Source of the DNA: an uncultured Gammaproteobacteria bacterium
GTDB taxonomy: Bacteria > Patescibacteriota > Patescibacteriia > VMEV01 > CAZAJQ01
DNA: 32,000 bases
Reading direction: 5' to 3'
Assembly (NCBI GenBank): GCA_964485795.1
Contig: CAZAJQ010000003.1
Location: forward strand, 876 to 32,875
The position numbers were made by a program, and so were the translations under genes. Position 1 is the stretch's first letter, and the number at the start of each line of letters is the position of its first letter. Below are positions 1 through 32,000 of this stretch, piece after piece. Below the pieces are notes generated by a model. It was not told where the DNA came from. It saw only the letters and a list, made by a program, of their open reading frames with translations, and made no database searches.

Positions 1-64
1 CCGTCGAATTTTTTTTTAAAAAAAAAGATCGGCGGAAAAATGAAAAAAAATAAATTTCACTCTT

Positions 65-2158
65 ATGCGCAAGCGGTTTTTTTATTTCCTTTCTTTTTTT
101 GTCGTTTTCGGAATGATTTTTTATTCGGCCGCGAAACCTCTGTCGGCGTTTACCTTTCCGATTCCTTTTTTGTTTCAGCAGTTCACCGATGATGACGAGG
201 ACAGTGACGGAGACGGTCTTTTTGACGAAGACGAAGATCAGTTCGGATCGGATAAGCGAAACTCTGACACGGACGGAGACGGATTGACCGACGGCGAAGA
301 GGTGGATCAAGACACGGATCCCACCCGTTCGGATACGGACGATGACGGATTCGGCGATTCGGACGAAATCGATGCGGGTTCCGATCCACTCGACCCGGAT
401 TCCACTCCGGAAAATGTCGGTGAAAATGACGAAGAAGACGACATGACGGTCGATGAGGACGCGGATGATACGGAGGAAGAGTCAACGGAAGAAAGTGAAG
501 ATGATGAGTCGCTTGACGAAGAGGAATCATCGGATGAACAATTTTTTGATGAGGAAGGAGGAGAGCTGGAAGAGGAAGCATCGTCGATGAACGATGAAGA
601 CGATGATGATGACGGTCTCAGCGATGAAGAAGAAAGGGAGCTGGGAACGGATCCCGATTCGAACGATACCGACAAAGACGGCTTTGACGATGCCACGGAA
701 ATCAAAAACGGTTATGACCCGCTCGGCAAAGGTAAGCTCACGGATTCACTTCGATATAGAGTTCGCGGCGGGATATATTTGGCCGTCGAGCAGCATGGGG
801 AGGCTTGGTACATCGATCCACAAAATCTTTTGCGATATTACCTCGGCAGGGCCGATGCGGCCTTGGAATTGGTACGCAAGCGAGGAATAGGGATTACAAA
901 TGCGGATATTGCCAAGATAGAAATCGGTATTTTGGCTGTGAGTTCTTCGGAATTTGCTTTGGAGCACATGGGGAAGATTTTTCTTCAGGTGGAATCTCAC
1001 GGTGAGGCATGGTATGTGTATCCCAAGGATCTCAAGCGATATTACCTCGGAAGTCCGGAAATGATGATGCAGATTATGATACAGCTTGGTATCGGCATTT
1101 CAAATAAAGATCTCAATGAGATTCCGATAGCTCATGATTCTCCGTTGCTGCCGGGTGAAAAGTCATCTCCCATTGAAGTGAATCCGCAATCGAAGCCTCA
1201 AGTGTTACCGACCTATGATTCACTCCAGCTGTTTTCATCGGGTCTCTTTGGCAAAAAAATTCCTGCGACTCTTGCCGTAGATCCCAAATCATCGACGTAT
1301 GTGCAGAGTTTTGTACAGGATGGTTCATTGGTATTCCTTCATAGAACGTTTACTTTTCCCGTGTATTTTGCCGATAAAAATACAAAAAGAGTTGATATCC
1401 CTTTGCCTTGCGGCTCGGCATGGGAGCTTGGGATAAATAAGATGAAAAATGTTCCTATCCCTGATTTTGCAGAAGCCAGCGACGATATATCGGGCGTCAC
1501 GATACCGGCGGGGAGATGTGCGGAAGATGTCGCGGCCGATAATAATATGGTGATACTGGACTTGGATACTCGCTGTGAATACGATTTATGGCAGGCAAGA
1601 AAGGTAAACGGTTCGTGGGAGGCGAGCTGGGGGAGTGGTTTATCCATGGATAGCGATGGCATACAACCTCACGGAATGTCATCGCGAGGATCGGGATTTT
1701 CATTTTTGGGCGGTGTCGTATGGCCGAATGAATTTGAAAGTGGCATTCATCACGCCATGGTGTTCTCCTATCCTTTTACAAAAGCCGGCGGACCGGTATT
1801 TCCGGCCACTGACAGCGATGGAGAGGATACCCGTGCCTTTGCCATACCCGAAGGGGCGCTTGTGAGGCTTGATCCTTCAGTCGATATCAGTGCATTTCCG
1901 GCACGTGAACGCGCCATCGCCAAAGCGATGCAAGAGTATGGAATGTATTTGGTGGATAACGGCGGAGAAAGCGGCATCGCAATCTATGGTGTTGATGCAA
2001 AGAGCGCGGCGGTGGATCCGTATGGTATAGGCGGTGAATCCATTTCATTGGCCAATATTCCGCTGGGTCGCTTGCAAGTGATGAAATTGCCGCCTCAGGA
2101 TGCAGACTTTCGTTCGAAGCTCCGTCCCGCGAGTAACTCTTGCATCACATATGAATAG
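65..2158 (+). CDS. Exported acidic surface protein with TSP3-like Ca-binding repeats, a hyperacidic linker, two tandem ~55-aa HGEAWY..RYYLG modules and an uncharacterised ~330-aa C-terminal domain
   Basis: Uninterrupted 697-aa ORF. The hydrophobic N-terminus (FFYFLSFFVVFGMIFYSAA) looks like a signal peptide or anchor. It has repeated DxDxDG(L/F)xDxxE motifs (DSDGDGLFDEDED, DTDGDGLTDGEE, DTDDDGFGDSDE, DTDKDGFDDATE). A D/E/S-rich linker follows. Two paralogous modules are present (YLAVEQHGEAWYIDPQNLLRYYLG and FLQVESHGEAWYVYPKDLKRYYLG). I do not recognise a catalytic motif. Confidence 0.75.
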   Translation: MRKRFFYFLSFFVVFGMIFYSAAKPLSAFTFPIPFLFQQFTDDDEDSDGDGLFDEDEDQFGSDKRNSDTDGDGLTDGEEVDQDTDPTRSDTDDDGFGDSDEIDAGSDPLDPDSTPENVGENDEEDDMTVDEDADDTEEESTEESEDDESLDEEESSDEQFFDEEGGELEEEASSMNDEDDDDDGLSDEEERELGTDPDSNDTDKDGFDDATEIKNGYDPLGKGKLTDSLRYRVRGGIYLAVEQHGEAWYIDPQNLLRYYLGRADAALELVRKRGIGITNADIAKIEIGILAVSSSEFALEHMGKIFLQVESHGEAWYVYPKDLKRYYLGSPEMMMQIMIQLGIGISNKDLNEIPIAHDSPLLPGEKSSPIEVNPQSKPQVLPTYDSLQLFSSGLFGKKIPATLAVDPKSSTYVQSFVQDGSLVFLHRTFTFPVYFADKNTKRVDIPLPCGSAWELGINKMKNVPIPDFAEASDDISGVTIPAGRCAEDVAADNNMVILDLDTRCEYDLWQARKVNGSWEASWGSGLSMDSDGIQPHGMSSRGSGFSFLGGVVWPNEFESGIHHAMVFSYPFTKAGGPVFPATDSDGEDTRAFAIPEGALVRLDPSVDISAFPARERAIAKAMQEYGMYLVDNGGESGIAIYGVDAKSAAVDPYGIGGESISLANIPLGRLQVMKLPPQDADFRSKLRPASNSCITYE

Positions 2159-2167
2159 CCGTTTCGC

Positions 2168-2196
2168 TTGATTCACATGTGAAAAGGGTTTACAAT
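2168..2196 (+). promoter_or_regulatory. Sigma70-like promoter candidate (TTGATT-17 nt-TACAAT) with an embedded 12-bp perfect palindrome TTCACATGTGAA
   Basis: TTGATT lies at 2168-2173 and TACAAT at 2191-2196, with a 17-nt spacer. The palindrome at 2172-2183 sits between the two hexamers. The element is ~50 nt upstream of the preferred M16 peptidase start (2246). Confidence 0.35.
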
Positions 2197-2245
2197 GGCT
2201 CATGTTTTTTGGATGAGCTGTCGCTTATTTAAATTTCCGCATCAT

Positions 2246-3520
2246 ATGTTTCATAAATTCGTGCTTCCAAACGGCCTGTCCGTCGTCCTCGTCCCCCAAA
2301 AAGCCGCAAAGACCTTGACGGCGCTTGTCGGAGTGCGTGTCGGATCGCGCATGGAAACCGAGCGCCTCAACGGCCTTTCGCATTTTATGGAGCATATGAT
2401 GTTCAAGGGAACGCAAAAGCGCCCTTCGACGTTTTTGATTTCCAAAGAGCTTGATACCATCGGCGCACAGTACAATGCCTTCACCTCCAAAGACATGACG
2501 GCGTACTATATCAAGGCATCGTCCAAGCATGAAACGATATTGCTTGATATGCTGTCGGATATGCTTTGCCATTCGTTGCTTGATCCGGCCGAAATAGAGC
2601 GAGAAAGAGGCGTGATACTCGAAGAAATCAAAATGTACGAGGAAAATCCTCTCATGTATATCGACGATTTGCTGGAAGCAAAGATGTACGAAGGAAATAC
2701 GCTCGGATCTTTGATCATCGGCACACGAGAAAATATCCGAAAAAACATCGTGCACGAGGATTTCGTGCATTTCAAAAAGTCCTACTATCGCGGGGAAAAC
2801 ATGTGTCTCGTTTTGGCCGGCGACATTCAAAAAGACATGCGCCATCGGGTTGCCGAATATTTCGCTCCTTTGCACGGAGAGAAAAAGCGCAATCAACCGC
2901 GTTTCAAAAGTTTTGAAAGCCAGCAAAAAAATCCGAAAGTCACGCTTTTTTACAAGGACCTCGATCAGGTGCAGCTTGGCATGGGTTTCGTCGCCTATGC
3001 CGACGATCATCCGGACAAAAACGCTTTGCAGCTTTTGGCCACGATTTTGGGAGGCAATATGAGCTCCAAGCTTTTCATCGAAGTTCGCGAAAGACGCGGG
3101 CTTGCGTATTTCGTCAAAGCGTCGCTGAATCCCTATCAGGACGTCGGCAATTTTTCCATACAGATCGGACTCGATAAAAACAAGGTGAAAGAAACCATAG
3201 AAGTGGTGATGGGTGAGCTTGAAAAGATCACGCTCGAAGGTGTCATGGAAGAAGAGCTCGAAAACGCGAAAAGTTTCATTGCCGGTCATATGGATTTGCA
3301 GCTTGAGGATTCCAGCAATCTTGCGCAATGGTATTTTCGTCAAGAATTGCTGCTCGGCACCAAAGTTACGCCTGAAGAAAGATTGGAAGAAATGAAAAAA
3401 GTCACCAAGCATGATATCGTGAGGGTGGCTCAGGATATTTTTCAGTCAAAAAAGATGACCTTGGCCTTGATCGGTCCGTTCAAGTCCGAATCGCAGTTTA
3501 CCGATATTCTTTCCGTGTAG
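2246..3520 (+). CDS. M16 (pitrilysin) family zinc peptidase
   Basis: The inverted zinc motif HxxEH is present (HFMEHMMFKGT). The N-terminus is typical of the family (FVLPNGLSVVLV), and length and layout match two-lobed M16 proteins. The track ORF begins at 2195. I prefer the in-frame ATG at 2246 because family members start just before the LPNGL strand and the promoter -10 overlaps 2195. Confidence 0.9.
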   Translation: MFHKFVLPNGLSVVLVPQKAAKTLTALVGVRVGSRMETERLNGLSHFMEHMMFKGTQKRPSTFLISKELDTIGAQYNAFTSKDMTAYYIKASSKHETILLDMLSDMLCHSLLDPAEIERERGVILEEIKMYEENPLMYIDDLLEAKMYEGNTLGSLIIGTRENIRKNIVHEDFVHFKKSYYRGENMCLVLAGDIQKDMRHRVAEYFAPLHGEKKRNQPRFKSFESQQKNPKVTLFYKDLDQVQLGMGFVAYADDHPDKNALQLLATILGGNMSSKLFIEVRERRGLAYFVKASLNPYQDVGNFSIQIGLDKNKVKETIEVVMGELEKITLEGVMEEELENAKSFIAGHMDLQLEDSSNLAQWYFRQELLLGTKVTPEERLEEMKKVTKHDIVRVAQDIFQSKKMTLALIGPFKSESQFTDILSV

Positions 3521-3547
3521 AATCGCGAAATGAATTTCGATACAAAA

Positions 3548-3573
3548 AAACCCGAGCTTGTTTCGGGTTTTTG
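3548..3573 (+). terminator. Rho-independent terminator after the M16 peptidase gene
   Basis: The stem AAACCCGA (3548-3555) pairs with TCGGGTTT (3563-3570) around a 7-nt loop, followed by a T run. It lies inside the 5' extension of track ORF 3530, which argues for the 3581 start of the next gene. Confidence 0.6.
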
Positions 3574-3580
3574 CATCACT

Positions 3581-4693
3581 ATGAAAATTGGCATTGATTG
3601 CAGAATTCTCGGGGATCACAAGAGCGGCAAAACTTCCGGCATCGGAGAGTATGTATTTTTTTTGGTTCAAAGTCTTCTCGAGCGAGATCAAAAAAACGAA
3701 TATGTGCTGTTTTTTTCAAGACATCAAAAAATTCCCTTTCGGGGCGATTTCACTCGAGCAATTTTTGACGCTCCGAAAATTCCGGTGGTAATCTCTCATA
3801 TTCTTTTTTCTTTTTTTTTAAAAAAATATTACTGCGATCTTTATCATTTTCCAAACGGACACATACCGATATTTTTTTTCGGTAATGCGATGATAACGCT
3901 TCACGATATTGCGATGCTCAAACATCCCGAGTGGTTTCCCGACGGGCAGCTGCTTGTGAGAAAAATACTGCTGCCTTTTAGTGTTTTCAAAGCAAAAAAA
4001 ATCCTCTGTGTTTCAAAAAAAACGTTTGAAGAAGCAAAAAGTTTTTTTCCAAATCTCAAGAAAAAAGCGCGGGTCGTGCACCTTGGACATGGCATGGTGA
4101 GTCCAAAATCCTTTTCAAACGGCTCATCAAGCGAGATGTTGAACAAACGCGGCCTCAGAAAGGCAAACTATGTTTTGTTTGTGGGAACGCTTGAACCGCG
4201 GAAAAACCTCATGGCCGCCATGAGAGCCTACGAAAAATCGGGAATAACGATTCCTTTTGTCATCGCGGGAAATCGCGGCTGGAAATGCGATGATATCATA
4301 TCATTGCTTATGCCGGCAGCCGGTTGCAAGCCGACCAACCTGCGATACCTGGGTCCGATTTCAAACGATGAAAAGCGCGTTTTGATGGAGAATTGCGAAA
4401 TATTTTTTTGGCCGTCCTTATACGAGGGTTTTGGCATACCGGTTTTGGAGGCCATGGCCTGCGGAGCGGCGGTGATCACGTCACAGGAGACGGCAATGGA
4501 AGAATTCGCTTTTGATGCCGCCAAATTCGTCGATCCTCAAAACGAAAATGAAATGGCCGATGCTCTTTTGCAACTTCATCGCGATGTTCGTGAAAGATCG
4601 GAGCTGCAAAAAAAAGCACGATTGCGTGCTTTGGATTTTTCATCTGAGAAATGCGCGAAAGAAACTTTGGAAGCGTATCGGGACGTTCGTTGA
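3581..4693 (+). CDS. GT4-family (GT-B fold) glycosyltransferase
   Basis: The C-terminal half has the classic retaining-GT signature (PSLYEGFGIPVLEAMACGAAVITS, i.e. the EX7E region). The N-terminus MKIGIDCRIL is typical of the family. Start chosen at ATG 3581, after the terminator. The gene is visibly more AT-rich than its neighbours. Confidence 0.85.
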   Translation: MKIGIDCRILGDHKSGKTSGIGEYVFFLVQSLLERDQKNEYVLFFSRHQKIPFRGDFTRAIFDAPKIPVVISHILFSFFLKKYYCDLYHFPNGHIPIFFFGNAMITLHDIAMLKHPEWFPDGQLLVRKILLPFSVFKAKKILCVSKKTFEEAKSFFPNLKKKARVVHLGHGMVSPKSFSNGSSSEMLNKRGLRKANYVLFVGTLEPRKNLMAAMRAYEKSGITIPFVIAGNRGWKCDDIISLLMPAAGCKPTNLRYLGPISNDEKRVLMENCEIFFWPSLYEGFGIPVLEAMACGAAVITSQETAMEEFAFDAAKFVDPQNENEMADALLQLHRDVRERSELQKKARLRALDFSSEKCAKETLEAYRDVR

Positions 4694-4748
4694 TATCGGC
4701 GGGATTACTTTGGGAAAGTTTATGTCTATTGCCGAAAAACGTCAATAT

Positions 4749-5204
4749 TCAAAGCGTGCGTATCAGCCACCATGCCAGGATGATTTGCATGACGGTGCCG
4801 GGGATGAAATTCACGATGATTTTTTGCGCGAGATAGTTGTGATTGAACGTATGGAATCGGTGGAAACGAGGAAAAAGATTGAGAAGTTCATGCAAAGCCA
4901 CGATCAGATCGGGTAAAAGCGAGCCTATAAGGGCGTAGGAAACGCTTGAAATTTTCAAATCGATGATGTCTTTTGCCGAAAAAAAAGAAATCAAAAAAAA
5001 CGTGATTATCACGTCTGCGAAAATCATGCATACGGCCCCCTTTTTTTTGCCGGTTTTCTGATAGGTGAGAAACATTTTCCCATCGCCATGCGGGATCAAA
5101 TCCATTACAAAGTGGAGCATGAAGCCCCAGAGAAACGCCCAAAGAGGCGATGCGATGTTTTGTCCCAATGCCGCACCCGTCAGGGCATGCACGGAAAGAT
5201 ACAT
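4749..5204 (-). CDS. Small polytopic membrane protein, YdjM/DUF457-like putative membrane-bound metal-dependent hydrolase
   Basis: 151-aa ORF with several hydrophobic helices and His/Asp clusters at the helix ends (HFVMDLIPHGD, LLPDLIVALHE, FHRFHTFNH). This resembles the family as I remember it. No search was done. Confidence 0.5.
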   Translation of the reverse strand: MYLSVHALTGAALGQNIASPLWAFLWGFMLHFVMDLIPHGDGKMFLTYQKTGKKKGAVCMIFADVIITFFLISFFSAKDIIDLKISSVSYALIGSLLPDLIVALHELLNLFPRFHRFHTFNHNYLAQKIIVNFIPGTVMQIILAWWLIRTL

Positions 5205-5350
5205 ACACGATATTTTTTACCAATTCCGGTTCGTTTATACCCGTTGGGTAACGATCGAATTATGCAAAAATATACCTAAAAATGAGAAAAAAAGCAAATG
5301 AGAAAGAGGAAATGGAAAAAAATTGGGAAAGAGGAATAACGATATAACGA

Positions 5351-5368
5351 TACCAGGGGTGAGGATCG
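5351..5368 (-). repeat. 18-nt perfect direct duplicate of the 3' end of the adjacent CAU tRNA
   Basis: TACCAGGGGTGAGGATCG at 5351-5368 is identical to 5412-5429, which is the tRNA 3' acceptor strand plus the 3' T-stem strand and part of the T loop. The copies are separated by 43 nt. No matching 5' T-stem half is present, so this is a fragment and not a tRNA. Confidence 0.8.
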
Positions 5369-5411
5369 TCCCGAAGGGATGTCGCCTAGGCTCCAAACTC
5401 TCGACTTTAAT

Positions 5412-5485
5412 TACCAGGGGTGAGGATCGAACTCACGACCTAGGGCTTATGAGTCCCTCGCTCTGACCAACTGAGCTACCCTGGC
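5412..5485 (-). tRNA. tRNA with anticodon CAU (elongator Met or Ile2/lysidine; cannot be distinguished by eye)
   Basis: Manual cloverleaf of the reverse complement: GCCAGGG TA GCTC AGTTGGTCA GAGC G AGGGA CTCATAA GCCCT AGGTC GTGAG TTCGATC CTCAC CCCTGGT A. It is 74 nt with a G1-U72 wobble and an A31/G39 mismatch. CCA is not encoded. Confidence 0.85.
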
Positions 5486-5488
5486 CTA

Positions 5489-5606
5489 CTTCCTCATTCC
5501 CAATTCCTATTGCCTCTTTCCTAATTCCTTCCCGTATTTCCTCTTTTTTTGATTCTTTAGGAATGAAGAATTAGGATTGGGAAAGAGGCATAGGGAATGA
5601 GGGACT
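5489..5606. repeat. Long imperfect palindrome (hairpin spacer) between the two CAU tRNA genes
   Basis: The left arm (5490-5527) and right arm (5568-5606) pair in blocks: CCTCATTCCC/GGGAATGAGG, TAT/ATA, GCCTCTTTCC/GGAAAGAGGC and TAATTC/GAATTA, with bulges between blocks. Further partial copies of GGGAAAGAGG/AGGAATTGGG lie at 5325-5338 and 5611-5631. Confidence 0.6.
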
Positions 5607-5652
5607 GGGAATCAGGAAATAGGAATTGGGGAAAAATTTTTTTAAAAAATTT

Positions 5653-5725
5653 TTGCGGGGGTGGGACTCGAACCCACGGTCTCGAGGTTATGGGCCTCGC
5701 GAGATGCCAACTTCTCTACCCCGCG
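5653..5725 (-). tRNA. Initiator tRNA-fMet (CAU)
   Basis: Reverse complement: CGCGGGG TA GAGA AGTTGGCA TCTC G CGAGG CCCATAA CCTCG AGACC GTGGG TTCGAGT CCCAC CCCCGCA A. It has the C1xA72 mismatch, A73 and the A11:U24 pair. The acceptor ends are the same as I recall for E. coli tRNA-fMet (CGCGGGG...CCCCGCAA). CCA is not encoded. Confidence 0.85.
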
Positions 5726-5790
5726 TCAAGTGATGTAGGTCAAATAGTAACAAAAATAACGGGAAATGTAAAACTTCGTGTTGATTTTTA

Positions 5791-5874
<84 letters not shown>

Positions 5875-5955
5875 AAATAAAAAGAAAGTATTTCAGTTCC
5901 GCCCCTGCCCACTTTTGGTGGGATCTCGGAACATTTTCTAAAACGCAAAATTCAA

Positions 5956-5981
5956 AAATTCCTCAAATTTTTGAGAAATTT
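5956..5981. promoter_or_regulatory. 12-bp-arm inverted repeat in the divergent tRNA/parA intergenic region (candidate operator)
   Basis: AAATTCCTCAAA (5956-5967) and TTTGAGAAATTT (5970-5981) match at 11 of 12 positions across a 2-nt spacer. A TACAAT -10-like hexamer lies at 5991-5996, ~50 nt upstream of the parA ATG. Confidence 0.3.
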
Positions 5982-6045
5982 ACCCTATGATACAATAGAG
6001 AAATGGCGATTGTCAAAGCGCGGAGCATTCCTTATAATGGGTAAT

Positions 6046-6864
6046 ATGGCGCATATCATTTCGATCGTCAATCAAAAGGGCGGAGTCGGAAAAACCACGA
6101 CTTCGGTGAATCTTTCCGCTTCGTTGGCCGAACATTTCGGCAAAAAAGTTCTATTGGTTGACATGGATCCGCAAGCCAATGCCACATCGGGTTTGGGAGT
6201 GGATTATCGGAAGCTTGACGCCGGCATCTACGAAGCCATCATAGGCGACAAGACTTTGCCCGAGATTGTGACGGATTCGTATGTCAAAAACCTCAAAATC
6301 GCGCCGGCTCATGCGGGTTTGACGGGAGCGAGCATCGAGCTGGTGAATGTTGACGAACGGGAATACTGCCTCAAAAAAATTCTTGACACGGTTTCGGATG
6401 CGTACGATTTCATATTCATTGACAATGCCCCTTCACTGGGACTCTTGACCCTCAATGGACTGGTGGCGTCGGATCAGGTGCTTATTCCGGTTCAATCCGA
6501 ATATTATGCGCTTGAAGGACTTGGACAGCTGCTCCATACCGTGCACCTCGTCAAACAAGGATTAAACCCCGATCTTGAGATACTGGGGGTGGTGGTGACC
6601 ATGTTTGACGCTCGCAACAATCTCTCCGGGCAAATTCTTGAAGAGTTGTATAAACATTTTCCGCATCGGATTTTCCGTTCGACGATTCCGAGGAATATTC
6701 GGCTCACCGAGGCTCCCAGTCACGGCAAAAGCGTTTTTCACTATGATGCGCGCTCAAAGGGTGCGACCTCGTATCAACGTTTGGCAAAAGAATTTCTTGG
6801 CATTTATCCTCACATCAACCCTCACACCAACCCTCCTCAGTCAATGCAATCATCTCATGAGTAG
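6046..6864 (+). CDS. parA: ParA/Soj chromosome-partitioning ATPase
   Basis: The deviant Walker A is present (VNQKGGVGKTTTSVNLS), and the MDPQANATSGLG and DxxP regions are typical. Start taken at ATG 6046 (MAHIISIVNQKGG) rather than the track's TTG at 5971. The Pro/His-rich C-terminal tail (YPHINPHTNPPQ) is unusual and is encoded by a 12-nt tandem repeat. Confidence 0.9.
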   Translation: MAHIISIVNQKGGVGKTTTSVNLSASLAEHFGKKVLLVDMDPQANATSGLGVDYRKLDAGIYEAIIGDKTLPEIVTDSYVKNLKIAPAHAGLTGASIELVNVDEREYCLKKILDTVSDAYDFIFIDNAPSLGLLTLNGLVASDQVLIPVQSEYYALEGLGQLLHTVHLVKQGLNPDLEILGVVVTMFDARNNLSGQILEELYKHFPHRIFRSTIPRNIRLTEAPSHGKSVFHYDARSKGATSYQRLAKEFLGIYPHINPHTNPPQSMQSSHE

Positions 6865-6878
6865 GGTTGGTGTGAGGG
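6819..6878 (+). promoter_or_regulatory. Perfect 16-bp stem-loop spanning the parA stop codon and covering the parB Shine-Dalgarno
   Basis: CCCTCACACCAACCCT (6819-6834) is the exact reverse complement of AGGGTTGGTGTGAGGG (6863-6878), with a 28-nt loop. The right arm contains GAGGG (6874-6878), 7 nt upstream of the parB ATG at 6886. The left arm is the second copy of the tandem CCTCACA(T/C)CAAC (6808-6819 and 6820-6831). Confidence 0.5.
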
Positions 6879-6885
6879 TAAACAT

Positions 6886-7749
6886 ATGTCTAAACTTGGA
6901 CTTGGAAAAGGTCTTGACTCGCTTATACCCGTTGAGATGCAAACGTCTTCAGCGGGCGCGGCGGACGGGAAACGCATTTTTGAGATACCCGTCGAAAGGA
7001 TTCATCATGCGCCGGATCAGCCCCGTAAGGTGTTTGATGAAGACGCTTTGACGGAATTGGCCGCGTCGATCCGAGAACATGGGATTTTATTGCCTTTGGT
7101 CGTCAGAAAGGATGGTGATGAATTTGAAATCATCGCCGGGGAGCGGCGTTTCCGCGCGGCGCAAGAAGCCGGACTCAGAGTCGTTCCGGCGATGATACGC
7201 GAAGTTTCGGATCAAGAACAATTTGAACTTGCTTTGATCGAAAATATTCAGAGAGAAGACCTTAATCCCGTCGAAGAAGCCAAGGCGTATTTTCGACTTT
7301 CCGATGAATTCGGCCTGAAACACGATGAAATAGCTCAAAAAGTCGGAAAAAGTCGCTCGGTGATCAGCAATCTCTTGCGACTTTTGCAGCTTTCCGAAGA
7401 CATGCAGCAGGCGCTTATGGATGAGCGCATTTCCATGAGTCATGCGAGAATTTTGGTGGGGATTTCCGAAGAGGAAGCTCGAAAAGATTTTTTTGAAAAA
7501 ATTCTCAATGAAAAACTCTCGGTGGCGAACGCCGAGCAACATGCGAAAATCATCGAGGTGAAACATCATCTCCGTCAGAAACATTTTGATCCCGCGGTGA
7601 TGGAGTATGAAGAACGTTTGAGGGAAGCTCTCGGCACCGGCGTAAAAATAAAAAAATCCGCTTCCGACCGCGGTGTCCTTCTCATCGAATTTTATTCTTT
7701 GGAAGATTTGAAAAATCTTTTGGGAATAATATTGCCGAGCGATCATTGA
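6886..7749 (+). CDS. parB: ParB/Spo0J partition protein
   Basis: N-terminal GLGKGLDSLIP, the ParB box IAGERRFRAA and an HTH region (EIAQKVGKSRSVISNLLRLL) are all present. The gene immediately follows parA. Confidence 0.9.
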   Translation: MSKLGLGKGLDSLIPVEMQTSSAGAADGKRIFEIPVERIHHAPDQPRKVFDEDALTELAASIREHGILLPLVVRKDGDEFEIIAGERRFRAAQEAGLRVVPAMIREVSDQEQFELALIENIQREDLNPVEEAKAYFRLSDEFGLKHDEIAQKVGKSRSVISNLLRLLQLSEDMQQALMDERISMSHARILVGISEEEARKDFFEKILNEKLSVANAEQHAKIIEVKHHLRQKHFDPAVMEYEERLREALGTGVKIKKSASDRGVLLIEFYSLEDLKNLLGIILPSDH

Positions 7750-9191
7750 TATTCTTTTTTTGTCCATTCCCAAATTTTCTTTTTTTTGAACGAAAGAATC
7801 TTGTCTTTCGCAAATGAGGTTTTCACAAAGTCCAGCCATTCGAGGTTTGGACCTTTTTTGTTTTTATCCGTCGTGATCTCCACGACATCGTTGTTTTTCA
7901 GCGGGGCGCTGAGTTTCGCGATTTCTTCATTTATCTTGGCGCGCACGCAAGTATTGCCGATATCCGTGTGGATCGCGTACGCAAAATCCACCGGCGTGGA
8001 GCCTTCGGGCAAATCGATCACGTCGCCTTTGGGAGTGAAAACAAAGATTCGATCTTGAAAGATGTTGATTTTCAAATCCTCCAGGCTTTTTTCATCTTTG
8101 AGGTTTTTGGAGATTTGCGCGAGCTGTTTGATCCAGAGTATCTTCATTTCTTTTGCGGTGATCTTTTCTTTGTATTGCCAATGCGCGGCAATGCCGTATT
8201 CGGCTTCGTCATGCATTTCTTGGGTTCGGATTTGGATTTCGACGATGGTTCCGTCTTCGCCGAAGACGGTCGTGTGGAGCGAGCGGTACCCGTTTGGCTT
8301 CGGTTGCGCGATATAGTCTTTGATGCGTCCCTTGAGAGGGCGATATTTGGCATGAATGATGCCAAGGGCATGGTAGCAGTCTTTGATGTCCGGGACGATG
8401 ATGCGAATGGCGACGAGGTCGTACACTTGGTCGATGTCCAGATTTTTTCGCAAGAGTTTTTGATACAGACTGTAGAGGTATTTCACGCGATGATGGATGG
8501 AAAGCACGGAGATATTTTCGGATTGCAGCAATTTTTCGAGATTTCGCAGAGTTTGGTTCAACGCTTTTTCCTTTTCCGCGTAAATCCTCATGGTGAGTTG
8601 GTTGAGCCAGCGAAATTCTTGAGGCTGGGTGTATTTGAAAGCCCAGTCTTCGAGTCTGCCTTTGATGGCGCCGAGTCGAAGGCGATTGGCGATGGGAGCG
8701 TAGATTTCGATGGTTTCTTGCGCGATGCGATCCTGAGTTTTTTTCGGCAAAAATTCGAGGGTTTGGAGATTGTGGAGAATATCCGCGAATTTGATCATGA
8801 TGACGCGCACGTCTTTGGCCATAGAGACGAACATTTTGCGCCAATTCTCGATATAGGGTTGGCGACTGCTGAAGATGAATTTTCGAAGCTTGGTGAGTCC
8901 GAGGACGAGAAACGCCACTTCGGATCCGAATTCTTTTTTGATGTTTTTCTGAGATGTGTCGGTATCTTCGATGGTGTCATGCAAAAGCGCCGCGCAAATG
9001 GAATCCGTGTCCAGATGCATGGATGCTACCGTCAGCGCCACGGCCGCGACATGCTCGAAATAATCATGACCCGATTGTCGTTTTTGGCCATGATGAGCTT
9101 TTTTTGCGAAATGGTAGGCCTTCTCGATTTTTTTGAGATCGGCTTTGGGCTGCTGCTCTTGTATGGATTGGAGAAATTTATTGAGTTCCAT
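7743..9191 (-). CDS. rel: Short RelA/SpoT homologue ((p)ppGpp hydrolase + synthetase + TGS, with no C-terminal regulatory domains)
   Basis: The HD hydrolase motifs are HDYFEH and LHDTIEDT. The synthetase motifs are AIRIIV, KDYIAQPKPNGYRSLHTTV and EIQIRTQEMH. The TGS motif is FVFTPKGDVIDLPEGSTPVDFAYAIH. The protein ends ~40 aa after TGS. Start taken at the second ATG (MELNK, 9191); the track start is 9212. The stop overlaps the parB stop by 7 nt (convergent). Confidence 0.9.
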   Translation of the reverse strand: MELNKFLQSIQEQQPKADLKKIEKAYHFAKKAHHGQKRQSGHDYFEHVAAVALTVASMHLDTDSICAALLHDTIEDTDTSQKNIKKEFGSEVAFLVLGLTKLRKFIFSSRQPYIENWRKMFVSMAKDVRVIMIKFADILHNLQTLEFLPKKTQDRIAQETIEIYAPIANRLRLGAIKGRLEDWAFKYTQPQEFRWLNQLTMRIYAEKEKALNQTLRNLEKLLQSENISVLSIHHRVKYLYSLYQKLLRKNLDIDQVYDLVAIRIIVPDIKDCYHALGIIHAKYRPLKGRIKDYIAQPKPNGYRSLHTTVFGEDGTIVEIQIRTQEMHDEAEYGIAAHWQYKEKITAKEMKILWIKQLAQISKNLKDEKSLEDLKINIFQDRIFVFTPKGDVIDLPEGSTPVDFAYAIHTDIGNTCVRAKINEEIAKLSAPLKNNDVVEITTDKNKKGPNLEWLDFVKTSFAKDKILSFKKKKIWEWTKKEYQ

Positions 9192-9306
9192 AAATCCATA
9201 ATATCCTAGCATGCGTATGGCGATAAGGGTAGTTTTGCGAGTTGGATTTTTGAAGGCTCGCTATGAAAAAGCAGTCCGTCCTGTAGCGACCGGCAAGGAT
9301 TTCAAT

Positions 9307-9342
9307 AAAAAAAATCCCCCAAGAAGTTTGGGGGATTTTTTT
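9307..9342. terminator. Bidirectional-looking rho-independent terminator
   Basis: AAAAAAAATCCCCCAA (9307-9322), a GAAGT loop, then TTGGGGGATTTTTTT (9328-9342). It has a GC-rich core and A/T runs on both sides. It lies downstream of the minus-strand 74-aa gene and upstream of rel. Confidence 0.6.
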
Positions 9343-9411
9343 ATTGAAGCGATTTTTTTGAAAAAGTCTATGAATCCGTTTATCGTATTAATTGTTTGGC
9401 AATTTCCTATG

Positions 9412-9636
9412 TTATTTTTTGAGCAGAAGAGTCCATAATGCCTTGGTGCGAGGACGAATGCATCGGGATTTATTGATGACGCGTCGTAAGACGCGAATAT
9501 CAAAAAACTCCAGCGCCCACCTCGCTTCTTTATCGTTGCCAAAATCAGCAATACGCTCAATGATATATTGAGCGTGTTTTTTTTTGTCAATCTTCTTTGG
9601 ATTCACATCCCAAAAGAGTGCTTCACGAAATTTCAT
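9412..9636 (-). CDS. Small conserved hypothetical protein (74 aa)
   Basis: Intact ORF bracketed by two terminator hairpins. The sequence (LFWDVNPKKIDKKKHAQYIIERIADFGNDKEARWALEFF) resembles a small family I recall as frequent in CPR and Bacteroidota genomes. The family name is not verified. Confidence 0.5.
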   Translation of the reverse strand: MKFREALFWDVNPKKIDKKKHAQYIIERIADFGNDKEARWALEFFDIRVLRRVINKSRCIRPRTKALWTLLLKK

Positions 9637-9730
9637 ATTTGCTTAAATATAGCAAATTTTCCAATGCTTGGGAAGCATAAATTTCAGTCTTTTCAAAAGA
9701 TTTTTGATGATTCAAGATGAAAAAAATGAC

Positions 9731-9756
9731 AAAGAGGATCGTTTTTGATCCTCTTT
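9731..9756 (-). terminator. Rho-independent terminator of the lipoprotein gene
   Basis: AAAGAGGATC (9731-9740) pairs with GATCCTCTTT (9747-9756) around a 6-nt loop. On the minus strand it is followed by GTCATTTTTT. It starts 28 nt past the stop of the 9784-10386 gene. Confidence 0.55.
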
Positions 9757-9783
9757 AAGGTAAGAAAATTTAAAAGGAGTTTT

Positions 9784-10386
9784 TTATAAACACTGAAAAA
9801 TTTTTGATTTTATGATTCTCAGCTGGCTTTTACCATTCTGGCCGACGGTCAGATTGATAGTCAGGTGCAATTCAGCTGAATGTTCATTGAGTTGTTCCTT
9901 TATGTCGCTATTCAAGCTGACATAAATTCGTTTGATCATTTCTTTTTCAAGGAGGGGTAGTAATTTTTCAAGTGGAATATTGATTTTTTTACAGAACCGT
10001 TTTGTTTCTTCCACTTCCTTTTCAGAAATGATGGGTGCTTTATACTGGATCTCAGCATCCAGCCTCTCCTCATTGATTCGTTTTATAATCACATAGAGAT
10101 GATGCCCCATGCGAATCATATGAAGCTTGATTAGAGAAATGTCATTGCAGAGCTGTTTTTTTTCTGGGATATTTGTTTCTAAGCGCTGATCCTTTGAAAT
10201 GGGTAATGAATTTTTACACTGAGATGTCAGTGTAGTTGGACTTTTTTCTTGATGAGATACTTTTTGGGGTTTTTGAAATTCCTTAGAAACAACATCCTTA
10301 CTTACGGATGTTTCTTCAGTTTTCTGAGTTCCGGAGGCGCATCCGACGGTGAGAACGATGAAAAGAGCTGCAAAAATTTTTTTCAT
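9784..10386 (-). CDS. Hypothetical lipoprotein (200 aa)
   Basis: Signal peptide with a lipobox (MKKIFAALFIVLTVGCASG). The mature part is Lys/Glu-rich and I recognise no motifs. The gene is clearly lower in G+C than the flanking housekeeping genes. Confidence 0.7.
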   Translation of the reverse strand: MKKIFAALFIVLTVGCASGTQKTEETSVSKDVVSKEFQKPQKVSHQEKSPTTLTSQCKNSLPISKDQRLETNIPEKKQLCNDISLIKLHMIRMGHHLYVIIKRINEERLDAEIQYKAPIISEKEVEETKRFCKKINIPLEKLLPLLEKEMIKRIYVSLNSDIKEQLNEHSAELHLTINLTVGQNGKSQLRIIKSKIFQCL

Positions 10387-10610
10387 TTTTCTATTCCTTT
10401 TTTCAAAAGGTTTTCTTTTTGAAGCCTCAGCAACGCTGAAAATGTCCTCAAAAAGGATATGTATTTATATCATAAAATTATAAAAAAGTCAAACTTATTT
10501 TTTGAGGTAATGTAAAATGCGTGGACTCATGGCCTCCTTATTTGCTCAAAGCCCATTTTTTCGATACTCTATCCAAAAGGATACTGAAAAAATGCGATCG
10601 GTTTTTTTAT

Positions 10611-10684
10611 GTGCCCGTAGCTCAACTGGATAGAGCGTATGGCTTCGGACCATAAGGTTGGGGGTTCAAGTCCTCCCGGGCACG
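10611..10684 (+). tRNA. tRNA-Arg (UCG)
   Basis: Manual cloverleaf: GTGCCCG TA GCTC AACTGGATA GAGC G TATGG CTTCGGA CCATA AGGTT GGGGG TTCAAGT CCTCC CGGGCAC G. It is 74 nt and CCA is not encoded. Confidence 0.9.
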
Positions 10685-10695
10685 CTCGATGAAAT

Positions 10696-10737
10696 CAGTG
10701 CTCAGTGCTCAGTTCTGACTGCTGAGAACTGAGTACT
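10696..10737. repeat. Six tandem heptamers (CAGTGCT CAGTGCT CAGTTCT GACTGCT GAGAACT GAGTACT) forming a hairpin; one of two copies of this element in the window
   Basis: The 7-nt periodicity is read directly from the sequence. GTGCTCAGTTCT pairs with AGAACTGAGTAC (12 bp, one mismatch). A 16-nt stretch, CTGAGAACTGAGTACT (10722-10737), is identical to 28956-28971. Confidence 0.7.
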
Positions 10738-10761
10738 TACTCCTTATCTTTCTATCTTCCT

Positions 10762-12519
10762 ATGACAATACCCGACCTTTCAAAAATGCGTCATACCCTC
10801 GCCCATATCCTCATGCAGGCTTTGATTCGTCTGTATAAAGATCCCAAGCCCGGGGTGGGTCCCTCTCTTGATGATGGGTTCTATCATGATTTCGTTTCTT
10901 CCCATAAAGTCACGGATGCCGATTTCCCGGCAATCGAAGCCATGATGAAAAAAATCATCGCGGAAGATTTGGAAGTCAAAGGCGAAAAGTTACCCGTTGA
11001 AGCGGGAATTCAAAAGCTGGAAAGCATGGGCTACACGTATACGAAAGAACTTGCGTATGATTTGAAGCAGCAGGGTGAAAAAGAAATCAGCTTCTATTCG
11101 CAGGGCGAGTTTACAAACATGTGCAAGGGCAATCATGTGGAAGCGACCGGTCAAGTCGGCGCTTTCAAGCTCGTGAAAATCGCCGGAGCGTACTGGAAAG
11201 GCGATGAAAAAAATCCCATGATGCAACGCATTTACGGATACGCCTTTGAAACCGAAAAGGAACTCGCCGAGTATATGGCCATGCAAGAAGAGGCGAAAAA
11301 AAGAGACCATCGCAAGCTTGGAAAAGAGCTTGACCTTTTTGTTTCGTCGGATCTTGTCGGAAAGGGATTGCCGCTTTTGACGGAAAACGGGGCCACGATA
11401 CGTCGCGAGATAGAGCGTTTTATCGTGGATGAAGAGATCAAACGCGGATATGTGCACGTTACGACGCCCGAGCTCGCCAGCGTGGATTTGTATCGCAAAT
11501 CAGGACATTATCCTTACTACAAGGATTCGATGTATCCACCCATGGTGGTTGACGGTGAAGAGCTGATTTTGAGACCCATGACTTGCCCGCATCATTATCA
11601 GCTTTTTTTGTCGCGTCCCAGATCCTATCGCGAGCTGCCGATGAGGATCGCCGAGATAGCGCGGCTGTATCGTTATGAAAAATCCGGAGAATTGACGGGC
11701 TTGATTCGTTTGCGCAGTTTTTCGCTTGCTGACTCCCATATCATCTGCCGCAAGGAACAAGCCAAAGAAGAAATCATGAAGGTGCTTGATCTTATCGAAT
11801 ACGTCGCTTCGGTTTTCGGCCTGCAAAAAGGGAAAAATTACTCGTATCGGCTCTCGCTCGGAGATCGGAAGGACGAGAAAAAATATTATAAAAACGATGC
11901 CAGCTGGGATGAAGCCGAGGTTGTTTTGCGATCGATTTTGGACGAGCGAAAATCGCCGTACGTATCGGCGCAAGACGAAGCCGCGTTTTACGGACCCAAA
12001 ATCGACATTCAGATGAAAAATGTGAATGGCAAAGAAGACACGGCATTTACCGTGCAATATGATTTTTGCATGCCCGCCCGTTTTGAAATGACTTATACCA
12101 ATGAAAAAGGTCAAGACGAAGCGCCGGTGGTGATTCACCGTTCATCCGTGGGCTCCATCGAGCGGACTATCGCTTTTCTCATCGAACATTTCGCCGGAGC
12201 GTTCCCCGTATGGCTTGCCCCGATTCAAGTGGCGCTTATCCCGGTGGGCGAGGCGCATCACGCTTTTGCGCATGTGTTGAAGCGGCGTATGATGTCGCAA
12301 GGCATTCGCGTACGAGTGGAAGACGGCAATACCCCGCTGGGAAAGAGAATCCGAGAAATGTCGCTTTACAAAATCCCTTACCAGCTGGTGATCGGCGACA
12401 AAGAGATGAATGAAAATATTTTTTCCGTACGTAGAAGAGGGAAAGAAGATCTCGAGCGTATGTCTTTTGAAGAGTTCGCAAAAAAAATCGATCAAGAAAT
12501 CCGCGAGAAGACATTATAA
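10762..12519 (+). CDS. thrS: Threonyl-tRNA synthetase lacking the N-terminal TGS domain
   Basis: The editing-domain HxxxH lies at the extreme N-terminus (RHTLAHILMQA). Class II motifs are present (RDHRKLGKELDLF, LRPMTCPHH, RLRSFSLADSHI, HRSSVGSIERTIAFLIEH), as is an anticodon-binding C-terminus. At 585 aa it is ~60 aa shorter than the canonical enzyme. Confidence 0.95.
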   Translation: MTIPDLSKMRHTLAHILMQALIRLYKDPKPGVGPSLDDGFYHDFVSSHKVTDADFPAIEAMMKKIIAEDLEVKGEKLPVEAGIQKLESMGYTYTKELAYDLKQQGEKEISFYSQGEFTNMCKGNHVEATGQVGAFKLVKIAGAYWKGDEKNPMMQRIYGYAFETEKELAEYMAMQEEAKKRDHRKLGKELDLFVSSDLVGKGLPLLTENGATIRREIERFIVDEEIKRGYVHVTTPELASVDLYRKSGHYPYYKDSMYPPMVVDGEELILRPMTCPHHYQLFLSRPRSYRELPMRIAEIARLYRYEKSGELTGLIRLRSFSLADSHIICRKEQAKEEIMKVLDLIEYVASVFGLQKGKNYSYRLSLGDRKDEKKYYKNDASWDEAEVVLRSILDERKSPYVSAQDEAAFYGPKIDIQMKNVNGKEDTAFTVQYDFCMPARFEMTYTNEKGQDEAPVVIHRSSVGSIERTIAFLIEHFAGAFPVWLAPIQVALIPVGEAHHAFAHVLKRRMMSQGIRVRVEDGNTPLGKRIREMSLYKIPYQLVIGDKEMNENIFSVRRRGKEDLERMSFEEFAKKIDQEIREKTL

Positions 12520-12542
12520 AGATGGATTGGAACATAGCAAAC

Positions 12543-12571
12543 AAACAACCTCCCGCTCAGGGAGGTTGTTT
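12543..12571. terminator. Bidirectional terminator between the convergent thrS and the 114-aa gene
   Basis: Perfect 12-bp stem AAACAACCTCCC (12543-12554) / GGGAGGTTGTTT (12560-12571) with a GCTCA loop. Confidence 0.7.
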
Positions 12572-12621
12572 CATGAATATTGGAAGTTCAACAGTCAAAC
12601 GTTTCGTCGTTTCTTGAGTCA

Positions 12622-12966
12622 TTATGATGCGGCGACACGGGTTTTTCGCAAAACGATCAATTCTTTTTCTACGGTCTTCATTCTGGTGCGAAGCGAAACG
12701 ATTTTCGAAGCAAAAGCATTATCGTCTTCTTTCGTGCGTATATGGACTTCATCGAGTCGTATCTTGATATGGTCGATATCCCGCTCGAGCGAATCCATGC
12801 TTGCTTGAAAGTGATCGAATTGGCGTTTCGTATATTCCATGTTGTGAGATATCTGTTGCTCGATTGCGGCGAAATGGTGATCCGTTCCGGTCGCAAAAGT
12901 GTTGATGGCTTCGAGCACATCGTACAAGGTAGGTTCATCATGAATCTGACGGATATTGGTAGGCAT
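12622..12966 (-). CDS. Hypothetical coiled-coil protein (114 aa)
   Basis: This is the best-looking ORF among four overlapping candidates here. It has heptad-like charged/hydrophobic periodicity (MDSLERDIDHIKIRLDEVHIRTKEDD...LRTRMKTVEKELIVLRK). I recognise no motif. Confidence 0.5.
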   Translation of the reverse strand: MPTNIRQIHDEPTLYDVLEAINTFATGTDHHFAAIEQQISHNMEYTKRQFDHFQASMDSLERDIDHIKIRLDEVHIRTKEDDNAFASKIVSLRTRMKTVEKELIVLRKTRVAAS

Positions 12967-13114
12967 AAAGAGAATAATGAAAGCCTACATTTTTTTCGAC
13001 CTTTCGCCAAATATTAAATTTTGGTATTTGGTGAAAAGCGAGGGATGTAAAAGTATTATAGGGGAAGTTCTCTGAAAATAAAATTTTTTAGAATGTATAA
13101 AAAGAAAAACCTGA

Positions 13115-13693
13115 TTATCGAGCAGAGGTGTTTAAAATTTCTTGGCTGTCAGCGGTTTGCTGCGCTTTCGACAATCCTTGCTCGATGAAGACGGTCAGCG
13201 TTTCGATGGTTTTCGCGATACCGCGGTTGAGCGACTCGATTGACGCTTCGTCCAGAGGCGTGAGCACATACGACGAAGCATCAAGCGGCTTTGGCTCACG
13301 ACCGATACCGATGCGTATGCGAGTCAAGGGCGTCAAAGGCATCGCCGTGATGACGGACATCACCCCCTTGTGTCTCGCAGCGCCGCGATCATGGGAGACC
13401 TTGACGGATCCCAACGGAATGTCGAGGTCATCGTGGATGATGAGAATATTTTCAAGCGGTATTTTATGATACTTTGCGGCGGCGGCAACGCTTTTGCCGC
13501 TTTCATTCATGAAGGTATCGGGTTTGAGCAAGAAAACTTTTTTTCCCGCGATCGTCAGAGAAGCGATTTTGCCAAAGACTTTTTTTTGCGCTGAAAAATT
13601 CGAGGAAAGCTTGTTCAGCGTCATAAACCCGGCATTGTGAGGAGTTTTTTCATATTCTTTTCCGGGATTTCCCAGTCCGACGATGAGCAGCAT
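13115..13693 (-). CDS. pth: Peptidyl-tRNA hydrolase
   Basis: N-terminal LIVGLGNPGKEYEKTPHNAGF and HDDLDIPLG are canonical Pth motifs. The 192-aa length fits. Confidence 0.95.
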   Translation of the reverse strand: MLLIVGLGNPGKEYEKTPHNAGFMTLNKLSSNFSAQKKVFGKIASLTIAGKKVFLLKPDTFMNESGKSVAAAAKYHKIPLENILIIHDDLDIPLGSVKVSHDRGAARHKGVMSVITAMPLTPLTRIRIGIGREPKPLDASSYVLTPLDEASIESLNRGIAKTIETLTVFIEQGLSKAQQTADSQEILNTSAR

Positions 13694-13717
13694 ACATGAA
13701 GGATTCGACTGACGAAT

Positions 13718-15058
13718 TTAATTGTTTCTCAAATTTTTTACGTGAATCGTGATGGGAGTGCCCATAAAGCCGAATTTTTTGCGCAGCTGTTTTTCGACGA
13801 AGCGCACGTATGCGTCGGCGAGGGATTGCTTGGTGCCGATAAGAAGTTCAAAAACCGGAGGATCGCTTTTCATCTGTTGAAATCCGTGAATAAAAGGGAA
13901 GTGGGTGCCCATTTTTTTGGTCGGCTTCTTGAGATTGATGACTTCTTTGATGAAGGCGTGCAAGGTTTCCGAATCAATCGTTTTGCGACGCTCCGCGTTG
14001 ATTTTCAAAGCCATTTCGAGAATGTTCCGAGTTTTCATTCCGGTTTTTGCGCTGATAAAAAGCGATGGCGCCCAGAGCGCAAACGGAAAGTGGGCGACGA
14101 GATGACGCTCCACCTCCTTATGGTCGATGCCCATGGTTTTCGCTTTGTCCCATTTGTTGACGAGGATGATGAGCGACGTTTTGGATTCGATGATTTTTCC
14201 GACAATGTGTTTTTCCACGGATGCGAAACTCTCGGTGCCGTCGAGCATGAGCAAGGTGATATCGGCGTTTCGCAAGGATGCAAAGCTCCTTTCGTAGATT
14301 CTTTTTTGAAATGCGGTTCGCACGGAGCTTCTCTGTATGATGCCCGCCGTGTCGATGAGCAATAAAAGGTGGTCTTGATACGAAAGAAGCGAATCAAACG
14401 GTTCTCTCGTGGTATGCGGTATGTCGCTTGTGATCACCACGTCTTTGCCCATAAGTTTATTGAGCAAGGATGATTTCCCTACATTGGGTTTTCCGACGAT
14501 GGCTATTTTGGTGAGATTTTCAGGCTGTTCCCGCAGTATTTTTTGATATTTTTTGGTGCGTGCGATCGTTTCGCATACGACGTCAAGCATATCGCCGGTT
14601 CCCGTGCCGTTGATGGCCGATACCGGATACACTTCTTTGACACCCAAAGTCAAAAATTTTTGCGCGTCTCTTTTTTGGCCGAGATTGTCCGATTTATTGA
14701 CGGCCACCAAAAACGGTTTTTGTTTGCGGTGGAGCAGCTTCAGAATATGCCGATCGTCGGGAAGAGGATCGATATTTCCGTCAACGACCATGATGATCAT
14801 ATCGGCATCTTTGATGGCGGCCAATGCTTGTTTTTCCACCTTGATTTCGATTTCATCGAGCGGAGCTTTGCTTTTCAAGCCTCCGGTATCGATGATTTCA
14901 AAAGACATGCCCCGCCAATGACAAAAATCAACATTGCGGTTGCGTGTTGTCCCTGCGTCGGAAGAAACCATGGCTTTTTTCGTTTCCGTCAGAGTGTTAA
15001 AAAGCGAAGATTTTCCGACATTGGGTCGTCCGATGAGAGCGATTTTGGGGAATGGCAT
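13718..15058 (-). CDS. der: Ribosome-biogenesis GTPase Der/EngA (tandem GTPase domains + KH-like domain)
   Basis: There are two G1 motifs (GRPNVGKSSLFN, GKPNVGKSSLLN), each followed by DTGG/DTAG and NKSD/NKWD. Start taken at ATG 15058 (MPFPKIALIG); the track start is 15103. Confidence 0.95.
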   Translation of the reverse strand: MPFPKIALIGRPNVGKSSLFNTLTETKKAMVSSDAGTTRNRNVDFCHWRGMSFEIIDTGGLKSKAPLDEIEIKVEKQALAAIKDADMIIMVVDGNIDPLPDDRHILKLLHRKQKPFLVAVNKSDNLGQKRDAQKFLTLGVKEVYPVSAINGTGTGDMLDVVCETIARTKKYQKILREQPENLTKIAIVGKPNVGKSSLLNKLMGKDVVITSDIPHTTREPFDSLLSYQDHLLLLIDTAGIIQRSSVRTAFQKRIYERSFASLRNADITLLMLDGTESFASVEKHIVGKIIESKTSLIILVNKWDKAKTMGIDHKEVERHLVAHFPFALWAPSLFISAKTGMKTRNILEMALKINAERRKTIDSETLHAFIKEVINLKKPTKKMGTHFPFIHGFQQMKSDPPVFELLIGTKQSLADAYVRFVEKQLRKKFGFMGTPITIHVKNLRNN

Positions 15059-15185
15059 ACGAAGCGAAATCAAGAGAAATGATTGAAAGCATCTCTCGGT
15101 CATGATTCATGACCCCAAAACATAGCGTAAAACAACGGAAATAGCAATTTCCCGTTTTGATTTGAGCGATTGCGAAAACGATCGT

Positions 15186-16682
15186 TCAGGATCCGTTGTC
15201 CGTCCCCAAAACAATGATGATATCCGCTCCGGAGTCGAGCAGCTCCTTTGGCACATCATCGCTTACGATGGCCTTGAAAGAGGCCTTGAGCGTCAGTACG
15301 GTGGCGGGATAATTGTTTGAAAAATCGTATATGATGGTCTGCGAATGACCGGAAGAAGGAGCGTTGCCGATTTTGAAAATATGATAGCCTTCCTGCTCGA
15401 GTCGCTGTTTATACGTCGCGGCCAAACCGGTTTTTTTTGTGCCGTTCAAAATGACGATGCGTCCGTTTTTGACGGTGATCGAGGTTTTCATCTCTCCCCG
15501 CTCGGCATCTTCTTTCGCCAAAGCTTTGGGAATGCCCAAGGAAGAAGAGTTTTGCTCGGCCGCGTATTCTTGAATTTCGGTATTGAAAATATGTTGGGCG
15601 ATTTTTCGTATGATGCTGTAATCTTGATTTTTTGGTTCGAGCACAAATGCTCCGTCGTATTGCGTTCCCACCAAGACTCCTTCATTTCCTTGTTCCAAAG
15701 TTTGCGAAGTGACTTTGAGATCATCAAAATTTTTGAGTGTTTGCGCGATTTTGAGCAATTCCCAAAATTCAAAATCGGTTTTTACCGACGACGAAAACGT
15801 TTGCAGCAGGGAGGTTATTTTTTTTGGATTGAAAAGCGTTCGCACGGAGAGGATTTTGTCCTTGAGCGCCATGAGCAGATTTTGCTGACGTTTGGTTCTC
15901 GCGATATCCGATCCTTCGACTCCGGACGCATGTCTGGAGCGTACGTATTTTAAAGCCAAATCTCCGTTCATTTCGTTCCATCCCTGATCGATGTGAAGAT
16001 GCTGGTAGCGCGATTCGGGCGGCTCGGCGTTTTCACGTCCGGGGATGGGATATTGATAATCGTCAAGCGTTTGTTCCACGGAGATGCTGACGCCTCCCAC
16101 ATCGTCAACGACTTTTTTAAAACCGTCAAAATCCACAGAAACATAATAATGAATCGGGATTTGCAAAATATCCGAAAGAACATTTTTTGCAAAAAGTCCG
16201 CCGTTGCCCTCATCTGCGTATTCTCCAAAAGCGTAAACATGATTGATCTTCCTCCACTGATAGCCCGGAATATTGACGACAAGGTCGCGCGGGAATGAGA
16301 GCAATGCAGCTTCCTTGGTCGATGGTTTGAAGCTCGCCAAAATGATGGTGTCCGTCAAGTACGTTCCGGCATGCCCTTCGCCGCCATAGCCCAAAAGCAA
16401 GACGTTGACGCGATCTTCTTCCTCTCCGGCGAGGAATTTTTCATCGCTTGAGGGCAAAAATGATGTCCCTGATCCGAGATATTCGGAAACCGATAAGATT
16501 CCATTCATCCATGAATTGCCCGATATACCGATTTCATAAGTAAAGGCAAGCGCTGCCACGGAAAAAACGACGAGCGTATACAGAGTGTATTTTGAAATCT
16601 TTCTCAAGAGTATTTTGGGTTTGTGTTCGGGGCTATGATGGTCGAGGAGATTCGGACTGCGAAAGAGCATAAAAAGAATCAA
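15186..16682 (-). CDS. LytR-CpsA-Psr (LCP) family cell-envelope phosphotransferase with a C-terminal LytR_C-like domain
   Basis: An N-terminal TM anchor is followed by an LCP core (VNVLLLGYGG...TDTIILASF...LLSFPRDLVVNIPG...KINHVYAFG...VSVDFDGFKKVVDDVGGV). The C-terminal segment (IVILNGTKKTGLAATYKQRLEQEGY) resembles LytR_C. Confidence 0.85.
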   Translation of the reverse strand: MILFMLFRSPNLLDHHSPEHKPKILLRKISKYTLYTLVVFSVAALAFTYEIGISGNSWMNGILSVSEYLGSGTSFLPSSDEKFLAGEEEDRVNVLLLGYGGEGHAGTYLTDTIILASFKPSTKEAALLSFPRDLVVNIPGYQWRKINHVYAFGEYADEGNGGLFAKNVLSDILQIPIHYYVSVDFDGFKKVVDDVGGVSISVEQTLDDYQYPIPGRENAEPPESRYQHLHIDQGWNEMNGDLALKYVRSRHASGVEGSDIARTKRQQNLLMALKDKILSVRTLFNPKKITSLLQTFSSSVKTDFEFWELLKIAQTLKNFDDLKVTSQTLEQGNEGVLVGTQYDGAFVLEPKNQDYSIIRKIAQHIFNTEIQEYAAEQNSSSLGIPKALAKEDAERGEMKTSITVKNGRIVILNGTKKTGLAATYKQRLEQEGYHIFKIGNAPSSGHSQTIIYDFSNNYPATVLTLKASFKAIVSDDVPKELLDSGADIIIVLGTDNGS

Positions 16683-16830
16683 AAAAACATCATTTTTGAG
16701 AGAAAATTAGTATTCTTACTATATCGAAAAAAAATCATGCGCACAACCGATGGGAAAAAAGCGAATATTGCACGAAGCGAAAGCCTCATGATATATTTTG
16801 ATTACTTTTGAAAATTTTCCCACAATCATT

Positions 16831-17388
16831 ATGAATGAAAATAAAATCGGCGCATGGGTCGAGTTTTTTTCGGAATTTTTTAAAGTGGTGATTCTGTCGC
16901 TTGCCATCATCCTGCCGGTGAGATACTTTTTGATTCAGCCTTTTTATGTGAAGGGCGCTTCCATGGAGCCCAATTTTTTTGATCATGAATACCTTGTCAT
17001 CGATGAGATCAGCTATCGTTTTCGGGAAGCTCAGAGAGGGGACACCATCGTTTTTCGGTATCCTCGGGATCCTCATCAATTTTTCATCAAGCGCATCATC
17101 GGACTTCCGGGCGAGAAAGTGGACATTCGCGGCGGAAACGTCTATATTGACGAGGTTCTTTTGGACGAATCCGAATATTTGCCCAAAGGCACGGTAACGC
17201 ATATTGACGCGAGCGTATCGCTTTCGGATGATGAGTTCTTCGTTTTGGGAGACAATCGCGATTTTAGCCTCGATTCACGTCGTTTCGGACCCGTGAAAAA
17301 GGATCTTACGGTGGGGAAAACATGGATTCGCGGTTGGCCGTTCGGGCGTATTTCCGTGATATCAACCCCCGACTATGTGGCGGAATAA
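16831..17388 (+). CDS. lepB: Signal peptidase I
   Basis: S26 motifs are present: GASMEPNF (catalytic Ser), FIKRIIGLPGE (catalytic Lys region) and VLGDNRDFSLDSR. Start at ATG 16831; the track's TTG at 16798 adds 11 aa. Confidence 0.9.
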   Translation: MNENKIGAWVEFFSEFFKVVILSLAIILPVRYFLIQPFYVKGASMEPNFFDHEYLVIDEISYRFREAQRGDTIVFRYPRDPHQFFIKRIIGLPGEKVDIRGGNVYIDEVLLDESEYLPKGTVTHIDASVSLSDDEFFVLGDNRDFSLDSRRFGPVKKDLTVGKTWIRGWPFGRISVISTPDYVAE

Positions 17389-17469
17389 CCCGTGTATCGG
17401 TTTTTTTTCAAGGTTCAAACATTTTTGAAATGATATACATTTTATAACCCATCACATGGATTCACTTTT

Positions 17470-18774
17470 ATGACAGAATCTGCAACCAAGAAGATTCCCG
17501 AACCCAAGCTCGTCAAGGGCATGAAAGACATTGTGCCTGCCGATCGAGCCTATTGGGACGCAATGGTCTCGCAAGCGGAGCGATTGTCAGCTGATTTTGG
17601 TTTTGAACGCATTGATGTTCCGGTTCTCGAAGAGACATCGCTTTTTGTGCGCGGCATAGGGAAGCAAACTGAAGTGGTGGAAAAACAAATGTTCAGCTTC
17701 AAAGACTTGGGAAGCGCCAGTCTCAGTTTGCGTCCGGAGTTTACGGCCGGTATCGCCCGCGCCTATATCGAGCATGGCATGCTCAATATCCCCCAGCCCG
17801 TGAAGCTCTATACATGGGGTCCGCTTTTTCGTCGAGAAAAGCCGCAGGCCGGACGTTATCGCCAGTTTCATCAGTTTGACGTCGAAGTCTTGGGTGATGC
17901 GCAGCCCGTGGTGGATGCCGAAGTGATTCTTTTGGGATATCAATTTCTGCTGTCCTTGGGCATTGCTCCGATCGTGCATATCAACAGTATTGGATCCAAG
18001 GCCTGTCGAATGAAGTATAAGCAACTTCTCATCGACTATTATCGTCCCAAGAGGAAGCATCTTCCCGAAGAGTATAAAAAGACATTCACGAAAAATCCTT
18101 TGCGACTTCTTGACGCCAATGATGAAAAATTACGCGAGCTTCGTGTCGGAGCTCCGCAAATTGTGGATCACCTGGATGATGAAAGCAAACAACATCTCAT
18201 GAAAGTTTTGGAATTTCTCGATGAACTCGATATCCCCTACATGTTGGATCCGTATATCGTCCGAGGATTGGACTATTACAATCGCACGACATTCGAGTTT
18301 TTTGTGAAGGATGAGAGTCATGAAAAGGCGCAATCGGCTTTGGGTGGCGGCGGACGTTATGACGGCCTCTTGGAAACTTTGGGAGGGAGGCCGACTCCGG
18401 CGGTCGGTTTTGCCATCGGCATGGAACGAGTCATGCTGAAATTGCGAGAAATGAAAACGAGTTTGTCGGCTCCAAAGCATCCGCGGGTCTTTTTGGCGCA
18501 GCTGGGAGAGCAGTCAAAGAAAAAGGCCATAGCTCTGTTTCAGAAACTCCTCGTGGCCGGCATACCGGTGATGACCTGCTTTACCAAGGATAATCTCAAA
18601 ACGCAGCTGGAAATAGCCAATAAAAAAACGGTGGCGTATACGCTGATTCTCGGTCAAAAGGAGCTTATGGATGGCACCATCTTGGTGCGAGACATGGAGG
18701 GCGGCGTTCAAGAAACCGTCAATATGGAAAAAATCGTCCCGGAAATGAAAAAACGATTGAAAATAGATATCTGA
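17470..18774 (+). CDS. hisS: Histidyl-tRNA synthetase
   Basis: Motifs GMKDIVP, LRPEFTAGIARAY, FRREKPQAGRYRQFHQFDVEVLG, GGGGRYDGL and AVGFAIGMERV are present, followed by an anticodon-binding C-terminus. Confidence 0.95.
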   Translation: MTESATKKIPEPKLVKGMKDIVPADRAYWDAMVSQAERLSADFGFERIDVPVLEETSLFVRGIGKQTEVVEKQMFSFKDLGSASLSLRPEFTAGIARAYIEHGMLNIPQPVKLYTWGPLFRREKPQAGRYRQFHQFDVEVLGDAQPVVDAEVILLGYQFLLSLGIAPIVHINSIGSKACRMKYKQLLIDYYRPKRKHLPEEYKKTFTKNPLRLLDANDEKLRELRVGAPQIVDHLDDESKQHLMKVLEFLDELDIPYMLDPYIVRGLDYYNRTTFEFFVKDESHEKAQSALGGGGRYDGLLETLGGRPTPAVGFAIGMERVMLKLREMKTSLSAPKHPRVFLAQLGEQSKKKAIALFQKLLVAGIPVMTCFTKDNLKTQLEIANKKTVAYTLILGQKELMDGTILVRDMEGGVQETVNMEKIVPEMKKRLKIDI

Positions 18775-18784
18775 AATGCGTTTT

Positions 18785-18813
18785 TTGACAGTACGCAGCG
18801 GAAAATATATAGT
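18785..18813 (+). promoter_or_regulatory. Sigma70-like promoter TTGACA-17 nt-TATAGT upstream of rpsU
   Basis: Consensus -35 TTGACA lies at 18785-18790 and TATAGT at 18808-18813, with an exact 17-nt spacer. It is ~75 nt upstream of the rpsU start and is followed by a strong SD (GAGGAGG, 18873-18879). Confidence 0.5.
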
Positions 18814-18887
18814 AAATAATACGAAAATCAAAAGACAATTCAACGTATTTCTCATATTAACCATTAATTTTTGAGGAGGTGATATCT

Positions 18888-19118
18888 GTGAATCCTGTCC
18901 ATCGCAAGAAAAATGAATCTTTTGAAAGTTTTTTGAGAAGATTCAATAAAATTATCCTTGAAAGCGGAAGACTTATACAAGCTCGGAGAAACCGTTTCTT
19001 AAAGCAAAGGGTCAATAAGAACAAAGGCAAGAAGCTCGCTTTAAGACGCAAGCAAATATCCGAAAAAATGACGTATCTCGAAAAAGTCGGCAGAATGCCG
19101 GAAGATTTTTTTCGATGA
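18888..19118 (+). CDS. rpsU: 30S ribosomal protein S21
   Basis: Small basic protein with the S21-like core ESFESFLRRFNKIILESGRLIQARRNRFLKQ...RKQ. I prefer the GTG at 18888, 8 nt after the GAGGAGG SD, over the track's GTG at 18879, which overlaps the SD. Confidence 0.8.
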   Translation: MNPVHRKKNESFESFLRRFNKIILESGRLIQARRNRFLKQRVNKNKGKKLALRRKQISEKMTYLEKVGRMPEDFFR

Positions 19119-19187
19119 TTCGGCGTCGATGCAAAAGCATCGCACCATGGTTTTTATCACATTTGCGCAGAAAACAAATATCAACCT

Positions 19188-20852
19188 ATGAGACAAAGCA
19201 ATAAACTTCTGTTGATAGGTTGCCTGACGATCATGGCATCCATGATCGCGTTTTCTACGCCTTTCGAAGCATTCGGCCAAGGACTCGACACCGGTATCGC
19301 CCCGCTTTCGCAAACCGGTCTGGGAACCCAAGACATACGACTTACCGTTGCACGCGTGATTCGTATTCTTTTGGGTTTTCTTGGCGTTTTGGCGCTTGGC
19401 ATCGTGCTTTATGGAGGATTTACTTACATGACCGCTGCCGGCAATGCTGAAAAAGTGGAGAAAGCATTGAAAATTCTTCGCAACGCATCCGTCGGACTTC
19501 TCATCATTCTTTCTTCTTACGGCATTGTTTCCTTTGTAATCAATCGTCTCGAAGGCGGAGGCCGCGGTACAGCGGGTATCCCGATTTCCAGCGGTCCGGG
19601 CGGCGGAGGATTCGGAGGAGCATTGGGATCGTTTATCGTGGAGTCGCATTATCCCGTACGCAATGCCGTGAATATTCCGCGGAACACCAAAATCATGGTG
19701 ACGTTTCGTCATCCTATGCTGGTTGATTCGATCATCGATCAGAAAAACACTCCGGACACCATTGACGATACGTTGCGTCCCGAAGCTTTTCGTTTGCGAA
19801 AAACTTCGGATTCGAGCGCCAATGGACCGTTTATCGCCAATATGCGCGCGGCGGTAACCGATGATCTCAAAACGTTTGTTTTCACTCCCATGGATCTTTT
19901 GGGCAATGCAACGGCTCCGACAAATTATACGGCTGAATTGACCGGCAGTATCAAGCGAGCCAATGGCGACAGCGCTTTTGGCGGACTCGGGGGATACAGC
20001 TGGAGCTTTGAAGTGAGCACTTTTGTGGATAATACGCCGCCAAGAGTGGAAAGCGTGATTCCGGTCGCCTCCCAGAGCTATCCTCGGAACACGTTGATAC
20101 AGATCAATTTTTCCGAAAGCATGGATCCGACTACCGTATCCGGGAAAAATTCGCCCGGAGCTTTTCGATTTGATAAAATAACCGTGAAGCAAGGTGTCGG
20201 CGATGTGATCGGTACGTTTACGATCAGCAATCAATATAGGACCGTCGAATTCTTATCCTCGGACAAATGCGGGAAGAACAGCTGTGATGAGGATGTTTTT
20301 TGCTTGCCGGAAAACGCAACCATAGACGCTACCGTCAAAGCAGCATCTTTGACAAACGCCCCGGCTGCGAATTTTCCGTATGACGGAGCGGTGGATGCGG
20401 CCGGCAATTCCCTTGACGGCAATGCCAATCAAATCGCCGAAGGTCAGCCGCAAGACAATTATGCATGGTCGTTTCAGACGACGGGCGAAATAGACCTTGT
20501 CCCGCCTCGCATCCTGTCCACGTCTCCCGCAAGCGGTACCGGAGACGTATTGAGCGGACAAACCCTGTCGGCCACCTTTTCCAAGCTTTTATCGGCCACA
20601 TCGGTGAATACCCAAAGCGTGGCGCTCGACGGCGTGATATACTGGACGACGGTGAACAATGAAATCGCTCAGAATTCTTCGACGATTTTCATTGACCATG
20701 ATCCTTTTGCTCCCAATACCCCGTATTATCCGCAAATCACGTCACTCGTTCGCGACATTTACCAAAATTGCTACTTGCCCTGCGAAGGGCCGGGATGCAA
20801 GGCGGGGGAGAAGTGGAACGGGAAATTCCCCTCGTGCGGATATACTCCCTGA
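19188..20852 (+). CDS. Surface protein with an N-terminal VirB2/TrbC-like pilin hairpin module, a Gly-rich linker and ~3 SbsA/Big_5-like Ig domains
   Basis: A signal peptide is followed by two hydrophobic helices around a short charged loop (VIRILLGFLGVLALGIVLYGGFTYMTAAGNAEKVEKALKILRNASVGLLIILSSYGIVSFVINRL). The linker is GGGRGTAGIPISSGPGGGGFGG. Three segments begin like Big_5 domains (YPVRNAVNIPRNTKIMVTF; PPRVESVIPVASQSYPRNTLIQINFSESMDPTTV; PPRILSTSPASGTGDVLSGQTLSATFS). Confidence 0.8.
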   Translation: MRQSNKLLLIGCLTIMASMIAFSTPFEAFGQGLDTGIAPLSQTGLGTQDIRLTVARVIRILLGFLGVLALGIVLYGGFTYMTAAGNAEKVEKALKILRNASVGLLIILSSYGIVSFVINRLEGGGRGTAGIPISSGPGGGGFGGALGSFIVESHYPVRNAVNIPRNTKIMVTFRHPMLVDSIIDQKNTPDTIDDTLRPEAFRLRKTSDSSANGPFIANMRAAVTDDLKTFVFTPMDLLGNATAPTNYTAELTGSIKRANGDSAFGGLGGYSWSFEVSTFVDNTPPRVESVIPVASQSYPRNTLIQINFSESMDPTTVSGKNSPGAFRFDKITVKQGVGDVIGTFTISNQYRTVEFLSSDKCGKNSCDEDVFCLPENATIDATVKAASLTNAPAANFPYDGAVDAAGNSLDGNANQIAEGQPQDNYAWSFQTTGEIDLVPPRILSTSPASGTGDVLSGQTLSATFSKLLSATSVNTQSVALDGVIYWTTVNNEIAQNSSTIFIDHDPFAPNTPYYPQITSLVRDIYQNCYLPCEGPGCKAGEKWNGKFPSCGYTP

Positions 20853-20880
20853 TGATTTCATGTCAAAAAATTCATGATGC

Positions 20881-21246
20881 ATGGTTATGGTGAAACTTTT
20901 TTTCGCAAGTGTCATTGTTTTTTTGATACTTCCCTTGGGGATATGGGCGCAGCGCGTATCGGATACCAAGGTGATAGAAGGTCAAAATGTCTCTCTGTTT
21001 ACGACGCAGGAAAGTTTTTTGGCCGCCAATGAAGGAACCGTATTTCTCGTCATTCGCCTTTTGAGATTTTTCGCTGGGGTGCTTTTGGTTTTGAGCTTCT
21101 ACAGTTTCCTGAAATATTGTTATCATTGGATGGTGGCAAGCGGAGCCGTGGAAGCCGTGTATGAAGTGTATGACGGATGGGTGTATTCGCTCGTGATTCT
21201 CATCATTTCGATAGCGATATTTGTGGTGACCGGATTTTTTCTTTAA
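20881..21246 (+). CDS. Stand-alone small VirB2/TrbC-like pilin-type membrane protein (121 aa)
   Basis: A signal peptide (LFFASVIVFLILPLGIWAQ) is followed by two long hydrophobic helices separated by a short loop (FLVIRLLRFFAGVLLVLSFYSFL...VASGAVEAVYEVYDGW...VYSLVILIISIAIFVVTGFFL). It is tightly packed between the two fusion genes, with gaps of 28 and 9 nt. Confidence 0.65.
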   Translation: MVMVKLFFASVIVFLILPLGIWAQRVSDTKVIEGQNVSLFTTQESFLAANEGTVFLVIRLLRFFAGVLLVLSFYSFLKYCYHWMVASGAVEAVYEVYDGWVYSLVILIISIAIFVVTGFFL

Positions 21247-21255
21247 GGGATTCGC

Positions 21256-24200
21256 ATGTCCAAAAAAAACACATATACCATTTTTCTGACATTGGCATTG
21301 GCTTTTTTTGCGGGCGCTTTTGCTTTTTCCGCAGGCGCGCAGACGGATTTCACGGGACTTTCGACGCTCGGGCAAAGCGGGCTTTCGGCGCAGGATCCGA
21401 GGGTGACGATCGCCAATATCATACGCATCGCATTGGGTTTTTTGGGTATCATCGCCGTGGTTATCATCCTCTACGCGGGTTTTTTGTATTTGACTTCCGG
21501 AGGCAGTGAAGAAAAGGTGAGTACGGCAAAAAATTTATTGCGCAACGGCATTATCGGATTGGTGATCGTGCTTTCGGCGTTTGGAATCGCTTCATTTGTT
21601 ATTTCCAGACTTTCATCGGCCACGAATACACCGGGAGCCGCTTCGCTCCTGCCTTCGGGAACGGGTGGCGGCGGGGGAGGCGTCGGAGGAGGTGCGGTTC
21701 TTTCGGGCGGGCAATTTGCGGTTGCGGGAGTGAGTCCCGTCGGACAAACTTCGATACGCAATCTCACGGTGAAGGTGACGTTTAGCCGACCCGTTGATAC
21801 CGCGTCCTTGCGAGACAATATCGTGATATCCAAAACATCGGATGGAAGCGCAGTTTCCGGGAATTTTGTCTATGGCCAAACCAAGGTTGAGTTTATTCCC
21901 GGCTCGTTTTGTCCCACACCTGATGAAACGAAGCGTTGTTTTGACGCAAATACCGAGTATGGCGTTGAAGTGAAAAGCGGCTCATCGGGCGTGAAGAGCG
22001 CTACCGGCGATCTTCTTTCCTGCGGACTGGCCGGGGGTTTGTGCAAAACTTTTTTTATCAGCGGCGACGAGATCGATCGAAGCGGCCCAAGCGTGTCGTT
22101 TGTTGCGCCGCAGAACGGCTCATCGGTGGCCGTCAATGATATGGTGCTTTTGCAAGCGCATGCCCGCGATGAAGGCGGTGTCTCTCATGTGGAGTTTTAT
22201 CTTGATGCGGCAGCCGATGAAAGCACGCTTTTGGGTTCCTCGTCTCCTCTCTATTCGACGAGTCCTTCGGAATTTTTGGCATCCATTTCTTGGGATACCA
22301 ATAATATTGCCGCCGGAAAAAATCATACCTTGATTGCCAAAGCCTATGATCTTGATTCCAATGCCTCTCAAACGTCCATTGAAGTGAATTTCAGAGCGGC
22401 GCATTGTTTTGACGGGCAAAAAAACACCGACGAAACCGATATTGATTGCGGCGGCGTCGAATGCGGAAAATGCAATGGCGCGTCGTGCGTGCAGGACAAG
22501 GAATGCAAGAGCAATGCCTGCATCAACGGATTTTGCAGCCGCTTGCCGGTCATCACAAACGTGAACCCCTACAACGGAGCGCCAAACAATCTCATCACCA
22601 TCGATGGAACCAATTTTTCCGAACAAGTGGGACAGGTGACGTTTCTTGGCGAGGTTTCGGATACTTCCGATGATGTGCTCGGTTTGGCTCCCTTGTGCGG
22701 AAACGTGTGGAGCGATTCGGAAATCGTCATCAAGGTACCTTCGCAGGCGCGGTCGGGTCCGATTCAGGTGCGCACGCAATCGGGTTTGCTGGATCATACG
22801 GACAATGATATCGGCATACGGGTGAGTTTTGATATCAACAGTGAAATTCGTCCGGGATTATGTCGTCTGACTCCCGACAGTGGGGAAGTCGGCGGCCTTA
22901 TCATGGTTGCCGGAGAAAATCTTGGAAACCAAGCGCAATCGCTTCTGATCGGGAGCATGAAGGCCTCCGGCATAGGAACATGGACGGAAAATGCGATCAC
23001 GGATGCCGTGATTCCTTCGATATCGGCCGGGAAAGCGCCCGTATTCGTGGAAGTGAACGGGCGGGTTTCAAACAGCGTTTCGCTCGATGTTTCCGAATCG
23101 CGTACGGTTCCAAAGCTGGAGTTTTCCGATCCGATTTTTGGTCCCGTTTCTCAAATGATCACGTTGTACGGGAAAAATTTCGGGCTCACCGCCGGTCAGG
23201 TGCGATTCATCGCGCCGGATGGAAGCGAGCTGATCGCCGACACGTCTTTTCCTCTCCTTTGCGAGAAAAATTTTTGGCATGATGATCTTATCACCGTCAA
23301 AGTTCCGAACACCGAGATCGGAAAATACAAGATCGTCGTGGTCAATGGCCAAAACAAAATCAGCAATTCCATTGATTTTACCGTCAATAATGCCGCAAAA
23401 ACTCCGGGTATCTGCGCGCTTCTGCCGGACAACGGACCGGCCGGCATTGCCGTCACAATCGCCGGTGAAGGATTTGGCGATATTGCAAACCTCGTGCGGT
23501 TTTTCCCAAACTTGGAAAATGGCACCATCACGCAATGGACCGATACGGAGATAAACGTGCAAACGCCTCCGAATGTGGGAAGCGGACCCGTGAAAGTGAT
23601 TTCAAAAAACGGCACCTTGAGCAATGGCGTTACCTTCAAAGTCGGGAAATGTTCCACGGCAAGCTGTCAGGAAGGATATCAATGCTGCGGAAGCGGAGCT
23701 TGTCAGATTGCGGGAAGCTGCGCCATCACCGAGGCGGCCTGTCGCTACACATGGGGTGTGAGTACGGGAAATCTTTCGCTCTTGGATGAGTCAAAATTCT
23801 TGCGGGTGCTTGAAGATGCCTCCTGTACCGTAGTTCCGCAAAGTCCTTCGCCATATAAGGATTCCGAAAACGCTTGCATCAATGCGGATATCGTTGTAAG
23901 GATGAACAAAAATCTTTTGGATCAATCTTTGGATTCCGGCAATGTGAGATTGCAAAAATGCGGTGCAGCGGCGATTTTTGACGCGTCGGATTGCGATGAG
24001 ACGCCTCTCGTATGCGCCATGGAAATCATCAATCACGATACTTCCGAAGAAGGATTTCGCTTGCGCGCAATCGCGCCCTTGGAAGCGAATACTTGGTATC
24101 AGGTGGTTTTGAAAAAATCGTCCGTCATCAATGGCGTGAATCAATTGGACGGTTTTGTGTCCGATGAAGGATACAGCTTCAAAAATGACTATGTTTGGCA

Positions 24201-26391
24201 TTTCAAAACCGACGCATCGGGCGCGGCATGCGATTTCAATAAAGTCCTGGTGATGCCTTCAGACGCCACTTTGCACGTGAAGGAACAAACGCAAGACTAT
24301 ATTGCCGGAGGATTCGCGGCCAATTGCAACCTTGTTTCTCCGGGTACATGCAATGCGAGCTATGCTTGGGCGTGGTCGTCTTCGGATATGTCAAAAGCTA
24401 CGGTTCTGTCGCAGACCGATAAAGCGACGGCAACGGCAAAAGCCGAAACGTTTCCCGATCAGCCCGTCGTCATTTCCGCTACGGAAACCAATCAAAATAT
24501 CAGCGGGCAAGGAAAATTGTTCATCAATTTTACGGATCCGGAAGTGGAAGCCTTTTGGCCGAATTGTTCGCTCGCCTGCATAAATGCCGAAATCGGAGCG
24601 CGATTCAGCATCGCCATGAATCCGGAGACATTGACTTCACAAAATATCCGGCTGTATGCATGCGTCGATCAAAACTGCCTTGCAAATCTGGAGCCGATGG
24701 ATATTGAAAATATCGTGTATGACGACAATCGTCGGGCATTGAGTTTCCTGCCGTCATTGGCTGGATCGTTGCAGCCATCGCATTGGTATCGTGCAGTGAT
24801 CAACGGGGGCGTTTCCGGAGTGAAAAGCGTGAGCAACGGAAAACTTGTCGGGTTGAATTTTCCGCAAGTGAATCCGACCGGATATTCATGGATTTTCGGC
24901 ACGAAGGGCGATGCCAATCTGTGTCAGATCGCATCCGTATCCGTTAGCCCCGAGGAAAAGGACATGTATCTTATCGGGTTGCGGGAAAAATATTACACGT
25001 CGGCGTTCGGATCCCCTGACAGCTGCAACCCGCAAGGACAGCGATTGAACGCGTTTTCTTATGATTGGTCGTGGATGTCGAGCAATGAGGGAGTTGCGAC
25101 CGTTACGAGCGAAGATTTGATATTCTTGGACGGCAAGGAAGATCCTTTGCAATTGGCGCAATCGGTCGGGGTGGGCGCCACACCCGTGCAATCCGGCGGA
25201 GATGTGGTGGGTACGACGACGATCAATGCCAATACGCTCGGAAAGAGCGGACAGGGGACGCTTCGCGTTCATTGCGGATTTCAAAGTGATGCTTCCTGCC
25301 CTGCTCCGGCCACACCCGACACCTATGGCGTCGGTGCGGATACGTGTTGCTATGCTCGACCGGCCGTGACCGAAGTGATTCCCGCGGGCACCAATGTTTG
25401 CCGCAATGCGGTGATGAAGCTGCGATTCAATGGCGATATGGACTATGACAGCGTGCTCGCCAATGTGAAATTGCAGAAGAATTTCGGCGACAATGCTTGT
25501 CCGCAAGTGAGCGATGCAGGATTTTTTGAAAGACTATGGAATTACTTCAGGGGCATGTTTGGAAAAGAAACACAGGCGCAAAGTATTGAAAATTGGTGTG
25601 ACATCGGGCAAACGGTTTTGGCTAGCAAGCAGGGAAACGATTATTTTGCCGAAATATTGATCGATGAAGTCCTGGATTCCAATGCCGTGTATCGAATCCA
25701 TGTCGTGGGCGATCAAAATATTTTTGACAATGTTCAAACCGGCGTGAAAAACGGCATGGGTGTGGTGATGAGAGGCGATTTCACTTCGCTGTTCACCACC
25801 GGTGCTGAAATTTGCGACATCGAAAATGTCACGGTGCGCGTTTTGCCTCAGGACAAGGTGACGCTCGAGGATCTCTTGTCCTGCGCAAGAAACGATTGCG
25901 AGGGCGATCAAAGCGACACCATCCCGAGCAACCAGCACCGCTATATCGCCGAGGCCTATGACAAAAACAATATTCCGGTTCGATCGAGTTTTGAGTGGAG
26001 TCGTTCCGGCGCGAATGTGACGAACCTCCTGAAAACCGATGAAAGGGGCGCATGCGTGAGCGGGGAGAGCGCGAGTCAAACCGGTCAAGCCGTTTGCGTT
26101 TCCGCTTCTCCGACAAACGGCGAAGACAAGATCACGGTAAGGGCGCAATCGCTTTTCAATGCCAGTTCCATGTCTCGGACGTTGAAAACGAAAGTGTTTC
26201 TCTGCGAAAATCCATGGCCGAGTTTGCATGACTATCCGTACACCGATCCGGAGACGAATATGAGTTTCTTTTTTTGCCGAGATGCGGGTCAGCCGGGATT
26301 TGACGATGATTTGCCGGCCTTGAATTTTCCGGTCAAAAACGAAGGCATTGATCCGGGAGTATTTCGAGAATTTTTCTTTTTCGTTCAGTGA
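21256..26391 (+). CDS. Giant (1711 aa) surface protein with an N-terminal pilin-like hairpin module, a poly-Gly linker, Ig-like (Big_5-type) domains, a Cys-rich knot, four IPT/TIG domains and further Ig-like domains
   Basis: The N-terminus is paralogous to that of 19188 (IIRIALGFLGIIAVVIILYAGFLYLTSGGSEEKVSTAKNLLRNGIIGLVIVLSAFGIASFVISRL). The linker is SGTGGGGGGVGGG. The Cys-rich segment is CFDGQKNTDETDIDCGGVECGKCNGASCVQDKECKSNACINGFC. Four IPT-like repeats are present (PVITNVNPYNGAPNNLITIDGTNF...; LCRLTPDSGEVGGLIMVAGENLG...; FSDPIFGPVSQMITLYGKNFG...; ICALLPDNGPAGIAVTIAGEGFG...). An SD-like AAGGGA lies 6 nt upstream of the ATG. Confidence 0.85.
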   Translation: MSKKNTYTIFLTLALAFFAGAFAFSAGAQTDFTGLSTLGQSGLSAQDPRVTIANIIRIALGFLGIIAVVIILYAGFLYLTSGGSEEKVSTAKNLLRNGIIGLVIVLSAFGIASFVISRLSSATNTPGAASLLPSGTGGGGGGVGGGAVLSGGQFAVAGVSPVGQTSIRNLTVKVTFSRPVDTASLRDNIVISKTSDGSAVSGNFVYGQTKVEFIPGSFCPTPDETKRCFDANTEYGVEVKSGSSGVKSATGDLLSCGLAGGLCKTFFISGDEIDRSGPSVSFVAPQNGSSVAVNDMVLLQAHARDEGGVSHVEFYLDAAADESTLLGSSSPLYSTSPSEFLASISWDTNNIAAGKNHTLIAKAYDLDSNASQTSIEVNFRAAHCFDGQKNTDETDIDCGGVECGKCNGASCVQDKECKSNACINGFCSRLPVITNVNPYNGAPNNLITIDGTNFSEQVGQVTFLGEVSDTSDDVLGLAPLCGNVWSDSEIVIKVPSQARSGPIQVRTQSGLLDHTDNDIGIRVSFDINSEIRPGLCRLTPDSGEVGGLIMVAGENLGNQAQSLLIGSMKASGIGTWTENAITDAVIPSISAGKAPVFVEVNGRVSNSVSLDVSESRTVPKLEFSDPIFGPVSQMITLYGKNFGLTAGQVRFIAPDGSELIADTSFPLLCEKNFWHDDLITVKVPNTEIGKYKIVVVNGQNKISNSIDFTVNNAAKTPGICALLPDNGPAGIAVTIAGEGFGDIANLVRFFPNLENGTITQWTDTEINVQTPPNVGSGPVKVISKNGTLSNGVTFKVGKCSTASCQEGYQCCGSGACQIAGSCAITEAACRYTWGVSTGNLSLLDESKFLRVLEDASCTVVPQSPSPYKDSENACINADIVVRMNKNLLDQSLDSGNVRLQKCGAAAIFDASDCDETPLVCAMEIINHDTSEEGFRLRAIAPLEANTWYQVVLKKSSVINGVNQLDGFVSDEGYSFKNDYVWHFKTDASGAACDFNKVLVMPSDATLHVKEQTQDYIAGGFAANCNLVSPGTCNASYAWAWSSSDMSKATVLSQTDKATATAKAETFPDQPVVISATETNQNISGQGKLFINFTDPEVEAFWPNCSLACINAEIGARFSIAMNPETLTSQNIRLYACVDQNCLANLEPMDIENIVYDDNRRALSFLPSLAGSLQPSHWYRAVINGGVSGVKSVSNGKLVGLNFPQVNPTGYSWIFGTKGDANLCQIASVSVSPEEKDMYLIGLREKYYTSAFGSPDSCNPQGQRLNAFSYDWSWMSSNEGVATVTSEDLIFLDGKEDPLQLAQSVGVGATPVQSGGDVVGTTTINANTLGKSGQGTLRVHCGFQSDASCPAPATPDTYGVGADTCCYARPAVTEVIPAGTNVCRNAVMKLRFNGDMDYDSVLANVKLQKNFGDNACPQVSDAGFFERLWNYFRGMFGKETQAQSIENWCDIGQTVLASKQGNDYFAEILIDEVLDSNAVYRIHVVGDQNIFDNVQTGVKNGMGVVMRGDFTSLFTTGAEICDIENVTVRVLPQDKVTLEDLLSCARNDCEGDQSDTIPSNQHRYIAEAYDKNNIPVRSSFEWSRSGANVTNLLKTDERGACVSGESASQTGQAVCVSASPTNGEDKITVRAQSLFNASSMSRTLKTKVFLCENPWPSLHDYPYTDPETNMSFFFCRDAGQPGFDDDLPALNFPVKNEGIDPGVFREFFFFVQ

Positions 26392-26428
26392 AATAGCATT
26401 GTGAAAGTATTGTAAAAAAATCACAAAC

Positions 26429-28933
26429 GTGAGTATGATGCGCGGAATACAAAAATATAGTGCGATTCAAAATTTTTTTTTGCGTTCCCTGATGATGGGT
26501 TGCATGCTTTTCATGGGCTGCATTTTCGCGACTCGAGTTTTTGCGGCGGACGTGATCGGCATACGAGTGATGGACAATCCGGATCGGCTTTCGCCGTTTT
26601 CTTGGTACAATCGTTTCGTTCCCAATCCCGGGGAGCCCGAAGTGCTGTCCGTTGACGGATATCTGGCCTTACGATCCGGAAGAAGCGTGTATGTGTTTGG
26701 CTCGAATCTGGAAAACAATGAACTCAAAGCTCGTGTGTATATCGTCTCTTTTTCGCAAAACGCGAGCGCAAATACCACGAAGATTTTGGATCAGATATTG
26801 CCGCAATTTCAGCTCAATACGAATGTGACGGATGATATTCAAAAAATACAGATACGCATGGATGTGAAAAGAGCCGGAGATGTGAATGATGTGAAGACGT
26901 TGCTTGAGCGCTACAAAAACATCAACGGTACCTATCCGGCTCTTGCCACCGGGAGCTATATAGACGGTCTTACCTTCAGCGCATGGCCCTCATGGCAGTC
27001 CGCTTTGGGAAATGTTTTGCAATCCGCGGTGCCGCAGGATCCGGTGAATAGCTTCGGACAATGTCCGGGGAATTTTGATCAAAACACCTGCTGGAATGAA
27101 AATCAGCAGCAATTCCAATGTCCGGCCGGATCGCATGTTTATGCCTATCAGGTCAGCGAAAACGGGTCTTCATATCGCGTATTGACGAATTTTGACAATT
27201 CATACTGGAAAACCGGTGAATTTGACGCCTTGCTGGCGGATAAATGTTTCAATTTTTCCACGGAATTCGCCAATGATCGAGATGGCGACGGCGTGATTGA
27301 TAATCGCGACAATTGCCCGGATCATGCGAATCCGGATCAAAGCGACCGCGATGGCGACGGACGCGGCGACGTCTGTGAAATATGCTCCGATGACCCGACC
27401 AATGATCGCGACCGCGACGGCATTTGCGGCAATATCGATAATTGTCCCCTCGTGTACAATCCTTTCCAAGAAGATGAAGATCAGAAATCGGGAATCTCAA
27501 TACTGGGTGATGGTGTCGGTGACGCTTGCGATGTGCAGATATGCGGCAATGGAATCAAGGAAGGATATGAAGCGTGCGACGGAGAAAAGGGGATCGGGCC
27601 GCATGAACGATGCGCTTATGGCTGTGTCATCACGCCCTTGACCTATTGCGGCGACGGTTCGGTGCAAAGTCCCAATACCGAAAATAATTTTTCCGAACAA
27701 TGCGATACCTTTGGCGGGAACGGTACGGGTGGAACGCAATATTCCTGTTCATCGCAATGCACATGGACGGGAGGATTCTGCGGAGACGGATTCCGCAATG
27801 GCCCGGAATTCTGCGACGGCGGAGACACACCGCAAAACAGCAGCTGTTTGAACGATTGCAGCGGCTGGGTATGCCGACAGGGGTATTTCCCCTATGAGCG
27901 GGGTTGCTCTCCGGATGGAGATGGAGACAGCGTCCCCGATGCGGTGGATAATTGCACGGATGTCAGCAATGCCGATCAGGTCAATTCCGACCAAGATCAG
28001 TACGGCGATGCTTGTGATTGGTGTCCTTTGGATGCCAGAAACGACGAAGATCTCGATGGCTACTGCGTCGGAAGCCATAATCCGACGTTTTCGGCCTTTC
28101 GTCGTGGCAATGACAATTGTCCGCTCGTTCCAAATCCCGATCAAAGGGATATTGATGCGGATGGGATCGGCGATGCATGCGATCCGGCCACGTGTCGCAA
28201 CGGCATCAAAGAAGGCAATGAAGTCTGCGATATCGGAAAAGGAACCGGGCCCAATGATCGTTGGGGATGTAAATCCGATTGCAGCGGCTGGACCGACGGG
28301 ATCGGGTACTGCGGTGACGGGACTGTTGACGTCGGTTACGAAGGGTGTGAAGCCAATGGAAGCGGAAACGGGCCAAACAATCAATACCTTTGCAAGAGTT
28401 GTCAGTGGGAAGGAGGATACTGCGGCGATTTGATTGTAGATCCGAAAAACGGAGAGCAATGCGAGCAACCGGGAACCGGAAAAAGCGTTACGGATCAGCA
28501 TTTCTGCATCGGCTGTCGTTGGCAGGGCGGATATTGCGGAGACGGTGTTATCAATGGCTCCGAACAATGCGACGCCGGAACGCAAAACGGCATACGTTGC
28601 ACTCCCAATGGCGAGCAAGAATGCAGCTTCTGCGGAATTTCATGCAAACGTGCGATCATGACACCGATCTATGTGCTCAAAGTCGGAAACGCCGGAGACC
28701 CGTGGCGCGGAGGCAAACCGGAATTGTGCGACCTGTATAACGGCGGATCCATCGGCACCGAAAAACCCGTCGGTTCGGTGGAAACGCAGCACACCAACGG
28801 TGAAATTCAATATTATTTCAATCCGCAAGGATGTTTTGCGGACAAATCATGGACCTGCGCCGCCTACTTTGACGGCTGCTCAAGCTACAACACCCTCTTC
28901 TGGGAATTCACCGGCCAATATTTGCAGCAATAG
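26429..28933 (+). CDS. Secreted, very Cys-rich 834-aa protein with eukaryote-like TSP3 repeats and CGDG-type (Myxococcus-style) cysteine-rich repeats, arranged as a duplicated supermodule
   Basis: The signal peptide ends FATRVFA-AD. TSP3 motifs are DNCPDHANPDQSDRDGDGRGDVCE, DNCPLVYNPFQ, DNCTDVSNADQVNSDQDQYGDACD and DNCPLVPNPDQRDIDADGIGDACD. Cys repeats are CGNGIKEGYEACDGEKG, YCGDGSVQ..EQCD, FCGDGFRNGPEFCDGGD, CRNGIKEGNEVCDIGKG, YCGDGTVDVGYEGCE, YCGDLIVDPKNGEQCE and YCGDGVINGSEQCDAG. The start is uncertain (GTG 26429, ATG 26435 or ATG 26438). Confidence 0.85.
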   Translation: MSMMRGIQKYSAIQNFFLRSLMMGCMLFMGCIFATRVFAADVIGIRVMDNPDRLSPFSWYNRFVPNPGEPEVLSVDGYLALRSGRSVYVFGSNLENNELKARVYIVSFSQNASANTTKILDQILPQFQLNTNVTDDIQKIQIRMDVKRAGDVNDVKTLLERYKNINGTYPALATGSYIDGLTFSAWPSWQSALGNVLQSAVPQDPVNSFGQCPGNFDQNTCWNENQQQFQCPAGSHVYAYQVSENGSSYRVLTNFDNSYWKTGEFDALLADKCFNFSTEFANDRDGDGVIDNRDNCPDHANPDQSDRDGDGRGDVCEICSDDPTNDRDRDGICGNIDNCPLVYNPFQEDEDQKSGISILGDGVGDACDVQICGNGIKEGYEACDGEKGIGPHERCAYGCVITPLTYCGDGSVQSPNTENNFSEQCDTFGGNGTGGTQYSCSSQCTWTGGFCGDGFRNGPEFCDGGDTPQNSSCLNDCSGWVCRQGYFPYERGCSPDGDGDSVPDAVDNCTDVSNADQVNSDQDQYGDACDWCPLDARNDEDLDGYCVGSHNPTFSAFRRGNDNCPLVPNPDQRDIDADGIGDACDPATCRNGIKEGNEVCDIGKGTGPNDRWGCKSDCSGWTDGIGYCGDGTVDVGYEGCEANGSGNGPNNQYLCKSCQWEGGYCGDLIVDPKNGEQCEQPGTGKSVTDQHFCIGCRWQGGYCGDGVINGSEQCDAGTQNGIRCTPNGEQECSFCGISCKRAIMTPIYVLKVGNAGDPWRGGKPELCDLYNGGSIGTEKPVGSVETQHTNGEIQYYFNPQGCFADKSWTCAAYFDGCSSYNTLFWEFTGQYLQQ

Positions 28934-28950
28934 TTTTACCCCCAATCACC

Positions 28951-28999
28951 GAGTACTGAGAACTGAGTACTGACTTCCGAGTTCTCAGTACTGATTCTT
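28951..28999. repeat. Seven tandem heptamers (GAGTACT GAGAACT GAGTACT GACTTCC GAGTTCT CAGTACT GATTCTT) forming a 13-bp perfect hairpin; second copy of the heptamer element
   Basis: AGTACTGAGAACT (28952-28964) is the exact reverse complement of AGTTCTCAGTACT (28980-28992). The element starts 18 nt after the stop of the 834-aa gene. It shares the 16-mer CTGAGAACTGAGTACT with the element at 10696-10737. It probably acts as a terminator or attenuator, although no T tract follows. Confidence 0.7.
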
Positions 29000-29054
29000 C
29001 TCCCTCTCATGATATACTGCAAAAAGCATGCATCGGTAAAAAAACAAAAAAAAT

Positions 29055-29630
29055 ATGTTCGATGACCAACAAAAAGAATCCGTCGAGGTTTCCGGAACGC
29101 CTTCCGATAACCGTGGCATGGGTCAGCCCGTTTCAAAGACAGACATCGCGGATATTTTCGCGGATACCGAAAGCGATGTTTTGACTTCAAAGGCTGGCGG
29201 GAAGGAAAATGAATATCGCCTTTCCGCTCCCAAGGATCGCTCATGGATCCTGAGAGCGTTTTTGTTTTTCGTGGTGCTGGGAATTCTCGGAACCGGGGCG
29301 TATTTCGCTTGGAAATGGTGGAAAAGTCTTTCGATACCGACGACACCGTCACAAGTTCAGAATTCAAATGCTCCCACGCAAAGTGCGCCTTTTTTGGACG
29401 CGGATTTGGATGGTCTCTCTGACGATGAAGAGGCGCGTCTTGGGACGAATTCTAAAATGGTTGATACGGATTCGGATGGACTCAGCGATTATGAAGAGGT
29501 CAAGGTTTGGAAAACCGATCCGCTCGATGCGGATACCGACGGAGACACATTTCTTGATGGTCAAGAGGTGAAAAACGGATATGATCCCAAAGGACCGGGT
29601 AAAATCACGGATGTAAAAAAAGTTTTGTAA
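29055..29630 (+). CDS. Single-pass membrane-anchored protein with an extracellular TSP3 repeat block (191 aa)
   Basis: An N-terminal cytoplasmic segment is followed by a TM helix (ILRAFLFFVVLGILGTGAYFAWKWW) and then DADLDGLSDDEE, DTDSDGLSDYEE, DADTDGDTFLDGQE and the closing motif VKNGYDPKGPGKI. The same closing motif occurs in ORF 65-2158 (IKNGYDPLGKGKL). Confidence 0.75.
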   Translation: MFDDQQKESVEVSGTPSDNRGMGQPVSKTDIADIFADTESDVLTSKAGGKENEYRLSAPKDRSWILRAFLFFVVLGILGTGAYFAWKWWKSLSIPTTPSQVQNSNAPTQSAPFLDADLDGLSDDEEARLGTNSKMVDTDSDGLSDYEEVKVWKTDPLDADTDGDTFLDGQEVKNGYDPKGPGKITDVKKVL

Positions 29631-29654
29631 AATATCATCATTGATTCATGCACT

Positions 29655-30629
29655 ATGGAGGACATCATCACTCCCGTCGGAGAAAAAAAAAGCGATGCGC
29701 CCATTCATGGGATGCCCTATGAATTTCAAAAAGAAGCCCCGTCTTCAGGCGGTGGAAATGCTTTCCTCGTGCTTGGTGCGGTTTCCATGGTGGTGGCCAT
29801 TGGGGTGGTGATTGTCATGATCATGACGAATCGATCAGTGGCACCGACGATACCGGATTCAAAGCTTGCCATTCTCGGTGAGCAGAAAACCGCCACATTG
29901 ACACCTCAAACGGCGGTGCCAAATGCCAATGCTTTGAATATCAATCGTCCGGCGGAGAATATCAATGTCAAAGAACCCGAAAATATCAATGTTCCGACCA
30001 CGCCTCCGGTGGCGCCTCCGCTTTTCGGAAGCATTATCGCCAAGGGCAGGGACACAGACAAGGACATGCTCTCGGATGTTGAGGAAGTTTTGTATCGGAC
30101 GTTGAGCAATATTCCCGATTCGGACGGAGACGGGCATACCGATGGCGTGGAGCTCATGAATCTGTATAATCCGGCAGGTCAAGCTCCGGCTGATCTCGCG
30201 ACGTCGGGGTTGGTTCGTGTTTTTGATCAGGTGGGATACGCATACTCATTTTTGTACCCCATCGCATGGGAGCTTGAGCGGGAAGAAGAAAAACAGATCG
30301 TTCGAATGGTGTCATTGACCGGCGAATTTTTTCAAATCGCGGCCTATGAAAATCCAGATAATCTTCCCATCTTGGAGTGGTATTTGAAACAATCTCCCGG
30401 AGTGAAACCCGAGCAGGTGGAAAACGTTACCACCAAAAACGGGTACAAGGGCATCCGCAGCATTGACGGTTTGACGCTTTTCATCGTCAAACCGCTCAAA
30501 GAAGAAATAGCCGCACCTTCGGAAAAAAGAATCATTTACGCCATCACCTACAATCCGGTTGCCGCCACATCGCTTGAGTATTCATCAACCTTCCAGATGT
30601 TTTTGAACAGTTTCGAGATTGTGGAGTGA
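29655..30629 (+). CDS. Single-pass membrane-anchored protein with a short TSP3 block and an uncharacterised ~150-aa C-terminal globular domain (324 aa)
   Basis: The TM helix is AFLVLGAVSMVVAIGVVIVMIM. A Pro/Asn-rich spacer follows, then DTDKDMLSDVEE and DSDGDGHTDGVE. The C-terminal domain begins VRVFDQVGYAYSFLYPIAWELE, a pattern I recall as common in CPR exported proteins of unknown function. Confidence 0.75.
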   Translation: MEDIITPVGEKKSDAPIHGMPYEFQKEAPSSGGGNAFLVLGAVSMVVAIGVVIVMIMTNRSVAPTIPDSKLAILGEQKTATLTPQTAVPNANALNINRPAENINVKEPENINVPTTPPVAPPLFGSIIAKGRDTDKDMLSDVEEVLYRTLSNIPDSDGDGHTDGVELMNLYNPAGQAPADLATSGLVRVFDQVGYAYSFLYPIAWELEREEEKQIVRMVSLTGEFFQIAAYENPDNLPILEWYLKQSPGVKPEQVENVTTKNGYKGIRSIDGLTLFIVKPLKEEIAAPSEKRIIYAITYNPVAATSLEYSSTFQMFLNSFEIVE

Positions 30630-30648
30630 TACTAAGATATATCCGCGT

Positions 30649-31119
30649 ATGTTCGTTCTTGAGTATCGGCAAACATCGGGGAAGCAAAGAATACCGCTTC
30701 ATTTTTTTGAAACGACGATTCGACGAATCGCGAAACGCATGCACATCTCTCGCCCGTATGAAGTATCGGTCGCCTTGGTGGGAGATGCCAAGATGAAGCG
30801 TCTCAATCGAGAATATCGAGGGAGAAACAAAACGACGGATGTGCTCTCGTTTGAAGAAAAAGAGCCTTTTTTTTCTGCGGATTCCCGATCTTTTTTTTTG
30901 GGAGAGGTATATATTTCATATCCGGTTGCAAAAAAGCAGGCCAAGAGACACGGTCGTGAATTGAAAAAAGAGCTGGAGACGCTTTTTATCCACGGCATGC
31001 TTCATCTCCTTGGATTTGATCATCGTAATGAACGTGAAAAACGCATGATGATGAGCAAGGAAAAAGCTTTGAGTACGGACGGGGTTTCCGCTTTGGAAAC
31101 GCATGAAAAAAGGTCATGA
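30649..31119 (+). CDS. ybeY: Endoribonuclease YbeY (rRNA maturation factor)
   Basis: The zinc motif HGMLHLLGFDH is present, along with the upstream DVLSFE and GEVYIS segments typical of YbeY. Start taken at ATG 30649; the track's TTG at 30619 would overlap the preceding gene. Confidence 0.9.
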   Translation: MFVLEYRQTSGKQRIPLHFFETTIRRIAKRMHISRPYEVSVALVGDAKMKRLNREYRGRNKTTDVLSFEEKEPFFSADSRSFFLGEVYISYPVAKKQAKRHGRELKKELETLFIHGMLHLLGFDHRNEREKRMMMSKEKALSTDGVSALETHEKRS

Positions 31120-31146
31120 ACGGTACTTTTTTAAAAAGAAAAAGTG

Positions 31147-31175
31147 TTGAGTTTTTTAGTGTTCAAAAGTATAAT
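31147..31175 (+). promoter_or_regulatory. Sigma70-like promoter TTGAGT-17 nt-TATAAT upstream of ftsA
   Basis: TTGAGT lies at 31147-31152 and the consensus TATAAT at 31170-31175, with a 17-nt spacer. The element ends ~20 nt upstream of the ftsA ATG. Confidence 0.5.
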
Positions 31176-31196
31176 GAGAGTATTCAAAAAACGCAC

Positions 31197-32000
31197 ATGA
31201 AGGATCATATTTTTACGGGACTTGATATCGGATCTTCTTCGGTCAAAATTGTCATCGGACAAAAATTTTTCGATGAAGACAAAAAGTCTCAGCTTCAGAT
31301 CATCGGCGTGGCGGAACATCCCACCGAAGGCATGAACCGAGGGATTGTCACTAGCATCGAAGATTTGGTGGCTTCCGTATCCGCTTGCGTGGAAAAGGCA
31401 GAGCGCATGGCCGGCGTATCCATTGAGCGCGCCTTTGTGAGCATCAGTGGCAGTCATATCATTTCCCAGACATCACGTGGCGTCATAGCTGTTTCCAGAG
31501 CCAATGGTGAGATCAATGAAGATGATGTGGAGCGAGTCATCGAAGCCGCGCAAACCGTGGCGACTCCTCCAAATTATGAGATATTGCACGTTATCCCGCG
31601 CACCTTCATGGTGGACAATCAAGCGGGAATCAAGGATCCCATCGGAATGATCGGCGTGCGGCTTGAAGTGGAAGCCCAGATCATTCAGGGGCTTTCGTCA
31701 CAAATAAAAAACCTTACCAAATCCGTTTATCGCACGGGAATTGACATTGATGACATCGTGCTTTCATCGCTGGCCGCCGCGGAAAGCGTGCTTTCAAAAC
31801 GACAAAAAGAATTGGGCGTATGTTTGGTCACGATCGGCGGATCCACCACGAGCATGGTGGTCATTGAAGAAGGGGAAGTGATTCATACGGCCATACTGCC
31901 TTTGGGCGGCGGGCATATCACTTCCGATATTGCGATCGGTCTTCGCATTCCCATTGACGCCGCTGAGTCCATCAAGCTTTTGTACGGCGACACGGTCGAA
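31197..32000 (+). CDS. ftsA: Cell-division protein FtsA (N-terminal 268 codons; continues beyond the window)
   Basis: This ORF is not in the supplied track because it has no stop in the window. My own translation from ATG 31197 gives MKDHIFTGLDIGSSSVKIVIGQ...GMNRGIVTSIEDLVASV...VIPRTFMVDNQAGIKDPIGMIGVRLEVEAQII...LVTIGGSTTSMVVIEEGEV...LPLGGGHITSDIAIGL. This is the classic actin-fold FtsA pattern. The antisense track ORF 31131-31457 is spurious. Confidence 0.9.
   Translation, partial: MKDHIFTGLDIGSSSVKIVIGQKFFDEDKKSQLQIIGVAEHPTEGMNRGIVTSIEDLVASVSACVEKAERMAGVSIERAFVSISGSHIISQTSRGVIAVSRANGEINEDDVERVIEAAQTVATPPNYEILHVIPRTFMVDNQAGIKDPIGMIGVRLEVEAQIIQGLSSQIKNLTKSVYRTGIDIDDIVLSSLAAAESVLSKRQKELGVCLVTIGGSTTSMVVIEEGEVIHTAILPLGGGHITSDIAIGLRIPIDAAESIKLLYGDTVE

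Follow-up and report, generated by a model that had tools for sequence, protein, structure and literature searches.

A conserved patescibacterial gene cluster predicted to encode giant surface proteins with VirB2-like pilin hairpins

The pilins of Patescibacteria T4SSs are VirB2-like proteins of Pfam family PF18895, surveyed in 3,035 genomes (PMC12102498). They combine a signal peptide with a two-helix topology (PMC12102498; PMC10633639), are treated as small subunits often encoded beside virB4, and form arrays of 2 to 11 genes whose mean identity is 25%. Another CPR pilus, Pam, is built from CPR-specific, Sec-exported, Ig-fold surface filament proteins with disulfides and membrane-anchored accessory proteins, and its assembly is proposed to require no trans-envelope machinery (bioRxiv 10.64898/2026.03.03.709456). 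Pam pilins, which are found mainly in Saccharimonadia and Microgenomatia, polymerize with PapD-like chaperones by donor-strand exchange. For making disulfides outside the cytoplasm, CPR genomes show an enrichment of an MdbA-like oxidoreductase and VKOR (PMC6744442). Giant adhesins of the fibrillar and RTX types consist of an anchor, a flexible linker, a long Ig-like chain, and distal Ca-binding or Cys-rich modules, with no enzymatic domain. In Myxococcus, the cell–cell cohesion and gliding adhesion proteins MtsC, MtsD, and CglD (NF047638, NF047639, and NF033765) carry TSP3 Ca-binding and Cys-rich repeats, and Mycoplasma ICEs encode a small pilin-like conjugal transfer protein (NF045849, Mbov_0395 family).

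Here, we analyzed six consecutive plus-strand genes within a window of 32,000 nucleotides, the whole stretch of DNA examined. An ORF check confirmed the originally predicted layout, comprising P1 (554 aa, 19188..20852), P2 (121 aa, 20881..21246), P3 (1,711 aa, 21256..26391), P4 (834 aa, 26429..28933), P5 (191 aa, 29055..29630), and P6 (324 aa, 29655..30629), with intergenic gaps of 28, 9, 37, 121, and 24 nt. Independently assembled contigs from other sequencing runs show the same order, and in them, too, P3 and P4 are separate genes. The upstream boundary is an S21-like small ribosomal protein gene (rpsU, 18879..19118, plus strand; Ribosomal_S21 21.4 bits, below the cut-off of 27) that ends 69 nt before P1, and a signal peptidase I gene lies 1.8 kb upstream of the locus in conserved synteny. 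Downstream, profile matches and the gene order of relatives identify YbeY (30649..31119, plus strand), followed by FtsA, as a conserved boundary. The best promoter-like site of the region (18785..18813, plus strand; TTGACA-17-TATAGT, an 11/12 consensus match only) is located upstream of both the S21-like gene and the locus and is a possible promoter common to them, in a region where the count of such sites is not above shuffled expectation.

Hydropathy analysis predicts an N-terminal signal-like helix plus two TM helices in each of P1, P2, and P3, a signal peptide in P4, and a single TM helix in each of P5 and P6, which supports the proposal that every product bears a signal peptide or an N-terminal TM anchor; the cleavage sites of P1 to P4 are likewise inferred from hydropathy. 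Motif and profile searches of the six proteins detected no Walker A, HExxH, or LPXTG motif, no enzyme family, and no motif of an NTPase, sortase, or usher, as had been expected. Profile searches of the window also bore out the predicted lack of assembly machinery, with no T4SS, sortase, usher, or ATPase gene.

P1 and P3 share family PF18895, the signal peptide, and the two-helix topology with T4SS pilins. The P1 hairpin (residues 50–121, 19335..19550, plus strand; helices 50–81 and 87–121 in the AF2 model) matches PF18895 over residues 56–117 with 29.2 bits, and that of P3 (residues 51–117, 21406..21606, plus strand) over residues 51–115 with 36.2 bits, both above the gathering threshold of 26.6. 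Both also align over nearly the whole 80-position NF045849 model with 34–35 bits, below its cut-off of 40, an alignment that links the module to monoderm conjugation systems. Whereas the Mycoplasma proteins are small and ICE-borne, the P1–P6 locus is chromosomal and vertically inherited, and its hairpins are fused to giant ectodomains. A database search with the P3 hairpin returned 30,597 related clusters, and 63 of the 147 nearest representative clusters have a hairpin followed by a long ectodomain; this design is thus common in databases and not peculiar to the locus. Hairpin identity reaches 53–67% with hairpins of unrelated-length proteins and with free 122- to 140-aa pilins. A passive TM anchor would need far less conservation, which suggests that the hairpin has a specific partner, perhaps a T4SS.

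Three VirB2/TrbC-like modules had been proposed; those of P1 and P3 hold, and P2 fails the profile test. P2, a signal peptide plus two TM helices, had no Pfam or NCBIfam match in profile searches and no homologue except itself in a homology search. Its hhalign alignment to the hairpin profile is weak (E 1.3e-3, probability 19%), and it fits the pilin module by topology only. The slot between P1 and P3 holds a canonical small pilin in two relatives (L048 and L073), and a free pilin is missing from the locus in most; P2 is an optional orphan. Like T4SS pilin arrays, P1–P3 (45% identity between hairpin modules) and P1–P2 (19%) are consecutive divergent copies, but the P1 and P3 modules form the N-termini of far longer proteins.

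As predicted, Gly-rich linkers directly follow both hairpins. In P1, the flexible linker (residues 122–147, 19551..19628, plus strand; pLDDT <50 at 123–145) leads to three Big_5 stretches and a Cys-containing tail. The AF2 model of P1, consisting of the hairpin, a disordered linker, and three β-sandwich domains, matches generic tandem Ig arrays only (LdtMt2 BIg, titin, cadherins, and the Sap S-layer protein). In P3, the hairpin and linker are followed by Big_5, Big_7, a Cys-rich segment, and four TIG stretches, with further Big_5-like stretches in a C-terminal half that is otherwise without family assignment. P4 carries its own signal peptide, a conserved N-domain (residues about 40–290), TSP_3 repeats (52.5 bits), four CGDG-type Cys motifs at residues 407, 451, 628, and 703, and a CGNG at 372. 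P3 and P4 contain 51 and 54 cysteines, respectively. The anticipated SbsA/Big_5 and IPT/TIG domains, Cys-rich CGDG repeats, and Ca-binding TSP3 repeats were thus all recovered.

P3 and P4 form a single protein of 3,000–3,500 aa in at least 36 of 66 giant orthologues; the junction is clean, and the reading frame runs through it unbroken. This comparison indicates that the P3 and P4 genes of the window, whose split is reproduced in independent assemblies, arose by fission of one ancestral giant gene (ancestrally about 3,300 aa), with P3 as the proximal and P4 as the distal half. The junction (26392..26545, plus strand) comprises the P3 stop codon, a 37-nt spacer, and a newly acquired P4 signal peptide (residues 1–39). 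The P4 part is optional among relatives.

P5 has a conserved cytoplasmic N-terminus (MFDD...DIF), a TM helix predicted from hydropathy at residues 64–82, and TSP3_bac repeats (50.2 bits) ending in NGYDPKGPGK. P6 combines a cytoplasmic IHxMPxxF motif, a TM helix at residues 35–58 (38–56 by hydropathy), a spacer, two TSP3 repeats (residues 133–175) in a block common to P5, and a PsbP/Mog1-like C-terminal domain (residues about 185–324); its homologues carry PF18884. P4, P5, and P6 have TSP3 and Cys-rich repeats in common with the Myxococcus proteins, but scores are far under the cut-offs (e.g., 94.6 vs 350 bits), the likeness is confined to the repeats, and the MYXO-CTERM signal is absent.

P1 has relatives in at least 569 species-representative genomes. 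Gene order was examined across the 80 best loci, of which the named ones are mostly ABY1-class. The order is nearly always Der–LytR–HisRS–...–P1–P3[–P4]–P5–P6–YbeY, syntenic rather than scattered, and the arrangement is far beyond chance; it recurs in essentially all 80 loci. The conserved core is P1, giant P3(/P4), P5, and P6, between Der–LytR–signal peptidase–HisRS and YbeY–FtsA. Where relatives have genes inserted upstream of the locus, these encode surface or housekeeping functions rather than machinery. The gene cluster is genuine and deeply conserved in ultra-small Patescibacteria. The original prediction of a dedicated six-gene surface unit stands as a syntenic cluster of predicted exported proteins, although not as a fixed set of six, given the P3/P4 fission and the optional P2.

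P1 is the best-conserved member. In five of the seven genome pairs compared, its identity is 38–46% and that of Der, LytR, and HisRS is 33–51%; in the two exceptions (L063 and L075), P1 reaches 33–34% vs 52% for HisRS. P1 is thus about as conserved as its housekeeping neighbors in most pairs, which argues against a fast-evolving host-specific adhesin, and the proposed host-contact adhesin is a poor fit. P1 and P3 evolve at the slow pace of housekeeping genes, unlike typical adhesins.

With moderate confidence, we propose that the locus encodes a conserved surface fiber or scaffold, without a recognizable enzyme or dedicated assembly machinery of its own, in Parcubacteria-type (mostly ABY1-class) Patescibacteria. 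On the best reading, the fiber would be Sec-exported, stabilized by Ca2+ and disulfides, and anchored by pilin hairpins. Sec would export P1 to P4, signal peptidase I would process them, and the hairpin would root P1, P3, and, in this lineage, P2 in the cytoplasmic membrane, with both ends outward and a basic loop toward the cytoplasm; the hairpins probably pack together. The flexible linker would join the hairpin to an Ig-like chain (Big_5, Big_7, and TIG) projecting through the wall, and the distal part would consist of TSP3 Ca2+-binding and disulfide-rich CGDG repeats, in most relatives on the same polypeptide as P3. In the window, the separately secreted P4 would presumably have to re-associate with the P3 C-terminus. 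P5 and P6, as N-in bitopic membrane proteins with TSP3 repeats and, in P6, an added PsbP/Mog1-like binding domain, may act as Ca2+-dependent base or tether subunits, and the conserved N-terminal peptides on their cytoplasmic side may connect to a partner inside the cell. The proteins resemble fibrillar and RTX-type adhesins in overall design and differ from them in using a pilin-type helical hairpin as anchor and in lacking an LPXTG/sortase signal, a T1SS signal, and an outer-membrane retention module. They resemble Pam in the features described above, but no PapD-like family was detected in the locus, the anchor is VirB2-like, and the named source genomes are mostly ABY1-class.

A tentative alternative, which we consider unlikely, is that a VirB4-type machine encoded elsewhere extracts the P1, P2, and P3 hairpins as true pilin subunits and polymerizes them, alone or with free pilins, so that the Ig/TSP3 ectodomains come to lie along a T4SS pilus or at its tip. 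The assignment of P1 and P3 to PF18895, their similarity to free small pilins, and the canonical small pilins in the L048 and L073 slots favor it. In F and T pilus structures, VirB2-type pilins have both ends on the outside of the pilus; the topology is compatible, and a C-terminal ectodomain or tandem hairpins could fit. Pilin genes in Southlakia are essential and lie inside the T4SS cluster, which counts against a machinery-free fiber, and the Patescibacteria T4SS survey found no PrgB-like adhesins. Related ABY1 genomes, among them the one that contains L065, encode VirB4 elsewhere, and in six ABY1 genomes, all VirB2-like calls are away from virB4, often in runs of two to three genes; pilin genes remote from virB4 seem the norm in this class. 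Against this alternative, the locus sits among housekeeping genes and adjoins T4SS genes in 0 of 80 loci, and most relatives lack a free pilin there. Conjugative ATPases just outside the window had been raised as a possible counter-explanation; among the 91 largest ORFs without assignment that lie within ±10 kb of the 80 loci, housekeeping families predominate, and no T4SS family, sortase, usher, or assembly ATPase recurs. No solved VirB2 or TraA pilin is linked to the hairpin profile by sequence, and by our estimate a homopolymer whose subunits each bear 400–3,300 aa is unlikely on steric grounds. One ABY1 genome that was scored as VirB4-negative, a MAG in which incompleteness is possible, still lists two adjacent genes called VirB2-like.

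An S-layer-like lattice, in which P1 and the giant protein form or anchor a paracrystalline layer of ultra-small groundwater bacteria with hairpins as membrane pegs and Ca2+/TSP3 contacts holding it together, is improbable. S-layers have reportedly been seen by cryo-TEM of groundwater CPR cells, and such a layer is consistent with the Big_5 domains, the Ca-binding repeats of three of the proteins, and the near-universal occurrence in the clade. The Foldseek match of P1 to Bacillus anthracis Sap (E 1.7e-5) is, however, no better than those to titin or cadherins, and a Pfam search of P1–P6 found neither SLH nor any other domain known to anchor S-layers or form their lattice. The housekeeping-level conservation of P1 bears on both sides, as S-layer proteins usually diverge fast, and a 3,300-aa multidomain chain is more like a fiber than a lattice protomer. 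That P1–P6 are independent, miscellaneous surface proteins kept together by vertical inheritance is very improbable. Patescibacterial genomes are compact and largely co-directional here, promoter and terminator scans gave no informative signal, and P2 and the P4 part come and go; yet the P1–P3–P5–P6 order is kept where housekeeping proteins are only 33–52% identical, most relatives have P3 and P4 as a single gene, and modules recur across products (the hairpin in P1, P3, and P2; TSP3 in P4, P5, and P6).

We found no description of pilin-module-anchored giant proteins in the literature. The claim of an undescribed system stands to that extent, although the anchor belongs to a known family; what is not described is its fused, housekeeping-linked use. 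The locus encodes giant nonenzymatic proteins, predicted to lie at the surface and to be anchored in the membrane through the pilin hairpin of a secretion system. We infer a structural role, an adhesive role, or both, core to the envelope and not specific to one host strain. If the hairpins are instead displayed through a T4SS, the ectodomains would supply the adhesin function reported missing from Patescibacteria T4SSs.

Six consecutive genes on the plus strand make up the locus: P1 (19188-20852), P2 (20881-21246), P3 (21256-26391), P4 (26429-28933, with a GTG start), P5 (29055-29630), and P6 (29655-30629), separated in that order by gaps of 28, 9, 37, 121, and 24 nt. On re-reading the window, we recovered the coordinates and gaps of the original prediction exactly, and the same genes in the same order, with P3 and P4 separate, were present in independent short-read assemblies of three other runs. 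Hydropathy analysis of all six products supports the earlier claim that each carries a signal peptide or membrane anchor: P1, P2, and P3 combine a signal-like N terminus with two transmembrane helices, P4 has a signal peptide, and P5 and P6 each have one internal transmembrane helix. None of the six proteins, when scanned, showed a Walker A, HExxH, or LPXTG motif or matched an enzyme family, consistent with the reported lack of catalytic or NTPase motifs. The observation of the locus, in its ORFs, domains, and order, is confirmed. No RNA family (Rfam) or tRNA was found within it. Its antisense ORFs matched no family, and we took them to be shadows of the sense genes. A promoter and terminator scan returned counts no higher than shuffled expectation and no informative internal terminator.

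P1 and P3 each have an N-terminal VirB2-like two-helix hairpin of Pfam family PF18895 (T4SS_pilin), scoring 29.2 and 36.2 bits, respectively, both above the Pfam gathering threshold of 26.6 bits. By hydropathy, P1, P2, and P3 all have the topology of a pilin (signal peptide, two hydrophobic helices, and a short polar or basic loop); at 554 and 1,711 aa, P1 and P3 exceed the size of a stand-alone pilin (about 100-200 aa). The hairpin is followed by an Ig stalk, in which Pfam assigns three Big_5 stretches to P1, and Big_5, Big_7, and four TIG stretches to P3. The C-terminal half of P3 holds more Big_5 stretches and otherwise no assignable family, and blastp of P3 and P4 against themselves detected no internal repeat (E ≤ 1e-3). 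In an AlphaFold2 model of P1 (mean pLDDT 73), a signal helix precedes the hairpin (helices at residues 50-81 and 87-121), from which a disordered linker rich in Gly leads to three beta-sandwich domains. The Mycoplasma ICE pilin-like model NF045849 aligns with P1 and P3 as well, though below cut-off, and the Pfam scan gave no match to PF04956 (TrbC/VirB2). Because a profile of 18 hairpin sequences found no solved T4SS pilin (E ≤ 10) in the whole set of PDB sequences, the VirB2 relationship rests on Pfam family assignment and topology.

P2 (121 aa) is the sole member of the P1-P3 trio with the size of a pilin. It matched no profile at any threshold, PF18895 included even at E ≤ 10, and a word-index search of 5.8 billion clustered proteins returned no homolog besides itself. 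Its identity to the P1 module is 19%, and its match to the 18-module profile is weak (hhalign E 1.3e-3, probability 19%), with the loop in register (WMxxxGxxE). Because small canonical pilins of PF18895 type (123-129 aa) fill the P1-P3 slot in two related loci (L048 and L073), and P1 directly adjoins P3 in most relatives, P2 is best described as a lineage-specific protein that has diverged and that occupies a recurrent slot. Three pilin modules had been proposed for the locus; the PF18895 scores establish those of P1 and P3, whereas P2 is a plausible pilin on topology, the hhalign match, and position.

Orthologs of P3 span 1,545 to about 3,490 aa, and in at least 36 of 66 giant orthologs P4-like sequence follows P3 in frame. 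Since relatives carry P3- and P4-like sequence in one reading frame, the comparison indicates that P3 and P4 are one gene split by fission. The junction is directly readable in 20 fused orthologs, in which ...YCRDAG..DDLP....EYLF is followed by DAIGIRI.NP..LSP.DWY...VDGY. The P3 of the window terminates in ...REFFFFVQ, and its mature P4 begins ADVIGIRVMDNPDRLSPFSWY, past a signal peptide that the downstream half has newly acquired; the fission point (26392-26545) falls between the conserved segments EYLF and DAIGIRI. Split genes also occur in four related loci (L008, L009, L063, and L075), and the P4 part is entirely missing in some relatives (L010 and L017). Across the five split lineages, HisRS and P1 identities disagree on closeness. 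P4 supplies the calcium-binding, Cys-rich distal modules: thrombospondin type-3 (TSP3) repeats by Pfam, sequence-related to COMP and thrombospondin structures, with four CGDG motifs and 54 cysteines.

The bitopic partners P5 and P6 also carry TSP3 elements. P5 contains TSP3_bac repeats, in a block common to P6, and a structure model of P6 (mean pLDDT 76.5) consists of a transmembrane helix, a disordered spacer, the turns of the TSP3 repeats, and, at the C terminus, a confidently modeled alpha/beta domain. Structural matches of the latter to Mog1p, cyanobacterial PsbP, Tsi3, and SciW indicate, at the level of the model, a binding scaffold rather than an enzyme. N-terminal to the transmembrane helix, each protein has a short conserved cytoplasmic motif, MFDD...[ED]DIF in P5 (29055-29243, plus strand) and IHxMPxxF in P6 (29655-29760, plus strand), which suggests docking to a cytoplasmic partner.

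The locus is embedded among housekeeping genes. Der, LytR-CpsA-Psr, type I signal peptidase, HisRS, and a weak S21-like ORF lie 5′ of it, and YbeY and then FtsA lie 3′. The signal peptidase (Peptidase_S26, E 3.8e-41; 16798-17388, plus strand) is the sole processing enzyme near the locus, and the synteny LytR-SPase I-HisRS-(rpsU)-P1 is also present in two related loci (L004 and L006). The remaining genes of the window encode an M16 peptidase, a GT4 glycosyltransferase, ParA, ParB, RelA/SpoT, and ThrRS. Four tRNA genes are present, a minus-strand cluster of Met(CAT), Met(CAT), and Leu(CAA) at 5412-5875 and, apart from it, tRNA-Arg(TCG) at 10611-10685 on the plus strand. ParA and ParB (5971-7749) come after the cluster; cumulative GC skew climbs monotonically over the whole window, and no replication origin is evident. 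Calcium-binding TSP3 surface proteins are found again elsewhere in this genome, with two examples: a secreted 697-aa protein with TSP3_bac repeats and long acidic low-complexity stretches (65-2158, plus strand), and a second TSP3_bac protein just upstream of it on a public contig (L091, 212-904). Assembly GCA_016204025 has an identical copy of the first gene of the window.

We scored 353 homologs of P1, which share 39-53% full-length identity, nearly all have PF18895 and Big_5, and retain many invariant residues and motifs (SHYP, PRNT, CGxNSCG..V[FY]CLP, NSLDGN, and DIYQNCY). When one genome per species was scanned, at least 569 genomes had a P1 relative; those with names are Falkowbacteria, Uhrbacteria, Komeilibacteria, and the Parcubacteria group. 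In the classification used in a survey of T4SS in Patescibacteria (PMC12102498), Falkowbacteria, Uhrbacteria, and Komeilibacteria, together with Magasanikbacteria, fall within GTDB class ABY1. Searching the ORFs of the 80 best loci with the window's proteins showed an almost invariant order, Der(-), LytR(-), HisRS(+), ..., P1, P3, [P4], P5, P6, YbeY, and two further related loci that we looked up had the same order. The neighborhood is syntenic in relatives, not scattered. The six genes are not, as originally supposed, the unit: with P3 and P4 a split of one gene and P2 lineage-specific, the conserved core is P1, the giant protein (P3, or P3 and P4 as one polypeptide), P5, and P6. Many of the metagenome-assembled records with the locus (L008, L009, L014, and others) bear the title "uncultured Gammaproteobacteria bacterium," and one is named "Candidatus Kapaibacterium"; these are probably mislabeled submissions, because the gene content of the locus is of Patescibacteria type.

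Between genome pairs, P1 is 38-46% identical, compared with 33-51% for Der, LytR, and HisRS, and the identity of P3 is 31-36%, across as much as 98% of the protein. Exceptions for P1 are L063 and L075, in which its identity is 33-34% versus 52% for HisRS. Such conservation is not that of a rapidly diversifying host-range adhesin, and the idea of a host-contact adhesin fits poorly with a P1 mostly as conserved as Der, LytR, and HisRS. The interval between HisRS and P1 seems to be a hotspot for insertion of surface-protein genes. Insertions in some relatives encode Calx-beta or MopE-repeat surface proteins, HflX, YceG, or reverse transcriptase, all of the following on the plus strand: a 1,703-aa Calx-beta protein (L044, 4396-9507), MopE-type metal-binding repeat proteins (L051, 3006-5111; L068, 5859-7598), and a reverse transcriptase (RVT_1; L057, 6882-7895).

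Fusions of this kind extend far beyond the locus. A 97-aa query of the P3 hairpin, searched at E ≤ 1e-3 against 1.84 billion representatives, retrieved 30,597 representative clusters. Within the 147 closest clusters, 63 have an N-terminal hairpin with a long extension (372-4,531 aa, median 1,079; 38 with a Gly/Pro/Ser/Thr-rich linker), 48 have 2-13 tandem hairpins in one chain, 26 are small stand-alone pilins (≤207 aa), and 10 have a hairpin with a short tail of 60-250 aa. Since 63 of the 147 carry a long extension, fusion of the hairpin to a long ectodomain is a common design. The tandem-hairpin "polypilins," exemplified among the P3-hairpin relatives P0142-P0287 by P0155 (1,775 aa) and P0163 (1,147 aa), had no description in the literature searched. 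The P3 module is 53-61% identical to free pilins of 122-140 aa; because the module is conserved far beyond the needs of a passive anchor, the hairpin presumably has a specific partner. The "VirB2-like pilins" counted as T4SS components are in large part hairpin-anchored giant and tandem-hairpin proteins, which the surveys consulted lump with pilins without drawing the distinction.

Known surface systems resemble the locus in part. Gram-positive fibrillar adhesins share a tandem Ig-like stalk with it (Big_5, Big_7, and TIG, and the modeled sandwiches of P1) but have LPXTG and sortase or a known wall anchor, whereas the six proteins lack LPXTG and the window lacks a sortase. Pam pili, described in CPR bacteria, are built of donor-strand Ig pilins with PapD-like chaperones and occur in other classes, whereas the Pfam scan of the six proteins found no chaperone-usher family. 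Foldseek with full-length P1 likewise matched no chaperone-usher pilin, only generic tandem Ig arrays. Pam, compared here by its description, was ruled out as an explanation by fold logic, chaperones, and taxonomic range. Likeness of P4, P5, and P6 to Myxococcus MtsC/MtsD/CglD is confined to repeats, with all scores below the NCBIfam equivalog cut-offs (94.6 versus 350 bits for P4, 32.9 versus 400 for P5, and 21.1 versus 800 for P6). In the literature searched, neither hairpins fused to giant ectodomains nor the conserved locus is described anywhere; the system is undescribed in that respect, although its module belongs to the known PF18895 T4SS pilin family.

Sequence analysis points to a vertically inherited locus, linked to housekeeping genes, in which PF18895 VirB2-like modules root giant surface proteins at their N termini. 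The original prediction of a dedicated surface apparatus is partly supported, with a known module and a unit other than six genes. We consider it about evenly balanced whether the products form an autonomous membrane-anchored fiber. The hairpins, each with its two ends outside, would hold the proteins in the membrane and would pack together, and the ectodomains would form a wall-spanning fiber that Ca2+ and disulfides stiffen. An MdbA-like oxidoreductase and VKOR are enriched in CPR genomes (PMC6744442). P4 would re-bind the P3 C terminus after fission, P5 and P6 would form a Ca-dependent base, and the motifs IHxMPxxF of P6 and MFDD...DIF of P5 may touch a cytoplasmic partner. The Pam pilus, proposed to form without a trans-envelope machine, is a precedent for such CPR filaments (bioRxiv 10.64898/2026.03.03.709456).

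Alternatively, a T4SS may polymerize and display the hairpin proteins, a reading we regard as possible but doubtful. The 2025 survey of 3,035 Patescibacteria genomes used PF18895 to call VirB2-like pilins, and reports such pilins in 1,948 VirB4-positive assemblies (near virB4 in 1,135), 441 arrays with 2-11 pilin genes each, and no PrgB-like adhesins (PMC12102498). An array is defined there as 2-11 VirB2-like genes, in tandem or one gene apart, with low mutual identity; P1 and P3, set apart by P2 and with module identities of 45% (P1-P3) and 19% (P1-P2), form one by that definition. In Southlakia epibionticum, the pilin genes lie inside the T4SS cluster and are essential (PMC10633639); the T4SS of Patescibacteria is essential, its role described as "completely unknown" (PMC11665869). 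In cultured Paceibacteria, proteins with a T4SS_pilin domain rank with the unknown extracellular proteins of highest expression, and PF18895 dominates freshwater-specific structure clusters. As originally reported, the window has no assembly machinery: its genes include no VirB4, TrsD, VirB3, VirB6, or other T4SS gene. Public contigs matching the window, which stop inside it or shortly past its edge, add FtsA alone and no T4SS ATPase. Within ±10 kb of the 80 loci, the 91 largest unassigned ORFs gave 25 listed families, singletons aside, and none of these is a T4SS family. Recurrent flank families are RelA/SpoT, EPSP-synthase-family (MurA-like), M17 aminopeptidase, topoisomerase I, enolase, ATP synthase, FtsA, and Mur ligases. 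The survey tables give ABY1 genomes as mostly VirB4-positive, including GCA_001818495.1, the source of a syntenic locus (L065). For six ABY1 genomes, every VirB2-like call listed is marked "VirB4 proximity: No," often in runs of 2-3 consecutive genes, unlike the PF18895 arrays shown for Microgenomatia and Paceibacteria, which are VirB4-proximal. One VirB4-negative Uhrbacteria genome is listed with two adjacent VirB2-like genes (PMC12102498). These and the other ABY1 calls are possible P1/P3 orthologs.

A broader version, in which the PF18895 hairpin is a phylum-wide "display handle," a T4SS extracts and polymerizes hairpins, and the locus is the core vertically inherited cargo of class ABY1, seems to us unlikely. 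An S-layer-like lattice is improbable; Foldseek gave a weak generic Ig match to Sap, and SLH was not among the Pfam matches. That the genes form no functional unit we consider very improbable, given their place in a syntenic set.

If the display-handle reading is true, pili would either carry giant Ig/TSP3 ectodomains as a covalent decoration, through single-hairpin fusions, or be built of tandem-hairpin polypilins, and the essential, relaxase-less T4SS would exist chiefly for such hairpin display. The failure to find separate T4SS adhesins would thereby be accounted for. Whether the hairpins are membrane anchors or pilus subunits, either answer bears on envelope building and contact with other cells. 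Patescibacteria may be a large share of bacterial diversity, and to our knowledge, their surface structures are almost uncharacterized. Because it is conserved in hundreds of species, at near housekeeping level in most comparisons, the locus is a concrete candidate for a principal surface structure in one large class. It reveals that the PF18895 module has a very widespread use that had gone undescribed, and it offers a testable handle on T4SS and envelope function.

Follow-up and report, generated by a model that had tools for sequence, protein, structure and literature searches.

The locus described here raises the question of why a pilin-like module should stand at the N-terminus of very large, apparently extracellular proteins, and whether such proteins are parts of a pilus or use the module for another purpose. 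A preliminary description of this stretch of DNA from an ultra-small patescibacterium, hereafter the window (32,000 nucleotides), had proposed three consecutive VirB2/TrbC-like pilin modules, two of them in the large products of genes A and C and one in the small product of gene B between them, with no T4SS machinery nearby. The three open reading frames were found as described, all on the plus strand (Table 1), and the remainder of the window contains housekeeping genes and no T4SS gene.

Table 1. Features of the pilin-module cassette and its flanks, in window coordinates
Feature	Position	Strand	Size or residues	Basis or remark
lepB (signal peptidase I), hisS, rpsU	16798-19118	+		conserved upstream context
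Promoter-like site	18785-18813
Gene A, modular pilin-like surface protein	19188-20852	+	554 aa	ORF call
A pilin module	19335-19553	+	helix 50-81, loop 82-86, helix 87-122	AF2, pLDDT ~90
A Gly-rich flexible linker	19554-19622	+	aa 123-145	sequence; pLDDT <50 in AF2 model
A ectodomain, three beta-sandwich (Big_5) domains and Cys-containing C-terminal tail	19623-20849	+		Pfam, AF2
Gene B, orphan with signal peptide and two hydrophobic helices	20881-21246	+	121 aa	hydropathy scan and direct reading
Gene C, modular pilin-like giant surface protein	21256-26391	+	1711 aa	ORF call
C pilin module	21397-21624	+	helix 48-79, loop 80-84, helix 85-123	AF2 hairpin, pLDDT 88-97
C linker with Gly run	21625-21705	+	aa 124-150	contains GTGGGGGGVGGG
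C ectodomain, Ig-like array, then family-less C-terminal region	21706-26388	+	C-terminal region ~300 aa	Pfam, domain map
C Big_5 domains			aa 155-252, 864-975, 1108-1190, about 1369-1416	domain map
C Big_7 domain, then Cys-rich spacer			aa 278-359
C TIG domains			aa 431-509, about 538-608, 721-795	Pfam counts four stretches, one without position
Secreted Cys-rich thrombospondin-type-3 repeat protein	26429-28933	+	834 aa	Pfam TSP_3, own signal peptide
Two single-pass membrane proteins with bacterial TSP3 repeats	29055-30629	+	191 aa, 324 aa	followed by ybeY

Pilin modules and Ig-like arrays of genes A and C

The N-terminal parts of A and C, about 125 aa in each, are paralogous, as had been proposed, and align without gaps (48 of 90 residues identical, 53%; E 5e-32), and their DNA is only about 54% identical, in agreement with the high divergence noted before. 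Hydropathy and AF2 modelling agree that each begins with a signal-like hydrophobic helix, followed by two long hydrophobic helices with a 5-residue loop between them; loop and start of helix 2 read TAAGNAEKVEKALK in A and TSGGSEEKVSTAK in C. A hydropathy scan revealed no hydrophobic segment in either protein beyond this N-terminal region, and neither translation shows an LPXTG-type motif at its C-terminus. Both proteins match PF18895 above the Pfam cut-off of 26.6 bits, A with 29.2 bits (aa 56-117) and C with 36.2 bits. The isolated C module reaches 40.5 bits with PF18895 and 39.7 bits with NF045849 (cut-off 40), and appears in the best 150 of the 66,515 family representatives. When the 319 ORFs of the window were searched with an HMM of 120 stand-alone homologues, the scores were 111 bits for A and 141 bits for C, and no further module was identified in the window besides these two and the weakly scoring B. 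Compared with stand-alone proteins named 'pilin' by NCBI, the A and C modules gave E values down to 2e-25. In a family alignment of 60 members (58 stand-alone relatives and the two modules), all 60 match both PF18895 and the Mbov_0395 pilin-like family, 33 match PF04956 TrbC/VirB2 (best E 4e-9) and four match the VirB2 major-pilin model. The TrbC/VirB2 profile found no match in A itself and an insignificant one in C (E 0.67, far under the cut-off). Both classes retain the invariant Gly, Tyr, Met and Ala positions, which, together with the HMM scores, speaks against a decay of the modules into generic anchors. On these sequence comparisons, the A and C modules are members of the PF18895 T4SS_pilin family.

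Both modules stand N-terminal to large Ig/IPT arrays, as Pfam and the domain map confirm. The linker starts exactly where stand-alone pilins end, 5-12 aa past helix 2, and carries the Gly-rich tract that had been noted (GGGRGTAGIPISSGPGGGGFGG in A and GTGGGGGGVGGG in C); for A, a Gly-rich linker is kept in the consensus of 38 orthologues. Beyond the module, A carries 430 residues and C carries 1,590. Pfam and AF2 together give A a layout of signal peptide, pilin hairpin, Gly linker and three Big_5 Ig-like domains (Big_5 88.5 bits over three stretches; model pLDDT 83, pTM 0.71), and in C the matches beyond the module are four to TIG, four to Big_5 and one to Big_7. The C-terminal motif C.NPWP...F.CRD.G..G...DLPA of C is found again in another protein of 2675 aa (P0372).

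Gene B and the conservation of the cassette

The third proposed module, that of gene B, is a different case. It shares the topology of signal, helix, loop and helix, with a signal-like helix at aa 1-23, a hydrophobic helix at aa 51-78 and a terminal hydrophobic stretch at aa 100-121. Searches of Pfam and NCBIfam with B gave no match, and in a collection of 5.8 billion sequences (90% clusters) B matched itself alone. With the HMM of stand-alone homologues it scored 12.4 bits (E 0.002 over the window ORFs), colinear from end to end, a score that was reached in 2 of 2000 segment-wise shuffles; hhalign gave E 0.027 and a probability of 1.8%. The position of B is taken by a recognisable pilin-module gene in eight other loci, and in the closest relative (L090) by a 136-aa gene with the topology of B. 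We consider B a probable, weakly supported and strongly diverged pilin paralogue. The suggestion that this small protein is the major subunit is unlikely, because B is an orphan that is missing from two loci (L005 and L091) and is replaced in a third (L008) by an unrelated gene of 299 aa.

The arrangement of A, B and C is not an assembly artefact, because B, 100% identical, recurs beside the same flanking genes in four independent assemblies (SRR12113383, SRR12113384, SRR12113385 and SRR12113424); one of these has all three genes complete (554, 121 and 1711 aa) and two more have the complete 554-aa A, the remaining copies being cut by contig ends. We found relatives of A in 369 species-representative genomes, of which the identified ones belong to the class ABY1 (Uhr-, Falkow-, Buchanan- and Komeilibacteria), and all 120 orthologues among the matches listed have E<1e-106, nearly all with PF13205 together with PF18895. 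In 62 of the 65 loci with downstream DNA, a second pilin-module gene lies directly 3' of the A-like gene, at a median gap of 7 nt; it is usually giant (complete ones 1,584-3,336 aa), and all but one of 156 ORFs (155) have the module at the N-terminus. The pair of A and a giant is therefore a widespread syntenic cassette, not peculiar to the source genome, and the preliminary description of the duplication as old and maintained agrees with its presence in these informative species-level loci. Sequence identity between A and C modules is 60% within a genome and 47% between genomes (n=50, p=2.5e-14), and identical residues share identical codons in 53% of cases compared with a baseline of 44%, from which gene conversion is judged to account for part of the within-genome similarity. 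The source window shows neither signal (within-genome rank 10 of 50; codons 36% compared with 34%).

The synteny of lepB, hisS and rpsU upstream is kept in 59-68 of 83 loci surveyed. These are housekeeping genes outside the proposed machine, and LepB is an ordinary signal peptidase I (TIGR02227 135 bits; TraF 35 bits against a cut-off of 100). Downstream, the counterpart of the 834-aa TSP3 protein in other genomes is the C-terminal part of the giant, and in many loci BLAST finds the best match to it in the giant itself. The 191-aa protein is present in 26 and the 324-aa protein in 22 of the 83 loci, always downstream of the cassette; the TSP3 repeats of these neighbours are similar to those of cell-cohesion proteins at sub-threshold scores. 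Regarding the T4SS, seven of the cassette genomes appear in PMC12102498 Table S1 and six of these encode VirB4 elsewhere, so that dependence on a T4SS is possible. Stand-alone pilin arrays in two loci (L088 and L089) have no VirB4 within 10 kb, and in published figures 1135 of 1948 assemblies have pilins close to virB4. A missing T4SS near such pilins is thus ordinary. The single plasmid homologue, a Mbov_0395 family member on a Pontibacillus megaplasmid, lies 4 kb from a VirB4-like ATPase.

Anchor, pilus subunit or pro-pilin

The reading that we favour, with about even confidence, is that A and C are fibrillar surface or adhesin proteins anchored by a VirB2-type (PF18895) hairpin as their sole membrane element. 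The proteins would be exported by Sec and lose the N-terminal signal peptide to signal peptidase I, and the two long helices would insert as a hairpin with the Lys/Arg-containing loop in the cytoplasm and both ends outside, an orientation suggested by the positive-inside rule and VirB2 biology. Helix 2 leads through the flexible Gly-rich linker into an Ig-like stalk, three domains long in A and about a dozen in C, with a family-less distal region; because the linker joins the hairpin to the arrays, these would project from the cell. Since the hairpins keep pilin packing residues and tend to remain similar within a genome, they probably associate with one another, with small proteins like B and with stand-alone pilins, to form the base of a hetero-oligomeric attachment structure. 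Conservation of the pair across loci makes A and C candidate attachment fibres, and with the downstream Ca-binding TSP3 proteins they would constitute a conserved envelope and host-contact cassette of ABY1 Patescibacteria whose genes lie away from those of the T4SS.

A passive anchor, however, would not require conserved pilin motifs, and their conservation fits incorporation into a pilus equally well. A and C could then be modular minor pilins, whose hairpins are extracted from the membrane by VirB4 machinery encoded at another site and co-polymerise, either sparsely or at the tip, with stand-alone PF18895 pilins, so that the Ig arrays decorate the filament and serve as adhesins; the tip or decorating role proposed earlier would belong here. 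This is possible, but in our judgement less probable than anchoring. In the conjugative pili whose structures are solved, the loop between the helices faces the lumen and the joined termini are at the outside, which would leave a C-terminal extension pointing outward. The modules are as near to the family profile as stand-alone pilins, with the packing residues unchanged, and the frequent presence of VirB4 in cassette genomes, the essential role of pilin arrays in a Saccharibacterium, the lack of a separate adhesin detected in the phylum and the 'modular pilins' of type IV pili, which show the same design (PMC8179133), all point in this direction. Against it, the cassette occupies a fixed locus among housekeeping genes, while the T4SS loci of ABY1 are found near comF/recG/radA; all pilin-type matches of GW2011_GWE2_39_37 are away from VirB4, none being near it; and a T4SS pilus is so far unseen in any Patescibacterium. 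Moreover, appendages of 430 to >3,000 aa on a subunit of ~75 aa are without precedent and would have to cross the cell wall, and the known VirB2, TrbC and TrhA trim or cyclise their C-terminus instead of carrying an extension there.

Such trimming is a known maturation step in the pilin superfamily; TrbC of RP4 and TrhA, for instance, lose C-terminal residues. It would also allow A and C to be pro-pilins, in which a giant C-terminal propeptide is cleaved within the Gly linker to give a small pilin and an Ig-array protein, the module being mainly a carrier for export and assembly and the array being released or separately retained. The start of the linker at the point where stand-alone pilins end, and its modelled disorder, agree with such a cut, but a conserved, flexible Gly tract would suit a spacer and a cleavage site equally, a dedicated TraF-like protease was not found, the neighbouring S26 peptidase being the ordinary signal peptidase I, and the Sec signal already at the N-terminus means that the ectodomain needs no carrier. 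We regard this as improbable. Still less credible is that the N-terminal segments are no more than a signal peptide and generic transmembrane helices with a pilin-like composition, in which case the three-gene arrangement would be unrelated to pilins. Foldseek with the hairpin model gave nothing specific, any helical hairpin being indistinguishable, a PDB sequence search found no solved pilin, and the direct TrbC match of C is insignificant; for B alone this view is viable. For A and C it is contradicted by the curated-threshold PF18895 matches, the E values against NCBI 'pilin' proteins, the family members that match the TrbC/VirB2 and VirB2 major-pilin models, and the invariant non-hydrophobic motif positions.

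Relation to known pilins and surface proteins

The closest known systems are the VirB2-like pilin arrays of Patescibacteria (Wang et al. 2023, PMC10633639; Quinonero-Coronel et al. 2025, PMC12102498), whose members belong to the same PF18895 family as the modules of A and C, stand in tandem, at times broken by a non-pilin gene, have divergent paralogues and commonly lie distant from virB4. However, these pilins are small and stand-alone (100-185 aa in our matches), whereas A and C add long extracellular parts to the module, and the A/C pair is found at the fixed lepB-hisS-rpsU locus and not in a T4SS cluster. In the papers examined we found no description of fusions of a pilin module to Ig arrays, and the conserved pair of pilin-anchored Ig-array proteins is what appears to be new. 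Among the curated NCBIfam models, the strongest match is to the Mbov_0395 family of pilin-like conjugal transfer proteins (NF045849), known from ICEs and plasmids of monoderms, with 34-39.7 bits across 64-66 of the 80 profile positions and thus just below the 40-bit cut-off; the proteins of this family are small and carried on mobile elements. With VirB2, TrbC, TraA and TrhA, the modules share a long signal peptide, a helix-loop-helix with a basic loop and, as predicted, both termini at the outer side of the membrane, along with the sequence similarity seen in part of the aligned family. Mature conjugative pilins, however, are of ~7 kDa, trimmed or cyclised at the C-terminus and assembled by an adjacent T4SS, whereas A and C carry hundreds to thousands of additional residues at this end and are only putatively assembled into a pilus. 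PilB and PilC of Streptococcus sanguinis (PMC8179133) have the same design of a polymerisation module with a C-terminal adhesive module, but they belong to an unrelated filament superfamily with a class III signal peptide, a single N-terminal helix and processing by PilD, in place of the Sec-type signal and hairpin of A and C, and the comparison is by analogy only. The A ectodomain finds its best structural matches by Foldseek among the Ig arrays of the S-layer proteins SbsC and Sap, titin and cadherins, with single domains resembling CopC, at TM-scores so low that the likeness is generic. Fibrillar adhesins and S-layer proteins of the SbsC, Sap and SiiE type likewise carry a tandem Ig-like surface stalk, which they anchor by SLH, LPXTG, T1SS retention or similar means, whereas in A and C the predicted anchor is an N-terminal pilin hairpin.

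Architecture and family of the A and C modules

The three consecutive genes A, B and C encode two large proteins, A and C, each with a pilin module followed by Ig-like arrays, and between them the small protein B (see the table of features). A and C are paralogous over their N-terminal ~125 residues (48/90 identical, gap-free, E 5e-32), and the DNA of the two modules shares just ~54% identity. AlphaFold2 models, with which hydropathy agrees, place helices at residues 4-22, 50-81 and 87-122 of A and 4-26, 48-79 and 85-123 of C. In both proteins a signal-like helix leads through ~25 poorly ordered residues into a hairpin and then into a disordered Gly-rich linker; the hairpin loop is five residues long, and the Lys/Glu-rich sequence runs on into helix 2. 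This is the topology of the Pfam family PF18895 (T4SS_pilin), namely a signal peptide and two hydrophobic helices joined by a short loop. Alignment, hydropathy and modelling bear out the paralogy, topology and Gly-rich tracts seen in the preliminary description. An assembly or gene-calling artefact is ruled out by four independent assemblies and many orthologues: gene B is present at 100% identity and with the same flanking genes in all four, one of which carries A, B and C complete; the others end at contig ends.

The ectodomain of A consists of three Big_5 domains by Pfam, modelled with high confidence as beta-sandwiches (overall pLDDT 83, pTM 0.71, AlphaFold2), and its Foldseek matches are generic Ig arrays, with the S-layer proteins SbsC and Sap first, then titin and cadherins. 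In the hydropathy scan neither A nor C shows a hydrophobic segment past its N-terminal ~125 residues, and their translations have no visible C-terminal motif of the LPXTG type, so the hairpin is the only candidate membrane-binding element. With its basic loop in the cytoplasm, both hairpin ends would face outwards, so the Ig arrays would be extracellular whether or not the signal peptide is cleaved.

Features of the cassette and of the genes downstream
Feature	Position	Strand	Length	Remarks
Gene A	19188-20852	+	554 aa	
Gene B	20881-21246	+	121 aa	starts 28 nt after A
Gene C	21256-26391	+	1711 aa	starts 9 nt after B
C, Big_5	aa 155-252			
C, Big_7	aa 278-359			
C, Cys-rich spacer				between Big_7 and the first TIG in listed order
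C, TIG/IPT	aa 431-509, about 538-608, 721-795			Pfam counts four TIG stretches, one not placed
C, further Big_5-like	aa 864-975, 1108-1190, about 1369-1416			
C, C-terminal region			~300 aa	no family
Secreted Cys-rich TSP3-repeat protein	26429-28933		834 aa	downstream of C
Two single-pass TSP3 membrane proteins	29055-30629			downstream; ybeY also downstream

Profile searches place the two modules in a pilin family. Against PF18895, A scores 29.2 bits and C 36.2 bits, both above the Pfam gathering score of 26.6, and the isolated C module reaches 40.5 bits. Among the matches listed, the closest relatives of the module are Patescibacterial stand-alone proteins of 100-185 aa (E down to 2e-25), several of which carry the NCBI name 'pilin'; they stop 5-12 aa past helix 2, exactly where the Gly-rich linker of A and C begins. 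PF18895 proteins are typically small and stand alone; B, at 121 aa, is compatible with them in size, and A and C depart from this pattern by running on for 430 and 1,590 aa, respectively. In an alignment of 60 family members (58 stand-alone relatives plus the A and C modules), PF18895 and NF045849 (Mbov_0395 pilin-like conjugal transfer protein) were each matched by 60/60 members, PF04956 (TrbC/VirB2) by 33/60 with a best E of 4.3e-9, and the VirB2 major-pilin model NF010431 by 4/60. For NF045849, with a cut-off of 40 bits, A (34.6), C (34.0) and the isolated C module (39.7) all fall just under. For PF04956, the Pfam scan gave no match to A, and C reached E 0.67 and 10.6 bits, below the cut-off of 27.9. 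As judged from these profiles, the A and C modules can be assigned as true members of the Patescibacterial VirB2-like pilin family, with a transitive link to classical VirB2/TrbC. The T4SS-pilin identity first proposed for A and C therefore holds through PF18895 matches above the curated cut-off; the TrbC/VirB2 profile itself recognizes many relatives of the modules rather than A or C.

An exhaustive profile search returned 66,515 cluster representatives at E<=1e-3, with the C module within the best 150. In the C-module homologue search the best 120 matches were all small pilins and C itself was absent, so this list is no gauge of how frequent fusions are. The sole homologue in the plasmid collection, a weak match, is a Pontibacillus megaplasmid gene of the NF045849 family located 4 kb upstream of a VirB4-like ATPase. 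No solved pilin was found when the PDB sequences were searched with a profile of the aligned modules, and Foldseek with the isolated hairpin model returned nothing from the PDB below E 1, only non-specific helical hairpins, the Aeropyrum conjugation pilus 8dfu ranking 21 at E 4.4. The Foldseek result is uninformative and no evidence against homology, because a helical hairpin matches nothing specifically.

A conserved cassette and its middle gene

The A/C pairing is a conserved syntenic cassette, and this is the main new result of our analysis. A search with full-length A yielded 353 clusters, the best 120 of which all have E<1e-106 and lengths of 525-921 aa, nearly all combine PF13205 with PF18895, and belong to Falkow-, Buchanan- and Magasanikbacteria and unclassified Patescibacteria; where named by NCBI, the orthologues are labelled 'Ig-like domain-containing protein' or 'hypothetical protein'. 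Scanning one genome per species revealed A relatives in 369 genomes. We surveyed the best 79 of these loci, 65 of which extend 600 nt or more beyond the end of the A-like gene. A second ORF starting with a pilin module follows at 62/65 loci, at a median distance of 7 nt; it is at least 1,100 aa long in 49/62 and ends at a contig end in 10 more, and the complete second ORFs have a median length of 2,400 aa (range 1,584-3,336 aa). The pilin module is N-terminal in 155/156 ORFs. These counts support the earlier suggestion that the duplicated fusion has been maintained.

The neighbourhood is conserved as well. In a synteny set of 83 related loci (the 79 surveyed plus four others), the genes upstream match those of the window, with rpsU at 68/83, hisS at 63/83 and lepB at 59/83 loci, and TSP3 membrane proteins and ybeY lie downstream of the cassette. 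The window's 834-aa TSP3 gene corresponds in many genomes to the C-terminal part of the giant ORF, for instance in the 2,900-3,300-aa giants of loci L005, L008, L024, L030, L038 and others, which points to a giant gene that has been split or fused during evolution. C and the TSP3 gene together come to 2,545 aa, roughly the equivalent of one giant. At L007 / L042 (Falkowbacteria MFD04716, 565-kb contig), two A-like paralogues of 836 and 862 aa precede the giant gene, the second with a Laminin_G_3 domain and with rpsU and yqeY between the two, an arrangement which shows that genes of the cassette have been duplicated locally and have swapped domains. The records of many MAGs with the cassette bear the titles 'uncultured Gammaproteobacteria', 'Candidatus Methylomirabilis' or 'Chlamydiae' (L011-L013, L016, L020, L022, L024, L025, L028, L029, L041, L048 and others); these records appear to be taxonomically mislabelled because their gene content and synteny are Patescibacterial.

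In the window itself, the cassette is surrounded by housekeeping genes, with parA/parB, relA/spoT, thrS, pth, der, an LCP-family transferase, lepB, hisS and rpsU upstream. The S26 peptidase gene lepB was considered as a TraF-type pilin-maturation protease and rejected, as it encodes ordinary signal peptidase I. At 18785-18813, upstream of rpsU, is the region's best promoter-like site (TTGACA-17-TATAGT, 11/12). There is no convincing terminator between rpsU and gene A, so rpsU, A, B and C may share a transcript. Another large protein, of 697 aa at 65-2158, carries a bacterial TSP3 repeat, and in all TSP3-type Ca-binding repeats occur in at least four secreted or membrane proteins of the 32-kb window. 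Three tRNA genes (Met, Met, Leu) lie at 5412-5875 on the minus strand, and a 114-aa ORF without family match on the plus strand (5597-5941) is almost certainly spurious because it runs opposite them. A fourth tRNA gene (Arg) lies at 10611-10685, within a stretch of low G+C (9000-11000; 0.38-0.40 vs about 0.47 elsewhere) that also holds, just upstream of tRNA-Arg and thrS, two family-less minus-strand ORFs at 9261-9590 and 9784-10386, the latter with a lipoprotein-like N-terminus.

Two modules that had evolved independently since an old duplication would be expected to show equal A-C identity within and between genomes. However, A-C pairs of one genome share 60% identity and pairs across genomes 47% (n=50, Wilcoxon p=2.5e-14), the C of the same genome is the best match of A in 16/50 cases, and the middle pilins follow the same trend (about 0.50 vs 0.37, n=6). 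The module regions of L009-L087 also share synonymous codons in excess (53% vs 44% baseline, p=8e-12). This excess rejects pure co-adaptation as the cause of the within-genome likeness and indicates that the likeness is at least partly due to episodic gene conversion, or concerted evolution, between adjacent paralogues. The window's own A and C show neither signal (rank 10 of 50; codons 36% vs 34%), in keeping with the high DNA divergence originally noted for this pair.

Gene B is harder to place. Its product has a signal-like helix (1-23), a second helix (51-78) and a terminal hydrophobic stretch (100-121), so the A/C-like topology ascribed to it is present, with a loop that is acidic, not basic. 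B has no Pfam or NCBIfam match and no relative but itself in a collection of 5.8 billion sequences (90% clusters). An HMM built on 120 stand-alone pilins matches B at 12.4 bits (E 0.002 among the window's 319 ORFs), colinear from end to end, and the next-best ORF of the window has E 0.26. Only 2/2000 shuffles of residues within topological segments equalled this score, so the similarity goes beyond topology and composition alone. The B slot holds a recognisable pilin-module gene in eight loci (L016, L028, L041, L053, L054, L060, L067, L077), and in the closest relative, L090, a 136-aa gene with the same topology and 20% identity to B. Against the pilin reading, hhalign of B with pilins gave E 0.027 with a probability of 1.8%, and B went undetected by an HMM built on eight recognisable middle-position pilins; its BLASTP matches to stand-alone pilins, at E about 1e-7 when composition was left uncorrected, we discounted as hydrophobic bias. 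On balance B is probably a fast-evolving, degenerate pilin paralogue, with chance resemblance a minor alternative. The earlier view of B as a pilin module is weakly supported, by shuffling and position and not by curated families. The slot is empty in L005 and L091 and holds an unrelated 299-aa gene in L008. B is dispensable for the cassette, and the role of major subunit once proposed for it is therefore unlikely.

Proposed roles as membrane anchor or pilus subunit

No T4SS family was found among the window proteins, as the preliminary description had claimed, or within 10 kb on either side in the syntenic loci examined. Seven cassette genomes are included in Table S1 of PMC12102498, all of GTDB class ABY1, and 6/7 are VirB4-positive; the seventh, in which VirB4 was not scored positive, is a 619-kb partial bin. 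In one of these genomes VirB4 is gene 288, and the pilin-type matches, genes 863 and 929, are marked as lying away from VirB4. The T4SS loci of ABY1 lie near comF/recG/radA (PMC12102498). The cassette is thus separate from the T4SS genes, but the genomes that carry it usually possess a T4SS. Patescibacterial pilins lie near virB4 in 1135/1948 assemblies, so proximity is not universal, and the stand-alone pilin arrays of close relatives are also far from VirB4; the absence of a nearby T4SS is therefore not unusual.

From the observed architecture, module family and conserved synteny we infer how A and C may work. Both proteins would be exported by Sec and then cleaved by signal peptidase, their hairpins would insert in the membrane with both ends outside and associate through pilin-type helix packing, and their Ig stalks would project from the cell. 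We prefer, at roughly even probability, to read A and C as fibrillar surface proteins or adhesins that a pilin-type hairpin holds in the cytoplasmic membrane; together with the TSP3 proteins they would make up a conserved complex of the envelope and of host contact. In the main rival reading, the hairpins become part of a T4SS pilus, where A and C would serve as modular pilins, either sparse or at the tip. A C-terminal extension would then point outwards, since solved conjugative pili have their termini on the outside and the loop towards the lumen, and the well-kept pilin motifs fit this rival at least as well as they fit an anchor; overall we regard it as possible, on the unlikely side. A reading of the long C-terminal part as a cleaved 'propeptide' is very improbable. 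A more specific proposal appears doubtful: joined with stand-alone pilins in a T4SS-derived pilus of a monoderm Patescibacterium, A and C would represent the first case of 'modular conjugative-type pilins'. If this were true, VirB2-type pilins could carry very large cargo, A and C would also provide the adhesins for host binding that were missed in surveys of the phylum, and the attachment fibre of ABY1 episymbionts would be the product of the conserved A-(B)-C cassette.

'Poly-pilins' with 2 to 17 tandem PF18895 hairpins per polypeptide are numerous in the family, for example the homologues P0243 (552 aa), P0270 (1147 aa) and P0263 (1775 aa). Internal signal peptides are lacking in P0243 and P0270, the two sequences read, and P0270 carries a non-pilin domain at its C-terminus as well. 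Such concatenated hairpins are hard to reconcile with the subunit-by-subunit assembly of a pilus, a hint that the module may also act as a membrane-embedded bundle.

Relation to known systems

A large part of bacterial diversity is Patescibacterial, and the majority of Patescibacteria are believed to live on host cells, attached to them. The T4SS and the VirB2-like pilin arrays are essential in the sole Patescibacterial species tested genetically, and for the Patescibacterial T4SS no pilus has been seen and no adhesin assigned; adhesins such as PrgB were not detected (PMC12102498). A conserved pair of genes that joins a pilin module covalently to long Ig-like stalks offers concrete candidates for contact structures. 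The pair also provides a natural tag for the destination of the module, membrane or filament, and recognition of the cassette improves annotation, as the present NCBI labels of A orthologues hide the pilin module.

VirB2-like pilin arrays in Patescibacteria have been published (PMC10633639, PMC12102498, PMC12857230), including tandem arrays broken by non-pilin genes, so the pilin family and its scattering over the genome are already known. Neither fusions of pilin modules to large extracellular arrays nor such a syntenic cassette were mentioned in the literature searched. The A/C cassette is not categorically new, as all its component families are known. It goes beyond a routine family member because A and C are not the small stand-alone subunits typical of the family and because the arrangement is conserved over hundreds of species. 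The nearest conceptual parallel to A and C is found in the modular type IV pilins (PMC8179133), which belong to an unrelated filament system and offer an analogy only. Type IV pilins have a class III signal peptide with a prepilin motif and a single N-terminal alpha-helix, whereas A and C lack these, have no Pfam match to N_methyl or type IV pilin families, and begin, as read from their sequences, with a Sec-type signal with AxA-like sites followed by a two-helix hairpin. If the modules polymerise, the idea of a 'modular pilin' would extend from type IV to conjugation-type pili.
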